Positions 1 to 64,000 of a DNA stretch of 64,000 nucleotides are shown one piece after another (positions within the stretch are counted from its first letter, which is position 1; each line of letters begins with the position of its first letter). Location of the stretch: positions 271,553 to 335,552 of the IMG/VR virus record IMGVR_UViG_3300031957_002643, one strand, 5' to 3'. The translations under genes and the position numbers were made by a program. A model generated the notes under the pieces. The model did not search any database. It saw only the letters and a program-made list of their open reading frames with translations, and had not been told where the DNA came from.

Positions 1-2
1 TC

Positions 3-827
3 GGTTCTGCTGCTGTTGGCACCGATGAGATTGAAGATTATAAGGTTACGCCTGCTAAGTTAGAAAAAGGCACGCAAGGTGATATTCTGGTCGCTACTGG
101 TGGTGATGGAACATTTACTAGATTGAATGCGGGTGATGATGGTGCCGTTCTTTCTATGCAATCTGGTGTTCCGGCTTGGACAGGTAATGTTCTTCCTTCT
201 GGTGTGATTATGGACTGGTGTGGACAATCCGCTCCTGATGGATGGGTAATGGCGAATGGTAGGGCTATTGGTAATGCATCGTCTGGTGCCTCTGGTAGAG
301 CAAATGATGATACTGAAGCCTTGTTCTTATTCTTGTGGGCAAACTTTGCCGATGCTCAACTTGCCGTTTCTGGTGGACGTGGTGCATCGGCTCAAGCAGA
401 CTTTGATGCGAATAAAACTATTGCATTGCCTGATCTGAGAGGCCGTATGACGGTTGGTAGAGACAGCATGGGTTCGAGTAGTGCTGGACGAATTACAACG
501 GCTACAGCGACCGCTGGTGGCAATATAATGGGTGCTACAGGTGGTGTGGAGCGTGTGACCTTGACGGAAGCACAGATGCCGACGCACAAACACTTTAGTG
601 CAGCGGATAATGGTTTGGAGACGGAATTGGGTGGTTCATACTCGTATGTTTCTGATACGGTACCTATCCACATTCGTGGTAGGGACGTGAGTGGATTGGA
701 TTACTACTTTTGGGGATATAACGCTATATTGGCTCCCACGGTCGGGCCAACCAGTGAAACCGGTGGTTCGCAACCGCATAGTAATATGGCACCATTCTTT
801 GTATTGAGTAAGATTATCAAGCTATGA
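3..827 (+). CDS. Tail fibre / tail collar domain protein (5'-partial)
   Basis: Frame is open from position 3. Contains collar motifs PSGVIMDWCG, LPDLRGRMTVG and HSNMAPFFVLSKIIKL. Confidence 0.85.
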   Translation, partial: GSAAVGTDEIEDYKVTPAKLEKGTQGDILVATGGDGTFTRLNAGDDGAVLSMQSGVPAWTGNVLPSGVIMDWCGQSAPDGWVMANGRAIGNASSGASGRANDDTEALFLFLWANFADAQLAVSGGRGASAQADFDANKTIALPDLRGRMTVGRDSMGSSSAGRITTATATAGGNIMGATGGVERVTLTEAQMPTHKHFSAADNGLETELGGSYSYVSDTVPIHIRGRDVSGLDYYFWGYNAILAPTVGPTSETGGSQPHSNMAPFFVLSKIIKL

Positions 828-1672
828 CATTTCTGATTGGATTATTTGAAAATGATTTCGATGTTAGTAAATCGTATACTCCGTCACGATCCAAGTTCTG
901 GTATAATCCGAAACTGAACGATGTAATTTTTTTCTCTAATCAAAAACATCATACAGAAGTTGCCATTGACCAATTTGATTTGGAGATGGAATTGAATGCT
1001 ATTGAAGGTGATGCTGATGATGATATCATCAATGAGATGATCGATAATGGTTGGGTCAGAGGACATTTCATAGAGAATGATCATATTGAAACCCATTTGA
1101 ACCTGAACGGTAAACTTCGTGATGTTAGAAGAACACTAAAATGGGCGCTTTCTACTTTTGGTGAATTTGAATATCTGGTTATGGATGTCACAGACGATCC
1201 CTCTGTACCGACATATATCACCAGTGACCAATTTGATTTGTTTGTTCGGAAAGGTATCAGAAAGCGTTTAGGTGAAAGTCAAGATTATGGTGAAATTTAC
1301 AAGTCGTGGTACAATACCGCAACTGGTGAGTATTTCGTTATTGATAACGCTTTTGACTATCATCATTCTCAATGGATGATCGATCATGGATATTACGAGG
1401 GTAATATTGATGTACCATTGGATAGTGATGTGGTCGATAGAGCAGTTCTTGAAGGATGGGTTCGGATCAGACTAGACCATAGTCATATGCTCGATGCCTA
1501 CAAATTGAACATTCATGCTTTCAATTACGAGAATGCCAAATTAGGATACAGGGCGTTGAAGAAACATGCTCGTGGTGTCAAAATCAGTGGCGTGAATATA
1601 GAAACTGCACAGCACTATGAGTCATTCAATTACGAAGCTGACTTCATCAGATTTATTAATCGCGTGACGTGA
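824..1672 (+). CDS. Hypothetical protein with two copies of a WYN..HH..GWVR domain
   Basis: 282-aa ORF overlapping the upstream stop (ATGA); internal repeat visible; N-terminal LFE motif. Confidence 0.8.
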   Translation: MTFLIGLFENDFDVSKSYTPSRSKFWYNPKLNDVIFFSNQKHHTEVAIDQFDLEMELNAIEGDADDDIINEMIDNGWVRGHFIENDHIETHLNLNGKLRDVRRTLKWALSTFGEFEYLVMDVTDDPSVPTYITSDQFDLFVRKGIRKRLGESQDYGEIYKSWYNTATGEYFVIDNAFDYHHSQWMIDHGYYEGNIDVPLDSDVVDRAVLEGWVRIRLDHSHMLDAYKLNIHAFNYENAKLGYRALKKHARGVKISGVNIETAQHYESFNYEADFIRFINRVT

Positions 1673-2180
1673 CCATGTGAGTATCATTTAGTCTTCCATA
1701 TTTGGCGAAGGCTTCTAATGATCTATCATGATCGTGCAATAGATACACATCAGCATTATTATCATCGCCACTATATCTGACTGCAATGAAGAGAGATTGG
1801 ATATTAGGCTTTTTGTTGAGAAGCCATTTTACGCATCGTTTGATCTTTTTGATATCAGTGCCTTCAATATTGGAATTGGTTTCCTGTGCTCTGATATCAA
1901 TCAGTAGACGAACCCATCCTTCTTTCATTGCGGCATACAGGGCTGGACCAAAATAACTCAATCCTTCATCTTCAACTGGTTCGTCGATCCCAAAGAAATT
2001 TGGATTATCGATGACCAATCTAGAATGGCTTCCATTGGAAAATGATTTCACCATGGCACAGGTGTTTGATTCCAGATTGATCCAGATTTGGGAATTAGCT
2101 CGTGACGTTCCCGGCATGATGTCATCACAGGATGTTGTTACTAGGTTGGAATTATCGTCTTCAAAAAGGGCCATGAGCAT
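1656..2180 (-). CDS. Hypothetical protein, paralog of the 824-1672 domain
   Basis: WIN..HS..GWVR..KW motif. Start MLMALFE chosen just downstream of an ATAAATA late-promoter motif (2186-2192). Confidence 0.75.
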   Translation of the reverse strand: MLMALFEDDNSNLVTTSCDDIMPGTSRANSQIWINLESNTCAMVKSFSNGSHSRLVIDNPNFFGIDEPVEDEGLSYFGPALYAAMKEGWVRLLIDIRAQETNSNIEGTDIKKIKRCVKWLLNKKPNIQSLFIAVRYSGDDNNADVYLLHDHDRSLEAFAKYGRLNDTHMVTSRD

Positions 2181-2214
2181 CCTGATATTTATCATTCCAT
2201 GGTACTTAGAGATC

Positions 2215-2500
2215 GTGAAAAATGTCATATAGATAGAACTGAAGCCTTTAAGTGATGAAGAGTACTGGCTTCCCGCATATGGGTAAGGATGAGGTGGCGA
2301 CATCCGGTGTGACATATGTTAACCTTGTGAGCGTTTGTAGAACACACACTGCACCAAGTTGGACAGCCATCCAGCGGCATCAATGGTAGAGAGGAATGTA
2401 TCATTGGTGTAATGCAATGTTTATTATAGTATGGTGACTTAATACCACGGTGTGCGCATCTAGAGTTTTGTCGGCTCTACATTCCTCCACCGTGGTATTT
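2215..2500 (+). ncRNA. Candidate structured intergenic RNA
   Basis: No credible ORF. Stems GAAGCC/GGCTTC (2241/2267), GGATG/CATCC (2287/2301), CATCAATG/CATTGGTG (2378/2402) and 12-bp AATACCACGGTG/CACCGTGGTATT (2441/2488). Confidence 0.35.
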
Positions 2501-2552
2501 TTATTTGACACATGGTTGATATATGTGATAAATAGATTACTCTAATGGTTAT

Positions 2553-2637
2553 GGGGATGTGGCGGAACTGGTAGACGCGACGGATTCAAAATCCGTTTCC
2601 TTATGGAGTGGGGGTTCGAGTCCCTCCATCCCTACCA
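2553..2637 (+). tRNA. trnL: tRNA-Leu (CAA)
   Basis: GGGGATG/CATCCCT acceptor, ACGGA-TTCAAAA-TCCGT anticodon arm, long variable arm, GGTTCGAGTCC, encoded CCA. Confidence 0.95.
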
Positions 2638-2655
2638 AAACCATAGAGGTTCAAT

Positions 2656-2856
2656 ATGAATAATCTTGTACATTGTTATCGGTGTTCGGGAACGTATAAT
2701 TCGAATTTACAATACACTCGTGGATTTGTGACAAAGAGTCATGATACTACCGGTGATGACAATTTTGTTCATACATCAAGTGTGTCAAGCGGCGATTGTC
2801 CCTTTTGTAATAAACCGCCATTATTGGTACCCAAGCAACAATCGTCTGCGATGTAG
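2656..2856 (+). CDS. Small Zn-ribbon-like hypothetical protein
   Basis: CxxC...CxxC (CYRC, CPFC); GAGG SD upstream. Confidence 0.55.
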   Translation: MNNLVHCYRCSGTYNSNLQYTRGFVTKSHDTTGDDNFVHTSSVSSGDCPFCNKPPLLVPKQQSSAM

Positions 2857-2858
2857 TC

Positions 2859-3464
2859 ATGCCTAATAAGAACCCACCGTTTGATAAATCCGTTCTCACC
2901 GACTGTGAATGTCCGGCATCCCTAACACATGACATCCGTAGATATTCATACATAGAACGTGAAGCCCGTCGCAGAAAGCAAGTTGCTGAAGAAGCAAAAC
3001 GGGATATGCGCCAAATCAAAACGGATCGTATCCGTAATGGTGACGATATCATGGTGTCTGAACATGCTGTGCTTAGATATCTTGAAAGAGCCAAGGGCAT
3101 AGATGTTGATGCAATCAGAAAGCATATAATCGGTCTATACCTTGAAGCTGAAGAAGAATATCCGAATGAGTTCGTTACGGATGATTGTGTTCTTCTGCGA
3201 TCCCAAGACAATGAGAACGTGATAACCACGGTTATCACTAAAGAGATGTTCGATGCGGCTGAGCGTCAAATTTCCAGAGATGGTTGGAAACGTGCTAAAG
3301 TAACAAAGCTCAAAGGTCACATGTTTAAAATGTGTGAAACCGACGAAACTATGCTGGAATGCAATCATTGTCATATGATGATGCCGTACACATTTGCGCG
3401 TAAAGAGGTGTTGGATTATCTCAATGAACACGCTCCGGGTAGATGCGTTGATGAACCGATGTAG
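2859..3464 (+). CDS. Hypothetical protein
   Basis: 201-aa ORF with VSEHAVLRYLER motif, in a tightly packed operon. Confidence 0.75.
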   Translation: MPNKNPPFDKSVLTDCECPASLTHDIRRYSYIEREARRRKQVAEEAKRDMRQIKTDRIRNGDDIMVSEHAVLRYLERAKGIDVDAIRKHIIGLYLEAEEEYPNEFVTDDCVLLRSQDNENVITTVITKEMFDAAERQISRDGWKRAKVTKLKGHMFKMCETDETMLECNHCHMMMPYTFARKEVLDYLNEHAPGRCVDEPM

Positions 3465-3475
3465 GAGAACGTCTT

Positions 3476-3805
3476 ATGTATCAACCAGATGGATGGAAAT
3501 TCGTAAAAATAATTTGGCCAACAGGACTTGAAGATATCAGACTTGCTGGTGGATGGTCTGGTGGTTATACCACGGGAGATTCATGGAAGCTCAATTCTGG
3601 TGTGAACCGAATTGAGAAAGGCGATGGATATTATGATGTTGTTGGTGATTCCGGTTCGGTTTATCGGATTAATGAGCACGGTGAAGATCGATCCTTGGCG
3701 CTGACCATGGCTTTTTCTTATCTGGACCAACAATTAGAGAATGGAACTATTGTTTCTTGGGAGAGACTTGATAGTTCTGAGATATTGAATAAAGAATTTG
3801 ACTAA
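3476..3805 (+). CDS. Conserved large-phage hypothetical protein
   Basis: GWSGGYTTGDSWKLNSG motif recalled from large myoviruses; AGGAG SD. Confidence 0.8.
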   Translation: MYQPDGWKFVKIIWPTGLEDIRLAGGWSGGYTTGDSWKLNSGVNRIEKGDGYYDVVGDSGSVYRINEHGEDRSLALTMAFSYLDQQLENGTIVSWERLDSSEILNKEFD

Positions 3806-3839
3806 GGTTTGATTTTGTAATATAAGTATTAGTGAACTT

Positions 3840-3930
3840 GGATAGGTGGCTGAGTGGCTTAAGGCGCTCCCCTGCTAAGGGAGTGGGCACATTGTGTGTC
3901 CCGTGGGTTCAAATCCCACCCTATCCGCCA
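3840..3930 (+). tRNA. trnS: tRNA-Ser (GCT)
   Basis: GGATAGG/CCTATCC acceptor, CTCCC-CTGCTAA-GGGAG, long variable arm, encoded CCA. Confidence 0.95.
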
Positions 3931-3958
3931 ATATCACTCGTGACCAGAAGGAAAGAAA

Positions 3959-4123
3959 ATGGTTACTGTTAATTCAATCTCGTGGACAGGTGATGCTGAT
4001 GTTCATGTCCCCGTGTCGAATCAAATCCATGCCGGTCTAGAAATTGCAACGATTGCGGTTCTGTCGGTTGCAGTCGCCGCAGTGGTCTTGAACCTCGACA
4101 AGATCGTTTCCTATTTCGTATAA
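3959..4123 (+). CDS. Small membrane protein (54 aa)
   Basis: Hand-translated MVTVNSIS...IATIAVLSVAVAAVVLNLDKIVSYFV; GAAGGA SD; below the ORF-track cutoff. Confidence 0.55.
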   Translation: MVTVNSISWTGDADVHVPVSNQIHAGLEIATIAVLSVAVAAVVLNLDKIVSYFV

Positions 4124-4140
4124 TTTGATTGGACCGCCAA

Positions 4141-4308
4141 ATGGTCAAGAAACAGGTTGATGATTCTGATCGGTATATCGAAATTTCGTGTCCTTGTTGT
4201 ACGAAGTGTCGATATGATCGAATGAGAAATTGCTGTTTGTTTGGCGGTCCATTCAAAGGATATGCCAATGTCAAGGATTCGAAGACTGGACAAGATAAAG
4301 AGAATTGA
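4141..4308 (+). CDS. Small Cys-rich protein (55 aa)
   Basis: Hand-translated MVKKQVDD...SCPCCTKC...NCCLFGGPFKGY; fills the gap between genes. Confidence 0.45.
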   Translation: MVKKQVDDSDRYIEISCPCCTKCRYDRMRNCCLFGGPFKGYANVKDSKTGQDKEN

Positions 4309-4603
4309 TCTCTTTATCAATAATTTCGGACTAAAACCAGAACAAAAGTTACCCTTCATCCGTCCATGGTTGGGAAGAGGGTATCGGTTATATGTATTTG
4401 TTGATTATAGATATATTCAGAAGTGTCCAGAACGCATTAATGTAATGGCGGACTATGCTGCCATTTATAAAGGCCTCCATGAAAAGGCCTTTAAAGATAG
4501 ATCAGGCAAGAAGATACCATGTTTGGTTAGTGATCCATATGAGAGATCAATGGTCAGAGGGTGCATGATCGCACTACCTGATCAGTTTGAATTCAAGCGT
4601 TAA
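4262..4603 (+). CDS. Hypothetical protein
   Basis: ORF of about 113 aa converging on pth2. Confidence 0.55.
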   Translation: MPMSRIRRLDKIKRIDLFINNFGLKPEQKLPFIRPWLGRGYRLYVFVDYRYIQKCPERINVMADYAAIYKGLHEKAFKDRSGKKIPCLVSDPYERSMVRGCMIALPDQFEFKR

Positions 4604-4604
4604 C

Positions 4605-4976
4605 TTAGATAAGCATTTTCAGGTTGCTTAGTGTTTCTTCACGGTCTGCCGGATCAATCGGACCAATTCCCAGACAGGTCACAGTCGGTTCATTGAATAC
4701 AGTACGACCAGCATCTTTTACCAAAGATACACCACATTTCTTTTTGTAAAGATCAAATAACTCGAACAATTCTTTTGTGGTTTCAACTGCGAGTGTGATT
4801 TTCACTGCGGACTGGCTGTCCTTATATTGGGTTGCAAGTTCCGGTGTTCGTTCCAAAGCATCCCAATAAGCATGTAGGTAGGCATGCCCGGCTTGTGCGG
4901 CCAGTTTACCTCTGTTGCCGTTCATGGCCTTCAGTGCTTCTTTACTGACGACACAATAGATTTTCAATTCACTCAT
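4605..4976 (-). CDS. pth2: Peptidyl-tRNA hydrolase type 2 (Pth2)
   Basis: GKLAAQAGHA, KITL, VKDAGRT and TCLGIGP are PTH2 family motifs; GAGGAG SD before MSELK. Confidence 0.9.
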   Translation of the reverse strand: MSELKIYCVVSKEALKAMNGNRGKLAAQAGHAYLHAYWDALERTPELATQYKDSQSAVKITLAVETTKELFELFDLYKKKCGVSLVKDAGRTVFNEPTVTCLGIGPIDPADREETLSNLKMLI

Positions 4977-4994
4977 TTTGGTCTCCTCATATGA

Positions 4995-5018
4995 GAATGG
5001 GGACCGAAGTCCCCATTC
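4995..5018 (-). other. 10-bp cUUCGg hairpin between rsr and pth2
   Basis: GAATGGGGAC-TTCG-GTCCCCATTC on the minus strand; no U-tract, so possibly a stabiliser or processing site. Confidence 0.6.
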
Positions 5019-5026
5019 CAATCAGC

Positions 5027-6643
5027 TTAGCGAACAAAGTCCGCCATAACGTTTGGTGCATTGGAATCAAATCCAACAACGTCGAGCATGCCCGGATCAT
5101 CAGGATTTGCAATCGTGAAGCCCGTTGAGGTCATGCCAACAACGATGAGCTTCGCATCGATGCCCATCTTGCGACGGTAATCACGAAGCGCTTCGTGTGG
5201 ATGGATATTACCTGCCCAAGTTTCATTATCCGTGTAGATAACGAAAGCATCAGCTTCGATCTTGTTTTCCATTGCGTAAAGCATTGGAGCAGCACAATCA
5301 GTTCCACCGAATGGAAGATTGCTGATCTTACGGATAACACCATCAAGTGTTGATGCACGACCAAAGTCAAGCGGAGTTACCGCATTAGAGCCACGGTAAG
5401 ACGAATAACGCGAACCACTGGTAAAACCGACAGTGTGTGTAACTGGTTCGGTCTTCATAGTGATAAGTGCCATTGCCGCAGATGCGTCACGTGGCGTGAT
5501 GTTTGAATTCATGATGTTCGAAAACGTCATAGAACCTGAAACATCAAGCGCAAGAAGATGACGCTTTCCAGTCGGAACAACATTCTTGAAAGAAAGCTTG
5601 AATGCATCTTCAAGTGCAGACACAATGTTTCCATTGACCTTCCACGTGTTGCTTCCACGGAAACCACGACCAGACTTATACGTTGTGAGTGCAAGAAGCA
5701 CCGCAAACGGATGAATCATCGAATCGTGAAGCGTCTTCTGATCCGTGAGCCGACGAACTGCCTCCTGTTCAAACTTGGACATCGGCTTGAAAAGATTAAT
5801 CTTTTCAGAAGACATGTTGCCAAGATTTTTGATCATAGCAGTCATCGGCATCTTTTCGAAAAGTGCTTCCCATACCTTTGGATCATTAAGAGCCTCGGTC
5901 GGAAGTGCTTCACGTGGAAGATTTGCTTCACGGATAAGGCCCGGAAGTTCCTTCACAGATGCAGTCTTTGCTTCTTCGTATGCCTTGATGATTGGCGGAA
6001 GCGTTTCGGTATCAACCGGGCGACCACAAATCCAATCAAAGATCACGCGACGTTCTGCTTCTGGCGTCTTTGGATGAGAAAGACGAAGAAGGTCACGGTG
6101 CGTCCAACCATCACGTTGACGATACTTGACCGCTTGGTAAGCGACCTTGTTTGCATCAACTTCGGTATACCAGTTCGCAACTGCACGCTTAAGCGCACGT
6201 CCCCAACCACGGAACTGTTCGACAAATTCCGCGTAATGGAAAAGATGCGTACCAATGCGTGCAACCTTTGGAAGTGCCGCGAGCGCATATGCACGAGTCT
6301 TGTCATCTTGTGCAGCCGAAGCCATAGCAAGAGCGAAAAGAGCAGCATCATTACGGTATGCACGACCGTTCGTGGACACGTCAACAATCATATCGACAGC
6401 ACGAATACCGTCAGAATCAATTGCCTTCTGTACTGCCGAAGCGTTAGCTACGGTAAGTTCACGAGACGATGCGTAGTAGGTTGGTGCATCAGAACCGAGC
6501 ACAAGGAAGCGCTCAAGGCGACCGAACTCATCAAGTGTGAATGAGAAACCGCCAGCATTGTTCTTGGATTGCTTTGGGGAAGCCGCTTCATTTTGCGGCG
6601 TAACGCGATTGCGCGTTCCAACATTACGGTAAGCTTTAGACAT
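5027..6643 (-). CDS. rsr: Ro60 / Rsr TROVE-domain RNA-binding protein
   Basis: NNAGGF, RLERFLVLGS..TYY, KYRQRDGWTHRDLLRL and MPMTAMIKNLG, plus vWA motifs LALDVSGSM, GGTDCAAPM and IYTDNETW. Confidence 0.95.
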   Translation of the reverse strand: MSKAYRNVGTRNRVTPQNEAASPKQSKNNAGGFSFTLDEFGRLERFLVLGSDAPTYYASSRELTVANASAVQKAIDSDGIRAVDMIVDVSTNGRAYRNDAALFALAMASAAQDDKTRAYALAALPKVARIGTHLFHYAEFVEQFRGWGRALKRAVANWYTEVDANKVAYQAVKYRQRDGWTHRDLLRLSHPKTPEAERRVIFDWICGRPVDTETLPPIIKAYEEAKTASVKELPGLIREANLPREALPTEALNDPKVWEALFEKMPMTAMIKNLGNMSSEKINLFKPMSKFEQEAVRRLTDQKTLHDSMIHPFAVLLALTTYKSGRGFRGSNTWKVNGNIVSALEDAFKLSFKNVVPTGKRHLLALDVSGSMTFSNIMNSNITPRDASAAMALITMKTEPVTHTVGFTSGSRYSSYRGSNAVTPLDFGRASTLDGVIRKISNLPFGGTDCAAPMLYAMENKIEADAFVIYTDNETWAGNIHPHEALRDYRRKMGIDAKLIVVGMTSTGFTIANPDDPGMLDVVGFDSNAPNVMADFVR

Positions 6644-6699
6644 TTTCCTTCTCCTTTACGTCTTTTGTGAACTAAGGATTAGGACGAGTCAAGAGGGTT

Positions 6700-6765
6700 G
6701 AATGAACATGTTAGTTGCGGTGGGTGTTTCATCGAAAAAGATAACCCATTGCATCCGGCTCATTC
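6700..6765 (-). ncRNA. Short Y-RNA-like element (copy A)
   Basis: 5' GAAUGAGCCGGAUGCAAUGGGUUAUC pairs with 3' GUUCAUUC; sits in the rsr leader. Confidence 0.75.
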
Positions 6766-6775
6766 AAATTTCATA

Positions 6776-6945
6776 CAGTTGTACCTTAGAAGGATGGACG
6801 TGTTTTTGAAAAACGACGTTTAGACGCTCTAACCGTTGAGCTACCGGCCCATAAATGGTGGGCCAGACAGGATTCGAACCTGTAACCTTCCCTTTGTAAG
6901 AGGATAACCGTCTCTCAGCCGGTCCATCCTTCTAAGATACAACTG
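6776..6945 (-). ncRNA. YrlA-like Y RNA with circularly permuted tRNA module
   Basis: 24-bp terminal stem, GGUUAUC motif, then T arm (CAGGUUCGAAUCCUG), loop-closed acceptor GGCCCA-CCAUUUA-UGGGCC and D arm (UAGCUCAACGGUUAGAGC). Confidence 0.88.
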
Positions 6946-7079
6946 GACGAATGTGTTTGCGACTAGGGGGTGTTGAGACCAATGCTTCTACCAATTCAGC
7001 CACACCCAACAATGTGTTGAGTGACAGGATTCGAACCTGCACTTCTCGGTTTTGATAACCCTATGTCTCCGACTCGTCC
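6945..7079 (-). ncRNA. Second YrlA-like Y RNA with circularly permuted tRNA module
   Basis: GGACGAGU/AUUCGUCC terminal stem, GGGUUAUC, T arm GCAGGUUCGAAUCCUGU, closed acceptor CACUCAAC..GUUGGGUG and D arm UGGCUGAAUUGGUAGAAGC. Confidence 0.85.
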
Positions 7080-7105
7080 GAAATCTTTTGTTCCTCCCAT
7101 TGATT

Positions 7106-7172
7106 GAATGAACATGTTAGTTGTGATGGATGTTCATCATTACCAAGATAACCCACCGCATCCGGCTCATTC
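7106..7172 (-). ncRNA. Short Y-RNA-like element (copy B)
   Basis: Near-duplicate of 6700-6765 (identical 18-nt and 15-nt ends); 5' GAAUGAGCCGGAUGCGGUGGGUUAUC. Confidence 0.75.
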
Positions 7173-7188
7173 GTTGTTCCGTGATATA

Positions 7189-7214
7189 CTTATAGAGGAT
7201 AATAGGGGTGTCAA
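7189..7214 (-). promoter_or_regulatory. Putative promoter for the Y RNA-rsr-pth2 operon
   Basis: TTGACA and TATAAG match this phage's motif, but the spacer is an atypical 14 nt. Confidence 0.4.
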
Positions 7215-7249
7215 CCGGTTTTTTGTAAAAAATCGAAAATTTTTTGTAA

Positions 7250-7278
7250 TTGACAGGAATTCCTCTGTGTCATATAAG
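7250..7278 (+). promoter_or_regulatory. Sigma70-type promoter
   Basis: TTGACA-N17-TATAAG. Confidence 0.8.
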
Positions 7279-7296
7279 TATTAGCACACATCTTGA

Positions 7297-7373
7297 AGCG
7301 GGGTGGAGCAGTCCGGTAGCTCGTCAGACTCATAATCTGAAGGTCGTAGGTTCAAATCCTGCCCCCGCACCCA
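7297..7373 (+). tRNA. trnM: tRNA-Met (CAT), initiator-like body
   Basis: Body closely matches tRNA-fMet, with a 1:72 mismatch; anticodon arm TCAGA-CTCATAA-TCTGA; encoded CCA. Confidence 0.9.
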
Positions 7374-7387
7374 TTATAGGAATGATC

Positions 7388-7588
7388 ATGTCCAAGCATT
7401 CGAATGAACCCGAAGAAATTACGAATGATCGGAAATCAATCCATATCACGATTCCATCAAAGGGATGGAAGACAATTAGTGCTTGTGCAATGATTGTCGC
7501 AGCCATTTCATTCGCAGTTGCGGGCGGTGATCAAAGTTATCTGGCTGGATGGTGTATTCTTGGAGCATTCGTGGCATTGTGGGATTAA
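7388..7588 (+). CDS. Small membrane protein
   Basis: ATG after AGGA; two hydrophobic segments. Confidence 0.55.
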   Translation: MSKHSNEPEEITNDRKSIHITIPSKGWKTISACAMIVAAISFAVAGGDQSYLAGWCILGAFVALWD

Positions 7589-7704
7589 TCGAGTTTCTAA
7601 TTATTGGTGCTGTTCTGAGTGCGTTGATTGTACCGGCAGTTCCAATTCTTTTTAGAAAATTCATCGACGAACCGCTTATGAAAATGCTTCGGAATATATT
7701 TTAA
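7579..7704 (+). CDS. Small membrane protein (41 aa)
   Basis: Hand-translated GTG start, MGLIEFLIIGAVLSALIVPAVP...; fills the gap. Confidence 0.35.
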   Translation: MGLIEFLIIGAVLSALIVPAVPILFRKFIDEPLMKMLRNIF

Positions 7705-7714
7705 CGGGGTTGTA

Positions 7715-8458
7715 ATGAGAATTCTTTCATCCTTCAGTGATTATTATGATGCAGGTATTGCTTACGGTGTTGATCGCGAATTGACGTTTGTTCGTGAAAC
7801 GTCAACTCATATGGTTGATATTCCCCGAGAAGCAAAAAATATTGGATGGCGCGTCATGATCGATCATGAGCGTGGTCGCAGACGCTTTAAGGATCAAGAT
7901 AGATGGAATTATAGAAGTCAACATTATTTGCACTTTTGTGGTAAGATTTATCCCTTCTATTATTTTGATATGATCAAATATAGAGACCCGAAGAATGGTA
8001 GAGTATTTGAGGTCAATGGTGCACTAAACGCTCATCGTAATATGGTCTCTTATGATGAAGTTTCTAGAAATAGAATTTTCATCTGGAACGAAGAAACTGC
8101 TCTGACTTATTTTGAACCGGGGAAACAAGACTGGTACAATAAGTTCGATTATTCCCAAGAATGGAATGTAATTTCAGATGATCGGTTGAATCGAAAATAC
8201 AACTCACCAGTTGTATTGGAGTACATTGGACGTAATGCTGGGCGTAGAATCGATTTGGTTGTCAATCCGTGTTTGAAGGATATGAACTTCAAAGATGTGA
8301 TTGATCCATATACTGCTTTTCAAGAAGTAAGCATGTATTTGGCCATGTTGCAAAATCCTGAAGACAAGGATTTGGACCCGGCAGCAACCGATGTCGAAAA
8401 AATCCGCCAACATGGAATGGATGAGAAATATGGTTTCCGCAAACCACCATCAAAATGA
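7715..8458 (+). CDS. Conserved large-phage hypothetical protein
   Basis: F.DYYD, FCGKIYP, DPYTAFQE and HG.D...FRK motifs typical of jumbo-phage hypotheticals. Confidence 0.8.
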   Translation: MRILSSFSDYYDAGIAYGVDRELTFVRETSTHMVDIPREAKNIGWRVMIDHERGRRRFKDQDRWNYRSQHYLHFCGKIYPFYYFDMIKYRDPKNGRVFEVNGALNAHRNMVSYDEVSRNRIFIWNEETALTYFEPGKQDWYNKFDYSQEWNVISDDRLNRKYNSPVVLEYIGRNAGRRIDLVVNPCLKDMNFKDVIDPYTAFQEVSMYLAMLQNPEDKDLDPAATDVEKIRQHGMDEKYGFRKPPSK

Positions 8459-8804
8459 TCAGCAATCACAAATCGCTGTATTGAAGGAAAAGAACAAAAA
8501 ACTTCAAGAAGCGTTGGACTCTGAACGAAGTAAACGTAAGAAGTCGGCCCGTGTCACACGAGCGATGTGGAAGAAATATCACAAACTCTTTTCAGCAACG
8601 GGAAGAGGATATGAGCAACTTCTTCAAGATGCAGTGGTTGCACGGATGCGAATGGCGTTACCGGATCATACAATCATTGATTTTGATGGAATCATGATGC
8701 ATCAATTTTCCTTCAGAGAAGTAGTGATCCGTGTGCCTGTTTCTGAAATGGATGAACCGAAATACCAATATCCATCAAATGGAGTTGAAAATGAAGAAGA
8801 CTGA
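8391..8804 (+). CDS. Hypothetical coiled-coil protein (start uncertain)
   Basis: 137-aa ORF overlapping its neighbours. Confidence 0.55.
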   Translation: MSKKSANMEWMRNMVSANHHQNDQQSQIAVLKEKNKKLQEALDSERSKRKKSARVTRAMWKKYHKLFSATGRGYEQLLQDAVVARMRMALPDHTIIDFDGIMMHQFSFREVVIRVPVSEMDEPKYQYPSNGVENEED

Positions 8805-8979
8805 CGATACTACTAAATGGTTTATAATCGGAATGGTTGGGTTGATGTGTGCCTTTACTGTTGGATCGACAGTGCAGTCGTATATAAACCTCAGACGTAG
8901 TGAAGCTATTCTTCGCTTCCATGAGGCATGTGTTTCCCATCACTCTCTCGAAGAATGTGGAGAAATCACTTTTCGATAA
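8791..8979 (+). CDS. Small membrane protein
   Basis: GGAG SD; one TM segment (WFIIGMVGLMCAFTVG). Confidence 0.55.
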   Translation: MKKTDDTTKWFIIGMVGLMCAFTVGSTVQSYINLRRSEAILRFHEACVSHHSLEECGEITFR

Positions 8980-8982
8980 ATA
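8976..8982 (+). promoter_or_regulatory. T4-like late promoter motif ATAAATA
   Basis: Immediately upstream of 8988. The same motif precedes genes at 14758(-), 30303, 33793, 52960(-), 55562 and 62607(-). Confidence 0.6.
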
Positions 8983-8987
8983 GATGA

Positions 8988-9365
8988 ATGAAAATTGATC
9001 GTCTATTTGAAGAAACCGTGAAACTCTCCGACATGTATGATGTCGATGATCTGCATGATGATGCAGAAATCCTGTATCATTACATCGATCCAGACCAGTT
9101 GGATGATGAATTCGAAGTTAAAGAATTATCTTTTGATGAAGCCAAGAAATTAAAAACGCCTCGTGGTGATATGACTGTTTGGCAAGCGTATAAAGATCAT
9201 GCGATGCCTGAACAGGAAGACATCATCAAAAAGAAATTGAAAAATTATGATTCGGATCGAGTGATTGTTGTTTATGATGATCAGGTTTTAGACGGGAACC
9301 ATCATTTGATTGCATCATTGAAACAAAAACTTGGCGTTCGCCTGATTGATATTAAGACGATCTAA
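8988..9365 (+). CDS. ParB/Srx-like domain protein
   Basis: VIVVYDDQVLDGNHHLIA resembles the ParB N-terminal DG(H/N)HR motif; N-terminal LFE. Confidence 0.55.
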   Translation: MKIDRLFEETVKLSDMYDVDDLHDDAEILYHYIDPDQLDDEFEVKELSFDEAKKLKTPRGDMTVWQAYKDHAMPEQEDIIKKKLKNYDSDRVIVVYDDQVLDGNHHLIASLKQKLGVRLIDIKTI

Positions 9366-9849
9366 TTTTCATCCACAATTCACCGAGCACATTGTACCCA
9401 ACCCAATTATCACCTTCTCTGGCAGCGCCCCAAAACTTCCCGCTACCATGAGGACGACTGGTGACATCTTCAATTAATCGTCTTTCTCCGGTTTCGGCCA
9501 ACATATTCATGAGTTCTTCATGCTGTTGGACCTTCAACATCAAACACAGTTCCATGTTGTCGAGGTCTTCGGTGCCAGTTTGAAGAACAGTCATATGTTC
9601 GGCATTCCCTTTGGCGTAGAATTTTGCCGACATTGGAGACTTGATAGTCTTGAGATGCAGAAAGTGTTCACTTTCAAAAGGAAAGCGCATAGCCTGAAAC
9701 AAATGTTCAGTCGTTGGAAATAGGTGATCTTTGTAAGTGACTGAAAATGCAGCCATATTTTGCATCCAACCAAAAGGAAGTTTCACTTTAGTGAAAGCGA
9801 TGTCATCTTCTTGGCATGGATTAATCGGGTAGTCTGTAAGTTTGCTCAT
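9352..9849 (-). CDS. NADAR (DUF1768/YbiA) family protein
   Basis: FPTTEHLFQAMRF, SPMSAK, LAETGERRLIE, FWG and G.NVLGELWMKIR. Confidence 0.88.
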   Translation of the reverse strand: MSKLTDYPINPCQEDDIAFTKVKLPFGWMQNMAAFSVTYKDHLFPTTEHLFQAMRFPFESEHFLHLKTIKSPMSAKFYAKGNAEHMTVLQTGTEDLDNMELCLMLKVQQHEELMNMLAETGERRLIEDVTSRPHGSGKFWGAAREGDNWVGYNVLGELWMKIRSS

Positions 9850-10267
9850 CGTTTTCTTCCATGAAATTAAAAATTCGGTCGGACCAGTAGTCATCGAATG
9901 ATGCAAGAGTCCGTGTAAGCTTATATACAGCAGTTGTCAATGCGTCATAATCTTTTGCCTTCCAACTTGTATATGTGCGAGCACAAAGACCAAGTATAGA
10001 CATAGTATAAGCTAATGGGTTATCTTTATTATTTCGATCTTCAATTTCTTTTTTGACCAATTCAAAACGGTCTTCTGTTGTGAAATGGCTTTCATTGTTT
10101 GCCGCAATGCGGAGTGCACAATGAAGCGTCAGGTCAACCAAAATCTGTCTGCGAAAATTAGAACATCCATAGATGATTTTTCTTATTTCTTCCTTTGGAT
10201 CAAATAATTGTTTGATTTCATTATCCAAATCGTCGAGGTCAATATCTATGTCGATTTCATTTTCCAT
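9821..10267 (-). CDS. Hypothetical protein
   Basis: ATG at 10267 (MENEIDID); overlaps the NADAR start. Confidence 0.65.
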   Translation of the reverse strand: MENEIDIDIDLDDLDNEIKQLFDPKEEIRKIIYGCSNFRRQILVDLTLHCALRIAANNESHFTTEDRFELVKKEIEDRNNKDNPLAYTMSILGLCARTYTSWKAKDYDALTTAVYKLTRTLASFDDYWSDRIFNFMEENDEQTYRLPD

Positions 10268-10296
10268 GGCAATATGTATATATCGAATTTTTCTTG

Positions 10297-10325
10297 TTGA
10301 CAAAAGAAATCGAAACACCTATAAG
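10297..10325 (+). promoter_or_regulatory. Sigma70-type promoter for the NAD salvage operon
   Basis: TTGACA-N17-TATAAG. Confidence 0.8.
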
Positions 10326-10381
10326 TATGCATAACGAAGCACCGCCGAAGGTGCATTGACGATAGTAGCGTGGAGTATGCT

Positions 10382-11515
10382 ATGCCTGTGAATGGAAAAC
10401 CATCCATCCGTGATGGGTTCGTGAAAACGAATACACTCGGATATGAAGAAGAATACGATTACCTCGTATTCATTGGAAGATTTCAACCTCTCCATTACGG
10501 GCATATGCGTGTCATTGACATTGCGCTACAACTCTCCAAAAAAGTAGTTCTGCTCGTTGGTTCGTCCAATGTTGGTCGCACCCTGCGTAACCCGTTCACT
10601 TTTCAAGAACGTTACGCCATGATCGCAACACAATACGATCATGCCATCAAGGATGGTCGTCTCATCATCGACTCAATCGATGATATGATGTATGAAGATG
10701 ACCGCTGGATCGAGCAGGTTCAGACCAAAGTCAACAGCAAAGTTGGCGATACCAAAAATGTCGGTCTGATTGGATGTGAGAAAGATCACACCAGTTATTA
10801 TCTCAGCCTCTTCCCGAACTGGCATAATGTCGGTGTGGAATTCAAGGTTCCACTCAACAGTACCGATATCCGCAAGGCTGTGTTCCTTCAGGACAAGCTC
10901 TGGGATGATCGTGGTTTTGGTGAAACGCAACATGCCAAGAATGAATTCTACAAATTCTTGGACAAGGCGTGCCCGCCAGAAATCGCTCAAATCCTTCACG
11001 CATTTATGTACAATCCAACAGCAGAAGAAATTCGTGAAGAATGGAAGTGGATCAATGAATATCGTGCAAAGCGCCAGACCAGCAATTATCCGGTGATTGA
11101 TATCACTGTTGATGCCTGCGTGGTTCAATCTGGTCATGTTCTGGTTGTTCGCCGCAAGAATTATCCGGGCAAAGGTCTTCTTGCCCTTCCGGGTGGTTTC
11201 TTGAATGAAAACGAAATTCGCGAGAAGGGCATGCTTCGTGAATTGCGAGAAGAAACTTGCATCGATCTCTCGGATACTGTCCTTCGCGCAAATATCGTGA
11301 AAGAAAAAGTTTTCGAAGACCCACACCGTTCAGATCGTGGTCGTCTGATTACGACTGCATATCTGATCAAACTTCAGGATCGCCCGGAACTTCCCAAGGT
11401 GAAGGGTGCTGATGATGCAGAGAAAGCATTCTGGTTGCCATTGTCCGAAGTAAAACCTTCGATCTTCTTTGAAGACCATGGATTCATTATCCGAAATCTC
11501 ACGAGCGGAATCTAA
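10382..11515 (+). CDS. nadM: Bifunctional NMN adenylyltransferase / ADP-ribose Nudix hydrolase (NadM-Nudix, NatV-like)
   Basis: FIGRFQPLHYGH (HIGH-type), LNSTDIR, Nudix box GGF.N.NE....GMLRELREE, GADDA, FFEDH. Confidence 0.95.
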   Translation: MPVNGKPSIRDGFVKTNTLGYEEEYDYLVFIGRFQPLHYGHMRVIDIALQLSKKVVLLVGSSNVGRTLRNPFTFQERYAMIATQYDHAIKDGRLIIDSIDDMMYEDDRWIEQVQTKVNSKVGDTKNVGLIGCEKDHTSYYLSLFPNWHNVGVEFKVPLNSTDIRKAVFLQDKLWDDRGFGETQHAKNEFYKFLDKACPPEIAQILHAFMYNPTAEEIREEWKWINEYRAKRQTSNYPVIDITVDACVVQSGHVLVVRRKNYPGKGLLALPGGFLNENEIREKGMLRELREETCIDLSDTVLRANIVKEKVFEDPHRSDRGRLITTAYLIKLQDRPELPKVKGADDAEKAFWLPLSEVKPSIFFEDHGFIIRNLTSGI

Positions 11516-11526
11516 GGAGAATCGTC

Positions 11527-11712
11527 ATGGCAGTTAAAGTAAGTGAAATGTGTAAGCTGACGAGAACTTGTCGCAAGTGTGAAACCGTTCTCGAATTCGA
11601 ATACACGGATATTACAACCCATAAGGTCAATTTTGATTATCTGGGAGATTACGATACCCGAAGAGGTGTAAAGTGTCCCGTATGTGAAAACGTAGTGGAG
11701 GTTACGAAATGA
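11527..11712 (+). CDS. Small Zn-ribbon protein
   Basis: CRKC...CPVC; AAGGAG SD. Confidence 0.7.
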   Translation: MAVKVSEMCKLTRTCRKCETVLEFEYTDITTHKVNFDYLGDYDTRRGVKCPVCENVVEVTK

Positions 11713-12083
11713 CTATCAATTTTGAAGATAAAGAGCGTGCTATCGAACGCGAGCGTCGTGCTATCGAAGATGAACGTGTTCGACTGGCAGAACGCCAAAA
11801 GGCTCTAGAACAGGAAGAAACCGACAACAGAGAACTTGCGGCGAAAATGAAATACGAGAATGATCCTCGTATCCCTATCGCCATCCAGCTTCACACGCTC
11901 ATGTGTAATCACAATCATATTGATGGTTGTAGCTGGTCGTATGAGAGCAAGTGGCACGACTGGAATATTGGTTGGGCACGCAAGGAATATCTCAAAAAGG
12001 CGACCCGTGTCGTGGACATGGCAAATAAATTGGGCATCAAACCTGAAGATGCTCTGGAAATCATCAAAGCAGTGAAAGGGTAA
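11709..12083 (+). CDS. Hypothetical protein
   Basis: Coiled-coil N-terminus, HTLMCNHNHIDGC; ATGA overlap. Confidence 0.75.
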   Translation: MTINFEDKERAIERERRAIEDERVRLAERQKALEQEETDNRELAAKMKYENDPRIPIAIQLHTLMCNHNHIDGCSWSYESKWHDWNIGWARKEYLKKATRVVDMANKLGIKPEDALEIIKAVKG

Positions 12084-12087
12084 TCCA

Positions 12088-13542
12088 ATGCTTAATAATC
12101 CTATTATCGAACTCATTCTCGCAAACAAAGTCATTTCAACGGACAGCTACAAGTTCTCTCACTGGACTCAGTATCCGCCGAATACGACACATGTTTCGAG
12201 CTACATCGAATCCCGTGGTCTTTCCAGTGAAGTGAAAGATGATTGGGAAGATGAAGTCGTTTTCTTCGGCCTGCAAGGCTTCATCAAACGTTACCTCATG
12301 ACGCCGATCACCATGAAGATGGTCGATGAAGCCGAAGAATACTGCAAGGCGCATGGTGAACCATTCAACCGTGCTGGTTTCGAAATCATCGTGAATGAAT
12401 ATGATGGCTTCTATCCTGTTGAAATTGAAGCGGTTCCAGAAGGAACTGTTATGCGTTCTCACAACGCACAGGTTCAAGTCGTCAATACGGATGAACGTCT
12501 GTTTTGGGTGACTTCATTCCTCGAAACGTCTCTTCTCCGTGCAGTGTGGTATCCTTCTACGGTTGCTACTCAAAGCCGCGAAATCAAAAAAGTCATTGCA
12601 TCCTACATGGATGAAACGGCTGGACATCGTGAAGGTCTCGATTTTAAACTCCATGACTTTGGTGCTCGCGGTGTAAGCAGTGCAGAATCCGCTATGATCG
12701 GTGGTTCCTCCCATCTGGTCAATTTCATGGGGACTGATACTGGTGAAGCAAATCTCTGGCTTCGTGCTCTCTATGGTGAAGACATGGCAGCATTCTCTGT
12801 GCCTGCCAGTGAACACAGCACCATGACGAGTTGGGGTGGTCCTGCTGGCGAGGTGGATGCATGTCGCAACATGTTGGAAACCTTTGCTGGTCGCTTCCCG
12901 ATCATCTCTGTGGTTTCTGACAGCTATGACATTTATCGTTGCATCACTGACATTTGGGGTGGTGAACTGTACGAAGATGTCAAGGCGCTTGAAAAGGTCG
13001 GAAGCAAACTTGTTGTTCGTCCTGACTCGGGTGACCCGACGACTGTTCCTGTTGAATGCATCAAGCTTCTGATGGAAAAGTTCGGGTACACCACGAATGA
13101 ACGTGGTTACAAGGTTCTTCCTCCGTTCGTCGGTGTTCTTCAAGGTGATGGTATCAACATCCGTTCGATCCGCCAAATCCTTGAAAACATGAAGAAAGAA
13201 GGCCTGTCCGCCGAAAACATCGTGTTCGGTATGGGTGGTGCCCTTCTTCAAAAGGTTGACCGTGATACCTTGAAGTATGCGATGAAGGCATCTGCTCGAA
13301 AGACTGATGGTGAATGGCATGATGTCTTCAAGCAGCCGGTCACGGATAAGGGCAAGATGTCCAAGAAAGGCCGTCTGGTTGTTGTTGAAACTTTGGGTGT
13401 TGGTGCTCGTGGTCATCTGACTGTTCGTGCCGATGCCATGCTTTCGACCGACAAGAACTTGCTTCGCCCGGTCTATCGTAATGGGGAACTTCTCATGGAT
13501 GATAGCTTGACGGATATCCGCAAACGCGCTAGTATCCGTTAG
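12088..13542 (+). CDS. nadV: Nicotinamide phosphoribosyltransferase (NAMPT/NadV)
   Basis: TDSYKFSH, LHDFGARG, PASEHS, VSDSYD, VRPDSGDP, QGDGI and FGMGGALLQKVDRDT. Confidence 0.95.
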   Translation: MLNNPIIELILANKVISTDSYKFSHWTQYPPNTTHVSSYIESRGLSSEVKDDWEDEVVFFGLQGFIKRYLMTPITMKMVDEAEEYCKAHGEPFNRAGFEIIVNEYDGFYPVEIEAVPEGTVMRSHNAQVQVVNTDERLFWVTSFLETSLLRAVWYPSTVATQSREIKKVIASYMDETAGHREGLDFKLHDFGARGVSSAESAMIGGSSHLVNFMGTDTGEANLWLRALYGEDMAAFSVPASEHSTMTSWGGPAGEVDACRNMLETFAGRFPIISVVSDSYDIYRCITDIWGGELYEDVKALEKVGSKLVVRPDSGDPTTVPVECIKLLMEKFGYTTNERGYKVLPPFVGVLQGDGINIRSIRQILENMKKEGLSAENIVFGMGGALLQKVDRDTLKYAMKASARKTDGEWHDVFKQPVTDKGKMSKKGRLVVVETLGVGARGHLTVRADAMLSTDKNLLRPVYRNGELLMDDSLTDIRKRASIR

Positions 13543-13580
13543 TCACAGGTTGCAGGGATCGTGCCTGTGATTGCCGAAGA

Positions 13581-13618
13581 TAAAGGGGGTGGATTTGATT
13601 ATCCACCCCCTTTATTTT
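13581..13618. terminator. Bidirectional intrinsic terminator
   Basis: 14-bp inverted repeat TAAAGGGGGTGGAT/ATCCACCCCCTTTA between convergent genes. Confidence 0.85.
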
Positions 13619-14276
13619 AATCATCAAATACCGGCTTGCGCTTTGTCTTCAATTTTTTGAAATAGACATTTAGGTCTAGTTCTTTTGGATAATGGCCTGT
13701 GATATCGACGAACTCTTTGATTAGTTTATTGAATTCTGATCTTGCCATATCGATCATGGCATCTTTTTCATTGCCATAATAATTTCTTCGATTCAAATCA
13801 GTTACAACTAATTCCAATGCATCCTTCAGGATGTTCAATTGTGTCGCATATGCTTGATTGCCGGACTGCTTAGAATTTCTATGAAGAGCATCAACCATGT
13901 TCTTTTTGATCTCTTCCATTTTCAATTCAATTTCCGCGCGGCGTTGTTCAATCTGGCCTTGTTTACTTTCTGCATCAGTTTTAGCAATCGAACCCTTTTG
14001 TTCGATTGCTTTTTTGATCTTGGCAGGAGTAACAGCAATCGACTGTACGGAATTGTCAAGATTGGTAACATCCTTACCCAAGGTATAAACCTTACCGTTA
14101 CTAGCAATCACTTTTAGATAAAATTTTCCTTTTGAGGTCTGATAAAGATAATAGTTCTTGATTTTCAATGAACTGATTTGCTCCTTCAGGACATCAGAAT
14201 CGATAAGGGCTTCTTCGTTTGGTACACCGTATTGTGCCAATAGTTGTTTTCTGGATGAGAATGGTCTGACGTTCAT
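13617..14276 (-). CDS. Hypothetical protein
   Basis: 219-aa Lys-rich ORF following the 14278-14736 gene. Confidence 0.75.
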   Translation of the reverse strand: MNVRPFSSRKQLLAQYGVPNEEALIDSDVLKEQISSLKIKNYYLYQTSKGKFYLKVIASNGKVYTLGKDVTNLDNSVQSIAVTPAKIKKAIEQKGSIAKTDAESKQGQIEQRRAEIELKMEEIKKNMVDALHRNSKQSGNQAYATQLNILKDALELVVTDLNRRNYYGNEKDAMIDMARSEFNKLIKEFVDITGHYPKELDLNVYFKKLKTKRKPVFDD

Positions 14277-14277
14277 T

Positions 14278-14736
14278 TTAAATTCTCGGTCTCGTATCTA
14301 TTCCACCGGTAGGCATTGTGTTGGTGGCAGGCTTTGTTCCACCAGCAGCCGGTGTTTTGTTTTTTGGTTTTGGTGCTGGTGGTTTTGTGAATGGGAACAC
14401 TTCAGTGCGAACGCTTCCAGAAAAATCAGAACCAATGTTGATGATCATCTTATCGGCAGAAAAATAAGCACCAAGGTAAACACCAGCTTCATCGTAATCT
14501 ATGAAAATCTTTTGTGGATATGCGTTCTGGAAGATTTCTAGAAATTTGTTGGAAGCGATGATTTGTGGAAAGTTGTGAGCTTCGAAAGCCGCCAACAATT
14601 CATTTTCATCTTTGAATGGTTTGATCTTTTCTTTACTGGAAAAGATATTCTTCAAAATATCGAGAAGTCCCTCATCAAGTTGTTCGATTTGGGACTCAGA
14701 TAGGATTTGAGAAATTTTGGATTTTACATCAATCAT
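14278..14736 (-). CDS. Hypothetical late protein
   Basis: ATAAATA upstream; ILSE..LDEGLLD N-terminus; Pro-rich tail. Confidence 0.75.
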   Translation of the reverse strand: MIDVKSKISQILSESQIEQLDEGLLDILKNIFSSKEKIKPFKDENELLAAFEAHNFPQIIASNKFLEIFQNAYPQKIFIDYDEAGVYLGAYFSADKMIINIGSDFSGSVRTEVFPFTKPPAPKPKNKTPAAGGTKPATNTMPTGGIDTRPRI

Positions 14737-14787
14737 GAAGATACCCGCTGTTCATAGTATTTATTGAACAGCGGGTATCTTCTGTAT

Positions 14788-15495
14788 CTAGTATCCGAGT
14801 TCTTCGGATTCGATTGGATCACTGTCGGGTCCACTCAGTTGGTAAGTTCTGCCCGCCTTGTTTCCGAGATACAGCGGACCTTCCCAATAAATGAAGTCTT
14901 CCCAACCAGAACCTTCAGGAATGATAAGCTTGCGCTTCTTCATCTTCCCTGCAAGATCGAAATAGCTTGGCTTGTATGGCTTCTTAAGAGGCCCCTTCTT
15001 ACCAATCGGGCTGACCCAATGTTCATTGTTGCCTTTCTTGCGGTTACAAGAATCACAAGCAGAAACAATGTTATACCAGTCGGTTCCGCCGCCCTTAGAA
15101 CGAGGAATAACGTGGTCAAAGGTCAGTTCAGACCCAGCGAATTCGTGTCCGCAATACTGACAGGTGTACTCATCCCGCAAGAAGATGTTGTTCTTGCTGA
15201 ACGGAATCGTCTGGTCAGGGTTACGGTACTCCCTTGCAGCGACAATGGATGGAAGAGGGATGGTCACGGAAGGTGACCGAATTGCTATGCCTTCGTATTC
15301 CTTAACAATATCGTACTTGTCAAGAATCACTCCAACGATTGCATCTCTCCAATTAATCGCAGACAGCGGGATCACAGAGAAAGGCGAGTAATCCGCGTTA
15401 AGAACAAGAGTTCTGAAGCCGTCAAGATGATTAATAGAACCAGCGCCAGATGCAAGGAAATCTTGATAAACCCGCTTGTCTAAAGTCGTGCTCAT
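14788..15495 (-). CDS. HNH endonuclease (McrA/HNH_5-like)
   Basis: TLVLNADY, LRDEYTCQYCG, TFDHVIPRSKGG and NIVSACDSCNRKKGN. Confidence 0.9.
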   Translation of the reverse strand: MSTTLDKRVYQDFLASGAGSINHLDGFRTLVLNADYSPFSVIPLSAINWRDAIVGVILDKYDIVKEYEGIAIRSPSVTIPLPSIVAAREYRNPDQTIPFSKNNIFLRDEYTCQYCGHEFAGSELTFDHVIPRSKGGGTDWYNIVSACDSCNRKKGNNEHWVSPIGKKGPLKKPYKPSYFDLAGKMKKRKLIIPEGSGWEDFIYWEGPLYLGNKAGRTYQLSGPDSDPIESEELGY

Positions 15496-15573
15496 TTCAA
15501 TCTCCTATAGCATACACAAGTATTTACCCGATTTTGGTATTGCTGTCAATGATGTTTATAGGATTATATGATA

Positions 15574-17940
15574 CTATCCGAGATTGAGGTCTGGAAACTG
15601 GTCGTATAAATGAGTTTCAAAACTTTCCTTAGCAGAATCAATATCATAACCAGAGAAACCATAATATGGTTCTTCCATAGATAAGAATTCTTGATCGCTA
15701 TTGTAATTTGGAAGATCATCAAAATAGTAAGACGACCAATGCTCGTGAAAATATGGATCATTAAATGCTTCTAGGATTCGATCTTTTGCAACGACCACCC
15801 AAACCTTGGCGTCATACTCATACTCTTTACTTGTATTTTCGTATGTTGGCTCATATTTCACAGGATTATGATTGCCATCATACTTTGGTGACTGGTACCT
15901 AATTTCGGCATTTAGACTATCAGAAATTTTGAATACAGCTTCATTGATTGCTGATTTGAAATATTCATATGCTTCATTTTCGGCACCGGTTCTTGCACCA
16001 TCCTGATACGCATATTTTGCCGCCGTCTCAAACTCATCGATTTCGCTCATCGCAAAGTCAACAATTTCTCCCAGATCATCTAGATCAATGTCTTCATAAT
16101 CGTCATCTTCATAATTTTCGATAATGAACTTTTTCAATGCTGCATGAATTTCATCCGTCATCAGATCAACGACATCCGAATTATCCGGCGTATCATAACT
16201 TGTGTCATAAAATTCATGGCCGTCACCAACAAGACTACCATAATAGTTTTTCATGAGATCGTTTCCGAACTCGTCAATAAAATCACCGATAGACATACCA
16301 GACGGAGATTCTAGATAGTAATGATTTTTATCGAATGTGCTTAATCCATCATCAATGTTTTCGGAAAGCGCCATGTATCGCTGCATTGCAATTTTGGAAT
16401 CGGTCCCAAACATGTCGATATACGTTTGAAGACTTAATGCGTTTGGCTTGTTCTTTATGAGAATAGACTTTGCTTCTTTTGATAGCCGATCAGCGCCTTC
16501 GAGTGTGATGCGATCTGAATCATCCTCATCCAAATCAACTTCTTCCAGTCCATTAACGTAGTCTATGAATTCTTTTGATTTCACGCCGAACAATCTATCA
16601 AGGTCATAGGCTTCCAAAAAGTCAGGACGAGCGGATTTCAATTTATCCTTTACGCTTTCCTCTTTAATTCTTTCCATAAGACGAGTGAAAGCGTAGCGAC
16701 TATCGATCAATTTCACGTGTTTGATCATTTGTTCCGAGTCGGCACCATAGACTCTCAAAATATCATTTGTTTCTGCAAATTCTGGATGTTTATCAAATAT
16801 ATGACGAAGATAGTTGTCAGAAAGATGTTTTTTCAAATCCATAAATTTTTGACGAGAAGAGATGTTATCAATGTATGTTTCAAGTTCTTGGGAACCTTCT
16901 GGGAAATATCGAACAACTTCTTCCGGTGATGCTAATCCCGGCTTTGCCTTGATGAGTGATCGCGCTTGTGCCTCTGGTAGATCATTAAGGACAAAATTGT
17001 TTTCAGGTTTGTATCCGCCACCATTCATATCATCGATGTAATCGCTTTTCAGAAGTGCAATCAGATATGGATGATATCTCTCATTTGGCTTTTGATTGTT
17101 GTAGCCTTTGATCTCGTAAAGCTCTCTGTCCTTGATCATGGCTGTCACACGAGGAATGACACCCTCTTTTCCAACATCCTGTCTCAAAGAATAAACAGTA
17201 CCGCCATGTTGTGTTCTTGGATCGGTACAGCAGTGCACCATTGCTGTTGCTTCTTGCCGACTTACAGATGTATTCAAATCATACCATGCAAATCCATCAT
17301 TAAAATCAATGATCTTTGTGGCATCATCGGTAACATTCTTGATTGCGCGTTTTGCTCTTGATGCGATTTCTTGGTAATCCTTCTCCAATTTTTCAAAATG
17401 TGACAAAATTTCTTTAGTTGACTGATTTCCAAAAATATAAGCTTGGATTGGATTGTATTGAATTCCTAGAAAATGTGATAGATTTTGCAATCTCTTGAAG
17501 GTATGACCAGATGGTTGATAGTCACTTTCAAGATTGCGAATATCTTCACCAACTTTGACTAGACCCCACATCCCTTGTAGTGATCCTTTTGGTTCTCCTG
17601 CGGCAATAGCACGAGCATAATATGTATTCAAAACTTCGGTTGTTGCCTTGCCGGGTCTGTACTTGTTAGAAACCACGAAATCTAAACAAAGGGCAGCGCG
17701 TGATCTATTGAGAAACCACGTGACCCGATCATTTCTGTTTAACAGAGCAGTTCTAATTCTCTTTACACTATTATTGATCATCTTCTGCGCCGCCAGAGAT
17801 ATGATAGTCGCCTCATCTTCGGATTCGCCACTTGCAACGGCATCTTGATAGCAGGCATTGATGAAGGCTTCGAACATTGGTGCATACTGCTTGCGTTCGA
17901 TTAGTAACTCACCTTCGAATAGATCAATGAGAAATGACAT
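15574..17940 (-). CDS. Large acidic protein with a PcfJ-like domain
   Basis: EATAMVHCC..VYSLR..T..IKGYNNQKP..YHPYLIALL resembles the PcfJ-like motif; N-terminal LFE. Confidence 0.7.
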   Translation of the reverse strand: MSFLIDLFEGELLIERKQYAPMFEAFINACYQDAVASGESEDEATIISLAAQKMINNSVKRIRTALLNRNDRVTWFLNRSRAALCLDFVVSNKYRPGKATTEVLNTYYARAIAAGEPKGSLQGMWGLVKVGEDIRNLESDYQPSGHTFKRLQNLSHFLGIQYNPIQAYIFGNQSTKEILSHFEKLEKDYQEIASRAKRAIKNVTDDATKIIDFNDGFAWYDLNTSVSRQEATAMVHCCTDPRTQHGGTVYSLRQDVGKEGVIPRVTAMIKDRELYEIKGYNNQKPNERYHPYLIALLKSDYIDDMNGGGYKPENNFVLNDLPEAQARSLIKAKPGLASPEEVVRYFPEGSQELETYIDNISSRQKFMDLKKHLSDNYLRHIFDKHPEFAETNDILRVYGADSEQMIKHVKLIDSRYAFTRLMERIKEESVKDKLKSARPDFLEAYDLDRLFGVKSKEFIDYVNGLEEVDLDEDDSDRITLEGADRLSKEAKSILIKNKPNALSLQTYIDMFGTDSKIAMQRYMALSENIDDGLSTFDKNHYYLESPSGMSIGDFIDEFGNDLMKNYYGSLVGDGHEFYDTSYDTPDNSDVVDLMTDEIHAALKKFIIENYEDDDYEDIDLDDLGEIVDFAMSEIDEFETAAKYAYQDGARTGAENEAYEYFKSAINEAVFKISDSLNAEIRYQSPKYDGNHNPVKYEPTYENTSKEYEYDAKVWVVVAKDRILEAFNDPYFHEHWSSYYFDDLPNYNSDQEFLSMEEPYYGFSGYDIDSAKESFETHLYDQFPDLNLG

Positions 17941-17946
17941 TTGGAA

Positions 17947-18282
17947 CTATACCGTCCAAACAACCTCAGAATCATTGGATGATCCGGCTGTTCGTTGAAT
18001 GATCCAGATTGGAAGCGGCTGTTCTTCGACGATTGCGCTGGTGGTATACGAAGCAACTTCAATCCAATCGTCTGCTGCCCTGAATTTACCAAACAGCTTC
18101 AATGTGTCGCCCGAACCAATCTTCACGTACAATTTTAATTTTGCGCCATCGTATCTGTCTTTCCAAATACGAAATCCATCATTGAAACCATCGTCAGTTG
18201 TGGTTTCAAAATCGACCTCAGAACCATAACCACTTCCGTCTTCGTCCGCTGTGGTATAGACTACATAAGATTCAGTCGCCAT
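17947..18282 (-). CDS. Hypothetical late protein
   Basis: 111-aa ORF; AAGGA SD; CTAAATA upstream. Confidence 0.7.
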   Translation of the reverse strand: MATESYVVYTTADEDGSGYGSEVDFETTTDDGFNDGFRIWKDRYDGAKLKLYVKIGSGDTLKLFGKFRAADDWIEVASYTTSAIVEEQPLPIWIIQRTAGSSNDSEVVWTV

Positions 18283-18401
18283 TAGAATATTCCTTTATGA
18301 TTGCAATCATTCTATATTTAGCGAATCTTACTCATTTCATTTGACCCCTCTGTAAAAATGTGTTAACTTGTGTAATCAATTGGTAATAGAGGGTTGACAC
18401 C

Positions 18402-18596
18402 ATGCAACCATTTCGTGCAAAGTCATTCATCGTTCTTGCCCCTAGTGGTAAGAGTATGGTTGATGCAATCGGACAAACGATGACATCTGCTTGGGATAAT
18501 GCAGTAAGCGTTCTCGGAAACAAAATAACAGTTGACAAACTGAAAATACTCGGTTATAAATGTATCCAAGTTGATCTTACGGAAGTAAAACCGTAA
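18402..18596 (+). CDS. Small hypothetical protein
   Basis: 64-aa ORF; GAGG upstream. Confidence 0.45.
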   Translation: MQPFRAKSFIVLAPSGKSMVDAIGQTMTSAWDNAVSVLGNKITVDKLKILGYKCIQVDLTEVKP

Positions 18597-18611
18597 ACAA
18601 GGAGAACACTT

Positions 18612-20834
18612 ATGCGAGTCGATGGTGATAACCGGGCAGTTGCGGTCACGGGTGCTGCTGAGCAAAACAACTTCAGCATCGCAATGGACCAAAAAATCTT
18701 CGATATGCTTTCGAAGAAGATTTACGAGAACCCGGAAGAAGCGGTTCTTCGTGAAATCTGCGCCAACGCCTATGACTCCAATCGTGAAGCCGGTAAGGGC
18801 GATACGCCCATCAAGGTTGTTCTTCCGACTCGTATTGATCCGGTCCTTCGTGTCCGTGATGATGGTCTGGGCATGTCTCATGAATTCCTCATGAAGACGT
18901 ACACTACCTATGGTTCGTCCACCAAAGACGAATCCAATGAATCCATCGGTGGTTTCGGTCTGGGCAGCAAGTCTCCGTTCGCCATCACTGATACCTTCAC
19001 CGTTATTTCCCGTTATAACGGGAAGAAGACTACCTATGCCGCAATCATCGGTGAAAAGGGTATCCCCCAAATCAATTGCCTTGGTTCCGTCGATACGGAT
19101 GAATGCAATGGTGTTGAAGTTATTGTTCCGTGCTCTGAAAGCATGGTCTCTGCCTTCCACCGGGTTGCACCGAAGGTGTTCGAATTTTACGATCCGCTTC
19201 CGAATTTTTCGGGTGCCGATATCCATGATATCAAGGCCAATCGGAATCGTTACTCCCGTGAAACCGAAACCTTTATGACGATTGACATTTCGGATTATAG
19301 CTATCGGCGTCAACATGATGTCCGTGTGCTCATGGGTGTAGTTGCGTATCCGATTTCTCTCGATCAGCTCGAAATGGATCGAAATGTTCGTCATTTTGCC
19401 GAACATATCGGTTTGGTTGTCAAACTGCCGATTGGTTCTGTGCCTCTTGCCCCGTCGCGTGAACGTCTCAACTATGACGAAAATTGCATCAAGGTTCTGT
19501 CTGATGCAGTTAGTGATGCAATTGGTACGCTGATTGATGAAACGCTTGGTCGTCTGCGGACTATCAATGATGTTTTTGATGCAAACGTCGAATTTACCAA
19601 AATTCGCCAAGAATTTTCCTTCATTCCTGAAGAATACGAATTCGAAGGCCGGAAGTATGTGACTGAGAAGTATTTGAAGCTTCCGTATGGTCATCGTGGT
19701 ATCTCGGTTGACAAGAAGCATCGCCATGAGTTCATGGGTGAGCGGATGCCGAAAGGTGGCGGTGATTACCTTCGTCTGCACTACAACACTAATTTTGTGT
19801 TCGTCATTGATGACGTGTTCCGTTGCTTCCGTCGCCATGAACGCATCGAAAGAGCCACTTATGGTTTCGACACGGTGGTGTATGTTTCAGATATCAATAT
19901 CTCGAAGCACAATGAATCTCGTGCGCGCCGTCGCATGGAAGAAGCGGTTCTTTCGCTGTTCTCTGAATTCGGTATCCCGAATGAAAATCAAGTCATCTTC
20001 TTGTCTGAAACGGAAGAAGTGAAGCGCGAGGCGTATCACGGTTGGGCGAAAGCAAATGCTGCTGGTATTCGCAAAATTCATGATTGGTATTTCGGCAACT
20101 CGACCGATTTGATCAATAATAATGAAGTTTCTAGCGCTTCCGAAGAAATTGATGATGTGGACGTACTGCCGGATGAAGCTCTGTATGTCATGATGTCTCG
20201 TGGCATTCCTGAAGTTACCGGTTCTCATTTGTATCACATGGCTTCGTTGCGCGGACTTCCGATCTTTCTGATTCCCAAATCTCTGGCCAAAAAGGTTCCG
20301 TCTTCTTGGACTCCGATGTTGGATGGTCTGGAAGAAGAGATCAAAAAAGTTCGCGTTGGTCGCTACATGAAAATTGCCGCCTATGCCAATACTAGCTCTT
20401 TGACCGGATATAATGATCTGTCCCGTGTGCTGTCTGATATGCATGAACACATCACCGGTATTGAAGCTAAGGATGTTCGTAAGCGCCGTAGCCGTGATCG
20501 CAATTCTGAAAAATATGAATCCATCTACAAGATGATTCAGGCATTGCCGGAACATCCGCTTTCCAAGCTGTACGAATTGTATTTGCTTTCGCTGAAGCAC
20601 AAGCATGATCGCAAGCTGGATGCCATTATCAAGTTTGCGCATGCCGACCGCGAACGTAAAACTGCTTATCGTGTCAAGAAGAAAGTGGATTCTCTGGTCG
20701 AGCAATTCAAAAAAGAAAATTTCGTCTTGAACGATTTTATCGAGCGCCGTTTTCACAATGCTTCTTACGGTGACGATGATGCGAAAAAAGTCCTTGACGA
20801 AATCCTTCGTCAGTACTATAATGTGAACGTCTAA
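18612..20834 (+). CDS. rIIA: RIIA lysis-inhibitor protein
   Basis: GHKL ATPase motifs LSKKIYEN..LREICANAYD, VRDDGLGMS, YGSSTKD and GGFGLGSKSPFA; adjacent to rIIB. Confidence 0.92.
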   Translation: MRVDGDNRAVAVTGAAEQNNFSIAMDQKIFDMLSKKIYENPEEAVLREICANAYDSNREAGKGDTPIKVVLPTRIDPVLRVRDDGLGMSHEFLMKTYTTYGSSTKDESNESIGGFGLGSKSPFAITDTFTVISRYNGKKTTYAAIIGEKGIPQINCLGSVDTDECNGVEVIVPCSESMVSAFHRVAPKVFEFYDPLPNFSGADIHDIKANRNRYSRETETFMTIDISDYSYRRQHDVRVLMGVVAYPISLDQLEMDRNVRHFAEHIGLVVKLPIGSVPLAPSRERLNYDENCIKVLSDAVSDAIGTLIDETLGRLRTINDVFDANVEFTKIRQEFSFIPEEYEFEGRKYVTEKYLKLPYGHRGISVDKKHRHEFMGERMPKGGGDYLRLHYNTNFVFVIDDVFRCFRRHERIERATYGFDTVVYVSDINISKHNESRARRRMEEAVLSLFSEFGIPNENQVIFLSETEEVKREAYHGWAKANAAGIRKIHDWYFGNSTDLINNNEVSSASEEIDDVDVLPDEALYVMMSRGIPEVTGSHLYHMASLRGLPIFLIPKSLAKKVPSSWTPMLDGLEEEIKKVRVGRYMKIAAYANTSSLTGYNDLSRVLSDMHEHITGIEAKDVRKRRSRDRNSEKYESIYKMIQALPEHPLSKLYELYLLSLKHKHDRKLDAIIKFAHADRERKTAYRVKKKVDSLVEQFKKENFVLNDFIERRFHNASYGDDDAKKVLDEILRQYYNVNV

Positions 20835-20849
20835 TGGGAGACTAAAACA

Positions 20850-22166
20850 ATGTCACTGCCGCACATTATTTCTGAACAAAGCGTCACGGTCTATTTCGAG
20901 GACGGAATTCCCGAAACGATTCACCGTGACCACAAGAACTTCGACCGTGTTCTTGGCGCTATCAAGAACGGTCACTGGTCAATCGTTCGCCCCCTCATGA
21001 ACATTCCGAAGGGGATTGAACAGTTCTCCCTTGGCAATGTCTACATCATTGACAATGAATTCTACTTCAAAGGTATGCCGATCACCGGTTATATCGCTGA
21101 ACGTATTGTCGAAATGTTCGAAGAAGGTTTCGACATCAAACCTATGGTTCGATACTTCGAAAACCTGATGATGAACCCGAATCCGCGTGCCCGCGCTGAC
21201 CAATACAAATGGCTGGAAGCAGGCAATATGCCTATCACCGAAGATGGCTATATCATCGCCTACAAGTATGTGGACAAGAATTTCAAATCTTGCCATGCCG
21301 GTGTCTGGGAACAGGACAAGAATGGTGAATGGGTGCACAACAAAAGTGCATCTTACGATCACACGCCCGGTTCTATCGTGGAGATGCCTCGTGAGAAGTG
21401 TGATGACGATCCGAACCGCACTTGTTCATCTGGCCTACACTTCTGTGCATATGGGTATCTCGGTCATTACAGTTCTTCTACGAAGATCGTGATGGTCAAG
21501 GTTCACCCGCGTGATGTGGTTGCAATTCCGACTGACTACAGCTTCTTCAAGGCTCGCTGCTGCCGTTATGAAGTCCTTCAGGAAATCAATACCAACGAAA
21601 CTGGTGATTTCCTTGCGGGCACCAAGGTTGTTCGAGCCGGTCAGGGCGTGGGTCTGGATGACATGATATTCGATCCGACAACGGATACATCCACGATGGA
21701 AGATGGTGGTGTTGATGGTTGGGATTATTTCGATCAAGATGATCATGATGATGCTGACGACGAGTACGACGACGATGAGTATGATGAAGATGATGAGTAT
21801 GATGAAGACGAAGGCGACGAGCCTGAAGCTTTGATCTTCACCCATGAACGCACCAACAAGACGTTCACGGAAGAAGAACTCATCGCGATCTATTCGGAAG
21901 TCGGTTCGACTTACCAGATGGAGAAGCGCATTGGCGTCCCCCGCTCCACGTTGGATGGTTGGATCAAGCGCATCGAAGAAGCACAAGAAGCACGTGATGA
22001 AGTGTCCACTGTCGAACTGTCGTTCACCCATGAGCGCACCGGTAAGACATTCACCTCTTCACAACTTCTCGGTCTTCTGAAGCAATTCGGAACTCCGTAT
22101 CGAATTGAAAAAGAAACTGGTGTGCCTCGTTCTACTATCTCTGGATGGCTCGACCGTATCGAGTAA
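20850..22166 (+). CDS. rIIB: RIIB protein with C-terminal tandem HTH repeats
   Basis: ITEDGYIIAYK, MPREKCDDDPNRTCSSGLH, VKVHPRDVVAIPTDY and ARCCRYEV. Confidence 0.92.
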   Translation: MSLPHIISEQSVTVYFEDGIPETIHRDHKNFDRVLGAIKNGHWSIVRPLMNIPKGIEQFSLGNVYIIDNEFYFKGMPITGYIAERIVEMFEEGFDIKPMVRYFENLMMNPNPRARADQYKWLEAGNMPITEDGYIIAYKYVDKNFKSCHAGVWEQDKNGEWVHNKSASYDHTPGSIVEMPREKCDDDPNRTCSSGLHFCAYGYLGHYSSSTKIVMVKVHPRDVVAIPTDYSFFKARCCRYEVLQEINTNETGDFLAGTKVVRAGQGVGLDDMIFDPTTDTSTMEDGGVDGWDYFDQDDHDDADDEYDDDEYDEDDEYDEDEGDEPEALIFTHERTNKTFTEEELIAIYSEVGSTYQMEKRIGVPRSTLDGWIKRIEEAQEARDEVSTVELSFTHERTGKTFTSSQLLGLLKQFGTPYRIEKETGVPRSTISGWLDRIE

Positions 22167-22217
22167 TCCGCAACTTCCGCCTCTGCATCGTCCATGACTC
22201 GCGTGACGATGCCACCT

Positions 22218-22262
22218 TGCCGCTCTGTGTTTTCCGCGCCTTTGGACACAGAGCGGCATTTT
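22218..22262 (+). terminator. Intrinsic terminator after rIIB
   Basis: 13-bp stem TGCCGCTCTGTGT/ACACAGAGCGGCA followed by TTTT. Confidence 0.7.
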
Positions 22263-22266
22263 CTAT

Positions 22267-22294
22267 TTGACAGATAGTAAATTTGTACTATAAG
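22267..22294 (+). promoter_or_regulatory. Sigma70-type promoter for tRNAs
   Basis: TTGACA-N16-TATAAG. Confidence 0.75.
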
Positions 22295-22305
22295 TAAATC
22301 TGTAT

Positions 22306-22379
22306 GCGGGTGTAGCTCAATGGTAGAGCCACTGCCTTCCAAGCAGAAGACGAGAGTTCGATTCTCTCCATCCGCTCCA
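22306..22379 (+). tRNA. trnG: tRNA-Gly (TCC)
   Basis: GCGGGTG/CATCCGC acceptor, CTGC-CTTCCAA-GCAG, encoded CCA. Confidence 0.93.
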
Positions 22380-22388
22380 AACATTCAT

Positions 22389-22464
22389 GGCGCTGTAGCT
22401 CAGTTGGCAGAGCAGGAGACTCATATTCTCTGTGTCGGCGGTTCGATCCCGTCCAGCGCTACCA
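22389..22464 (+). tRNA. tRNA with CAT anticodon (elongator Met or Ile2)
   Basis: GGCGCTG/CAGCGCT acceptor, GGAGA-CTCATAT-TCTCT, encoded CCA. Confidence 0.9.
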
Positions 22465-22521
22465 AATCTCTTTACAATTGAAATTTCATGTGATATGGTT
22501 TTTGAAACATCAGGATAAGCC

Positions 22522-22890
22522 ATGCTCAAGACTTCACTCTATAAAGCGCCATCCGGTCAATTCATTGATTTGGATCGGATTCTGATTATCGATGTAGTAA
22601 AACATGATAGTGATTTTAATTATGTACATTTTGATGTAATTTTTCAACTTATGGATAAGCCTGTTCATTATGGCTTCGAACCTACTGCGGAGATAGTCAA
22701 TAGAGGTCGGGAACAAACCGAAGTGGAGGTAAAGGAGTTTGTTCGTAACGAGCTGATTGAACTTGCTGAAAAAGAGCGAGATGATCTCATTGCTGCTTGG
22801 AAAAGCTATAAAGATGATACGTTGACTGGAAATGAAAATTTGATTATGCATGCGATTGAAGTTGTTGCTAAAGGAATGATCGATGAGTGA
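22522..22890 (+). CDS. Hypothetical protein, paralog array member 1
   Basis: FIDL..I...RDDLIAAWKSYK. Confidence 0.75.
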   Translation: MLKTSLYKAPSGQFIDLDRILIIDVVKHDSDFNYVHFDVIFQLMDKPVHYGFEPTAEIVNRGREQTEVEVKEFVRNELIELAEKERDDLIAAWKSYKDDTLTGNENLIMHAIEVVAKGMIDE

Positions 22891-23254
22891 TAGTCAAATT
22901 TTTGAACTGGTGGGCGACGCTGATTCGACGTGGTTCATCGATGTTGCCGATTTGGTTTATGTTTCGGAACTCAGCATCAAATCAGTAGAAGTAAGATTTT
23001 ATTTGAGAACTAAATCATTGCCAGAAATAAGATTTGTATCCAGTGTAACTATTCCGTATAGAATGAGTTTGACAGATGCGAGAACTCCCGACGAGATTGA
23101 AAAAATCAAATCAAATATCGAAAATAGAGATCGTTTGATAGAACGATCAAAACAAAATCGACTTGATCTGATTAAGGCGTGGCGCGATCACAGAAGTGGT
23201 GTAATGCTGGCGAATTTTTTAGAAAAAGAAATGGATAACAATAATGTCAACTAG
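22883..23254 (+). CDS. Hypothetical protein, paralog array member 2
   Basis: RLDLIKAWRDHRSGVMLANFLEKE. Confidence 0.75.
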   Translation: MSDSQIFELVGDADSTWFIDVADLVYVSELSIKSVEVRFYLRTKSLPEIRFVSSVTIPYRMSLTDARTPDEIEKIKSNIENRDRLIERSKQNRLDLIKAWRDHRSGVMLANFLEKEMDNNNVN

Positions 23255-23543
23255 CCCGATTTTTATTCTGTATGATGGTGAAGCCATCGATCTGGAAGAG
23301 ATTTGTTATGTTTCCCTGCCATACATCAATGGGGATAGATTGAAATATTATTGCCTGTCTAAAAGAACGAACAATAAAATGTTTGAAGATGTTCAACTTC
23401 CGAGTCAAAATAATGAAAAACGGTCACAACGAGTCAAGGAAGTCAAAGAGCACCGGAAAAAGTTGATCCAAGCATGGAGTGACTATAAGTCCGGTGTGAT
23501 GTTGGCAAACCTCATAGAACAAGAGATTGCTAAAAATGAATAG
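23244..23543 (+). CDS. Hypothetical protein, paralog array member 3
   Basis: RKKLIQAWSDYKSGVMLANLIEQE. Confidence 0.75.
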   Translation: MSTSPIFILYDGEAIDLEEICYVSLPYINGDRLKYYCLSKRTNNKMFEDVQLPSQNNEKRSQRVKEVKEHRKKLIQAWSDYKSGVMLANLIEQEIAKNE

Positions 23544-23829
23544 TCCATTTTTTGAATTCTGTGATGGTTCTGTTGTTGAATTGGAACAGGTCTATCGTGT
23601 GTCACAGCCATATGAAAGTAGTAGTTATGCTACTTTTTACTACGGTTTTACCTATAGAACAAAGGTGAATGATACTGAAATAGAAGTATCTATGAGAGTA
23701 TTAGACACAGAAAAAGAAAATACCATTGAGATTGTGAATAAAAACAGAGAGGACTTTATTAAAGCACTGAATGATCATCGAAGTGGCGTCTTGGTTGCCA
23801 CCCTTTTGGAAAAGGCCATTTCTGAATAA
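23536..23829 (+). CDS. Hypothetical protein, paralog array member 4
   Basis: REDFIKALNDHRSGVLVATLLEKA. Confidence 0.75.
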   Translation: MNSPFFEFCDGSVVELEQVYRVSQPYESSSYATFYYGFTYRTKVNDTEIEVSMRVLDTEKENTIEIVNKNREDFIKALNDHRSGVLVATLLEKAISE

Positions 23830-24629
23830 TGTTCTGGATTGTTCAAGAAGATTTGTACAATGAGTACAAGTATGACGAATTCCTCAATGCTCTTGATCGT
23901 ATGAATATCGATCACGTATTGGTGAAGCCGATTCCATTTACAAACACGCTCGTGAACGAAGATGAAATCCATATCGATGATTCTCAGCCGATTATTGTTT
24001 CGGGTTCTGTCTCATTAGTTCGTGTCGCCAGACGCCGTGGTTGGTTGCCGGGAAGTTTCCATGACCACGATTTCTTTTTTCAAGAGTGGCGAGATGGATT
24101 TGGAAAAGACAATTGTCTAAACGGGCATGCCAAAATCGTAAAGCTCAAAGATGCGACATTCAATGGTCATGATATCTTTGTTCGACCGATTTTGGATAAC
24201 AAGTCCTTTTCTGGTGTAGTCATGAATCGAGAAGAATTTATGTCGTGGCAATCGCATTATGCGTATGTCGAAAGAACGGATGAATTTCAAACACTACATC
24301 AAGATACCGAAATCATGATGTGTCGGCCTAAGAACATCATGGCTGAATATCGATTTTTTGTCGCAGATGGAAAAGTTGTCACTGGCAGTCTTTATGTTCG
24401 TGGTCGTCGCGTTGTCTATGAAGAATGCCATGAAGAAGATGTTATCGAGTTCACGCAATCAATGGTAGATAAATTTCAACCAGCTAAAGCGTTTGTGTTG
24501 GACGTTGCAAGAATCGATGGTGGATTCAAAATTATCGAAGTGAACAATTTCAATTCTGCGGGCTTTTATGCATGTGATGTCGTCAAGATAATTAATGCAG
24601 TAGAAGAAATGACTGAATTTTATTCTTGA
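23829..24629 (+). CDS. ATP-grasp domain protein (DUF4343/R2K-like)
   Basis: IFVRP....KSFSG, EYRFFV.DGKVVTGSLY, AFVLDVA and KIIEVNNFNSAGFY. Confidence 0.85.
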   Translation: MFWIVQEDLYNEYKYDEFLNALDRMNIDHVLVKPIPFTNTLVNEDEIHIDDSQPIIVSGSVSLVRVARRRGWLPGSFHDHDFFFQEWRDGFGKDNCLNGHAKIVKLKDATFNGHDIFVRPILDNKSFSGVVMNREEFMSWQSHYAYVERTDEFQTLHQDTEIMMCRPKNIMAEYRFFVADGKVVTGSLYVRGRRVVYEECHEEDVIEFTQSMVDKFQPAKAFVLDVARIDGGFKIIEVNNFNSAGFYACDVVKIINAVEEMTEFYS

Positions 24630-24654
24630 CGAGAATATAACTACCGTATATAAG
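24626..24654 (+). promoter_or_regulatory. Sigma70-type promoter
   Basis: TTGACG-N17-TATAAG. Confidence 0.75.
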
Positions 24655-24695
24655 AGTTTTCATCGGGATTGGCCCGCACGATTTGGAGAAATTAA

Positions 24696-24839
24696 ATGGC
24701 AAAGAAGACGAATGCATCGAATGCAAGCAATCGGCGTGATCCGGTGAAGAAGCGTACTTCCATCGGCAATTCTACTCGTTCGCGTCCGACGAACAAGCAT
24801 TCGACGTTCAAGCGTACTCGCGGGCAGGGTCGTCCGTAA
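24696..24839 (+). CDS. Small basic protein (47 aa) ending KRTRGQGRP
   Basis: Hand-translated MAKKTNASNASNRRDPVKKRTSIGNSTRSRPTNKHSTFKRTRGQGRP; GGAG SD; the C-terminal RGQG motif is recalled from T4-like phages. Confidence 0.75.
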   Translation: MAKKTNASNASNRRDPVKKRTSIGNSTRSRPTNKHSTFKRTRGQGRP

Positions 24840-24844
24840 GAGTT

Positions 24845-25225
24845 AAGGGAAACTAGGCGTCTGGCCAAGAGGACGTAGGGTCAATCCGCCCAAGCGAAGC
24901 GCGAGATACCCGATAAGCTCAGTGTAGACATGATTAGATCGCTGCAATGTTCGTGTCGTCGGTCTAGTGGAACTTTGCTGGTGGTAGGCGATAAAAAATC
25001 CTACCTGACAAGGATACAAGCAAAACGAACGTATATCGGTTTTGTCGTCGGTCAGGTACCATCAGTTAATACAGTTTGGTAGCAGAGCGCGGAATGGAAT
25101 GCCTTTCGCGGGGTAAGGGCAGCGGAGTAATTGACCGCCAGCTAAATCCCCTCAAGCACCGGGCGCGAAGGACGAGAACAGAGACTCGTTAAGTGACAGT
25201 TTAGCACCTGATCCTACCAATCCAA
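24845..25225 (+). ncRNA. Candidate structured RNA of about 380 nt
   Basis: No ORF. Stems CTGGTGGTA/TACCATCAG (24978/25057), CCTGAC/GTCAGG (25004/25051), CAAAAC/GTTTTG, GCGG/CCGC and ACGAG/CTCGT. Confidence 0.55.
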
Positions 25226-25233
25226 TTTTCTTC

Positions 25234-25262
25234 TTGACTTATATCACTGGTACGTATATAAG
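25234..25262 (+). promoter_or_regulatory. Tandem promoter P1
   Basis: TTGACT-N17-TATAAG. Confidence 0.8.
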
Positions 25263-25321
25263 TAAGAACACAGTCGGCAACAAAGATCGACAAGAAAACT
25301 GACAAATACTGAAAAAACTTC

Positions 25322-25350
25322 TTGACTTTTGTTTGTGTGTCCTATATAAA
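25322..25350 (+). promoter_or_regulatory. Tandem promoter P2
   Basis: TTGACT-N17-TATAAA with an A-tract upstream. Confidence 0.8.
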
Positions 25351-25355
25351 GGTTA

Positions 25356-25377
25356 CAACGAAAGTTGCTCTTTGACA
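25356..25377 (+). promoter_or_regulatory. rrn-type antitermination signal (boxB-like GNRA hairpin plus boxA)
   Basis: CAAC-GAAA-GTTG hairpin overlapping TGCTCTTTGACA, 11/12 identical to E. coli rrn boxA TGCTCTTTAACA. Confidence 0.7.
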
Positions 25378-25746
25378 TTGTTGGGAAATAAGTGAGACGA
25401 ACCGATCTTCACGGGTCCATCGGACCTTTGATTAGCATGTATCTCTATTGTTCTGCCTTAACAGACCTGTTCTTTACCGGGCAGAATGGTGCGAAGACGA
25501 GAGTAGAGACTCGATCCTTAGACTTGATGTGGAGTTTGCAAGCTGCCACGAGATAAGGACAAACTCTGATGGCCCCTTGAAGGTCGGTTCGTTGGCAAAG
25601 CGTTGATCCGGGCGTGTAGATGGTGTGGACACCATACCGGATAACCCTTTAATAATCGCCTGACTTAAATATCGGGCTAACCCAGAAAGAAAACACTCCT
25701 AAAGAAATAAGGCGTAGTGTTCCTTCCGAGGCGATTAACAAGTTTT

Positions 25747-25822
25747 GCGGGATGATGGTGTAATGGAAACACGGTCTACAGTAGTAGGACATCTAGTAAG
25801 GTTCAATTCCTTACCCCTCGCA
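25747..25822 (+). other. Degenerate tRNA-like module
   Basis: D arm GTGT-AATGGAA-ACAC and T arm GTAAGG-TTCAATT-CCTTAC; imperfect acceptor and anticodon arms; no CCA. Confidence 0.55.
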
Positions 25823-26525
25823 TTTGAGAATTTGCATCTGACCCTGTTTTGGCTTGGTGACCGATAGCGCTAAGACCACCGCGTGTGGAGAAAAGGCGTG
25901 TGTAGGAGCTTCGTCTGAAACTGTGGCGACACGGCACTTTAAAGCCGGTGATGTAATGTGGATGGGCGTTTTTGGAAGCCACGATCCACCGCGTTGCAAC
26001 TGAGAGCACATAAAGCCGACAGTACATCGGTAAAAGTGCAGCCCCAAAGGCCACGGGGAACCGAAAACATCTTCCGCAACGGTTTCTATAAGATGTGATC
26101 GGGCAGCGCGTTAAATCTTTATCTAGTTGATAGACTAATTGAAAGAGTGAAAGTACTTTCGAGAAAGTGGAACCTCTGCATCGATGAACTCATCTGAAAT
26201 ACCAATTGTAACAATCGCAAATGCTATAAAAACCGTGAGCAAGGAGAATGGCCTTGACAGGCAATTGGTAGGAAGGATGTTTAGTAGTCGATATATGCGA
26301 AGCGAAGTGTAGAAGGTATGGAAACTTTAGTAAGGGGAAGTCGCCCGGACAGCAGTTGCGATTTAAACCGGGAAATATTGGTTCGATTCCAATGAAACTA
26401 GGCCTCATTTGTGCGAATGCACACAACATAATCCGTGAGCAAGTGCTGGTTCGGGACGTGATACTAGTTAGTCACTGAACCTGTAAAATAAAGGCACCGA
26501 TCCTTTCGAGGTGGACGCCACGACC

Positions 26526-26600
26526 TGACCGGCTGGTGTATGATAGGAAACACGCCCCTATTAACGGGGAATACGGTAGATGCAAGTTCTGCCCGGTCCA
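26526..26600 (+). other. Degenerate tRNA-like module
   Basis: GACCGG/CCGGTC acceptor, GTGT/ACAC D stem, CCCC-TATTAAC-GGGG arm and non-canonical T loop TGCAAGT. Confidence 0.55.
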
Positions 26601-28479
26601 ATAAATTCCTCTATCATGAGGATATGTAATTGCAGTAACGCCGATTATGGTGATCGAACCTTACTGTAATAAATCCCGTTCATACCGGGTAAAAGGCCTA
26701 ACCAGCCAGTATGACCGCATCGTGACTAGTGTAAAGCCCACATCTGATTCGAACGGGTGTGTGGATAAAAGAAGCACGTCCCTCTTCGATAGGGCAAGTG
26801 TCGGTTGCAAGTCCGCCGCACGATGCAACAGGTTTTGGTGAGCAGTTGGTTTTGAAACCTTCGGAATGCCGACAGTCGTAGTAGCGCACGGCCACCACAT
26901 TTGTTCTACTTAGGACCGACAAAACGATTGATCCCCATAATCTTTCGTACAAAACGGTCGCCTACTGATGGAGTAGGAGAATTCGGATCATGAAGCCCAC
27001 GAAAAGGGTGGATTGTTTCGGAGTATAGCAATCCGGGGCTTGATCTCTCCGGGGAACAATAGACTGGTGTGGAAATGCAGATATCTCAGCAGGGGACATC
27101 AATGCGCCATGTAAAAGGATGCGCGCTCCTGACCAGTTGAGTTCCGAATTAAAACCATCGTTCGCCAGATGCATATGGCCAATCTTGGGAGAACACGTGC
27201 TGTGTCGCGGTGATTGCAGTAAATAATACGTGAGGTAAAAGTCCTAACAACGCCGCGTCGTTTCAAAGAATGCGGTTCCTAGCACATTTGTGGAGTGGAT
27301 AGGAGCAAAAGCCTGATGCCCATGACAAAGTTCTCTTTGCCCATCAGGAAATAGCATTTGGGGACTACCGGGAGAGTTCGGTGCTACATACGAGTCCAGA
27401 CCGTGATGGTATGTTTTCCGAGATAAGCAAAGAAAACATGAAGGCCTCCATCATGGAACAGCGTACAGATGTCCTTTTTGTCTAAATGGCAGGGTTGATG
27501 CTTATCGTCTAATGTCGTGGCCGATTAGGACCTGAAATCGTATGTATTCTCGTGACGATGATGTAACCGTTAAGACACATCTTCGTTTATTGCATGCACA
27601 ATGGTGGGAAGATCGGTTCTGTCAGACCGTGATTTGCCAGAGATGCTTGCTGCGAGAATGAAACTTGAAGTTCCTACATGCCCTGATGGCGAAGCCGGTA
27701 GGATTAAATTAGTTGGATGCGCTCAGCTTCAAGTTTCAAAGTTCCGCTAGTGCACATGCGGAAGCAAGTGTGTGAAGGTATCCGTCAAACGTAAAAGTTT
27801 TGGTCCCCTTCTGACCTGTATAAACTAAGACGCCAGAACACAACGTAACAGGAGTTGTTTTGGCCATGGGTTAGCTACCATGACTTTGAGCGTCACCACA
27901 CTTGCACAAGTTTTAGCTGCCACCATCGTATGGTTCGGACAGCCTATTGAATGAAATAGGAATAAGCAGTGATTGATCTGAAAGCCGTGATGATCAAATT
28001 AATAGAATCTGTGAACGAGTAAATGAAGCAAAAGTCATCAGGAGTGATCATTACTGGTGGTGAGTAGTGAAACTGAAAGGGAACAAGGAGATCAAGCAGG
28101 GAGCAGGTCCACAACCTTTAGGGCGTCCGTGGAATTAGAGGTTCGAGTCCTCTTTTGGTCTATATTCCGGTTGCCGGGAATGAAATACTCGCCCCTGTTG
28201 TAAAGGGAAATGAGATAGCTGATCGCTTGATGCCTTGGCGGGTGGATGGTGTGATGTACGTGGCATTAAAGTTTCAGGACGTTCTTTTGTCGTTCTCTCC
28301 CCGATTAAAACGAGAGAACGTCCTGCATCCATATCAGGGAAAGGAGATCATAACCGGGTCGGTACAAAGGAATGATCTCTGGTAGTGAGGATGGTAGTCC
28401 GATTAACCCCATGGACATTGCCCCCTGATCGTTATAACTCACTTATTTTCCAACAATGCATTCCTAGAGGAATAAACCA

Positions 28480-28884
28480 ATGGACATCTGGATCAAACAC
28501 GACCTTTCACATGCACGTATCAAAAAGACCGAATCTTGGAATTATGAACAGGATTGCGTTAATGGTATGTTGACGCCCGGTGATACTTTGTACGGTGTTC
28601 AACTTATTACATACGCATATGATTCATTTGGAAAATCAAAAGAGCCATCAAAAACATGGCTTTATTTGACTGGTGATCCTACCGATCTTCTTGACTTAAT
28701 CGATGAGATCGATGAATATCTGTCTTCTTATTCCGAAGATGAGTTGAACCAATCCCAATTCGAGTATATCAATCTTGAAACTAAAAAGTTCAAGTTTCGC
28801 GATTCGGATAGATATATTGGAGATTTCAAGGGATGGGGCACATCGTATGATTCTGTGAATATAAAGATTATCCCCGTTCTATAA
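28480..28884 (+). CDS. Hypothetical protein
   Basis: 134 aa; GAGGA SD. Confidence 0.7.
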   Translation: MDIWIKHDLSHARIKKTESWNYEQDCVNGMLTPGDTLYGVQLITYAYDSFGKSKEPSKTWLYLTGDPTDLLDLIDEIDEYLSSYSEDELNQSQFEYINLETKKFKFRDSDRYIGDFKGWGTSYDSVNIKIIPVL

Positions 28885-29010
28885 GAGACCCCTGATCACA
28901 CATCCTTGGCTCTGGTGATTTGGGTGTAACACCAAGGACAGCCCCCTTCGAGGGCTGTATGCAATCATATAATATTGACCGTATCAAGATTGGCCAACCA
29001 GTTAGATGCA

Positions 29011-29040
29011 GAAAAGGGCCGGGTTATCCCAGCCCTTTTC
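29011..29040. terminator. Bidirectional terminator
   Basis: GAAAAGGGC/GCCCTTTTC between convergent genes. Confidence 0.7.
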
Positions 29041-29041
29041 A

Positions 29042-29521
29042 TTATTGTACAAATTCGGAATTATAAGATGTGACAGTTTGCTTACCGTACTGATTGATTG
29101 ATCTGTCATCATAGCAATCGATGACCTGCTTAACTCGGTTTCTGGCATCGCCGTTATGTGTATCATCATACAATTTGAATTTAATACCCATGGCGGATTT
29201 CAATTCCAATGCACCGGTTGTTAACTCGTCGATACTTTTAGTGACTTCCACTCTTCCAGAGTCAATATATTTCGATGCAGACATTGATGCGTTCAAATCA
29301 TGAAGCGTCTTGAGGGCATCATCAGAAGTTTCTAGAATTGCAGTGATCGTGTTATCAAATTGTTCATTGTGAGCACGAAGATGGTCTTCCCATTCATTAT
29401 TTCTTTGTTTGAGATTTTCGATGGATTCGTTGATTTTGATTTCTTCAGCAGACAATTCTGGTTCTGGTTTGGAGAACCATCCGGTGACTGCATTCCATAA
29501 ATGAGACAATGGATTTTTCAT
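29042..29521 (-). CDS. Hypothetical coiled-coil protein
   Basis: Start MKNPL after AAGGA. Confidence 0.7.
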   Translation of the reverse strand: MKNPLSHLWNAVTGWFSKPEPELSAEEIKINESIENLKQRNNEWEDHLRAHNEQFDNTITAILETSDDALKTLHDLNASMSASKYIDSGRVEVTKSIDELTTGALELKSAMGIKFKLYDDTHNGDARNRVKQVIDCYDDRSINQYGKQTVTSYNSEFVQ

Positions 29522-29585
29522 TTTGGTTTCCTTTTGAATTTGCACTTTACATCATATGATATTTGGTATAAGTAATAAGCACAAC

Positions 29586-29661
29586 GCGGGTGTAGCTTAG
29601 TGGCTAAAGCGTCTGGTTGCCATCCAGAAGATCGCGGGTTCGAATCCCGCCATCCGCTCCA
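29586..29661 (+). tRNA. trnG: tRNA-Gly (GCC)
   Basis: GCGGGTG/CATCCGC acceptor, CTGG-TTGCCAT-CCAG, encoded CCA. Confidence 0.93.
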
Positions 29662-29670
29662 TTTTCAAAA

Positions 29671-30222
29671 TTATCGTAGTACAGATCGAGTAAGCATGAT
29701 GTTGCTTACTTTCTTTTTGATTTCTTCAACGCCATCTTCATTCCCCTCAATTTCTTCATAGGTGATTTCGTAATCATCGAGCATGGTCTTGATGGTGGTA
29801 TCGATTTCAACAGATTCTTTGAGCGAATGAACTCGACCTTTTGGATTGAATTTTTTCTGTCTGTTCAAAAAGAAATTCACATTATCATGCTGATCAAATT
29901 GCCAACGAACCAGTTCATCGAATGATTCTGGATAATGCTCGCCTCTGTAAATTGAACAGAGTAACAGTGGACTATCAGTGATCACTGCGTCCACTTTGTC
30001 TTTCAATATTTCAATTCTATTGGTTTGCTTCCCTAGCAAATAAATTTGATTCCCAAGAGTCTGATTGCGTTCTTCCCAAACCAATTCTTTGGCGTATTCA
30101 GTAACCAATTCAACATTATACCCTTTTTGTTTGAGGGAACCAAATAGAAGGGCGGCAGTTGTTGATTTTCCACATCCGGGTCCACCGAAAAAATTAATGA
30201 CGAGAGGTTTCTTGAAGATCAT
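29671..30222 (-). CDS. NadR-like AAA_28 P-loop kinase/ATPase
   Basis: INFFGGPGCGKST, VTEYAKELVWE and ITDSPLLL. Confidence 0.85.
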   Translation of the reverse strand: MIFKKPLVINFFGGPGCGKSTTAALLFGSLKQKGYNVELVTEYAKELVWEERNQTLGNQIYLLGKQTNRIEILKDKVDAVITDSPLLLCSIYRGEHYPESFDELVRWQFDQHDNVNFFLNRQKKFNPKGRVHSLKESVEIDTTIKTMLDDYEITYEEIEGNEDGVEEIKKKVSNIMLTRSVLR

Positions 30223-30341
30223 TGGGATAGTTGCTCCTATTTTCTTTAGAATATGACATGAAAAAACTTTTGCATGCGCTCTAAGTAATATTTGTGAAGG
30301 GCATAAATATACCTGTCACAAATAAATGGAGCGACGATAAT

Positions 30342-30590
30342 ATGAGTGCTGATACTAAAGAAGCAACCCAAACAGAAACACCAGAAGTCTCTGCACCGCA
30401 AGTGCAAGAAGAGACGGCAAATAAACCGCTTGAAGATTTGGTGGTTAGAGATGGAATCATCATGTTGCAGCTTGTTGATAGGCTGTTCCAACGTGGTGCG
30501 GTCCAAGGCCGCGAAGCTCTTCCAGTCGGTATTCTCCGTCAGAAGATTGCTGAATCGCTTGCTAAGCAAGGCGTTTCGGAACAACAATAA
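30342..30590 (+). CDS. Hypothetical protein
   Basis: ATG after a late-promoter motif and GGAG. Confidence 0.7.
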   Translation: MSADTKEATQTETPEVSAPQVQEETANKPLEDLVVRDGIIMLQLVDRLFQRGAVQGREALPVGILRQKIAESLAKQGVSEQQ

Positions 30591-30600
30591 GGATATTGAT

Positions 30601-31479
30601 ATGAGACATTTTGGAGATCATGATGGCGATCCGTGCCTTCTACTCGGATATAGAGCAGACAGCGGTAACCTTTTGCTCATACATTTAGATGATATTGCTG
30701 ATGGTGCCGAAACCGATGCGTTGGTGAATTTCCTTCAACGATATCGTAATAGTAATGATAGTTTGGCGGGAATTATTTCTTCCCATCAAGAATTGTTTAT
30801 GGGTTATCCATCGTTGACGCTTTATTATGCTAGTAAGCGAGGCCATGATGGACAAGCATCTGCATTGCGACAAATCCCAGAATTCTATGTGAAAATGTAT
30901 GATCGTCAGCAGGCGGAAAGCTGGACTGGATCAGCAGCACGTTATTCAAATGCTGTGAAGTCACATAGATTCATTGATCGTCTTAATGGATCAATGGGAA
31001 TCCCGCCAGCCCAACCACAACAGGATTTTCCTGAGACGGTTCAAACGGGTCAACCTTCAACAGTTGCAGAAGGGGATGCCGCATTGGAATATTTGCGTGC
31101 ACAGGGGCTTCCTATTCCTGATGCATTTCGTGAACAGACAGTTGACACTGCGGTAGTCGAAGATACTCATGAAACACCTGATCTTCCAGAAGCCGCAACT
31201 ACTGGTCAAATGTCTTTGGCTACTGAATACGTATCAGAGCCAGTAAATACCAATATGGATAACGAATTAAGCCTAAAGATGCTATCCGCATTGGAACGTA
31301 TCTCTGATCAGATCGCAGAACAAAATGGTAATTTCAAACGTGTGTTCAAACGCATGGATGATGTTGATACCTCTTTGCGTAGTGCTGCACGCAGCCTAGA
31401 CAAAGCTGGATTTGATAAACCAGACACGCCTCCTACTCCTGCACAGAGAAAGAAGGCAAAGAGTGAAGCAAACAACTAA
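30601..31479 (+). CDS. Hypothetical protein
   Basis: AAGGA SD before MRHFGD. Confidence 0.75.
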   Translation: MRHFGDHDGDPCLLLGYRADSGNLLLIHLDDIADGAETDALVNFLQRYRNSNDSLAGIISSHQELFMGYPSLTLYYASKRGHDGQASALRQIPEFYVKMYDRQQAESWTGSAARYSNAVKSHRFIDRLNGSMGIPPAQPQQDFPETVQTGQPSTVAEGDAALEYLRAQGLPIPDAFREQTVDTAVVEDTHETPDLPEAATTGQMSLATEYVSEPVNTNMDNELSLKMLSALERISDQIAEQNGNFKRVFKRMDDVDTSLRSAARSLDKAGFDKPDTPPTPAQRKKAKSEANN

Positions 31480-31501
31480 CAGTCGTGCCGCTCCGCTCGA
31501 C

Positions 31502-31876
31502 ATGGAGCTTCCTATCCAAGCTGAATATGGCGAGGACGGGAAGCTCCATCTTCATATAAACGCGGATGTAGTCATTCATTATCATGGTGATAAAGCAGAG
31601 ACTGTTGATGGGTCTGTAGCTGAATTCGTACAAGGTGATAGTTTTGTCGTCACCAAAGGATCACACCATACTAATCCATGGGGTGCAGAATTTTACGATC
31701 AGGTCATCGAGAAAATTCTATCAGATGAAAATCTCAGAGAAGTCATGGAAGCAAAGCTTCTGATGGAACGAGATCACAAACGTCAAATAAATAGACATAT
31801 AAGAAAGCAAGAATTGAAACAAAAGCTTGCTAAGAGAAATATTAATCACAGAAGAAGGAAGTGTTGTTGTGGCTAG
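31502..31876 (+). CDS. Hypothetical protein
   Basis: ATG start MELPIQAE; basic C-terminus. Confidence 0.65.
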   Translation: MELPIQAEYGEDGKLHLHINADVVIHYHGDKAETVDGSVAEFVQGDSFVVTKGSHHTNPWGAEFYDQVIEKILSDENLREVMEAKLLMERDHKRQINRHIRKQELKQKLAKRNINHRRRKCCCG

Positions 31877-32231
31877 TGATAGTGAAAAGTTGGATAAAAT
31901 TATTGATCTTCTGACGCAGTTGGTTAATGCGACAACCAATCCGTCAAATATTGTTGTACAAGAGCGCCCTTGGTCATTCCGTCTTTTACAGGAACTTGCT
32001 ACTGGTGAGGATCAAGATGATAATGGAATGGTCTATGGTCATGATTTTGTTTTCAATCATGTGACCGAATGGCATCCGCCAGCACTTCAAGCATCTGCTT
32101 CCAATCTGAAAAAGTCCTTTAAAGGAAAGTCTATTAGCTTTTTGGATTACGCCAAGTCTCTAAAGCCGACTGATGAAAAGAAGGGTGCGATCTTGGATTA
32201 CATTGAGAAGAAACAACAGTTGAATGGTTGA
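31869..32231 (+). CDS. Hypothetical protein
   Basis: GTG start after AAGGAAG. Confidence 0.65.
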   Translation: MASDSEKLDKIIDLLTQLVNATTNPSNIVVQERPWSFRLLQELATGEDQDDNGMVYGHDFVFNHVTEWHPPALQASASNLKKSFKGKSISFLDYAKSLKPTDEKKGAILDYIEKKQQLNG

Positions 32232-32644
32232 TGTCCAACGTAGCCTTTGTCACTTCCCAAAACACAATATTCTTTGGATGCACACCAGACCAAGCGATTG
32301 AAGGATCACCAGACACCTTTGTGAATGGCCTTCAAGTGCACCGCAAACAGGACCTTTGGTCGGTGCACGTGTGTAATCATGGAAACAGTTATGATGCATA
32401 TCTTCAAGAAGGTGCACCGACTCATTTCACAAATTCATTGAATACGGGAAGAGTCGGTGATCCGGTTCTTAGATACAGGCAAGTTGCCGGAACACAACCA
32501 TATCGAACCGGCACTGCATTTGTATCAACAGGATCGCCAGATACGTTCATCGGTGGCAATGCCGGTGGTGGTGTGGGTGATCCGTTTTTCCGTGCCGGTT
32601 CTGCTAGAGCAGGCCAGAAGCTTTATACTATTTTTGGTTCTTAA
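32231..32644 (+). CDS. PAAR-repeat spike tip protein (gp5.4-like)
   Basis: GSPDTFVNG..VHR..D...H.C and GRVGDP...GSPDTFIGG repeats. Confidence 0.85.
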   Translation: MSNVAFVTSQNTIFFGCTPDQAIEGSPDTFVNGLQVHRKQDLWSVHVCNHGNSYDAYLQEGAPTHFTNSLNTGRVGDPVLRYRQVAGTQPYRTGTAFVSTGSPDTFIGGNAGGGVGDPFFRAGSARAGQKLYTIFGS

Positions 32645-32898
32645 TAGAGAGCGAATGCAAACTGGCGAGAGCCATTCATTGCACTCTTGATGACTGAGAA
32701 CGGCCCAATCACCAATGATACCACAAACAGCTTGGCGCGAATGGTCACCGGTTTATCTCTGAGTTCTTCTTGGAACTCTTTGCTGACATGTTGATCGGGA
32801 TAAAGGCGATACATTCCGAGATACCAGAAGTATTCGATAATACCAAACATGATCCAGAGAAGACCTAATGCATAACTTGGGTTGTCAATCATATCCAA
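32641..32898 (-). CDS. Small membrane protein
   Basis: Two hydrophobic segments; overlapping operon. Confidence 0.6.
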   Translation of the reverse strand: MDMIDNPSYALGLLWIMFGIIEYFWYLGMYRLYPDQHVSKEFQEELRDKPVTIRAKLFVVSLVIGPFSVIKSAMNGSRQFAFALY

Positions 32899-33140
32899 AA
32901 CCTTAGTTTACCAGAGCAACAGATTTGAACTAATGCCCTTAAAGGTACTATAACACAATAACATAAGACATGCAAGCGTATTTTTATTGGTGCGTAATAA
33001 GCGAACAGCCTATCATGCGGCGACACCATATGTGAAGATGGAAATTTAAACTGCCCCATGTATAACGAATACGTTATAACTGTTAACGAAATCCACAGAC
33101 CAATCAACCACCAGCCCATTTGCCACCCATGTTCAACCAA
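32889..33140 (-). CDS. Small membrane protein
   Basis: Hydrophobic; CTAAATA upstream. Confidence 0.5.
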   Translation of the reverse strand: MVEHGWQMGWWLIGLWISLTVITYSLYMGQFKFPSSHMVSPHDRLFAYYAPIKIRLHVLCYCVIVPLRALVQICCSGKLRFWI

Positions 33141-33150
33141 AAGTATTTAG

Positions 33151-33432
33151 TTAAACAGTGGCATTCGGCATCATGTTTTCCAATTGTGTTAGTAACTCAA
33201 TAGCGCGTTCCTTGTTTGCCTCATCGGCTTTAGCATTATTGCGAATCAAGTTCCTAGTTTCGATCAGATTTTTATGGGTGAAACCTGTATCGAGTGATGC
33301 AGCGAAGCCAACGACAGGATCGCCAATTTTGATCCCGCCGTTGGACTTCGAAATTTTCCGAACCATTTTGAAGAATTCATCCTGTGGAAACTCATCTTTC
33401 GGAGTCAGGATGTAAAGAATTTCTTTTTTCAT
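33151..33432 (-). CDS. Hypothetical protein
   Basis: 93 aa; ATGA-type overlap. Confidence 0.65.
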   Translation of the reverse strand: MKKEILYILTPKDEFPQDEFFKMVRKISKSNGGIKIGDPVVGFAASLDTGFTHKNLIETRNLIRNNAKADEANKERAIELLTQLENMMPNATV

Positions 33433-33707
33433 TCTTCAGTGTTCGAACCCGTGCTGTCGATATTGATTTGTTGGAATTCTCGTCCGACCATGCCAAACAT
33501 GATTGCAAAACAGAGCGCAACGAGTGACAGGAATGATAGGGTAGCGAAGAGAGGCCCAACAATCCACAAACCTGCGAACAGCGCAGAGAGCAGGGTGAAA
33601 CCAATAAACAAGATAGCAGTATTGATGATGGGGCGACGTACAATAAGATTGTAAATTCTCGCACCAGCATCAAAGATAGTTTCAAGCCATTTTTCAACTT
33701 CATTCAT
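33429..33707 (-). CDS. Membrane protein
   Basis: Two TM segments; GGAG SD. Confidence 0.65.
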   Translation of the reverse strand: MNEVEKWLETIFDAGARIYNLIVRRPIINTAILFIGFTLLSALFAGLWIVGPLFATLSFLSLVALCFAIMFGMVGREFQQINIDSTGSNTEE

Positions 33708-33829
33708 AATGACGATCTCCGTGATTTGCGTCGTTGAATAGTTATTACAAAAAAATCCTTAAGTCAAGCATAAAAGCCTGTCAATTGTAGCGATAAATAT
33801 TTCTAAAGAAATAGGAAACAAATCACCTC

Positions 33830-36800
33830 ATGCATCGTATTGATAGTGAAGGAAACGTCAATAATAGGTTCAGTGAAGGCAATCCGTCTCTTGGTATTGA
33901 AGGTACTAAGGTAACTGCTGATTGGCTCAATGATGTTCAAGAAAATATTGCGTATACCATTGAAGCTGCTGGTTTAACTCTGGAAAAGGGCAACAGTGCC
34001 CTTTTGGCTAATGCTATTCTTACACTGGTCGGTGAAGGTGGTTCGTTCTCCAATCTGACTACCAGAATTAGAGAACTGAATGATTTCTATCTTTATGGTG
34101 CCCGTAATGTGTTCCGTCAGGATGATGAACCTGATGAAGCAACTCAAGGTCCATTCTTCGATAATGACATTTGGATTGAAACCGATCAAAATCCAGAAAA
34201 GGTATGGCTCTGGAATTCACTAACTGAGACATGGGTTGATACGACAGAAGAAGCAGCAGCCCGTGGCATTCTTGCAAAACAAAAACAACAAGCAATTGCT
34301 GATGGTCTAGTACAAATTTTCATTCAAACCGATACGCCTTCAGGCGCATCCGAAGGTGACATCTGGTACAATAAACGAGATGATCTTCTCTTCGTTTATG
34401 AGAATAATATTTGGAACCGCGTATACGACGAGGTTGCCAAACGAAACATTGTTGAATCTGTCATCAACTTTGCTGTCGATAGTGCACAAGGAACAGCAGA
34501 TTCGAAAATTCTAACCTACTATCAAGATGATGCACCAACTGGCTTGACGGCATTGAATGATGGTGACATTTGGTTTGATACGGATAATAACAACAAGCCG
34601 CATCGATATACTCATCCTAATTGGGTTGAAGTTCGTGATGGGCGCATTGAAGACGCAATCGATTACGTCATTCTACAGGGTGCCATCGCAGATGGCACTA
34701 TTTTCGTTTACTTCTCTGAAGATGAACCTGATGCAATCAATCAGGCAGCATTAACACCACCAAATCCTGCACCATCTGAAGGTGATGTCTGGATCGATAT
34801 CACAGATGAAGGTGGCTCTCCTCGCAATGATCCCTATCTCTTTAGTAGTGGGTCTTGGGTATTACAGAATGATCCAGAGTTCCGATCATTATTGCTCAGT
34901 TTTGCAACAGCCAGATCAATTCAGGATGGTGCGGTAACAATTTATTTCAGTCCGACCGAACCAGATGATACCTATATTCCGCCACCGCGTTATGGTGATA
35001 TTTGGTTTGATACTGATGATGTGACCATTGATGATCCTGATGCTGCAAATCCTTCTACTGATCCTCAGATCACAGTTCCAAAATGGGAGCAGTATCGTTA
35101 TGACGGTACAAATTGGGTTCTCATTGAAGATTTCAAACTGAAAATTGTCGAAGCCAATTTGAAAATTGAAGAATTGGCAAGAGCTAGTGCTGATACTGCA
35201 TTGTCCGGCCAGATCACAACGGCAACCACTCGTATTGGTGAAAATGAAGCGACCATTCAGCAATCTCTATTATCGATTAATGGTATTGCCGGTGCATATG
35301 GGGTTCGAACCAATGTCAATAATGAAATTGTTGGTTTCGGTTTCCTCACTGATTATGAAAGAGAAATTGAATTCACCAAAACTGGATCGTTAGATTTCAA
35401 TCCGGGTGATGAAGTTTTTATTGGTGCTGATTGGGCAACAAAAACGTATTCCGCAGTCATCGTCACGGTAGACAATGTGAATGGCACCATGCGTGTCATC
35501 TCGGAAAGTGGAACGTTTGCTACTGGTGTAACAATCACGTCTCGATTGCGCTTGGACGCTAATGCTACTATCGACGCAGGAACCGTAAATCCGACACCGG
35601 GCACGTCAGAATTTGAAATCATCGTTGACAAATTCAAAGTCACCGATGGAACCACTTCTTCGACTCCATTCACTATTAGTGGGGGCGTTGTTTATGTCGG
35701 TGCTCTCGATACAAGCACCCCACAGGTTCAATTCATTGGTGATTTTGCTAATGAGCCAGATACCACATATGCAATCAATAGCATTTATAAGAACACGACA
35801 AACGGTAACACCTATATTCTTGAATATATTTCTGGTTCAAGTGGTCCAAAACAATGGGTGATCTTCCTAGAGAGAGGTGCTAACGCTAGAACGCTTGTTC
35901 TTTCATCCGACTCTCCGGGCTATCTATTTGACTCTAATGCTGTAAGCACGCCATCAAACGCAAGCATCACATTCCGGGTTCAATATCAGGGCCAGTCGAG
36001 TGCAATTGGTTCTGGTGACATTACTGTTTATGATAAAGATGATGTCGCTTTAAGTCCTACGCTCTCAAATACAAATTCAGTAGATAGTACAGTCAATGAC
36101 TCTGGCGGAACAACGCATTCCGGTTATTATGAATTTGATCTTGCATACTCTGAATTCAGTAGTTCCGATTTTCCTCTTACCGTTGAAGTGGACGATGGAA
36201 CTCTTACTGACACATTAGGTATTGTTCGTATCGTTGGTTCAACAGCAAAAACACTATCTATTAATCCAGACTCATTTGTGTTCTTGTTCGAAGATGACGT
36301 TGCAACCGATCCACAAAACTCATCGATCCATTTCCGCATTCAACACCAGAGCTTATCAACAGCACCAACAACTTCTGAGTTGACCATTGAAGATGCTGAT
36401 AGCACCACGTATTCATCAACAAACTTCACATCTGCTGGATCAGGATCAGGCGTAACTAGCTTTGAGCTTCTATGGTCCACAGTATCAGCAGCAACGTTCC
36501 CAATCACGGTTACTGTTACGGATGAGGGAATCACTGATGTTGTTGTTATCCGTCAGCTTATTGGTGGACTAGATGCTATTTCGGGCTTCCTGACAAATGA
36601 ATCACATTTGGTTCCAGCGGACGAATTAGGCAATATCGAATCTGGTGGATTGGATGGTGCAATTGGTACATTCGATGTGTATCAGGGCATCAGTAAAAAG
36701 AATACCGATGTCACTTATAGCGTAGCGTCATCAACCGGCTGTACCGCAACAATTTCAGATGCAGCAGATGGAACTGCTGGTGATTATTCAATCACTGCGA

Positions 36801-39800
36801 TGAGTGCCAATAAGGCAACCGCTGTTTTCCAAGCAGTCATCGATTCAGTTACCATCACAAAAACGATGAGTTTGACCAAATCTTTAGCAGGGGTTTCTGC
36901 TAAAGGTATTGCTCTATTTGCCACTGCACAAACGTTTGAGTTTGATGGCGATGATCAACCAAAAGATGCCGGTGCCAGTATCACATTGACCACAGTGCGA
37001 ACAGGGCTTTCGGGCATCACGTGGTCTGCTGTTGATGAAAATGATGATCCGGTTTCTCTTTCGGGAACCGGTGATGACACTCGAACGTTATCTATTGGTA
37101 ACTTCGGATCATCTCAATACGTCACTGTGACCGTTACTAAAGTTGATGGTGGTGACACTTATACGGATAAAATTCGTGTCGTGCGATTGGTCGAAGGTAG
37201 TAGCTCTGTCCAAGTAGTTCTGTCCAACGAAGCACATACTTTCTTCGCAGACGAAAATGGTGACATCTCTTCTGGTGATTTTGATTCTGGCAATTGCACA
37301 ATTTCAGTATATCGCGGAACTGCACAAATTTCATACAATGCATCTCCAACAAACAACACGTTTAGATTCGGAACAATCACTGCTTCGGCAGGTGTCACAC
37401 AAGATGGAACTGAAGTTGCACCAGAAGTAGGCATTTCTGCAATGACCAACTTGTTTGGTTATCTGGATGTTCCGGTCATTTATCGCGACAATGCTGGAAC
37501 AGATACGACTTATACCCGTAGAATTTCATATGTGAAATCGAGAGAAGGCGAAAAAAGTAGATCACTTCAACTTTACGGCAGTGATCAAGTATTCAGATTT
37601 GATGGCGATGATGATCCAATCGATGCGGGCCAAACTATCACGGTTACCGCGTTCAAGCAAAATCTTGGAACTCTAACGTTTGCTGCTGAAGATGATAGTG
37701 CAGTAGATGTTACCGCAGATTTGACCGGATCGGGCGACAGTAGAACCCTATCAATTACTGACTTTGGTGATGCTGAATTCGTTCGGGTGACTGCTTCTGC
37801 GGATTACACCGTCAACGGAAGCACCGAAACCGTAACAGATACTTTCACGATTTATAGAATTCGTGGTGCAAAAGCAGCGGTGTCTGTAATTCTTACCAAC
37901 GAATCTCATACCTTCTTTGCAGGACCAGATGGAAATATTGACAATGCATTGTTTGATGCAGGCAATTGTACTATTCGTGTTTTCCGTGGAGCAGAAGAAA
38001 TTTCTTACAATGGAACTCCAACCAATAATACATTCCGTTTCGGAACAATTGTCGCTTCTTCTGGTTTAACTCTTGACGGAACGGAAATAGCCCCAACTGT
38101 TGGTCTCACTGCTATGGAAGAAGATAGTGGAACTTTGACGGTTCCGGTTATCTATCGCGATCCAAACGGAAATGATGAGACCTATAATCGTGTGATTTCA
38201 TATTCGAAGGCAAAGGTTGGTGCACAGGCCCGTGGTCTGAGTATGAATGCCACTTCTCAAGTATTCAGATTTGATGGCGAAGGCGTAGCCATCAATGGTG
38301 CTGACACGATCACCTTTACAACACTCAGAACACTCTTGGGAACAGCACCTACGTGGGCGGCTATTGATGATCAAGGCGGCAATATCGCCCTTACCACGGT
38401 TGACGATGACACACGTAGATTGACGATTACCAACTTCGGAACGTCCCAATGGGTCCGCGTATCAGCCGAAGTCACGACGAGCATTGATGGTAACCCTGTC
38501 ACCTATAGAGATTACATTACCGTTGTTAGATTGCAGCGTGGACAGGATGCAATTACTGCTATTATCGAAAATGAAACACACGTCTTCCCTGCTGATGAGG
38601 ATGGTGTTGTTTCTGATTATTCTACAGGCGATACGCTTGTTCGGGTATTTCTTGGCGATACCGAAGTTTCATATGGTGTCAACAATGAACAATTCCGTTT
38701 TGGTACGATTACGCCAACAAATGTTCAGGATGCAGAGCTAACCCCGCCTGAAGTTGGTATTTCGAATATGACGGCTGATACTGGTCGTTTGAGATTACCA
38801 ATCATCTATAAAGATGCATCTGGTAATGATACGACTGTATACAAAGAAATCACTTATACTAAATCTCGTGCGGGGGTTGCAGCTAGAAATCTAAGATTGT
38901 TCCCATCTGCATTCGTTTTCGAATTTGATTCTGATGACAATGCCATCAACAATTCTGACGAAATCACCTTCACTGCCATTGCCACGAATGTTACTGGACT
39001 TTCATTTAGTGCAGTTGATCAAACCGACACACCAGTTAATCTCTCTGTGGTTTCAAATGTTGCGACATTGGCGATTACGGATTTCGATGATGCGGAAAAT
39101 GTAACAGTAACAGTAACCGGTACTTCAACAGTCAACGGAAGCACTGTTAATTTTAGTGATAGTGCTACGATTGTGAGATTGCGAGAAGGCGGTGGTGGTG
39201 CCAGTGTCGTTCTCACGAATGAGTCTCACACTTTCTATGCTGATGAGGAAAATGAAGTTCTACCTTCTGAGTATGCTGGTGGTAATTCGGTTATCAAGGT
39301 CTACGTTGGAACTTCAGAAATCAGTTATAATGCAACTCCAACGAACGGAACATGGCGTTTGGGGAGTATAACGGAAACCAATGTCACTAGGAACGGTGGA
39401 TTGAGTCTTCCGACTATTGGTATTTCCGATTTCGAAAAGGCATCGAACACAGGATCACTTGCGATCAATGTCATTTATCGTGACAATAATGGCAATGACA
39501 GAACGATCCCACGCCTGTTGACATATTCCAAATCAAAAGCTGGTACCGATGCTAGATCACTTAGGTTGATCGCAACTTCCCAGCTATTCAACTTCGACAC
39601 AGCCGGACAGCCAATCGACAGTGGTGATGAAATCACATTCAATGCCGTTCGTCAGTTCATTGATGGATCAGCGGTTTGGTCTGCTGTTGATGATCAGGGT
39701 GGAAACCCTTCTCTTACTCCGGGTGCGAACGGTGATGAGAAAGTATTAACTATTGGTGATTTTGGTACGGCTGAAAGTGTCGTTGTTTCCGTATCAGCAA

Positions 39801-42800
39801 CGGATAGTTACACAGGTGAAACTCTCTCGGATCAAATCACGATCTATAGACTCAACCAAGGTGCTGAAGGTCGAGATGGTATAACTGTAATTGTATCGAA
39901 TGAGACACACACCTTTATTGCAGACGAAGCAGGATTGGTAGACGATTATAGTACCGGAAATACCACTATCAGTGTTTATAATGCATCAACACAGGTGAAC
40001 TATTCAGCAACGAAAGTTGATAACTCCTTCCGTTTTGGAACTATTGTCGCAAACAATGTAACCAGAAACAATCTATTGAGTGAGCCAATTCTTGGTATCT
40101 CTACGATGTCTGATGAATTTGGAAGCTTGACGGTTCCAGTAATTTACACCAATGCTCAAGGCGAAGACACCACTTTCACAAAGGTGATTTCTTACACCAG
40201 AGCAAGAGCAGGTGTAAACGTTAGAAACATCAGATTACGAGCAGATTCATTAACATTTGAATTCGATCAGTTTGGTGATCCTATCGACAGTAATCAGGTC
40301 ATCACATTTACATCATTGGGAACAAATCTGCCTGATCCTACATGGACAATCACTAGTGATGGAAGTGCGGTCTTTACGTCCTCGCCGGATGCTGACACCA
40401 GAACAATTGATATCGATGATTTTGGAACATCTACAGAAGCAACCGTTAAAGTTTCAGCGACATACAATAGCGTTGACTATGAGGATGAGATCAGAGTCAT
40501 TCGACTTGAAAGAGCGAGAGACTCAGTATCAGTCGTTGGTTCTAATGAAAACCATACGTTCTTTGCAGATGAAGGTGGAACTATCCTTCCGGGCGATTTC
40601 GCAGGTGGTAATTGTACCTTCTATGTATATCATGGTTTAAGCCAGATTTCATATAATGCAACGCCAACCAATAATACATGGCGTTTTGGCACAGTTGTCG
40701 AGAATAATGTCACACAGACAGTTGTTGGTGGTGGAACCATTGGGGTTACTGCAATGTCTGCGGACAGCGGAAGCTTAACGGTTCCGATTATCTATCGTGA
40801 CAAAGATGGTGTAGATCAAACCTTTACGAGAATTATTTCTTATACCAAGGCTCGCAATGGTCGTGATGCTAGATGGGTGAGATTGGCAGCATCCGAACAA
40901 GTCATGCGCTTCAATAGCGATGACATTCCTGTTGATGCTGGTCAAACGATTGATATTACTGTAAGTTTGAACCTAGTTGACATCGGTGATGTCACTGTCA
41001 CGGCTGAAGACGAGTCTCAATCTGCAATTACTCTGGGCGGCACCGGAGCAAATAGAACACTTAGTATTTCTAACTTTGGTGCAAGTGAATATGTCGTAGT
41101 TGAAGCTGTCGCCAATATTACAGTTGAAGGACAAGCACAAGTCATCACTGACCAGATCACGATTGGTCGTGTTGCTGATGGTTCTGGTGTTGTGCAGGCA
41201 CTAGTAGAAAACGAAGCCCATACTTTTGCCGCTGATGAAGATGGTGTAGTTGACAGTTATGCTGGTGGCAACACAATCATTCGAGTATATCGTGGTTCCG
41301 AGGAAATTTCTTACAATGGAACCCCGACGAATAATACATTCCGTTTCGGAACAATTGTTGCATCTTCTGGGGTGACAAGAAATACTGGACTGTCCGCACC
41401 TAATGTCGGTGTGTCTGCAATGACTGAGAATTTCGGTACATTGACGGTTCCAGTCCTGTATCGTGATCCGAACGGCAATGAAGTCACCGTCAACAAGGTT
41501 ATTTCATATTCTAAATCTGTCGCCGGTAGAAACGCAAGATTGTTGCGTTTGTATGGATCAAGTCAGGTGTTCCGTTTCACATCTGATGATGTTCCTGACA
41601 ATCCTGCGGACGAAGTTACTCTAACTGCAATTTCAACAAACCTTGGCGTACCGACTTGGACCGCAGTAGATGAGAATGGAACCAATAGGGATTCAATCCT
41701 AACAGCAGGAGCAAATGCCTACGAAAAAGTCATTACGGTTTCCGATTTCGATCCATACGAAAGAATCGAGGTCACGGTATCTGCAACGTATAATGCGACC
41801 ACTTATACTGATCAGTTCACGATTTATAAAATTCGTGAAGGATCATCAAATATTGTTGTGGCTCTGACGAATGAAGCCCACATTTTTGGATCAGATGAAG
41901 CTGGTACGGTTGCAGATTATGGAAGCGGTAATTCTATCGTCAATGTTTTCCGTGGCGGGGATCAAATCAGTTACAATGCCGGTGGTGCTGATAACACGTT
42001 CTTGATCGATAATTTTGTGGTCAACAATTCCACGAGAAATACAGGATTAACGCTTCCGACTGTCGGCATCAGTGCCATGTCGGCAGACGAAGGATCGTTG
42101 ACCTTTGACGTGGTTTACACAAATGCCGCAGGTGTTGTTGAACCGGCAGTAACCAAGGTTATTTCATATTCAAAATCTCGTGCGGGTGTGAATGCTAGAA
42201 GTCTGAGACTATTATCTTCAGCACAGCAATTCAATTTCGATTCTGACAATGATCCCATCGATGCTGGTGCGACTATCACATTTGAGGCTGTCAAAACGTA
42301 TATTCCAGAAGCGGTAACTTTCGCGGCAGTCGATCAAGATAGTGGAAGTATTACGTTAACTGGATCAGGGAATACCCGTTCTCTATCGGTAACCAATTTT
42401 GGCGCATCCACGTATGTTGATGTTACTGTATCCGTAACGAGTGATGTCGTTGGTTCATCTACAGATTTTGAAGACACCATACGAATTGTTCGCATTAAAG
42501 ATGGTAACACCGGTATAGATGGTAAAGATTCGCTATCCATATTCGCGACAAATCCAACGACCACATTCGCCCTTGATCAGAATGGTAGCATGGTTGAAGC
42601 GTATTCTGTTGGTGACACCACCTTTGAAGTGTATCTCGGGACAACCGCTGTTTCATATTCAGGAACAACTACCGCAAATACATGGCGATTTGGAACAATA
42701 TCTGGCACGAATGTTGATGTTTATCAGAGCGGTGCGACTGTTGGTATTAGAGACATGTATGCCAATCAGGCGTCTATCGCAGTTCAGGTCATTTATAGAA

Positions 42801-45800
42801 ATTCAGATGCACAAGACATTATCACAAACAGAACAATAAGTTATGCCAAAGCACGTTCTGGTGTCGCTGAAAAAGAATGGTATTTGTCCTTCGACAAACA
42901 GACCTTTGCGTTTGATGGTGACAATAATGCCAAGAACGGTTCTGATACCATAACGGCAACGTTGACTCGTTCTAGTGGTCTCTCATCACCAGTATGGACA
43001 ACTGATCCGTCCATCACTCTATCAAATGGAGTGAATGAAGATCAGAAGATCATCACAATTAGTAATTTTGGTACGAATGATACCGTCAATGTAAAGGCTA
43101 GATCAACTCTTGGAACGCCGGTATATTCTACTGATTATAATTACGATTTCTACTCAGATAAGAACGGATGGACATCAGCAGGCGCAGTAACTAATGTTAT
43201 CGATGAGGGCTGGGACATCACAATTGATGATGCTGTGAATTCTAATCAGAACATTTATAAAGATTTTCCTGCTGCAAATTATTTCGATGGTGCGAATTAT
43301 AGATATGCGGTGGTTGATATTGAAATTACGTCTGCTACTGGTGATCAACAAAAACGTCTATACTGGAAGACTTCTGGTCACAGTTATTCCAATTCTTATT
43401 ATGCGGAAGCGAATGTTCAGGATGCAACCCTGACTACACCGGGAAGATACATTCTTATTTTTGATCTTCACAATCCTACTGTTGGTGGATCGGACTTTAG
43501 TGATAATGAAATTCAAGGCCTGCGATTTGACGCATTTGGTGCTGCTGATGCGACCTTTACTATTCATGGGATTTCTCTTGCAACTGATGTCGTCTATTAC
43601 GAAGACAATTTCACTATTTCAAGAATCATAGATGGATCAACGACAATTCAAGTTGTTGCGTCAAACGAATCTCATACATTCAAAGCTAACGAAGAAGGAA
43701 CACTTACCGGAAGCATTTCTGACGGTAACTGTGAGTTCAGTGTTTATCGCGGTTCCGAATTAATCACTTACAGCGCAACGCCAACAAATAATAGATGGCG
43801 GTTTGGAACAATTTCAGTAACAAGCGGAACGGCTACAGTAACCAATTCGACATCAACGATCACGCCAACCGCGTTGAGCACTGATAGCGCAACTGTTGAC
43901 GTTCAAATCATCTATCGTGATCCGAATGGTGATGACACCACCATTACCAGAACGTTGTCTTACGCAAAGGCGCGTCAAGGTATTCTGGCGAGAACTCTGA
44001 AGGTAACCGCATCATCTCTTGTTTTGGAATATGACCAGAATGGATCATTGAAGACACCGGGCGATTACATTGATTTCACCATTGATGGTTTGAATTTGTC
44101 TTCACCATGGACTGTATCGTGTACTGATCAGGATAGCTCAAATCTCACACTGTCACAACAGTCAGCGAATGTGTATCGTTTGACCGGTGCCAATTTTGGT
44201 TCAGCCACAAGAGCTACCTTCACTGCATCCAAGTCAGTAACGATTGATGGAACTCCACAAACGTTTACGGACAGTGTTACTGTTGGTAGAATTCAAGATG
44301 CTGTTTCAAATATTCAAGTCATTCCGACAAATGAATCTCACACCTTCTTTGCCAATGAAGATGGTTATGTTGCAGATTACACTGGTGGATTGAGCACATT
44401 CATTGTGTATCGTGGTCTAGAGCTTATCAATTTCAACTCATCTCCAACAAACAATACTTGGAGATATGGAACGATCACACCAACTGGAATTAGTCATACC
44501 GTTGATGGTGATGAAATTTCTGTTTCAGCTATGACTGCAAACGAAGCTTCTGTTTCGGTTCAAGTCATTTATCGTGATCCGAATGGACAGGACTTCACCT
44601 TCACACAGCAGTTGTCATACGCAAAGGCAATTCAAGGATTTATTGGTGCTGGTGGTGTTTCTATTTTCCAAACCAATCCGACCACCACATTTACGACCGA
44701 TCAGGCTGGCGTTCTTCTCAGTGGATCATATGATGACGGCAATTCTACCTTCTCAGCATATGCAGGTGACGAGGAACTATCGTATAGTACGTTCCCGAAG
44801 GTAAACACGTTCCGTATCACTAATGTGTCTGGAACGAATGTAACCGTAGACAATGGGGAATCGCTTCCGACTGTTGGTATTACTGGTATGTCTTCGGATA
44901 CTGGTAAAATTGAAACAACAATTATTGCATATCCAGCAACCACTAGGGTTTATAACTTCGGATTTGAGAAAGGCTCTCCAAGCACACAAACGCCTAATGG
45001 TCCAACAGGATGGTTGTTCTCAGGCTCAACGGGCAATGTCGGATATATTGCAACCGTTGATCCGAATTCTAATTTCAATTCCACCATTTCTTGGGGCGCG
45101 GTTGATAATAACGATCCGTTTGGAAGTGCCGGTTGGTATCAAGTTGGTAAGAGATTTGGTCTGGTTGATAGTGCAACCTTTATCAAAATTAGTGCCAAAA
45201 TCCGTTCATATAATTTGAATGTTCCCCCAACACTTTCTGTAAACTCAAACGAAAGCTATTTCACAGAATCAGACGTATTTGTCGAGGCAGTATTCAAAGA
45301 TGAAGACAATGTTCAAATCGGCACAACCTATTACTCTAAGACACTTTCACATAAGTTGTATGATGAAGGGCGTGCTGGTGAGGCATTAGGCGGTCAGTGG
45401 TTGATGTTCACAGATACCGTGCCCGTTCCTGCTGGTACTGAAATTATTGAAATCTATCTGGTATCATCAGACGGAAGTAATACTGTCCAGACAAAAGGCT
45501 ACAAAGGCGCAAATGCTGGTAACCTTTATGATGATGTTATTTTTGAATCTGATGCTGGTATCTACGATATCACTCGTGAAATCCCAATCGTTCAGACTAC
45601 AGCATACTCACGCGCAAAAACTGGTGAGAATTCAGTACTTTATTACATCAAGCCAACAAACGGAACAGCAATCAAGAATGGTTCTGGAACGCTCACTGGT
45701 GAACTTAGAAAGGTTGATGGTCCATCTGATACAAAAGTGACATCAGGAGCAATCCGTTTGTATCAGGATGGAGTATTGATTACTTCTCCTACGAATTATG

Positions 45801-47437
45801 AATACAGCTTGAATTCATCAGCCATCAGCGGTTCTACATTACTAGAAGCAAAGAATGGTTCGACTGTTTACGATACCTTGACGCTAGTTGATGTAAATGA
45901 CGGTCTTGGTGGTGGATACATCGAAGCGTCTAATGGTCTAACTCTACAAAGACTAAGCGCTGAAGGAACAACGGTTTCACCGTCATCTACCACGCTGACA
46001 TCAACGTTTTACTCTTCAGGAAGCACATCAAACCCGGATGTTGAAGCATGTTTGATTGAGGGTCGTGTTTCTGGTGGAGAATTCCAACTTAGAAGAGTGA
46101 ATCAAGGCGGTTCAGCAAATGTTACTGTTGCTGCGGTCAGGGATAATGGTTCTTCAGCAACATCAGGAACGTGGTATACGACCACATCATTGACCGTGAC
46201 ATTTACATTCACCGATCCTGTTTCTGGTGGCGTAACTTCAGTTACGGAGACTGTATATGGTGTGTCATCGGGGGTCCGTGGATCGAGACAATTCTACGCA
46301 TCTGGAACATCATGGAGTGATGTAACGGCTGTCGCAGCAATCACTGCACAGGGACTAACGCCAGTTCTTGGTGATGTTGTAACTATTTCAGACAGCGGTG
46401 CTGGTTTCTCACAGACACGCTTCTATGACCCATCAGGCCCATCGTGGATTGTGGTTTCACAGGTTATTGATGGGTCTCTGGTCGTTCAAGGAACGCTTGC
46501 AGCAGATAGGATTGCTGCGGGTACTATCGGTGCAGACAATGTTCTTCTCGGATCATCCAATTTCTCACTCAGTGCGACAAATAGAAGATTGACAGTCAAT
46601 GACGGAAGTGTTGATAGAGTTCGCCTTGGTGGTCTTGGTGGCGGTAATTATGGTATTGAGATTTATGATAACACTGGAACACTGATTCTTGGTTCCGGTG
46701 GAATTAACACTGCATCAAACCCATTCTCTGGTGATGTCGATTGGACTTGGCTAGGAAGTATCCCAAGTGGCGTTTCTGGTGCCGCATTGACTTTGGATGC
46801 ATCAGGACAGTTGGACTTCGGAAATATTATTGGTTCAACCAAACCAGAAAACAATGCTACCAGTTCAAGAGTCTTTAGACAGGCTAATGCTCCTTCAAGC
46901 CCGACCGTGAATGATATCTGGTTCGATACGGACATCAATAAACAGTTCAGATGGAGTGGTTCTAGCTGGCAAGAAATTGGCAACAACTTCACCAATTCAA
47001 ATCAATTGACCGATGGTGCAGGATGGTCAACGACTGCAACATGGGCCAATGTTACTGGCACCGGCAGACCAGAGGACAATGCTACCTTGGGTGCACGTGC
47101 TGGTGTCAATTTGGTTGATCACACTGGATCAAGCGTTTCTACTCTTGGCAATTTTGCTCGTTTGGTTGGAACTCTAACGTCTGGTAATATTTCCACGTAT
47201 ATCAGTAGTGCTGCAATCGGGACAGCATTAATTCAAGATGCAGCAATCACAAATGCACTTATCGCTAATGCAGCAATCGGAACTGCCCAAATTCAAAACC
47301 TTGCTGTTGGTAATGCTCAAATCAGTGACGTGAATGCAGGAAAAATCACTGCTGGAACAATCGATGTCAATGTAAATATTGGTAGCGCGAATATCAAACT
47401 GGATGGCGTGAACAATAGAATATTGATTAGTGACTAA
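33830..47437 (+). CDS. Giant long tail fibre / adhesin (4,535 aa)
   Basis: Mu gpH-like N-terminus (MHRID..F..GNP..ADWLNDVQE), GDIWFDTD repeats, about 13 tandem Ig-like NESHTF modules and a C-terminal I.(D/N)A.I.NA.I beta-helix. Confidence 0.9.
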   Translation: MHRIDSEGNVNNRFSEGNPSLGIEGTKVTADWLNDVQENIAYTIEAAGLTLEKGNSALLANAILTLVGEGGSFSNLTTRIRELNDFYLYGARNVFRQDDEPDEATQGPFFDNDIWIETDQNPEKVWLWNSLTETWVDTTEEAAARGILAKQKQQAIADGLVQIFIQTDTPSGASEGDIWYNKRDDLLFVYENNIWNRVYDEVAKRNIVESVINFAVDSAQGTADSKILTYYQDDAPTGLTALNDGDIWFDTDNNNKPHRYTHPNWVEVRDGRIEDAIDYVILQGAIADGTIFVYFSEDEPDAINQAALTPPNPAPSEGDVWIDITDEGGSPRNDPYLFSSGSWVLQNDPEFRSLLLSFATARSIQDGAVTIYFSPTEPDDTYIPPPRYGDIWFDTDDVTIDDPDAANPSTDPQITVPKWEQYRYDGTNWVLIEDFKLKIVEANLKIEELARASADTALSGQITTATTRIGENEATIQQSLLSINGIAGAYGVRTNVNNEIVGFGFLTDYEREIEFTKTGSLDFNPGDEVFIGADWATKTYSAVIVTVDNVNGTMRVISESGTFATGVTITSRLRLDANATIDAGTVNPTPGTSEFEIIVDKFKVTDGTTSSTPFTISGGVVYVGALDTSTPQVQFIGDFANEPDTTYAINSIYKNTTNGNTYILEYISGSSGPKQWVIFLERGANARTLVLSSDSPGYLFDSNAVSTPSNASITFRVQYQGQSSAIGSGDITVYDKDDVALSPTLSNTNSVDSTVNDSGGTTHSGYYEFDLAYSEFSSSDFPLTVEVDDGTLTDTLGIVRIVGSTAKTLSINPDSFVFLFEDDVATDPQNSSIHFRIQHQSLSTAPTTSELTIEDADSTTYSSTNFTSAGSGSGVTSFELLWSTVSAATFPITVTVTDEGITDVVVIRQLIGGLDAISGFLTNESHLVPADELGNIESGGLDGAIGTFDVYQGISKKNTDVTYSVASSTGCTATISDAADGTAGDYSITAMSANKATAVFQAVIDSVTITKTMSLTKSLAGVSAKGIALFATAQTFEFDGDDQPKDAGASITLTTVRTGLSGITWSAVDENDDPVSLSGTGDDTRTLSIGNFGSSQYVTVTVTKVDGGDTYTDKIRVVRLVEGSSSVQVVLSNEAHTFFADENGDISSGDFDSGNCTISVYRGTAQISYNASPTNNTFRFGTITASAGVTQDGTEVAPEVGISAMTNLFGYLDVPVIYRDNAGTDTTYTRRISYVKSREGEKSRSLQLYGSDQVFRFDGDDDPIDAGQTITVTAFKQNLGTLTFAAEDDSAVDVTADLTGSGDSRTLSITDFGDAEFVRVTASADYTVNGSTETVTDTFTIYRIRGAKAAVSVILTNESHTFFAGPDGNIDNALFDAGNCTIRVFRGAEEISYNGTPTNNTFRFGTIVASSGLTLDGTEIAPTVGLTAMEEDSGTLTVPVIYRDPNGNDETYNRVISYSKAKVGAQARGLSMNATSQVFRFDGEGVAINGADTITFTTLRTLLGTAPTWAAIDDQGGNIALTTVDDDTRRLTITNFGTSQWVRVSAEVTTSIDGNPVTYRDYITVVRLQRGQDAITAIIENETHVFPADEDGVVSDYSTGDTLVRVFLGDTEVSYGVNNEQFRFGTITPTNVQDAELTPPEVGISNMTADTGRLRLPIIYKDASGNDTTVYKEITYTKSRAGVAARNLRLFPSAFVFEFDSDDNAINNSDEITFTAIATNVTGLSFSAVDQTDTPVNLSVVSNVATLAITDFDDAENVTVTVTGTSTVNGSTVNFSDSATIVRLREGGGGASVVLTNESHTFYADEENEVLPSEYAGGNSVIKVYVGTSEISYNATPTNGTWRLGSITETNVTRNGGLSLPTIGISDFEKASNTGSLAINVIYRDNNGNDRTIPRLLTYSKSKAGTDARSLRLIATSQLFNFDTAGQPIDSGDEITFNAVRQFIDGSAVWSAVDDQGGNPSLTPGANGDEKVLTIGDFGTAESVVVSVSATDSYTGETLSDQITIYRLNQGAEGRDGITVIVSNETHTFIADEAGLVDDYSTGNTTISVYNASTQVNYSATKVDNSFRFGTIVANNVTRNNLLSEPILGISTMSDEFGSLTVPVIYTNAQGEDTTFTKVISYTRARAGVNVRNIRLRADSLTFEFDQFGDPIDSNQVITFTSLGTNLPDPTWTITSDGSAVFTSSPDADTRTIDIDDFGTSTEATVKVSATYNSVDYEDEIRVIRLERARDSVSVVGSNENHTFFADEGGTILPGDFAGGNCTFYVYHGLSQISYNATPTNNTWRFGTVVENNVTQTVVGGGTIGVTAMSADSGSLTVPIIYRDKDGVDQTFTRIISYTKARNGRDARWVRLAASEQVMRFNSDDIPVDAGQTIDITVSLNLVDIGDVTVTAEDESQSAITLGGTGANRTLSISNFGASEYVVVEAVANITVEGQAQVITDQITIGRVADGSGVVQALVENEAHTFAADEDGVVDSYAGGNTIIRVYRGSEEISYNGTPTNNTFRFGTIVASSGVTRNTGLSAPNVGVSAMTENFGTLTVPVLYRDPNGNEVTVNKVISYSKSVAGRNARLLRLYGSSQVFRFTSDDVPDNPADEVTLTAISTNLGVPTWTAVDENGTNRDSILTAGANAYEKVITVSDFDPYERIEVTVSATYNATTYTDQFTIYKIREGSSNIVVALTNEAHIFGSDEAGTVADYGSGNSIVNVFRGGDQISYNAGGADNTFLIDNFVVNNSTRNTGLTLPTVGISAMSADEGSLTFDVVYTNAAGVVEPAVTKVISYSKSRAGVNARSLRLLSSAQQFNFDSDNDPIDAGATITFEAVKTYIPEAVTFAAVDQDSGSITLTGSGNTRSLSVTNFGASTYVDVTVSVTSDVVGSSTDFEDTIRIVRIKDGNTGIDGKDSLSIFATNPTTTFALDQNGSMVEAYSVGDTTFEVYLGTTAVSYSGTTTANTWRFGTISGTNVDVYQSGATVGIRDMYANQASIAVQVIYRNSDAQDIITNRTISYAKARSGVAEKEWYLSFDKQTFAFDGDNNAKNGSDTITATLTRSSGLSSPVWTTDPSITLSNGVNEDQKIITISNFGTNDTVNVKARSTLGTPVYSTDYNYDFYSDKNGWTSAGAVTNVIDEGWDITIDDAVNSNQNIYKDFPAANYFDGANYRYAVVDIEITSATGDQQKRLYWKTSGHSYSNSYYAEANVQDATLTTPGRYILIFDLHNPTVGGSDFSDNEIQGLRFDAFGAADATFTIHGISLATDVVYYEDNFTISRIIDGSTTIQVVASNESHTFKANEEGTLTGSISDGNCEFSVYRGSELITYSATPTNNRWRFGTISVTSGTATVTNSTSTITPTALSTDSATVDVQIIYRDPNGDDTTITRTLSYAKARQGILARTLKVTASSLVLEYDQNGSLKTPGDYIDFTIDGLNLSSPWTVSCTDQDSSNLTLSQQSANVYRLTGANFGSATRATFTASKSVTIDGTPQTFTDSVTVGRIQDAVSNIQVIPTNESHTFFANEDGYVADYTGGLSTFIVYRGLELINFNSSPTNNTWRYGTITPTGISHTVDGDEISVSAMTANEASVSVQVIYRDPNGQDFTFTQQLSYAKAIQGFIGAGGVSIFQTNPTTTFTTDQAGVLLSGSYDDGNSTFSAYAGDEELSYSTFPKVNTFRITNVSGTNVTVDNGESLPTVGITGMSSDTGKIETTIIAYPATTRVYNFGFEKGSPSTQTPNGPTGWLFSGSTGNVGYIATVDPNSNFNSTISWGAVDNNDPFGSAGWYQVGKRFGLVDSATFIKISAKIRSYNLNVPPTLSVNSNESYFTESDVFVEAVFKDEDNVQIGTTYYSKTLSHKLYDEGRAGEALGGQWLMFTDTVPVPAGTEIIEIYLVSSDGSNTVQTKGYKGANAGNLYDDVIFESDAGIYDITREIPIVQTTAYSRAKTGENSVLYYIKPTNGTAIKNGSGTLTGELRKVDGPSDTKVTSGAIRLYQDGVLITSPTNYEYSLNSSAISGSTLLEAKNGSTVYDTLTLVDVNDGLGGGYIEASNGLTLQRLSAEGTTVSPSSTTLTSTFYSSGSTSNPDVEACLIEGRVSGGEFQLRRVNQGGSANVTVAAVRDNGSSATSGTWYTTTSLTVTFTFTDPVSGGVTSVTETVYGVSSGVRGSRQFYASGTSWSDVTAVAAITAQGLTPVLGDVVTISDSGAGFSQTRFYDPSGPSWIVVSQVIDGSLVVQGTLAADRIAAGTIGADNVLLGSSNFSLSATNRRLTVNDGSVDRVRLGGLGGGNYGIEIYDNTGTLILGSGGINTASNPFSGDVDWTWLGSIPSGVSGAALTLDASGQLDFGNIIGSTKPENNATSSRVFRQANAPSSPTVNDIWFDTDINKQFRWSGSSWQEIGNNFTNSNQLTDGAGWSTTATWANVTGTGRPEDNATLGARAGVNLVDHTGSSVSTLGNFARLVGTLTSGNISTYISSAAIGTALIQDAAITNALIANAAIGTAQIQNLAVGNAQISDVNAGKITAGTIDVNVNIGSANIKLDGVNNRILISD

Positions 47438-47892
47438 TGGTAAATCGAGTAACAACAAAATTGAATGATGGGACGTATGGTCTCTTTATTTCGAAGCCCG
47501 GATTTGATGTATTGACTGCTGATCCTATCGATTTGACTTTCGATAGCCGCGAAGATTATTTGGGAGCGATCCACCAAACCGGCACCGCTACTCGTGGGCA
47601 AACTGTCACTTTCCCATCGTTAGGATACATTCCGATGGTGTTCGTGACAATAAGAACAGGATCGGTTACTGCCGAGTCGTTCACGTATAGGGCAAATCCG
47701 GTCACTATGTACAATACATATAATCAAGCGCAAGATACTGGAATGTTGTATTATCCTAAGCAATTGGTGGAACCAATTTATAAAGTTACAACTACACAGT
47801 TAACGTTTGTCAGTGATTATACTTCACAGTTTGATCCATCTGGTGGCTATACTGCATCTTATACTATCCTAAAAACTCCGGGGGCATCATGA
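47437..47892 (+). CDS. Tail fibre accessory protein
   Basis: MVNRV..GLFISKPGFDVLTA..L.FDS; overlaps the fibre stop. Confidence 0.75.
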   Translation: MVNRVTTKLNDGTYGLFISKPGFDVLTADPIDLTFDSREDYLGAIHQTGTATRGQTVTFPSLGYIPMVFVTIRTGSVTAESFTYRANPVTMYNTYNQAQDTGMLYYPKQLVEPIYKVTTTQLTFVSDYTSQFDPSGGYTASYTILKTPGAS

Positions 47893-48263
47893 CCAATCGT
47901 GTAGTTATCGGACAGAAGGGTGCAGAATATGGACTGTGGGTTTCTCCAACGGGCGTTGATGTATTAACGGCACCAGATAGTTCCCTGTTATTTTCCATGA
48001 GCGGTGCGTTGTTGCAGGTACTTCAGAGTGGAACGTTTAGTGTATCTTCAGCATCAGTCAACATACCAATAAGCGCGGACGTTGGAACAGGAAGACCATA
48101 TGCCCGTATTTTTACCCTGATTGCGGGAACTTGGGTTGCGAGTAATGGATTTTTTGAAGCATCAGTGACCAACACAACACTAACTGTCAGTGTCGTTGGT
48201 GGAAATCCAGATAATCTAACATACAATGGAGCATATTTGATTATTTCTCAGGAGGCCGTATGA
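47889..48263 (+). CDS. Tail fibre accessory protein (paralog)
   Basis: MTNRV..GLWVSPTGVDVLTA..LLFS. Confidence 0.75.
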   Translation: MTNRVVIGQKGAEYGLWVSPTGVDVLTAPDSSLLFSMSGALLQVLQSGTFSVSSASVNIPISADVGTGRPYARIFTLIAGTWVASNGFFEASVTNTTLTVSVVGGNPDNLTYNGAYLIISQEAV

Positions 48264-49918
48264 CCAACCGAGTTTTAATTGATGCTAATTCCTTCAAAGT
48301 ATCAAAGGCGGGTTATGATGTATTGACCGCAAATGATTTGCAATTATTGTTTAATAGTGACACTATCAGCTTTAAAAAATTGCAAACCGGAAACCAAGCA
48401 GTCCTATCAGAAAACACATTGAATGTATACTTTACACACTACACATCGCCATATCCTGATCCGGGCACTGTGTATTATCCTTTTTTTGGTTATACCTTTT
48501 TCACAACACCATTAGAAGTGTTCAATACTTCTGGTTATGTTCCTTATGTGTCTGTTCAAAGAAAAGATGGGACGGAAGCGTGGGGCGGTGGATATTATCA
48601 TGAGTATTTGGTCACCGGCTACTGGATACAATACACCAATCCAATCACCGGAGCACCAAATGGTCCACCTCAATTTGTGACGAATACTACACCTACATTT
48701 TATACCAAAGGACTGCATGGATATCCCAGATTATTTGATGGATATTTTGAGAATGGGAATACTGGATTGTATTTGCACTCATGGGAACAGAGTGCACAAA
48801 TGTATTATGCAGCATTCACCGTACCATTATCAGGAACAGGTGGTGGAACACCACCAGCGACAGATATTACGGTGGACGCACTTTCATATTCTAATGTCAT
48901 TTCTGGAACGAGCCAAGCCACTTCCAGTTCACAAAATTTAACGGTGACTCCACAGGAAGGAGTGCCGACATTACGGATGACGGTTTCGCCAGCACCATTA
49001 GCATCTACAAATGTGAGTGCAGTTGTTAATGATACCGCATATACTGTAACCAACGGGACCACTACAGTTGATTTTACAGTAAACCATAATGATACATTAT
49101 CTTTCTTCTTGGAAAATACGGACGAGCAGCCAGACACCACACATTCTATCAGTGTTACTAATTTGAGTGATAATAATGCTGCGGTAACTTCACTATCTAT
49201 GGAGGTCTATAACAATTATGTGCCACCTGCATTCACGTGGACAACGGCATCGAATAATGGATATACTGAAACGGATACGGTTGCAATGCCGACAGTTTCA
49301 GGATCATCGAGAACTTTAAATTTGGACAATGCGGTTTCTGGTGCCGAGTATGTAATGGCGTTTGTAAACGGAATTGCATTTGGTCCCTTCAGGTCAACGA
49401 GTCAAGTTTCATTTACAGCATCAACGGGAGATAGTGTAAAGTTTGGCTTCTATACTGATAACTCTTATACAACAGGTGGAACGGTGGTAGGTGCAGGGGA
49501 TATCAGTTCGGTCTCTATGACTAATTCCAATTTAGTGCCAACAAATATCATCTCTTATAACAATATTTCTAATAATTCTACTAATAATTTTGCATTCGCG
49601 ACCACCACTACGCAATCATTCAATAATATTTCTGGAACTAGGACTTTCAAAGTGATTTTGACCGGTTCCGGTGATGGGATTACTTTAAATTCGTCTGGTG
49701 CGACAAGTGATGGTTCAATTCCGGGCAATACCTCTGGACAGTTGAATTTTACTGCTGACTCAAATGATTCCGTATTGTTCAATGCATCACTCATTGGTAA
49801 TTTTCAGAATTATTTTGGAATTGCAAAGGTATATATTGTGGCAAACGGTTATGATGTATATCTGGACCAGTTCACAATTTCTCTATCAACACAAGGAAGT
49901 GGAGGACCATTAGAATAA
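48260..49918 (+). CDS. Distal tail fibre / receptor-binding protein
   Basis: MTNRV..KVSKAGYDVLTA..LLFNS N-terminus followed by Thr/Ser/Asn-rich beta modules. Confidence 0.75.
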   Translation: MTNRVLIDANSFKVSKAGYDVLTANDLQLLFNSDTISFKKLQTGNQAVLSENTLNVYFTHYTSPYPDPGTVYYPFFGYTFFTTPLEVFNTSGYVPYVSVQRKDGTEAWGGGYYHEYLVTGYWIQYTNPITGAPNGPPQFVTNTTPTFYTKGLHGYPRLFDGYFENGNTGLYLHSWEQSAQMYYAAFTVPLSGTGGGTPPATDITVDALSYSNVISGTSQATSSSQNLTVTPQEGVPTLRMTVSPAPLASTNVSAVVNDTAYTVTNGTTTVDFTVNHNDTLSFFLENTDEQPDTTHSISVTNLSDNNAAVTSLSMEVYNNYVPPAFTWTTASNNGYTETDTVAMPTVSGSSRTLNLDNAVSGAEYVMAFVNGIAFGPFRSTSQVSFTASTGDSVKFGFYTDNSYTTGGTVVGAGDISSVSMTNSNLVPTNIISYNNISNNSTNNFAFATTTTQSFNNISGTRTFKVILTGSGDGITLNSSGATSDGSIPGNTSGQLNFTADSNDSVLFNASLIGNFQNYFGIAKVYIVANGYDVYLDQFTISLSTQGSGGPLE

Positions 49919-50307
49919 TGTTTATCGTATGTTATGATCCAGAAACAAATATGCCTCTGTTCACTGCCGAACAGAATAAAAATGTGACTCTAGAGTTCTT
50001 CGAAAGCACCGGAGCAACTTGTTTCCTATCCGAGATTGGAGACATTCATGGGAAATACGTAGAAAATGAAACACTGATGGACATACAAGATATTGAAATC
50101 AATAGCAATTTTTCATGTTCTGTAAGCGAAGAATTGGTTATATCCGAAATTCCAAATCCAACTACAGTTTTTGTTGATGGTTCTGAGATCGGAATTGTCA
50201 CTGATGGCACTTTAGAATTTCAAAGTTCAGAACCGGGAATCTATCAAGTCAGATTGGTTAGCAAACCAAAGTATCACGAAAAAACAATAGAGATTGAAGT
50301 ATCATGA
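49918..50307 (+). CDS. Tail-associated hypothetical protein
   Basis: 129 aa in the fibre operon. Confidence 0.7.
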   Translation: MFIVCYDPETNMPLFTAEQNKNVTLEFFESTGATCFLSEIGDIHGKYVENETLMDIQDIEINSNFSCSVSEELVISEIPNPTTVFVDGSEIGIVTDGTLEFQSSEPGIYQVRLVSKPKYHEKTIEIEVS

Positions 50308-50690
50308 AGATTAATGTTTCGAAGAATTATAATTACGATGAATTGCGCAAAAGTGCAAAACAAACCATTGATATGATGGCTGAACAATTCAGAGCACAAA
50401 ATGTAGGTGTGTCTGCTGCACAAACGGTGGTATATCAATCCAAATTGGAAGAAGCAAAAAGAGTTTTGGCGGGTGATGATACTGATTGTCCCCTTTTGTC
50501 TGTTGAAGTAGGCATTACAGCACCAACACTTGAAAAGGTTGCTGATCTTGTAATATTAAAGGACGCAGTATGGAAACGCACCGTTGGTCAAATCGAAACG
50601 GTACGATTGTCACGAAAGCGAATGATTGATGCAGCGCCAGATAATGTGTTTGAAATTGAAAAAATCGTAAAAAACACGTCCTTTTCATAA
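50304..50690 (+). CDS. Putative tail fibre assembly chaperone
   Basis: Position at the end of the fibre operon; Y..KLEEA..PLL..E...IE..RL..K pattern. Confidence 0.65.
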   Translation: MKINVSKNYNYDELRKSAKQTIDMMAEQFRAQNVGVSAAQTVVYQSKLEEAKRVLAGDDTDCPLLSVEVGITAPTLEKVADLVILKDAVWKRTVGQIETVRLSRKRMIDAAPDNVFEIEKIVKNTSFS

Positions 50691-50761
50691 AAACCGTTTT
50701 ATTTTCAGAAAAACGATCACATAGCGGTTGACTGTCAGAAAAAATGTTATATATTGGTTCT

Positions 50762-50970
50762 TGTCGCTGCTGATCACAGCGACGGGGACTGCTCCGAATA
50801 ACAACCTTGTCAGCGGTTGTAAGGAGGCTGTCACGTAGGGCACTGGCTCTACCACCAAGCGTCCAAAAGCTGGATGGAGGTGCTGCTTAAAGGCAGGAAT
50901 CAGGCTTGACCGAATTTGCTAAGGAAGCTGAGATAGGTCATTGAGAGTATCATCCAAGTCTCTCGTCCCA
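50762..50970 (+). ncRNA. Candidate stand-alone structured RNA (about 210 nt)
   Basis: Own TTGACT promoter (50728) and terminator; GTCGCTG/CAGCGAC hairpin, then GGGAC/GTCCC enclosing several arms. Confidence 0.6.
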
Positions 50971-50973
50971 CTA

Positions 50974-51012
50974 TGAAGCCCTCCGGTTAATCGCCGGGGG
51001 GCTTCACCAGTT
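50974..51012 (+). terminator. Intrinsic terminator
   Basis: TGAAGCCCTCCGG/CCGGGGGGCTTCA stem followed by a T-rich tail. Confidence 0.65.
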
Positions 51013-51074
51013 TTAGCTTGACAAACATTTCTCCACCGTATATGGTACAGTTGAACATTAAGGGAGAGAACATA

Positions 51075-51452
51075 ATGTTTGGTATTGAAAACATGATTGA
51101 CCAGCTCACGGAACAATTCGAAGCGGTTTCTGCACAACTGGAAGATGGCTATGTTCCGGCGAATATTCTCGTTCGTGAGCAGATTCGCGACCATCTGAAT
51201 GGGTCGGATTTGTCTCTGTTTACCTATACCGGGGTTGCAGACGAATTCGTCATTCTGGCAGACATTGAAGTCTCCGATGAAATCTACAACGAATATCCCG
51301 AAAAGGTAGCCCGACTGGCTGAACTTTACGCAAAGACGGTCGTCACAACCATTAAGACGTTCAAGGAACGTTTTGGTGCAGGACTCACCGGCGCAGATTT
51401 TCAACTCATTGTGCGTATGGTTGCCGACAAGGCTTCATTGAAGCTCGGTTGA
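51075..51452 (+). CDS. Hypothetical protein
   Basis: TTGACA promoter at 51018; GGAG SD before MFGIEN. Confidence 0.75.
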   Translation: MFGIENMIDQLTEQFEAVSAQLEDGYVPANILVREQIRDHLNGSDLSLFTYTGVADEFVILADIEVSDEIYNEYPEKVARLAELYAKTVVTTIKTFKERFGAGLTGADFQLIVRMVADKASLKLG

Positions 51453-51492
51453 CCTATAAGTAACAGTGACCCTTCGTTGGTCATTTCTTTGG

Positions 51493-51528
51493 AAAACAGC
51501 GGCATCGAGAATGCCGCTGTTTTTTTTA
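51493..51528 (+). terminator. Intrinsic terminator
   Basis: AAAACAGCGGCAT/ATGCCGCTGTTTT plus T run. Confidence 0.85.
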
Positions 51529-51685
51529 CGATTAAAATTTTTTCTTGTTGACAATGCTTTCGATTTGTCCTATAAGTATATTCATGATCAACATGTGGAA
51601 CATCTTCCAGCAATTCGCACCACAACCCGCTTAAGCGCGGGAACAGATCACTTTTACCTAAAATTCGAATAACGTTTGTGACTAG

Positions 51686-51762
51686 CTAGGCGTAGCTCAG
51701 TCAGGCAGAGTACCGGTTTTGGAAACCGGGGGTCGTTGGTTCAAATCCAACCGTCTAGACCA
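51686..51762 (+). tRNA. trnP: tRNA-Pro (TGG)
   Basis: CTAGGCG/CGTCTAG acceptor, CCGGT-TTTGGAA-ACCGG, encoded CCA. Confidence 0.92.
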
Positions 51763-51778
51763 AACGTTCTAAAACCAT

Positions 51779-51852
51779 CAGGGTATAGCTTAGTGGTAGA
51801 GTATCGCACTCGGAATGCGAGGGCGAAGGTTCGATTCCTTCTACCCTGACCA
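51779..51852 (+). tRNA. trnP: tRNA-Pro (CGG)
   Basis: CAGGGTA/TACCCTG acceptor, TCGCA-CTCGGAA-TGCGA, encoded CCA. Confidence 0.92.
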
Positions 51853-51877
51853 AAAATAGAGGTAAAGATGAATAACG

Positions 51878-52111
51878 GTGGTTAACATGATCGATATCAA
51901 AAGAGCCGTCTCGAACGAGAATACAGTTGAATTCCAATACTACTTTGATGGTAGTCTTTGGTACAAAGAAATCAGTGGTGTAGTTTTTCCTGTCCCGGTA
52001 GAGGATATTGGAACAGCGACATTTAATAGAACAGAGAAAGCACTTCTCATGATGCGTTACATGCGGAAGTATAACAAAATGAAAGAGGAAAGTATGAATA
52101 CTGGTGCTTGA
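51878..52111 (+). CDS. Conserved large-phage hypothetical protein
   Basis: LWY...FPVPVEDIGTATF...KA..MRY motif; GAGG SD. Confidence 0.75.
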   Translation: MVNMIDIKRAVSNENTVEFQYYFDGSLWYKEISGVVFPVPVEDIGTATFNRTEKALLMMRYMRKYNKMKEESMNTGA

Positions 52112-52117
52112 TCTTAA

Positions 52118-52193
52118 TGGGGGATAGCTCAATTGGTAGAGCATTCGGTTTTGGTCCGAAAGGTTGCAGGTTCGAGTCCTGCTCCCCCAGCCA
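52118..52193 (+). tRNA. trnQ: tRNA-Gln (TTG)
   Basis: TGGGGGA/TCCCCCA acceptor, TTCGG-TTTTGGT-CCGAA, encoded CCA. Confidence 0.93.
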
Positions 52194-52200
52194 AATTATT

Positions 52201-52281
52201 CCAACCCTCGTCTAGCTGGTAGGATGCCACACTCTGACTTTGACTCAGGAGATTTAGGTTCGATGCCTAAAGGCGCAGCCA
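52201..52281 (+). pseudogene. Chimeric pseudo-tRNA-Gln
   Basis: D arm, TTG anticodon arm, T arm and CCA are present, but the acceptor halves do not pair and extra bases carry a second CTG loop. Confidence 0.65.
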
Positions 52282-52282
52282 A

Positions 52283-52939
52283 TTACCCAAAGGTGCAACG
52301 CACCTTCATATAATTCATATCATCTTCCAAGATGTATGTTCTGTATGCATCGAGACCGTTTCTAACGAAATCCAAGAATGAAGTGAAAATTTCAACATTA
52401 TCACACCATATTTCAACTTGGAAAACAATACGATCAGGACTAACCAAGTACGTTGGTTCGTGGACCTTATATTGTTTGACATCATCTTGATCTTCTAACC
52501 AAGACTCCATGTCCCGATCATAAGTTTGATGGGCAGCATTCAAGAGACCACGAAGGGTTGAAACTCCCGTAATGGTCGCCTCTGTAAGATCAGGAACAGC
52601 AAGAATGATATCGAAATTCTGTGCCCACCTATCAAACGCATCAATAAAATCAGGTTCCTCATAGTCCATAAAGGACTTCAAGTCGGTATCGATCTCAGGA
52701 GTATCATCAATTGCGAATTCGGCATAAGCGCCATCCGCTAAACGCACAATGATGTATGCGCCGTCTGGTGTTGTTTTAAGCACATAGAAGTCGCCCTGAT
52801 GAATAATTTCACCATCGGAATTTACAACGGCTTCTTCGCCTTCAGGTGTAGATGGTGTTTCAGGCTCAACTTCGACCGGTGCTTCGGTCAGTGTAGCCTT
52901 TTTCATTTCGGCAAGAACTTCTTTAAACAGATCAGACAT
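52283..52939 (-). CDS. Acidic hypothetical late protein
   Basis: ATAAATA upstream; N-terminal LFKE..LAE..LTE. Confidence 0.75.
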   Translation of the reverse strand: MSDLFKEVLAEMKKATLTEAPVEVEPETPSTPEGEEAVVNSDGEIIHQGDFYVLKTTPDGAYIIVRLADGAYAEFAIDDTPEIDTDLKSFMDYEEPDFIDAFDRWAQNFDIILAVPDLTEATITGVSTLRGLLNAAHQTYDRDMESWLEDQDDVKQYKVHEPTYLVSPDRIVFQVEIWCDNVEIFTSFLDFVRNGLDAYRTYILEDDMNYMKVRCTFG

Positions 52940-52965
52940 TTGAATACCTCAGTATGAGGTATTTA

Positions 52966-53613
52966 TCACCATCCTGCTTCTGGTTGAGGTAGATATACTT
53001 GGACTTGAGTTCTCAATTCATTTGTGATTGGACGCTGACTATTGAGCGATGCACGAATGAACCATCTCCAACCGTCTCCGGTAGCGGGAATGGCACGGTG
53101 ATAGTCTTCGTGTCCGAACCAATAAGGAATACCTGATTTTACAGGAACAGGGGATTTGCTATCCTTCAGCCACTTCAAATGGCTGTTGATAACATCGTTA
53201 TGGTGTCCCCAAATAGTTTTTCCTTTTGGGTAATCATTGGTGAGAACTTCCTTCAGGTCAAGATAATCATGTGGGTGAAGAAATTCAGTTAGTGACCCTG
53301 TTCCCGAATCAACAATCATGAATAGATGATTTGTTTCATGTCCTCTGGACAAATCAGGCTGACCGTCATTGCCTCGCGGAATATCATCCAAATGCCAGCC
53401 CGGAATTGCAGGATACCATCCCCGCTTAAGCATATGGAACCGACTATCAATGATCACATTCTTTCGTTGTTCTTCTGGAATGTGAGCAAGGAATTTCCAT
53501 GTGAGTTGACCACCGAATTCCATTGCGGTTTCATAGTCACACGAAAACAACATGGTTTCTTGTTTGATGTCATCAATACCGGCAATCAATGCTTCGCAGG
53601 GAATGGGTTTCAC
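52966..53613 (-). CDS. Putative 2OG-Fe(II) oxygenase-like protein
   Basis: PAIPGWHLDD ... YHRA ... RWFIRAS gives an HxD..H..R pattern. Confidence 0.55.
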   Translation of the reverse strand: MKPIPCEALIAGIDDIKQETMLFSCDYETAMEFGGQLTWKFLAHIPEEQRKNVIIDSRFHMLKRGWYPAIPGWHLDDIPRGNDGQPDLSRGHETNHLFMIVDSGTGSLTEFLHPHDYLDLKEVLTNDYPKGKTIWGHHNDVINSHLKWLKDSKSPVPVKSGIPYWFGHEDYHRAIPATGDGWRWFIRASLNSQRPITNELRTQVQVYLPQPEAGW

Positions 53614-54239
53614 TTTTGGCTCTCCAAAATAGTTCCAAGTTGTTTGAATTCTTCACGAACATTCATGAACAACATGCCCTGTTCGATGGCATCATCCATT
53701 GCATGATGTGTATGAGGAATGTCAGGGAACCAACGTTTTGGAAAATGCCGCTTGGTTGTCTTCACCCAACGGGTTCCGAGTCGTGCAAAAATATAACTTT
53801 TGAGATCAATTGCACGAGAGAAGCCCAATGGATTTTCACCATGATACCGGCAGAAATAATAATCAGGCCACTTCCAATCATACGCCAGTGGATAGCACAC
53901 GACAACAACGTCCCATTCGTTGTTTGGGAAATTGGTATTGCGCCAATCAATGAAATCTGCCACGAATTGTTCACCCGGAATTGTATCAATTCGGGTCGCT
54001 TCGTACATGCGGCGATTTTCTTCGGTCGAGTTCCACCATTCCATTGTCTTGGGATTTTGAGTAGCACCCTCGATAAAATCCAAATTACGATAGAATGTGG
54101 AAACTGGTTCCTTCTGGCCATCAACAAATGCAGCATAGCCAGCAGATAGCATAGAATTCAAACCGGGAAATGGTCCATCAGACTCCACGTCCAAGGAAAT
54201 AAAGACCTCGCGTTTCACTTTTTCGTTTTTCTTACCCAT
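53610..54239 (-). CDS. DEDDh 3'-5' exo(ribo)nuclease (DnaQ/Rv2179c-like)
   Basis: ISLDVESDGP and HTHHAMDDAIEQ. Confidence 0.85.
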   Translation of the reverse strand: MGKKNEKVKREVFISLDVESDGPFPGLNSMLSAGYAAFVDGQKEPVSTFYRNLDFIEGATQNPKTMEWWNSTEENRRMYEATRIDTIPGEQFVADFIDWRNTNFPNNEWDVVVVCYPLAYDWKWPDYYFCRYHGENPLGFSRAIDLKSYIFARLGTRWVKTTKRHFPKRWFPDIPHTHHAMDDAIEQGMLFMNVREEFKQLGTILESQK

Positions 54240-54595
54240 TACATTTCCTCGTGGGGTTCGTCATACGCCGAATCATATTGAACATTTTTCAAGTTCTTTC
54301 GCTCGCAGAACTTGATGATTGAATTGGTTCCGGGCCAATTGATTTGATCAAAATATTTGACCATATTGACGCCGATTGAAGTAATCAAATATTCCGCCTT
54401 TTGAAAGATGTATTTGGATACGGCAAACAGGCATAAGAGCGGATAAGTGATTGCAATATTAAACGCATCATTGATGTCTCTGCGAAGAGAGTCGCGGTTT
54501 TGATATGCTTTGAAATACACGCTGACCATTTCAATAACGAAAAGGCCGACACCGATGATCACATACATACAAATCGCAAACAATAGAATATTCAT
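54239..54595 (-). CDS. Membrane protein
   Basis: Hydrophobic N-terminus; GAGG SD. Confidence 0.65.
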   Translation of the reverse strand: MNILLFAICMYVIIGVGLFVIEMVSVYFKAYQNRDSLRRDINDAFNIAITYPLLCLFAVSKYIFQKAEYLITSIGVNMVKYFDQINWPGTNSIIKFCERKNLKNVQYDSAYDEPHEEM

Positions 54596-54651
54596 TTCTG
54601 TACCTCGTATTTCATAATTGCGCTTTTAACATGATATGTTTGATTGTCAAC

Positions 54652-54930
54652 TTATTCTTTCAAAAAAGGCGATAATACAAAACCGACAATACCGAATACA
54701 ATCGTTTCGAGTGTATCCCCAATGCCTTCTAGTATTTTTGTAATCATTGCGAAGAACAAATAAACAACAAGCAGCGGCCAGCATAACATCAGATGAACCA
54801 TGATGGAAATAAGTCGCTTCAATGTTACTTTTGACGGTTGAGTAACAAGCATACGTAAAATACTACCAATCATAATACAAAGGGTGATCACTGCATATAC
54901 AAGAAATAGATTACCTGCGTAAGACGACAT
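54652..54930 (-). CDS. Membrane protein
   Basis: Multi-TM; AAGGA SD before MSSYAG. Confidence 0.6.
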   Translation of the reverse strand: MSSYAGNLFLVYAVITLCIMIGSILRMLVTQPSKVTLKRLISIMVHLMLCWPLLVVYLFFAMITKILEGIGDTLETIVFGIVGFVLSPFLKE

Positions 54931-55006
54931 TGTGTACATCCTTATGATATATTTGACTTGACACCAATACATCATCCGTGTATAAAGGTCAATAGGGAGA
55001 GATGAT

Positions 55007-55528
55007 ATGTTTCACTACGTTCCGAAGCCCATTGTTAATCAATCTGAACACGTGGTGTTGACACCACTGGTGGGTGTCAAAGATGCCCATGTTCGGATGG
55101 TTCGGAAGGTCAATGTCAAAACCCCGTGGGGCGGTGAAGTTATTGTCACTCTCGATCCGGTTGAACATCGGGTGTTGTGTGAATGTGTTGTTCTTCGGCT
55201 GATCGAAATGGACGAGAATGGCATGTTCGTCCTTTCTTCGCGGGGTGCATCTCTGCTCGAAGAATTTGGCGAATCTTCAACATACACATTCATGAATGCG
55301 GATGGGGATGTGATGGAGATTGGCGAATATGAAATGCTTCTTCTTCAAACTGCGGCCTATGTTGAAGATGGTGTGAAGGGCATTGGCAACTCGGATGAAG
55401 TCGAATGCCTGAAGCGTTTGGAACAATTGGCCTTCGTGGTCACCCGCAATAATGGCGGCACGTTCGATTATTACCTGACCAAAACTGGTATCGATTTCCT
55501 GATCGATGAAGGCTATTTGCTTGGATAA
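55007..55528 (+). CDS. Hypothetical protein (winged-helix-like ends)
   Basis: GGGAGAG SD; YYLTKTGIDFL-type motif. Confidence 0.7.
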   Translation: MFHYVPKPIVNQSEHVVLTPLVGVKDAHVRMVRKVNVKTPWGGEVIVTLDPVEHRVLCECVVLRLIEMDENGMFVLSSRGASLLEEFGESSTYTFMNADGDVMEIGEYEMLLLQTAAYVEDGVKGIGNSDEVECLKRLEQLAFVVTRNNGGTFDYYLTKTGIDFLIDEGYLLG

Positions 55529-55607
55529 TTGAACTATTTCCCATGGTATTGGCGTTAGCTCATAAATACTAACGCCAAATATCTTATATAAATGGGAGAC
55601 TAGTTCA

Positions 55608-56330
55608 ATGGCAGTTACGCAATCAAACTTTGATACAATTCTTGCAGCGGCACAGGGTTCCAACGTCGCAGCATCCGGTACAATCACAATTGGTGCATCT
55701 AATGTTTCCGAAGATGACACTATTACCGTAAACGGTCGTGAGTATACCTTTAAAGCATCACCATCTGCAACAACCGATATCGACATTGGTGCAGACAATG
55801 ATGAAACCGCATCTAACATTCAGGCCAAGCTTGCAGCGTCAACCGCAGCAGCAATCACGCCTGCTGAATATTCCGTTACGGATAATGTTGTAACCATCAC
55901 CTATAAAGTTGCTGGTACCGTTGGTAACGCATTCACTCTTGCTAAGTCCGGTTCAGAAATCACACTTTCAGGTGCAACTCTTGCTTCTGGTGTTGATACT
56001 GGTGCAACCGATTACTCCGTCATTGAAAATGCGGGTGGTGAAGTTGCAGAACTTCGTCAGGACAGCGACTTCGAAAAGAACATTCTTTCGGTCATCGCAT
56101 TGGCAGAAGCTTGCATCACGTTGGGAGCAAATCCAGCAACGTCTTCAACAACGGCTCTTCAAGCTCGTCGTCAGCGCAGAACACTTAAGCAGGTTTGTCA
56201 AATCCTAGCTTCTGTGGTCCCAGCAGTTGCCGATAGTTCCGCTGATGACAGAACCGCAGTTGCAACCCGCATCCGCGAAGAAGTTCTGAAGCGCTATAAC
56301 AACATCAACCAACCAACTGGTGGTCTATAA
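55608..56330 (+). CDS. Putative virion structural protein
   Basis: Late motif at 55562; ASGTITI..DTITVNG..YTF..IGA..TA.NI module seen in sheath-associated proteins. Confidence 0.7.
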   Translation: MAVTQSNFDTILAAAQGSNVAASGTITIGASNVSEDDTITVNGREYTFKASPSATTDIDIGADNDETASNIQAKLAASTAAAITPAEYSVTDNVVTITYKVAGTVGNAFTLAKSGSEITLSGATLASGVDTGATDYSVIENAGGEVAELRQDSDFEKNILSVIALAEACITLGANPATSSTTALQARRQRRTLKQVCQILASVVPAVADSSADDRTAVATRIREEVLKRYNNINQPTGGL

Positions 56331-56344
56331 TAGGTATCTGAAAG

Positions 56345-56653
56345 ATGTCACATCTGTTGCGTCAAAAGGTAATTGCACTTCTTAAAGAGTGTGAATGTGA
56401 AAAAGAGATCACAGAACATCATCTCAAACTGGCTGACAAGCCAAAAGAAGCTGGTGATGTGAAGGTTCGTTACAAAGGTAATGAATTTATTGGGTGGTGC
56501 GAAAAGAAAAATGACAAATGCACTGTCGTTCTTTTTCATGATGCTGGTGATGGAACAGATCATTACGTCGAAGAAGACTGTGAAAATAATAAAGATGATG
56601 TCGAGGCGTGCATCAAACAAGCAGTCAAAAAACTGTCTTCCTATCTAGACTAA
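56345..56653 (+). CDS. Hypothetical protein
   Basis: 102 aa, co-transcribed with the upstream gene. Confidence 0.65.
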   Translation: MSHLLRQKVIALLKECECEKEITEHHLKLADKPKEAGDVKVRYKGNEFIGWCEKKNDKCTVVLFHDAGDGTDHYVEEDCENNKDDVEACIKQAVKKLSSYLD

Positions 56654-56666
56654 TCGATTGCGCATT

Positions 56667-56707
56667 AAAAAGCGCCCCCGTGGAAGAACCATGGGGGCGC
56701 AATTTTT
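56667..56707. terminator. Bidirectional terminator
   Basis: GCGCCCCCGTGG/CCATGGGGGCGC flanked by A and T runs. Confidence 0.8.
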
Positions 56708-56726
56708 TGTGCGATGATGAAGGTGC

Positions 56727-57512
56727 TTACGCAGCCTTATCGGCGTGAGCCTGTTTCATCGATTCCGACTTCGCGCGTGCAGTCGCAGGAGCAACGGTCG
56801 GATAATCAGACGGAAGTCCCCACTTCGTCATATATTCCTCGACGGTCATATCATCGAAACGACGCTTGAGGTAACGGGCGAGCATCTTGACTTCGGCACC
56901 ATCTTCCAGACAGATCAGATGATTGTCCGTGATGGTATCTTCGATGCTGGTAATACCTTCAGGAAGAGTATTACCATTACCATTCCATCCAGACGTGTCA
57001 GAAGCTACGCTTTGACTGTCGCTCTCCGAAGTGTCTTCGGACGTATTTTCCGAAGTGGATGCAGTCTTCTTGGTGCCGAGGCCGATTTCTTTGGCCATCT
57101 TGGAGCGCTGCTTCGAATACTCGCGGCAGACCATCGGATAGTCAGACGGCAGACCATAAGCACGCACATAGTCTTCAGTCGTCATACCATTGGTCTTGAG
57201 GTGACGCTTCAGAGTGCGATAATGCTTGCCATCGATCAGAGACACGAGATGCGTCTTGAACACAGTGGCAGCACGAACAGCATCGGCGTCCGAAAGATCG
57301 AGATCACCGAAAGATGCATGAGGTTTCACAACCGGGCCGTTTACGACCGGGCCAGAAAAAATCACATTGGTGGATTCAACGATCTGGGTGATCGTGCTTT
57401 TCAGAGAATCGACAGGAACAGCATTCGCAGACAGATATTGTGCAACGATGTTTCCGACGATGGCTTCGCGATCAGAGACCACAACAGCAGTTTCAGTTCC
57501 TTGGGCGGTCAT
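56727..57512 (-). CDS. mucR: MucR/Ros family regulator with two DNA-binding domains
   Basis: IVAQYLSANAV..L...I N-terminus; SLIDGKHYRTLKRHL..YGLPSDYPMV..YS..RS..AK.IGLG; second copy LICLEDG..KML.RYL..KWGLPSDYPTVAP; AAGGAG SD. Confidence 0.9.
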   Translation of the reverse strand: MTAQGTETAVVVSDREAIVGNIVAQYLSANAVPVDSLKSTITQIVESTNVIFSGPVVNGPVVKPHASFGDLDLSDADAVRAATVFKTHLVSLIDGKHYRTLKRHLKTNGMTTEDYVRAYGLPSDYPMVCREYSKQRSKMAKEIGLGTKKTASTSENTSEDTSESDSQSVASDTSGWNGNGNTLPEGITSIEDTITDNHLICLEDGAEVKMLARYLKRRFDDMTVEEYMTKWGLPSDYPTVAPATARAKSESMKQAHADKAA

Positions 57513-57700
57513 AGAATACTCCTTATCAACCCATTCACAACAAGCACTCTTTGGTGCTTTCGTTCGACAAGGTGACAATATGAAGATACTCAAAAGAAAG
57601 TCAACAGATAATATCAAATAAATATCAGCGCATTATTTGGATTGATGGTTAACACCAATAAATTCAAACACTTATGGCGTCAGAAAAATTCATATCTGCG

Positions 57701-60700
57701 TTAACTTTTGATATTCAATCGGTTGTCTGTGAAGCTGTCTACAATTTCAATTTGATCGGCGGTCGCAGATGACAGGAACAATTCATCTGGCTCTGCTCTT
57801 ATCTGGAACAGTTTACCAAAGGCTTGACCTGAGATTGAAACCGGGACGACAGATTGAATGACTGTTGCCAGTTTGCTATGAATGTATGAGCACAATTCGG
57901 TATAATAAAATTTCTCACCGAAATCCCAAAGATTGATATCGAAATATTCATCGATTGCTTGAAGCACCCGAATTTTCAGATCGTTGTCTGGGATCGTGGT
58001 TCCGGGCGTCTTGACAACTAGGAATTTTGCACGAAGCTCATCTGTAGCTTGTGAACCGAACAACAGCTTGTATCGTGCCGGATGCCACACGATTGCATCA
58101 GACACCATTTTGAAATTCTCGAATGACTGATACTGTGTTCTGATAGAATCTGATGTTGGTTGAGATGGCTGTGTCCCGCCCTCAGCAACCCATGTTCTCA
58201 TGCTATCATCAAATGACTTTGTGAGAACATATGCATCTATAACATTTGAAGCCGCAGGGTCAATTCTGCGTTCTTCAGACGTATAATGTTGCCAGCGGAA
58301 TTGCAATTTGCCTCTACCGTTGGCTTTCTTATACTGTGCTGCATCGGCAACAGTGGCCCATGTTGAAGCGCCAGCAATTAGCCATTGATCGTTTGGTTGA
58401 TCGTAATGAATATCACCTACAGAGGTATCACTGTCCACACTATCACCAGCATTATAAATGTGGTTTGGAGAATGATATGTTCCTCTCGGGACGGATAATT
58501 CTGAAATTGGTTCCCAGATATCAAATCCATTCTCTGTGACCTTGCGCCATAGAACCAAATCGTTTTCGCCATCATCAATAATGAAATCTCTGAAGCCAAA
58601 CGGATCATCAATTTCCCCATTCAAGTCTTCATCGATATTGGTCAATCGGATGCCTCTAATGTTAGAATACCCATCAGAATGGCGCAATCTATCGTGCACC
58701 AAATACGTTTTCGGTGTTGGTAGATATCGGGCTGGAATATTGTATGCTGATCTGACTGTGTAATCATAACCAATGCTCAAGCATCCGGTCACCGTGAAGT
58801 TCGTGATGATGACTTTCTCACCGCCAGCAAGTGGAGCAGAAAGAACTACATCATCAACGCCATCATCGTATGTGAATGAATGCTGATATGCGCCATTTAC
58901 CCATACCATGGTTCTCAGTGTGGAAGCATTGGTTACACCAGATGGTGGCTCAAATCTGACATCGCCATTACTTGCAGTGTATTGAACTTCATCAATTTTG
59001 AAAATGTCATCGAACAATAATGCACGAATATGAATATCTGAATCGACAGCGGGTGCTGTATCAAAGGTGACAACATACGAATCTTCGACACCCGTCTCAA
59101 GCGTATAATCCAATTCGCGATCACCATTGACGAATACCATAACAAATCCACTACTCATGTAGAGTGGATATGAGGTTGTCGAACCATCACCAGTGAAATT
59201 GAATGATGCAAAACATGGTGCACCACCATCAAGGTAATTGATGCCAATTGCTTGTCCGTCACCCGGTGTGGTTTGAAATTTGATTCTGCTTGCTTCTGAT
59301 GCTTCATACACCGTGTAGTCATCAAAGGGGCGAAGCAATTTGGTTGCTTTGAATGCAAAGGTATTGTCCGCCGCGATGTTATTCTTTGAGAAGGAATAGT
59401 ATGTGGTCGAGCCATCACCTGTTTTGTTCAGGCGAAGTGGAGTTGCATATGTTTTTCTTGGATCAAAGATGACAGTTATAAACTGACCGTCTGGTGGTGC
59501 TGTATCGAAAACGAGTGTTGTTTTACCAGCACCGCGTTCGATCTTCCAATCAGAACGATTGGTTGGAACATTATTGACCAAGAAGAACAGAGTATCATCC
59601 TCAACACGGTCAACAGAAAGATCGAATTTTCTTGTAGTTCCATCACCTTGGATCAAAATCTTACCAGCTATTGGATCAGACCCAACAGATGTTTTCTGTC
59701 CGCGACGTGGTAGACTATCTCTTGTTTCATTCGTCTCTAGAAGAACAACACCATCACGCAATTTCTTGCCAGTCTTGTCGTCAACGATGGTGCTATCATT
59801 CACGTGAATGAATTCGACTTCTTTTTCGGATTCAAAATTGATACTGATGCCGCGATCCGTGATAGTCCACTCGTCATTACCAGTTGAACCAACCGCATAT
59901 TCTAGCTTGATCAACCAGCTTGCGTCCAAGGTTGCTGCTGATTGGTTGCCTTGATATTCCAAACTAAAATCACCAGCCGCATTCAAATCTTCATTTGCAA
60001 TAGTTTCCCATGTGGCGTTATCAGCATCCCAGCGAATACCAAAGCTGCGACGAAGCAATAGCTTTTCTGAAATTTTGGTTCTTTCGGCTTCCGTGAATGA
60101 TCGCTTCATCGGAGGCATTACATACTGAAGCTCCGAACTTACAAAATCCATCTTTCTTTTCAGTAGGATAGAATCATTTGTGGTTCCATCACTTCCTGAT
60201 ACGACATAATCAACACGGGAGGTTTCGCCGGTCTTGAAGAACAAGATCGAATTTGGAATAATTTTATCAAGATCGCCAGTTGTAATTGCGACATCGAGTT
60301 TTCCTAAGCTGCGATTGTTTGCAGTTGATGTTACCGTGAAGGTTGCAGCCGGAATTTGGTATTTGGGAAAATCATCATAATAGAGAATTTGCTTATCTTC
60401 TTTTTTGATGAGAGGCGAGATGTGGTCTGAAATAAACGAACCGATGCTTTCTGTGGTGCTGTCATAAACGGCACGAATAGAAGCAGATGTGCTCTCTTTG
60501 TAAATTCGACCATCTGTTCCGAATGCATTCACATTGTTGTACGTTCCTGATGGATCGCGCAACGGAATACTCTTGCCGTGACCAGAGAAAGTTCGATTAA
60601 CGACTTTGGCTTTCAAAATAGATGCATCACTGTAAAGATAGCTGTTGTAATCTTCACCAGTAACCATTCTATTTTGACTGTAGAACACCTTGTTCGCCCG

Positions 60701-61951
60701 TGTGCGAATGTCTTCATTGGTTTCTGCACGTGCTGCATTGGACACGTTGTTAGTCAATGAGAAGGTGAGAGTTAGATTATAGATTTCGGAATCGGAAACA
60801 TATGGAATGGTTATCGATTTGTTTCTGATATCGCTGGCTCTAACGGTTGGAGCGATTGGAGAGGACGTTCTGTACCAGAAGCGGAAGATGCCCTTTGGAA
60901 TAGCTCCGAATTTACCATCACCAAATTTCACGGTGATTTGGTCATTGTTTCGCGTGACGACTTCAAATACTTTTGAATTTGATACGCTTGGTCTATACGC
61001 CAAGCTTTCATTTACGACTGATTGAACTTGTTCCCATTCTTCCAGAACATCACCATTCTCATCAATGCGGGTCACATACACATCTGTATCGTTGACGCTG
61101 CTGACATTGATATCAACAGACCTCATTGGAACGGTTTCAGTGAATGTGGCATCTTGGAATGCCATTTGTCCTTGGCGGAAAGGCAAAAAGAAACCGGTGT
61201 CCGAAGATGCAACGCCCTTGCCGTCAGATCGATAAAGGAGATGAAACGAATTGAGACGATTAGGAGCAAGCTCTTCATAGACACCGGTTGACTCGTTCAA
61301 CAAAACGTTGACGATTTCAAATGGCAACGAACCAGCCGTTGTAGTTGCCTTGAAATTATATACACCGGTTGCAGGTGATGGTGAATTAAAACGATACAGG
61401 CTAATATCTGTTCCCGTGGCTTTGTAGCGACGAAGTGGAGTTCCCCATTTGGTTCTGCTCGCAAATGCCGAATTCATAATGATTAGCCATTTCTCAAACC
61501 AATCAGGATCGTTTGGATCGTTCCATTGAATGTTTCCAGAGATCGGATTATCGTCCAGATCATTCAATCTTTGTGTGGTCCTAATGGATTGTAGTTTCAA
61601 TTCGCCAGTAGCAGCCTGTGCCCGATTGACACGATATGCGACGTTGTATGCCAAGCGAAGAAGACTGTCTCTTCTTTCGGCTGTGGAAAGGAAATTCTCA
61701 CGAGTGTTCAAATCGATTCGATACGAAAGCGATTGGGCAAAATATGTTAGAATGTCGAGCTTGATGATGAATTCGGATGATCCGATCCAGTCGTTAAATT
61801 CATCTGGATAGGTCTCACGAATGTACTGCATGACCGCATTTCGCAGCGAGTCTTGGTCGTATGCTGTGAAATCTATATTACTCAAAGCTTCGTAAATACG
61901 ACGCCAATCTTCTGCTACAAACAAAGTATTCTGACGGGAAATGCTCGTCAC
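57701..61951 (-). CDS. Baseplate wedge subunit (T4 gp6-like, large)
   Basis: DF..YD.DSLR..YPDEFNDWIGSSEF..RENFLSTAERRDS and AETNEDIR..NRMVTGEDY. Confidence 0.9.
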   Translation of the reverse strand: MTSISRQNTLFVAEDWRRIYEALSNIDFTAYDQDSLRNAVMQYIRETYPDEFNDWIGSSEFIIKLDILTYFAQSLSYRIDLNTRENFLSTAERRDSLLRLAYNVAYRVNRAQAATGELKLQSIRTTQRLNDLDDNPISGNIQWNDPNDPDWFEKWLIIMNSAFASRTKWGTPLRRYKATGTDISLYRFNSPSPATGVYNFKATTTAGSLPFEIVNVLLNESTGVYEELAPNRLNSFHLLYRSDGKGVASSDTGFFLPFRQGQMAFQDATFTETVPMRSVDINVSSVNDTDVYVTRIDENGDVLEEWEQVQSVVNESLAYRPSVSNSKVFEVVTRNNDQITVKFGDGKFGAIPKGIFRFWYRTSSPIAPTVRASDIRNKSITIPYVSDSEIYNLTLTFSLTNNVSNAARAETNEDIRTRANKVFYSQNRMVTGEDYNSYLYSDASILKAKVVNRTFSGHGKSIPLRDPSGTYNNVNAFGTDGRIYKESTSASIRAVYDSTTESIGSFISDHISPLIKKEDKQILYYDDFPKYQIPAATFTVTSTANNRSLGKLDVAITTGDLDKIIPNSILFFKTGETSRVDYVVSGSDGTTNDSILLKRKMDFVSSELQYVMPPMKRSFTEAERTKISEKLLLRRSFGIRWDADNATWETIANEDLNAAGDFSLEYQGNQSAATLDASWLIKLEYAVGSTGNDEWTITDRGISINFESEKEVEFIHVNDSTIVDDKTGKKLRDGVVLLETNETRDSLPRRGQKTSVGSDPIAGKILIQGDGTTRKFDLSVDRVEDDTLFFLVNNVPTNRSDWKIERGAGKTTLVFDTAPPDGQFITVIFDPRKTYATPLRLNKTGDGSTTYYSFSKNNIAADNTFAFKATKLLRPFDDYTVYEASEASRIKFQTTPGDGQAIGINYLDGGAPCFASFNFTGDGSTTSYPLYMSSGFVMVFVNGDRELDYTLETGVEDSYVVTFDTAPAVDSDIHIRALLFDDIFKIDEVQYTASNGDVRFEPPSGVTNASTLRTMVWVNGAYQHSFTYDDGVDDVVLSAPLAGGEKVIITNFTVTGCLSIGYDYTVRSAYNIPARYLPTPKTYLVHDRLRHSDGYSNIRGIRLTNIDEDLNGEIDDPFGFRDFIIDDGENDLVLWRKVTENGFDIWEPISELSVPRGTYHSPNHIYNAGDSVDSDTSVGDIHYDQPNDQWLIAGASTWATVADAAQYKKANGRGKLQFRWQHYTSEERRIDPAASNVIDAYVLTKSFDDSMRTWVAEGGTQPSQPTSDSIRTQYQSFENFKMVSDAIVWHPARYKLLFGSQATDELRAKFLVVKTPGTTIPDNDLKIRVLQAIDEYFDINLWDFGEKFYYTELCSYIHSKLATVIQSVVPVSISGQAFGKLFQIRAEPDELFLSSATADQIEIVDSFTDNRLNIKS

Positions 61952-61955
61952 TACA

Positions 61956-62225
61956 TCACTCCATTACAATTTCAATATTATGTTCTTTGTTGAGTTCTAA
62001 GAACTCTACCAATAGAAAAAATTCACTCTCAGCCAAAGTCACGGATTCACTATGTATCATTTGCGAATTCTCATCGACCGGACCATATTTGATCTTCTCA
62101 TTAACCTTTTTAATGAAAACAAAGGGTTGACCGTTTCGATATACCAATGCACCATTACCTTCGGTTAACGAACGGAGGCTCGAAATTGAGATTGTCGGCT
62201 GTGTCACTCGTCTTGAATTGATCAT
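61956..62225 (-). CDS. Hypothetical protein
   Basis: 89 aa between gp25 and gp6. Confidence 0.6.
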   Translation of the reverse strand: MINSRRVTQPTISISSLRSLTEGNGALVYRNGQPFVFIKKVNEKIKYGPVDENSQMIHSESVTLAESEFFLLVEFLELNKEHNIEIVME

Positions 62226-62587
62226 TAGTCCACAGCTCTTTCTTCCAAGAAGTATTCGAAGTCATCTTCGATGTCATGTTCAACATAGTACAAACGGGCC
62301 TTTATAGTAATACTATGGATATCACTGGAAATCTCAATTTTTCTGAGTTCGACTCTGGGATCATAATTGATCGCAGTCCGCACATCATTTTCTACGATAT
62401 TTTTTGTGAAGGAATTCAAGGGTTGTCCTATCATCTCTTTGAGACGAGACCCAAATCTGGGAACACCACGAACTTCGCCGCGCTGGACAGACAAATGATT
62501 ACGCAAATCCTGCTTAACCAACTCAATGTCGCTAAGGCGGGTGTCGATATTTCCGGCACTGGTAGAGAACCCTTTGTATAACGTCAT
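62225..62587 (-). CDS. Baseplate gp25-like protein
   Basis: YKGFST, DIELVKQDLRNHL..GE...PRFGS..DPRV. Confidence 0.9.
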   Translation of the reverse strand: MTLYKGFSTSAGNIDTRLSDIELVKQDLRNHLSVQRGEVRGVPRFGSRLKEMIGQPLNSFTKNIVENDVRTAINYDPRVELRKIEISSDIHSITIKARLYYVEHDIEDDFEYFLEERAVD

Positions 62588-62633
62588 AAGTATTCTTCCT
62601 TCGTAATATTTATGAACAAAAGAGACACATCAA

Positions 62634-63425
62634 ATGGCTAAACCGAAATATACTCTGCAAGAAGAAATTGCTGCTATTATTCGTTTCCAACTTTCGGGCG
62701 ACGAGTGCGCCAAAAATATTATATTCAAGCAGTATGAAAGCCTTGTGCACATGCATGCACAACGCACCTTCAAGCAGTCGAACAAATCCAAGATCACATA
62801 TGATGATCTGGTTTCCGAGGGATTTTGCGGTTTGATGAAAGCACTGAAGAAGCATAATGTCTTCAGATGCGACAAGATGTATCCAACAGCATCATTCTAT
62901 ATCCGTGAAGAGATCAACTGTTATGTCATGGACACAATGTCTATGACCAGAAAACTTTCTACCAATTCAAATGGTAGAAAAATGTTCCATCGTTATGGCA
63001 AGACAATGAATGAGCTTGGATTTTCAAGCCCGCTTTCGCCGGACCAGATTGCACAAATGGCTGTGTCTCTGGACGTGCCAGTTAAAGATATCGAGTTCAT
63101 GGAAACCATCTATGCAACCGATAACGAGACTGATGAATCCATTCTTGAATGGAGATCAGATCACAATGATGAAACCATTGAAGGTGATCTAGATAGTTCC
63201 AGAATTCTCGGACTGCTGAAGGGGAAATATATCCATCAGTTGAATGAGAAGGAACAAGATATCGCTAAGAGAAGAATTCTGACCGATGATCCGGTCAATG
63301 CAACCGCCCTTGCAGAAGAATATGGTGTATCCACCTCTTCAATTTATCAGACCGAGAAGAAAGTTTCCGAGAAACTAATCAGTATGGTCCAGAAGGACAT
63401 GAAAATCGAGGTCAAAGCAGCATGA
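62634..63425 (+). CDS. RNA polymerase sigma factor (RpoH/sigma70-like)
   Basis: Region 2 DDLVSEGFCGLMKA..YIREEI..YV and region 4 LNEKEQDI..LAEEYGVS..IYQ.EKK. Confidence 0.85.
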   Translation: MAKPKYTLQEEIAAIIRFQLSGDECAKNIIFKQYESLVHMHAQRTFKQSNKSKITYDDLVSEGFCGLMKALKKHNVFRCDKMYPTASFYIREEINCYVMDTMSMTRKLSTNSNGRKMFHRYGKTMNELGFSSPLSPDQIAQMAVSLDVPVKDIEFMETIYATDNETDESILEWRSDHNDETIEGDLDSSRILGLLKGKYIHQLNEKEQDIAKRRILTDDPVNATALAEEYGVSTSSIYQTEKKVSEKLISMVQKDMKIEVKAA

Positions 63426-63553
63426 CAGATGAAGAGATGAAAGAATACATTAATGGTTGGATTGAAGTCTTCCTAATCGACTGGAAGTTCTATACCAGTT
63501 ACTATATGTTAATTCTTTGTATTATCTTACTGTTGGCAAACTTGTTCTCATGA
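63422..63553 (+). CDS. Small membrane protein (43 aa)
   Basis: Hand-translated; ATGA overlap with the sigma gene stop; one TM. Confidence 0.4.
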   Translation: MTDEEMKEYINGWIEVFLIDWKFYTSYYMLILCIILLLANLFS

Positions 63554-64000
63554 TATTGGGTCGGGGTTGGCAATAGGATCAGGCTCTACTTTTGTAATTC
63601 TGCCTGTTCTCTTCCAAGTCTGAATGTCAAATGATGGACACGCTTTGCGTCTTGCCGCAGGATAGTACGCATTGAAATCACGGTGTCCCTTCAGGTCTGC
63701 TGCTGGATAACGGCCTTCCAATTCATTCAACAGGGTTCTCAGTGCAGTCAATTGCGCATCCGTGAAATTGGCATTTGGTCTCATGCGTCCGTCTGAATCT
63801 GGTTCAGCGCCACCAACTACACAAATGGCGATTGATCTTGCATTTACATTTTGAACGCCAACATGAATTCCCGGTGTGGTTTCCGGCAAAGTATTGATAA
63901 TAGCACCATTGCGTTCAATCACATAATGGTATCCAATTCGCGACCAGCGATTTGATATCGTATGATATCTCTCGATGGATGATGCGTTAGCACCACTGTT
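63548..64000 (-). CDS. N-acetylmuramoyl-L-alanine amidase (Amidase_2 endolysin, 5'-partial)
   Basis: Frame is open to the window edge. Contains WSRIGYHYVIERNG, SIAICVVGG, FTDAQL..L, GHRD and KACPSF. Confidence 0.92.
   Translation of the reverse strand, partial: NSGANASSIERYHTISNRWSRIGYHYVIERNGAIINTLPETTPGIHVGVQNVNARSIAICVVGGAEPDSDGRMRPNANFTDAQLTALRTLLNELEGRYPAADLKGHRDFNAYYPAARRKACPSFDIQTWKRTGRITKVEPDPIANPDPIS

What the first reader, a model, noticed from the sequence alone, without database searches (positions are those of the whole stretch)
25234..25377. rRNA-operon-like leader: tandem P1/P2 promoters plus boxB/boxA antiterminator ahead of the ORF-free region
Seen: two TTGACT-N17-TATAA(G/A) promoters 88 nt apart, then a GAAA-tetraloop hairpin and TGCTCTTTGACA. 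Known: rrn leaders have P1/P2 and boxB-boxA (TGCTCTTTAACA), which recruit NusB/S10/NusG/SuhB so that long untranslated RNA escapes Rho and folds co-transcriptionally. Inference: the phage co-opts host rRNA antitermination to make a long non-coding transcript. This supports the giant ncRNA call independently of folding.
Basis: partly seen in the sequence, partly recalled or inferred. Interest (0 to 1): 0.85.

Follow-up and report, generated by a model that had tools for sequence, protein, structure and literature searches.

The report
Phage copy of host rRNA-operon leader
A 335-kb marine phage begins a 3-kb protein-free RNA gene with two of its own promoters and an exact copy of the boxA signal that alphaproteobacteria place ahead of their ribosomal RNA, then closes the RNA with an rRNA-style end-to-end helix. 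The same signal heads tRNA and GOLLD RNA operons in other phages.

Summary
TTGACT-N17-TATAA(G/A) occurs at 25234 and 25322. Both belong to a ten-member, plus-strand-only promoter class of this phage (0.48 expected by chance). TGCTCTTTGACA (25366-25377) extends to an 18-mer that is identical to the rrn leader boxA of Alphaproteobacteria. That 18-mer gave at least 120 genome hits, and it lies 154-360 nt upstream of 16S wherever enough downstream sequence was available. The GAAA hairpin is no better than chance and is not conserved.

New here: boxA runs straight into the 5' strand of a 21-bp leader-trailer helix (25376-25396 with 28438-28458; 0 of 200 shuffles reach its score). The helix encloses about 3.04 kb that has stop codons in all six frames. 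Bacterial 16S leaders have the same layout.

A relative (L002) keeps the 18-mer exactly. Another (L032) keeps the promoter and the helix, with compensatory changes, but its boxA is degenerate. In seven other viral contigs the 18-mer sits just after a promoter. In six it heads tRNA arrays, two of which contain GOLLD RNA.

The best reading is host Nus-factor antitermination and RNA chaperoning, borrowed for long untranslated phage transcripts. No RNA data were available, so the transcription start and the function itself are inferred. This is a new variant of a known kind. Interest 0.72.

The parts
24626..24654 (+). Promoter of the same class (TTGACG-N17-TATAAG) ahead of the small ORF. It is a possible third, upstream start for the unit.
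24696..24839 (+). Small basic ORF (47 aa). It precedes the promoter-boxA-RNA module in the window, L002 and L032.
   Evidence: No Pfam family.
25234..25262 (+). P1: TTGACT-N17-TATAAG, preceded by an A/T-rich tract.
   Evidence: (repeat D2)
25322..25350 (+). P2: TTGACT-N17-TATAAA, preceded by GAAAAAACTTC. It is positionally conserved in L002 and L032.
25356..25367 (+). It is not significant and not conserved.
25366..25383 (+). BoxA (core 25366-25377) plus TTGTTG. The 18-mer is identical to the alphaproteobacterial rrn leader.
25376..25396 (+). Leader strand of the 21-bp leader-trailer helix.
   Evidence: (I1)
25397..25592 (+). First local domain, closed by a 20-28-bp helix (25397-25424 with 25565-25592).
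   Evidence: I2; z = -3.6 for 25350-25649
25747..25822 (+). tRNA-like module with acceptor, D and T arms but no canonical anticodon arm. It is conserved in L032.
25826..26070 (+). Conserved structured domain A, shared with L032 and L002.
   Evidence: alifold z = -5.9; 24 compensated pairs against 9.6 +/- 2.8
26110..26410 (+). Conserved domain B, ending in a T arm (26380). It is shared with L032, and its core motif is also in L157.
26411..28437 (+). Remaining about 2 kb of the enclosed RNA, with no detectable homolog. It contains a 66-nt element (27662-27727) shared with L002 and a T-arm or terminator-like hairpin at 28137-28153.
28438..28458 (+). Trailer strand of the leader-trailer helix. It ends 22 nt before the next ORF.
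28480..28884 (+). Downstream ORF (134 aa) with no promoter motif of its own. It is probably co-transcribed through the RNA.

Best explanation
This is a working phage imitation of the host's 16S rRNA leader.

Shown from sequence and comparison:
- Two tandem copies of the phage's standard sigma-70-type promoter are present.
- The alphaproteobacterial rrn boxA starts 16 nt after the end of the P2 -10 hexamer, so about 9 nt after the expected transcription start.
- The 5' strand of a 21-bp helix starts inside the last bases of boxA. Its partner lies 3,041 nt downstream, at the very end of the non-coding stretch.

Inferred from established knowledge of rrn antitermination complexes:
- Host RNA polymerase starts at P1 or P2.
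- The nascent boxA is bound by host NusB-S10, and NusA, NusG and SuhB join.
- The modified polymerase resists Rho and pauses less across about 3.1 kb of untranslated RNA.
- Because boxA stays tethered to the polymerase, the adjacent leader strand is held near the RNA exit until the trailer strand emerges. This closes the helix and loops out the RNA.
- The closed helix is then a likely RNase III substrate. It would release a 3-kb RNA, or a precursor that is cut further at its tRNA-like modules, from the mRNA of the downstream ORF.

The enclosed RNA is a new, partly conserved structured RNA of unknown function. The same boxA leader serves tRNA, GOLLD and intron-bearing operons in other phages of alphaproteobacteria. 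It therefore looks like a general phage device for long untranslated transcription units.
For: Promoters:
- P1 and P2 belong to a ten-member, + strand-only motif class that sits in front of genes and tRNAs.

BoxA:
- It is a single exact match in the window.
- The 18-mer gave at least 120 stretches in bacterial genomes. 72 of the 80 listed rows are named Alphaproteobacteria.
- 16S was found 133-290 nt downstream in 6 of the 6 alphaproteobacterial loci where a 16S was found (L077, also alphaproteobacterial, had none).
- The 16S 5' motif lies 154-360 nt downstream in 52 of 69 loci with enough sequence. A further 51 loci end at a contig edge.

Leader-trailer helix:
- Bacterial 16S leader-trailer helices begin 19-24 nt after the boxA start.
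- The window helix begins at +10 and scores 42 against 22.9 +/- 2.4 in shuffles, 0 of 200 reaching it.
- The helix is part of the global minimum-energy fold.
- L032 has the helix at the homologous place, with changed but still complementary sequence.

Conservation:
- L002 was found through the R2K protein at 69% identity. It keeps the 18-mer exactly, inside otherwise unalignable non-coding DNA.
- Of 11 other viral contigs with the 18-mer, 7 have TTGAC(A/T)-N17-TAnnnn just upstream.
- 6 of those 7 lead into tRNA arrays on the same strand. These arrays include GOLLD RNA in L013 and L005, and a group I intron in a tRNA in L010.
- Negative control: the L032-type 16-mer gave 35 viral hits, none with a promoter and none with tRNAs.

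Selectivity:
- Only the long unit has boxA. The short tRNA units of the same window use the same promoters without it.

Enclosed RNA:
- It is non-coding.
- It is real DNA: two independently assembled contigs show 0 differences.
- It is structured where it can be compared.

Mechanistic model:
- PMC10250234, PMC4807359, PMC3177189.
Against: - No transcript data were available. No RNA run was listed, so the transcription start, read-through and processing are all inferred.
- In the third homologous locus (L032) the boxA has two mismatches to the consensus, including the position that is critical in E. coli. That variant is not recurrent elsewhere. The RNA can therefore apparently exist without a canonical boxA.
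- The RNA strand is G-rich (GC skew +0.08 to +0.13). This makes it a poor Rho loading substrate, so protection from Rho may not be the main benefit.
- Local folding energies of the ORF-free region are no lower than those of the coding flanks.
- L002 shows no leader-trailer helix.
- The tRNA-array phages show no leader-trailer helix either.
- The viral and bacterial loci with the 18-mer were selected by that 18-mer. Their identity at those positions is therefore by construction, and only their context counts as evidence.
Confidence: 0.75

Rival explanations
1. The leader is functional, but what follows is not one giant RNA. It is a polycistronic precursor, a degenerate descendant of a tRNA array. 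That precursor is cut at its tRNA-like modules into several small stable RNAs. On this reading, boxA mainly serves to carry polymerase through to the downstream protein gene at 28480.
For: - In six other phages the same leader heads tRNA arrays.
- Three T-loop motifs and one cloverleaf-like module lie inside the RNA.
- Only about 700 nt (25727-26404) is conserved with L032, and the spacing between conserved blocks differs by 1.2 kb.
- The L032 helix even encloses a 92-aa ORF.
- ORF 28480 has no promoter of its own.
Against: - A 21-bp helix joins the two extremes of the region in the window. Its counterpart in L032 argues for one folded unit, at least as a precursor.
- No canonical tRNA is detectable in the region, even at lax thresholds.
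Confidence: 0.35
2. The boxA match is a functionless relic: a scrap of host rrn leader picked up by recombination, or a chance match.
For: - L032 has lost the consensus.
- Four of the 13 viral hits (L004, L006, L012, L014) and several non-alphaproteobacterial genome hits look like chance.
Against: - Only the 18 nt are shared with bacteria, and the flanks are phage-specific.
- The motif is kept identical between the window and L002, while the surrounding non-coding DNA has diverged beyond alignment.
- It recurs in the same orientation, 7-30 nt behind promoters, in seven further contigs with unrelated flanks.
- The control motif shows none of this.
Confidence: 0.05
3. It is a lambda-type nut site that needs a phage-encoded factor. 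One candidate is the small arginine- and lysine-rich 47-aa protein encoded just upstream. That factor would bind a hairpin next to boxA, instead of the site working through the host rrn pathway alone.
For: - The small basic ORF travels with the promoter-boxA-RNA module in all three relatives.
- L002 has a strong 16-bp hairpin between its promoter and boxA.
Against: - The hairpin is not conserved, and in the window it is no better than chance.
- The element order is hairpin then boxA, which is rrn-like and not lambda-like.
- Relatives of the small protein sit in structural gene modules of other marine phages, without any such RNA nearby.
- The boxA is identical to the host's own rrn site, which needs no phage factor.
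Confidence: 0.07
4. The 18-mer acts at the DNA level. It could be a binding site for a host or phage DNA-binding protein, or a patch of homology for recombination with host rrn operons.
For: Identity to a multi-copy host sequence could in principle serve recombination.
Against: - 18 bp is too short for efficient homologous recombination.
- The strict orientation and the position just downstream of promoters, co-directional with the RNA genes that follow, fit a signal read in the transcript.
Confidence: 0.03

Closest known systems
Bacterial rrn operon leader (promoters P1/P2, boxB-boxA-boxC, 16S leader-trailer helix; the rrn antitermination complex of NusA, NusB, NusE/S10, NusG and SuhB)
   Same: - Tandem strong promoters with A/T-rich upstream tracts.
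- BoxA identical over 18 nt to the alphaproteobacterial rrn leader.
- BoxA followed directly by the 5' strand of a helix of at least 20 bp that closes a multi-kb untranslated RNA.
- tRNA-like elements inside the unit.
   Different: - It is encoded by a phage.
- The enclosed RNA is not rRNA (no Rfam SSU or LSU match).
- BoxA lies only about 9 nt from the predicted start.
- The helix starts inside boxA (+10), whereas bacteria start it at +19 to +24.
- There is no significant boxB and no recognisable boxC sequence.
- The promoters are the phage's general type.
Lambda nutL/nutR sites (N-dependent antitermination)
   Same: A phage uses a boxA RNA and host Nus factors to make polymerase termination-resistant.
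   Different: - Lambda has boxA followed by a conserved boxB hairpin that binds the N protein, and a weaker boxA (CGCTCTTA).
- Here the boxA is the full host rrn version.
- The hairpin is upstream, weak and not conserved.
- No N homolog is evident.
- The transcript protected here is non-coding.
BoxA outside rrn in bacteria (suhB and other Nus-factor targets; Baniulyte et al. 2017, PMC5725501)
   Same: It shows that a consensus boxA alone, placed in a 5' leader, recruits the Nus complex outside rRNA operons.
   Different: Those are short mRNA leaders in gammaproteobacterial chromosomes with the consensus GYTCTTTAANA. The present one has G at position 8, the alphaproteobacterial form, and precedes a 3-kb non-coding RNA in a phage.
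GOLLD and ROOL RNAs (large ornate phage and prophage RNAs near tRNA islands; PMC12286853)
   Same: - Large phage-encoded non-coding RNA in a tRNA-type neighbourhood, with embedded tRNA or tRNA-like units.
- In L013 and L005 a bona fide GOLLD RNA lies in an operon headed by the very same 18-mer.
   Different: - The window RNA does not match the GOLLD or ROOL models, even at lax thresholds.
- It is about four times longer.
- It is closed by a leader-trailer helix.

Membership tests
rrn-type boxA antitermination leader | BoxA sequence matching the host rrn consensus | tested here: met
   - 25366-25383 is identical to the 18-mer found upstream of 16S in Alphaproteobacteria.
- It matches 10 of 11 positions of the gammaproteobacterial consensus GYTCTTTAANA.
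rrn-type boxA antitermination leader | BoxA lies in the transcript, downstream of the start site | tested here: inconclusive
   The P2 -10 hexamer ends at 25350, 16 nt before boxA. Ten promoters of this class sit in front of genes. No RNA run was listed, so the start is not mapped.
rrn-type boxA antitermination leader | BoxB hairpin upstream of boxA | tested here: not met
   The hairpin folds at -3.3 kcal/mol with z = -0.18 and is not conserved among relatives. From my own knowledge, not tested here: boxB is dispensable in E. coli rrn operons.
rrn-type boxA antitermination leader | Leader-trailer helix whose 5' strand follows boxA and which encloses the RNA | tested here: met
   - 25376-25396 pairs with 28438-28458: 21 bp with one G-U pair, and 0 of 200 shuffles reach its score.
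- It is present in the global MFE.
- L032 has a counterpart.
- Bacterial leaders have the same layout.
rrn-type boxA antitermination leader | Followed by a long untranslated transcription unit | tested here: met
   - Stops occur in all six frames over 24840-28480.
- In other phages the 18-mer precedes 2-4 kb tRNA arrays.
rrn-type boxA antitermination leader | Binding of NusB-S10 and resistance to Rho | not testable with these tools
   This needs biochemistry or a reporter assay.
rrn-type boxA antitermination leader | Conservation in homologous loci | tested here: inconclusive
   The boxA is exact in L002. In L032 it is degenerate, with two mismatches, although the promoter and helix are kept.
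Lambda-type nut site | BoxA followed by a conserved boxB hairpin that binds an N-like protein | tested here: not met
   There is no conserved hairpin downstream of boxA. The sequence after boxA is the long-range helix strand.
Ribosomal RNA | Match to the SSU, LSU or 5S covariance models | tested here: not met
   nothing in 24400-28480, even at E up to 5.
GOLLD RNA (RF02032) | Match to the Rfam model | tested here: not met
   There is no match in the window. The model does find GOLLD in L013 and L005.
tRNA gene array | Canonical tRNA genes detected by ARAGORN or the Rfam tRNA model | tested here: not met
   None was found in 25378-28438 at default settings. Only a relaxed ARAGORN call at 25747-25822 and isolated T-loop motifs were found.

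The most novel reading that the evidence does not exclude
The phage encodes an rRNA-sized (about 3.08 kb) structured RNA of a new class, and makes it the way a cell makes rRNA. Steps: strong tandem promoters, host rrn antitermination and chaperone complex recruited by a perfect boxA, co-transcriptional closure of a leader-trailer helix, then RNase III release. The RNA might also form a particle with the small basic protein encoded just upstream. This would make it the largest known phage non-coding RNA. It would also be the first sign that the rrn transcription machinery is a general production line for giant viral RNAs, GOLLD included.
Probability: 0.3. Interest if true: 0.9.

Novelty: new variant of a known kind. 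Interest (0 to 1): 0.72.

Why it matters
BoxA-dependent antitermination is textbook for rRNA operons and for lambda. An exact host rrn boxA at the head of phage non-coding operons was not found in the literature I could search.

If it works as proposed, four things follow.

1. It explains how phages can transcribe multi-kilobase untranslated units (tRNA islands, GOLLD and this 3-kb RNA) in hosts where Rho normally stops such transcripts.
2. It gives a sequence-only clue to host class. The boxA version is clade-specific, and here it points to Alphaproteobacteria.
3. It offers a simple flag for finding new large phage RNAs: promoter, then host boxA, then an ORF-free stretch.
4. It supplies independent, non-thermodynamic support that 25378-28438 is a deliberately made RNA.

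Tried and rejected
- **Recoded gene.** Rejected: TAA, TAG and TGA all occur in every frame.
- **Known RNA family.** Rejected: Rfam gave nothing at gathering score, at E up to 5 over 5.4 kb, or at E up to 10 over 1 kb with lax filters.
- **Hidden tRNA or tmRNA genes.** Relaxed ARAGORN gave one pseudo-tRNA and implausible calls with kilobase introns, and no tmRNA.
- **Thermodynamic signal.** The first script timed out. The repeat showed that local z-scores inside the region (mean -1.05) are no better than in the coding flanks (mean -1.43). Folding energy alone does not support the RNA.
- **Close relatives among cultured phages.** None was found by DNA. Protein matches were distant only.
- **Small ORF as an anchor for more loci.** Its relatives sit in structural modules without the RNA.
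- **Metagenome scan with the R2K protein.** It returned only the L002 contig again. R2K relatives at 45% identity lack the module.
- **Motif scans for more members of the RNA family.** They found only the known contigs plus L157.
- **L032 variant as an alternative functional boxA.** Rejected by the viral scan: 0 of 35 hits have a promoter or tRNAs.
- **Leader-trailer helices in the tRNA-array phages and L002.** Not significant.
- **TTGACA inside boxA as a -35 element of a further promoter.** Rejected: there is no TATA-type hexamer 16-18 nt downstream.
- **RNA-level evidence.** No RNA run was listed. The two DNA runs only confirm the assembly.

Full report
**What is there**

The window comes from IMG/VR contig 3300031957_002643, 335.5 kb, from seawater. 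It carries rIIA and rIIB, an R2K ATP-grasp gene, a 4,535-aa ORF and ten tRNAs, so it is a jumbo phage. It has no close DNA relative among cultured phages.

Between the R2K gene (ends 24629) and the ORF at 28480, all six frames are full of TAA, TAG and TGA. The one exception is a 47-aa basic ORF at 24696-24839. Two independently assembled contigs from two runs cover 24500-29100 with no difference, so the region is not an assembly artefact.

**Checking the observation**

P1 (25234-25262) and P2 (25322-25350) are exactly as described.

- They are not special to this locus. TTGAC-N18-TATA occurs ten times in the window, always on the + strand, against 0.48 expected.
- Each copy lies just ahead of a + strand gene or tRNA: tRNA-Ser, tRNA-Met, ORF 10370, rIIA, rIIB, the small ORF, P1, P2, tRNA-Pro and ORF 55007.
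- The consensus is an A/T-rich tract, TTGAC(A/T/G), 17 nt, then TATAA(G/A/T).
- They are therefore very probably real promoters, of the phage's ordinary kind.

TGCTCTTTGACA (25366-25377) is unique in the window.

The GAAA hairpin is real but trivial: -3.3 kcal/mol and z = -0.18. It starts at or before the expected P2 start, and nothing equivalent is conserved.

**The boxA is the host's**

The match extends to the 18-mer TGCTCTTTGACATTGTTG.

- 72 of the 80 listed rows are named Alphaproteobacteria from many orders, and many lie at contig ends.
- Rfam places 16S rRNA 133-290 nt downstream in Maricaulis, Sphingomonas, Tritonibacter, Nisaea, Arenibacterium and an alphaproteobacterial MAG.
- Over all 120 loci, 52 of the 69 with enough sequence have the 16S 5' end 154-360 nt downstream. 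A further 51 run off a contig end.
- The few hits in other phyla have no rRNA nearby and look like chance.

The element is thus the alphaproteobacterial rrn leader boxA. It differs from the gammaproteobacterial consensus GYTCTTTAANA (PMC5725501) only by G at position 8. This also points to an alphaproteobacterial host. That fits the R2K gene's best cultured matches, which are mostly phages of Alphaproteobacteria such as Caulobacter, Brevundimonas and rhizobia.

**A leader-trailer helix**

The repeat search found that 25376-25407 is complementary to 28427-28458.

- The core is 21 bp with one G-U pair (25376-25396 with 28438-28458).
- It scores 42, against 22.9 +/- 2.4 in 200 dinucleotide shuffles, with a maximum of 31.
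- It is part of the global minimum-energy fold of 25357-28475.
- Its 5' strand begins inside boxA, and its 3' strand ends 22 nt before the next ORF.
- In five alphaproteobacterial rrn operons the 25-29-bp 16S leader-trailer helix likewise starts 19-24 nt after the boxA start.

The phage therefore copies the architecture as well as the motif.

In the current model of the rrn antitermination complex, boxA stays bound to the polymerase. The adjacent leader strand is held at the RNA exit until the trailer emerges (PMC10250234). A helix that spans 3,041 nt is exactly the case where that would help.

**Related loci**

- **L002** (R2K 69% identical) has, in this order: the small ORF, a TTGACT-N17-TATAGT promoter, a strong 16-bp hairpin, the identical 18-mer, about 1.5 kb without ORFs, and then R2K. 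Apart from the 18-mer and one 66-nt element, the non-coding DNA no longer aligns with the window. Retention of the 18-mer is therefore meaningful.
- **L032** (R2K 65%) has the small ORF, a TTGACA-N17-TATAAG promoter, and then a degenerate boxA: TTTGACA is kept, but the 5' half is changed and no consensus match exists within one mismatch. A leader-trailer helix sits at the homologous position (1340-1365 with 5024-5049). Its sequence differs from the window's but is still complementary (6 of 200 shuffles reach it).
- **Gene order.** The window has R2K, small ORF, RNA, ORF134. L002 has small ORF, RNA, R2K, ORF134-homolog. The small ORF and the RNA therefore move as one module.

**The same leader elsewhere**

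The 18-mer occurs in 13 stretches of IMG/VR, which represent 11 contigs other than the window's and L002's.

- In seven of them (L005, L007, L008, L010, L011, L013, L015) it lies 7-30 nt downstream of TTGAC(A/T)-N17-TAnnnn with an A/T-rich upstream tract.
- In six of those seven it leads into tRNA arrays on the same strand.
- Rfam finds GOLLD RNA inside the arrays of L013 and L005, about 1.25-1.85 kb downstream of boxA. It also finds a group I intron in the first tRNA of L010.
- As a control, the L032-type 16-mer gave 35 viral hits. None is behind a promoter and none is ahead of tRNAs.
- Inside the window, the short tRNA units use the same promoter class without boxA. BoxA therefore goes with length.

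**What the enclosed RNA is**

It matches no Rfam family and has no canonical tRNA.

Three blocks are collinear between the window and L032.

- **tRNA-like module (25747-25822).** Acceptor, D and T arms are kept, with two compensatory and several wobble changes.
- **Domain A (25826-26070).** It is also present in L002. The alifold energy is z = -5.9 against column shuffles, with 24 compensated pairs against 9.6 +/- 2.8.
- **Domain B (26110-26410).** It gives z = -3.5. Its core motif recurs next to a tRNA array in an unrelated AT-rich phage contig, L157.

Three T-loop motifs lie on the + strand inside the RNA.

The remaining 2 kb has no detectable homolog, and local folding energies are unremarkable. 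So a conserved structured core is shown. A single 3-kb functional fold is not shown.

**Mechanism and limits**

- **Shown:** promoter class, host-identical boxA, helix, non-coding content, partial conservation, and recurrence ahead of untranslated operons.
- **Inferred:** the start site, Nus factor recruitment, Rho resistance and/or chaperoning, and RNase III processing.
- **Against a pure anti-Rho role:** the transcript is G-rich.
- **Against strict necessity:** L032 lacks a consensus boxA.
- **Untested:** no RNA run was listed.

**Verdict**

The same device serves tRNA and GOLLD operons in other phages.

Noticed in passing
L013:12005-12474 (-) and L005:1177-1643 (-): Bona fide GOLLD RNA (RF02032, 190 and 188 bits) lies inside tRNA arrays whose operon starts with a promoter and the same 18-mer boxA. 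It sits about 1.25-1.85 kb downstream of boxA and has a tRNA embedded in it.
   Followed up: partly
L010:9806-9999 (-): A group I intron (RF00028) sits in the first tRNA, directly after the promoter-boxA leader of a long tRNA array.
   Followed up: no
window 3798, 7250, 10297, 18532, 20794, 24626, 25234, 25322, 51548, 54958 (+): Ten copies of TTGAC-N18-TATA occur, all on the + strand and all ahead of genes or tRNAs. This is the phage's promoter consensus, with a TATAAG -10 that lacks the usual final T.
   Followed up: yes
window 24696-24839 (+): A 47-aa basic ORF with its own promoter accompanies the RNA module in the window, L002 and L032. Its more distant relatives lie in structural modules of marine phages. 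It matches no Pfam family.
   Followed up: partly
window 27662-27727 and L002:8064-8135: A conserved element of about 66 nt (74% identity) lies inside the RNA in the window. In L002 it lies between tRNA-Met and the small-ORF promoter.
   Followed up: no
L157:2668-2735: The domain B core motif (an AATCGCAAA strand, TATAAAAACCGTGAGCA, a hairpin, then TGACAGGCA) occurs in an unrelated AT-rich viral contig just upstream of a tRNA. That tRNA has an enlarged anticodon loop that is complementary to the motif's first strand.
   Followed up: partly
window 6870-6880 (-), 7027-7037 (-), 49712-49722 (+): Further T-loop motifs (GGTTCRANTCC) lie outside any called tRNA. They may be more tRNA-like elements.
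   Followed up: no
window 25368-25371 with 28466-28469: In the global fold, CUCU of boxA pairs with AGAG in the Shine-Dalgarno region of ORF 28480, extending the leader-trailer helix. This may be coincidence, or it may link RNA processing to translation of the downstream ORF.
   Followed up: no
L011, +18 to +860 from boxA: About 830 nt of unassigned non-coding sequence lies between boxA and the first tRNA. A possible closing helix (+11..26 with +830..845) is not significant on its own.
   Followed up: partly
L077, L083, L071, L087 (Novosphingobium, Rhizobiaceae): In some alphaproteobacterial genomes the 18-mer is not followed by 16S. These may be non-rRNA targets of the Nus complex, or prophage leaders.
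   Followed up: no
L032:4124-4402: A 92-aa ORF with a good ribosome-binding site lies inside the region bracketed by the L032 leader-trailer helix.
   Followed up: no
window 33830-47437 (+): A single ORF of 4,535 aa.
   Followed up: no

What the first reader, a model, noticed from the sequence alone, without database searches (positions are those of the whole stretch)
25352..28440. Candidate ~3.1-kb giant structured non-coding RNA in a phage
Seen: in an otherwise wall-to-wall coding genome, this stretch has no ORF over 85 aa and none with a convincing SD. It is full of nested helices: 15-bp 25396-25410/25579-25593, ACCAATTG/CAATTGGT (26201/26261), 10-bp 26629/26661, GGAGA..GATCA..AAGCCC nested with GGGCTT..GATC..TCTCC (26976-27050), CCTGATG/CATCAGG (27313-27348), perfect 12-bp 27659/27727 and perfect 11-bp 28275/28315. 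GNRA, UUCG and T loops also occur, and G-U pairs favour the + strand. Known: large ornate RNAs such as GOLLD, ROOL and OLE are roughly 600-800 nt, and GOLLD and ROOL are often tRNA- or phage-associated. Inference: one RNA several times larger, or a co-transcribed set of unknown RNAs.
Basis: partly seen in the sequence, partly recalled or inferred. Interest (0 to 1): 0.95.

Follow-up and report, generated by a model that had tools for sequence, protein, structure and literature searches.

The report
Phage RNA operon mimicking rRNA operon
A 335-kb phage carries a 3.1-kb stretch that encodes no protein but is built like a bacterial ribosomal-RNA operon (strong promoters, the host's anti-termination signal, ends that pair with each other) and holds several conserved folded RNAs, some tRNA-like, of unknown function.

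Summary
In detail: window 24840-28479 has no coding signal on either strand, in any genetic code or as gene remnants. It is a real, conserved, non-coding transcription unit, but the evidence favours a co-transcribed set of RNA modules over one giant RNA.

Two tandem consensus promoters are followed by a small GNRA hairpin and an 18-nt boxA. That boxA is identical to the leader of alphaproteobacterial rRNA operons. A 21-26 bp helix then joins the 5' leader (25373-25399) to the 3' trailer (28430-28460) across 3.08 kb.

Two related jumbo phages (L167, L002) carry the same cassette. In L167 the leader-trailer helix is kept through five compensatory double changes. Four internal modules are conserved with covariation: a tRNA-like cloverleaf, a ~230-nt domain, a ~200-nt domain with a T-arm, and an 80-nt hairpin. 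The domain has 21 of 46 pairs compensatory, reached by 0 of 500 shuffles.

Module order, spacing and content differ among the three phages, and the 3' half has no homologue. The same boxA precedes ordinary tRNA arrays in many other phages.

No Rfam family matches. Folding-energy z-scores are uninformative. Expression, processing and function are inferred, not shown.

The parts
24626..24654 (+). Promoter P1: TTGACG, 17 nt, TATAAG. The stop codon of the ATP-grasp gene lies inside its -35 element.
   Evidence: TTCTTGAC-N-TATATAA occurs only three times in the 64 kb, all here, where 0 are expected. Sequence read.
24696..24839 (+). Gene for a 47-aa very basic protein with a GGAG Shine-Dalgarno. It belongs to a widespread family of small phage proteins.
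   Evidence: Conserved in L002 and L167. 489 tblastn relatives in IMG/VR. No Pfam or PHROG family.
24840..25233 (+). About 390 nt of untranslated sequence after the small gene. It is specific to this phage and its role is unknown.
   Evidence: In L002 and L167 the next promoter follows the small gene directly. Fold z-score -0.95. No Rfam hit.
25234..25350 (+). Tandem promoters P2 (25234-25262) and P3 (25322-25350), each TTGACT, 17 nt, TATAAG/TATAAA.
   Evidence: (repeat D3). Equivalent promoters are present in L002 and L167.
25356..25367 (+). CAAC-GAAA-GTTG hairpin at the 5' end of the transcript, in the position of boxB. L002 has a 12-bp hairpin at the same place.
   Evidence: Sequence read.
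25366..25383 (+). rrn-type boxA, TGCTCTTTGACATTGTTG.
   Evidence: Identical in L002. Exact in at least 120 bacterial genome stretches, nearly all Alphaproteobacteria. It lies 200-300 nt upstream of the 16S rRNA gene in the three genomes tested.
25373..25399 (+). Leader strand of the leader-trailer (closing) helix.
   Evidence: (I1). It covaries with the trailer strand in L167.
25397..25592 (+). Long local hairpin (arms 25397-25424 and 25565-25592) immediately after the leader strand. Analogous hairpins occur in L167 and L002.
   Evidence: (I2).
25746..25822 (+). tRNA-like cloverleaf M1. It has intact D and T arms, an acceptor stem with two mismatches, and a loop carrying AGUA with A in place of U33. 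It is not a canonical tRNA.
   Evidence: ARAGORN finds it only at relaxed threshold, and Rfam tRNA gives no hit at E <= 10. About 79% identical to L167 1725-1791, with two compensatory acceptor pairs.
25842..26068 (+). Domain D, a conserved ~230-nt structured RNA. It contains a 32-nt block (26032-26063) that is 100% identical in L167.
   Evidence: Three-way alignment and consensus fold: 46 pairs, 21 with compensatory change, 92% of cells paired against 41-47% when slid, 0 of 500 shuffles as good. Covariance model R1 scores it 117 bits.
26200..26404 (+). Module M3: a 5' hairpin domain (26200-26270) followed by an expanded tRNA-like element with a T-arm (26376-26392).
   Evidence: 77% identity over 202 nt with L167 3390-3586. 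43 pairs, 7 compensatory, 12 one-sided (C-G to U-G, U-A to U-G or A-U to G-U), none broken; slid controls give 0-2.
27659..27738 (+). Module M, an 80-nt hairpin RNA with a conserved single-stranded core.
   Evidence: Homologue at L002 8066-8140, with 34 nt at 88% identity and three compensatory pairs read from the alignment. Fold z-score -2.75. Only these two phages have it in IMG/VR.
28089..28162 (+). Second compact tRNA-like element, with an 8-bp acceptor stem and T-arm GGTTCGAGTCC. No homologue is available.
   Evidence: Unverified by comparison.
28430..28460 (+). Trailer strand of the closing helix. It ends 6 nt before the Shine-Dalgarno of the next gene.
28480..28884 (+). 134-aa gene, probably co-transcribed, since no terminator lies between it and the RNA unit.

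Best explanation
Proposed identity: an early, strongly promoted, untranslated operon of a jumbo phage, built on the plan of a bacterial rRNA operon and occupying the niche of a phage tRNA operon.

Shown:
- Tandem sigma-70 consensus promoters.
- A boxA identical to the rrn leader boxA of Alphaproteobacteria.
- A covarying helix that pairs the leader with a trailer 3.08 kb downstream.
- At least four internal RNA modules whose base pairs are kept by compensatory changes in related phages. Two or three of them are tRNA-like.

Inferred:
- Host NusB/NusE and the other rrn antitermination factors load at boxA. This lets RNA polymerase cross 3 kb of untranslated RNA without Rho termination.
- These factors keep the leader close to the polymerase until the trailer emerges.
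- RNase III cuts the leader-trailer duplex, which frees the downstream 134-aa mRNA.
- RNase P, RNase Z and RNase E cut at the tRNA-like modules and release several stable small RNAs.

Most speculative: the products act on tRNA or translation biology, for instance as tRNA mimics that stand in for or decoy tRNAs attacked by host defence nucleases. This would fit a phage that also carries 10 tRNAs, a Ro60 protein with Y RNAs, and a peptidyl-tRNA hydrolase.
For: Non-coding.

Promoters: the motif occurs only here in the 64 kb.

boxA:
- 18/18 identity with L002.
- Exact matches in at least 120 mostly alphaproteobacterial genome stretches.
- The 16S gene starts 200-300 nt downstream in all 3 of 3 genomes tested.
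- The 16-mer also precedes same-strand tRNA genes within 1 kb in 24 of 77 IMG/VR stretches.

Closing helix:
- It is the best self-complementarity in a blastn of the tract against the whole window and is part of the full-length MFE.
- Empirical p < 1/3292.
- In L167 the leader's best partner in the whole 7.7-kb contig is again the sequence just before the downstream gene.
- A 14-bp perfect core there differs from the window's at five positions on both strands.

Modules: covariation. G.U-tolerant one-sided changes point to the + strand.

Modularity: different order, spacing and content in the three phages.

Background: leader-trailer helices and boxB/boxA/boxC in rrn operons are described in PMC10250234.
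Against: - There are no expression or processing data.
- Only three genomes carry the cassette, and the copies from three samples are identical, so covariation rests on 2-3 sequences per module.
- boxA is degenerate in L167.
- The L002 leader pairs locally, not with the 3' end.
- About 2 kb (26404-28430) has no homologue apart from module M.
- The tRNA-like modules fail both tRNA models, so cutting by RNase P or RNase Z is an assumption.
- Folding energies are no better than shuffles.
- The host is inferred from boxA alone. The closest cultured phage has only 31% rIIA identity.
Confidence: 0.6

Rival explanations
1. One giant (~3.1 kb) structured RNA. It would fold as a single unit closed by the leader-trailer helix and act as such, for example as a scaffold or ribonucleoprotein core, or as a pre-rRNA mimic that soaks up host rRNA-processing or assembly factors.
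For: The closing helix spans the whole unit and covaries. The full-length MFE keeps it and predicts many long-range helices. The rrn-like design is the one cells use for 1.5-2.9 kb functional RNAs (PMC10250234).
Against: No conserved core spans the unit. Homology is confined to separate modules. L167 has about 1.2 kb more between domain D and M3 and different 3' content. Module M is outside the unit in L002, whose unit is half the size. The long-range helices of the MFE other than the closing one have no comparative support, and the z-scores are null.
Confidence: 0.12
2. A decaying tRNA array. A former boxA-led tRNA operon would have lost function in its genes, leaving T-arm relics in neutral DNA.
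For: The same boxA heads ordinary tRNA arrays in other phages. Three orphan T-arm motifs and two imperfect cloverleaves are present. Most of the tract is unalignable between relatives.
Against: The non-canonical features are themselves conserved between phages whose flanking protein is only 65% identical. Stems are kept by compensatory changes. One 32-nt block is 100% identical. Promoters, boxA and the closing helix are intact. Domain D is not tRNA-like at all.
Confidence: 0.1
3. A non-autonomous mobile DNA element bounded by terminal inverted repeats, with the two arms of the 'closing helix' serving as those repeats.
For: The 3.85-kb tract is an indel relative to L002, where the two flanking genes are 11 nt apart. 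The arms are a 21-32 bp imperfect inverted repeat. The cassette lies on different sides of the ATP-grasp gene in different phages.
Against: There is no transposase or any protein-family hit, and no target-site duplication is visible. No other copy exists in the window or in IMG/VR. The promoters, small gene and boxA move with the cassette but lie outside or across the left arm, so the arms do not bound the unit that moved. The left arm overlaps boxA. One pair in the window's helix is G.U, which is RNA-compatible on the + strand only.
Confidence: 0.04
4. Protein-coding after all, through stop-codon reassignment, many small ORFs or pseudogenes.
For: The region does contain one real small gene upstream (24696-24839).
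Against: All three stops occur at 17-38 per + frame. The codon score is negative throughout. No family hits in 51 pieces. Homologues conserve base pairs, not reading frames.
Confidence: 0.02

Closest known systems
Bacterial rRNA operon leader: boxB/boxA/boxC antitermination plus the leader-trailer helix cut by RNase III
   Same: Tandem strong promoters and a hairpin followed by boxA. The boxA is 18/18 identical to alphaproteobacterial rrn leaders. A leader strand next to boxA pairs with a trailer about 3 kb downstream. tRNA-like elements lie inside the unit (PMC10250234).
   Different: No 16S, 23S or 5S rRNA is present. The cargo is a set of unrelated small structured RNAs. The unit sits in a phage and ends in a protein-coding gene. 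No boxC was identified.
Phage tRNA operons, such as the arrays in the IMG/VR contigs L014, L031 and L070. From memory, the T4 tRNA cluster also encodes two small stable RNAs of unknown function.
   Same: The same boxA leader. The location is within the tRNA region of the genome, between tRNA-Gly/Met and tRNA-Gly. T-arm and D-arm motifs are present.
   Different: No canonical tRNA is present in 3.6 kb. The tRNA-like modules have expanded or altered anticodon arms. There are additional non-tRNA domains and a closing helix.
GOLLD and ROOL large ornate RNAs
   Same: Large non-coding RNA in a phage, next to tRNA genes. Function unknown.
   Different: No match to either covariance model at E <= 10. 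The modular content varies among relatives instead of forming one conserved 600-800 nt fold.
YrlA / bacterial Y RNAs (tRNA-mimicking partners of Ro60)
   Same: tRNA mimicry with T-arm and D-arm. This same phage encodes Ro60 with YrlA-like RNAs 18 kb away.
   Different: No YrlA hit and no Ro-binding motif on the + strand inside 24840-28479. The elements here have normal, not permuted, strand order.
boxA-protected untranslated arrays such as CRISPR arrays (from memory: Stringer et al. 2020)
   Same: Use of an rrn-type boxA to carry RNA polymerase through a long untranslated transcript.
   Different: No repeat-spacer structure is present.

Membership tests
rrn-type antiterminated transcription unit | boxA matching the rrn leader consensus, on the transcribed strand, shortly after the promoter | tested here: met
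   TGCTCTTTGACATTGTTG at 25366-25383, about 10 nt after the predicted start. It is exact in at least 120 bacterial stretches and lies upstream of 16S in 3 of 3 genomes checked.
rrn-type antiterminated transcription unit | boxB-like hairpin upstream of boxA | tested here: inconclusive
   A 4-bp GNRA hairpin at 25356-25367, and a 12-bp hairpin at the same place in L002. No functional test was done.
rrn-type antiterminated transcription unit | Leader-trailer helix enclosing the mature RNA | tested here: met
   25373-25399 / 28430-28460. 0 of 3292 controls are as stable. It covaries in L167.
rrn-type antiterminated transcription unit | Binding of NusB/NusE, Rho resistance and RNase III cleavage | not testable with these tools
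   Needs biochemistry or genetics.
rRNA operon | Encodes 16S, 23S or 5S rRNA | tested here: not met
   No SSU, LSU or 5S match at gathering score or at E <= 10. The same tool finds them in the bacterial loci.
tRNA gene array | Canonical tRNA genes recognised by ARAGORN or the Rfam tRNA model | tested here: not met
   None in 24630-28479. Relaxed ARAGORN hits are no more frequent than in control blocks.
tRNA-like RNA | T-arm with GGTTCRANTCC loop-stem, plus acceptor-type and D stems kept in relatives | tested here: met
   Three T-arm motifs in this tract, where 0.32 are expected in the whole 64-kb window. The M1 and M3 stems are kept with compensatory changes.
GOLLD / ROOL / OLE | Match to the family covariance model | tested here: not met
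   No hit at E <= 10.
YrlA / Y RNA | Match to the model, a Ro-binding stem, and a permuted tRNA-like domain | tested here: not met
   No hit in the tract, and no Ro-binding motif on the + strand. These features are met elsewhere in the window, at 6699-7174 on the - strand.
Transposable element with terminal inverted repeats | Transposase or multiple copies, target-site duplication, and arms that bound the mobile unit | tested here: not met

The most novel reading that the evidence does not exclude
The whole 3.1-kb leader-trailer-closed transcript is a functional entity: a phage-made pre-rRNA look-alike. It would be transcribed by the host's rRNA antitermination complex. It would either assemble into a large RNA or RNP particle, or titrate host rRNA-processing and ribosome-assembly factors (Nus factors, RNase III, Ro60/PNPase) during infection. 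That would make it several times larger than any known ornate bacterial or phage RNA.
Probability: 0.12. Interest if true: 0.9.

Novelty: new variant of a known kind. Interest (0 to 1): 0.62.

Why it matters
If confirmed, this would show that phages copy the complete design of host rRNA operons to express long untranslated RNAs. That design comprises the exact boxA, a boxB-type hairpin and a leader-trailer helix.

It would also show that the same boxA is a common head of phage tRNA arrays. I found no paper in the searched library that links the two.

The finding adds several RNA motifs absent from Rfam 15, including conserved tRNA mimics with deliberately non-canonical anticodon arms. This comes at a time when phage tRNAs are being tied to escape from tRNA-cleaving defence systems (PMC10264068, PMC11464382, PMC13096335).

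The boxA identity also gives a host clue (Alphaproteobacteria) for an uncultured 335-kb phage lineage.

Tried and rejected
- Stop-codon reassignment: rejected.
- Pseudogene remnants: 51 pieces gave no Pfam or PHROG hit.
- Rfam at gathering score and at E <= 10: nothing in the tract.
- blastn 'distant' against 50,697 phage records: no match.
- Folding-energy z-scores in 200-nt windows, on both strands, and on sub-blocks: no signal, even where covariation is strong. A whole-unit shuffle test timed out.
- Internal paralogy: none beyond the inverted repeats.
- Relaxed ARAGORN counts: no better than control blocks.
- Strain-level variation: the copies from two further samples fetched here (L007, L008) are identical over 12 kb, as is the IMG/VR source record, so there is nothing to compare.
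- Relatives found through the flanking ATP-grasp protein: only L002 and L167 carry a cassette. Homologues at 35-45% identity (L005, L006, L168-L173) have ordinary genes there.
- Pattern scans of IMG/VR for module M and for the invariant 32-mer core: only the known phages.
- Covariance model of domain D over 843 kb of fetched phage loci: only the three training sequences.
- Small basic protein as a marker: it is widespread, but elsewhere it is not next to ORF-free DNA.
- A long-range closing helix in L002: only an ambiguous candidate (8881-8916 / 9925-9960).
- The two ORFs inside the L167 unit (179 aa on the - strand, 92 aa on the + strand): no family hits, so it is undecided whether they are genes.
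Full report
**Source and setting.** The window is the last 64 kb of IMGVR_UViG_3300031957_002643, a 335.5-kb phage contig.
- It encodes rIIA and rIIB, ten tRNAs and a 4535-aa ORF.
- It has no cultured relative closer than 31% rIIA identity.
- The finding lies between an R2K ATP-grasp gene (23829-24629) and a 134-aa gene (28480-28884).

**Observation.** The tract is non-coding.
- No start-to-stop ORF exceeds 84 aa.
- All three stop codons are common in every + frame, which rules out recoding.
- A codon-usage log-odds score trained on the window's long genes is negative on both strands from about 24850 to 28450 and positive in the flanking genes.
- None of the 51 stop-to-stop pieces of 45 aa or more matches Pfam or PHROGs.
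- Three T-arm motifs (GGTTCRANTCC) occur on the + strand outside any called tRNA, against 0.32 expected in the whole window.
- Rfam has nothing at gathering score or at E <= 10. A blastn search of 50,697 phage records finds nothing.
- Folding-energy z-scores are no better inside than outside: -0.71 against -0.87, -0.95 and -0.46. It turns out to be uninformative, as shown below.

**Anatomy.** The motif TTCTTGAC-N-TATATAA occurs three times in the 64 kb, all of them here.
- P1 (24626-24654) overlaps the stop codon of the ATP-grasp gene. It drives a 47-aa basic ORF with a good Shine-Dalgarno (24696-24839), followed by about 390 untranslated nt.
- P2 and P3 (25234-25262 and 25322-25350) are in tandem.
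- The predicted transcript starts near 25357 with a CAAC-GAAA-GTTG hairpin that runs into TGCTCTTTGACATTGTTG (25366-25383).
- From 25373 the RNA can pair with 28430-28460: 21 contiguous pairs (one G.U) plus flanking pairs.
- This is the best self-complementarity found when the tract is blasted against the entire window. It is part of the minimum-energy fold of the full 3114 nt.
- Its duplex energy is -48.5 kcal/mol. The null is -19.6 +/- 5.3 for 3292 equally spaced 60-mer pairs across the window, and none reaches it.
- The trailer strand ends 6 nt before the Shine-Dalgarno of the 134-aa gene. No terminator intervenes.

**boxA.**
- The 18-mer is exact in at least 120 stretches of bacterial genomes, nearly all Alphaproteobacteria. 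Many of these sit at contig ends, as rRNA operons do.
- In the three stretches tested, the 16S rRNA gene starts 200-300 nt downstream on the same strand, followed by tRNAs, 23S and 5S. A hairpin usually precedes the motif. It is therefore the rrn leader boxA of that class.
- The 16-mer core also occurs in 77 IMG/VR stretches. In 24 of them a same-strand tRNA gene starts within 1 kb downstream, and arrays of 3-11 tRNAs follow.
- So this leader is a common head of phage tRNA operons. The unit studied here is one of those by position and leader, but without tRNAs.
- The role of boxA and of leader-trailer helices in rRNA operons is described in PMC10250234.

**Relatives.**
- Copies of the phage from other samples are identical over 12 kb and give no variation.
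- L002 (IMGVR_UViG_3300010368_000009, ATP-grasp 69% identical) has the two flanking genes 11 nt apart. It carries the cassette on the other side of the ATP-grasp gene. The cassette there comprises a promoter, the homologous small ORF, a second promoter, a 12-bp hairpin, the identical boxA and about 1.5 kb of ORF-free DNA. That DNA holds four orphan T-arm motifs belonging to tRNA-like elements with expanded anticodon arms.
- L167 (Logan SRR25180568_20870, ATP-grasp 65% identical) was found through a protein search. It has the same layout upstream of its ATP-grasp gene, about 3.7 kb long, with a degenerate boxA.
- More distant ATP-grasp homologues have no cassette.

**Covariation.**
- *Closing helix.* In L167 the best partner of the leader in the whole 7.7-kb contig is the sequence just upstream of the downstream gene. 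The 14-bp perfect core GTGAATATCAAGTG/CACTTGATATTCAC differs from the window's helix on both strands at five positions and on one strand at one more, G.U to A-U. About 1% of control pairs (10 of 1137) are as stable.
- *Domain D* (window 25842-26068, L167 1866-2110, L002 8600-8832). The consensus fold has 46 pairs, and 21 carry a compensatory change in at least one phage. 92% of cells are paired, against 41-47% when partners are slid by 1-3 columns. The covariation score is 0.67 against 0.10-0.15. No shuffle out of 500 reaches the observed values. A 32-nt block is 100% identical between the window and L167.
- *M3* (26200-26404 against L167 3390-3586, 77% identical). 43 pairs: 7 compensatory, 12 changed on one side only, none broken. 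The one-sided changes are C-G to U-G, U-A to U-G or A-U to G-U, which is tolerable only on the + strand. Slid controls give 0-2.
- *M1* (25746-25822). A cloverleaf with invariant D and T arms and two compensatory acceptor pairs. Read by eye, the anticodon-type stem is replaced completely: GUCUA/AGGAC in the window, CCCAC/GUGGG in L167. The loop keeps AGUA.
- *Module M* (27659-27738 against L002 8066-8140). Three compensatory pairs.
- With only two or three sequences per module these are counts, not probabilities. They are consistent across five independent elements, and the controls are far lower.

**One RNA or several.** The modules are islands.
- A global alignment of the window and L167 cassettes is 30% identical overall.
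- L167 has about 1.2 kb between domain D and M3, where the window has about 60-140 nt.
- Module M lies outside the boxA unit in L002.
- L002 lacks M1.
- The window's 26404-28430 has no homologue except module M.
- A covariance model of domain D finds nothing in 843 kb of other phage loci, including the boxA-led tRNA arrays.
- This is the behaviour of a container operon with exchangeable cargo, like a tRNA array, not of one large ribozyme-like fold. A single functional 3-kb RNA is not excluded (probability about 0.12).

**Mechanism.** The architecture is shown: promoters, boxA, leader-trailer helix and conserved structured modules on the + strand. The following steps are inferred from what these elements do in rRNA operons.
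- Nus-factor antitermination carries the polymerase through 3 kb of untranslated RNA.
- The tethered leader pairs with the trailer.
- RNase III cuts the roughly 21-26 bp duplex (21 contiguous pairs plus flanking pairs), which also releases the mRNA of the 134-aa gene.
- RNase P, RNase Z and RNase E trim the tRNA-like modules.
- The function of the products is unknown. The best guess is tRNA or translation-related mimicry or counter-defence, given the context and recent work on phage tRNAs and tRNA-cleaving defences (PMC10264068, PMC11464382, PMC13096335).

**Rivals.**
- A decaying tRNA array is contradicted by conservation of the non-canonical features and of the regulatory elements.
- A transposon with inverted repeats lacks a transposase, extra copies and a target duplication. 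Its 'repeat' overlaps boxA, and the parts that move with the cassette lie outside it.
- Coding explanations are excluded.

**Verdict.** This is a real and unusual non-coding locus: a phage operon that mimics an rRNA operon and carries new structured RNAs. It is a new variant of known kinds (phage tRNA or small-RNA operons, and rrn-type antitermination), not a demonstrated giant RNA.

Noticed in passing
window 5027-6643 (-), 6690-7215 (-): The phage encodes a Ro60/Rsr orthologue (TROVE plus Ro60 vWA domains). Directly upstream on the same strand is a promoter and an ORF-free stretch with Y-RNA-like genes. These comprise a YrlA match (40.5 bits, E 2e-7, below Rfam's gathering score) at 6789-6929, a weaker one at 6984-7041, and two copies of a Ro-binding-stem module at 6699-6767 and 7105-7174. 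This explains the orphan T-arm motifs at 6870 and 7027. TROVE proteins in some jumbo phages are mentioned in PMC7824862.
   Followed up: partly
window 4605-5021 (-): Peptidyl-tRNA hydrolase PTH2 gene next to the Ro60 gene.
   Followed up: no
window 24696-24839 (+); L087-L165: The 47-aa basic protein (..VKKRTSIGNS.RSRP.NK....K.YRGQG.) belongs to a family with 489 tblastn relatives in IMG/VR and no Pfam or PHROG model. In other phages it sits among ordinary genes. Its function is unknown, and an RNA- or DNA-binding role is plausible.
   Followed up: partly
L014, L020, L027, L031, L045, L053, L059-L063, L070, L075, L076 and others: An rrn-type boxA (GCTCTTTGACATTGTT) lies directly upstream of tRNA arrays in many unrelated phage contigs: 24 of 77 matches have a same-strand tRNA within 1 kb. 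No paper in the searched library links boxA with phage tRNA arrays.
   Followed up: partly
L174-L253 (genome contigs): The exact 18-mer boxA is almost confined to Alphaproteobacteria (Microvirga, Jiella, Tritonibacter, Rhodobacteraceae, Novosphingobium, Maricaulis and others). This suggests an alphaproteobacterial host for this uncultured phage.
   Followed up: partly
L002 9073-9853 (+): Four tRNA-like elements have canonical D and T arms and paired acceptor stems but abnormal anticodon arms: a 9-nt loop, a long hairpin, and a 97-nt insert. One reaches the Rfam tRNA gathering score (29.7 bits) and ARAGORN calls none.
   Followed up: partly
L167 3949-4097 (+): A tRNA-like element of about 150 nt with T-arm, 6-bp acceptor stem and an encoded ...A-CCA 3' end, followed by a 92-aa ORF with a Shine-Dalgarno inside the non-coding unit.
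   Followed up: no
window 23829-28884 versus L002 and L167: The cassette lies downstream of the ATP-grasp gene in the window but upstream of it in both relatives. In the window four small ORFs (22522-23829) occupy the place the cassette has in L002.
   Followed up: partly
window 49712-49722 (+): Another GGTTCAATTCC T-arm motif, this one inside the 552-aa ORF 48260-49918. It may be chance.
   Followed up: no
window 33830-47437 (+): A single 4535-aa ORF. A small ORF two genes upstream (L007 9752-10165, about window 32231-32644) has a faint PAAR-motif hit.
   Followed up: no
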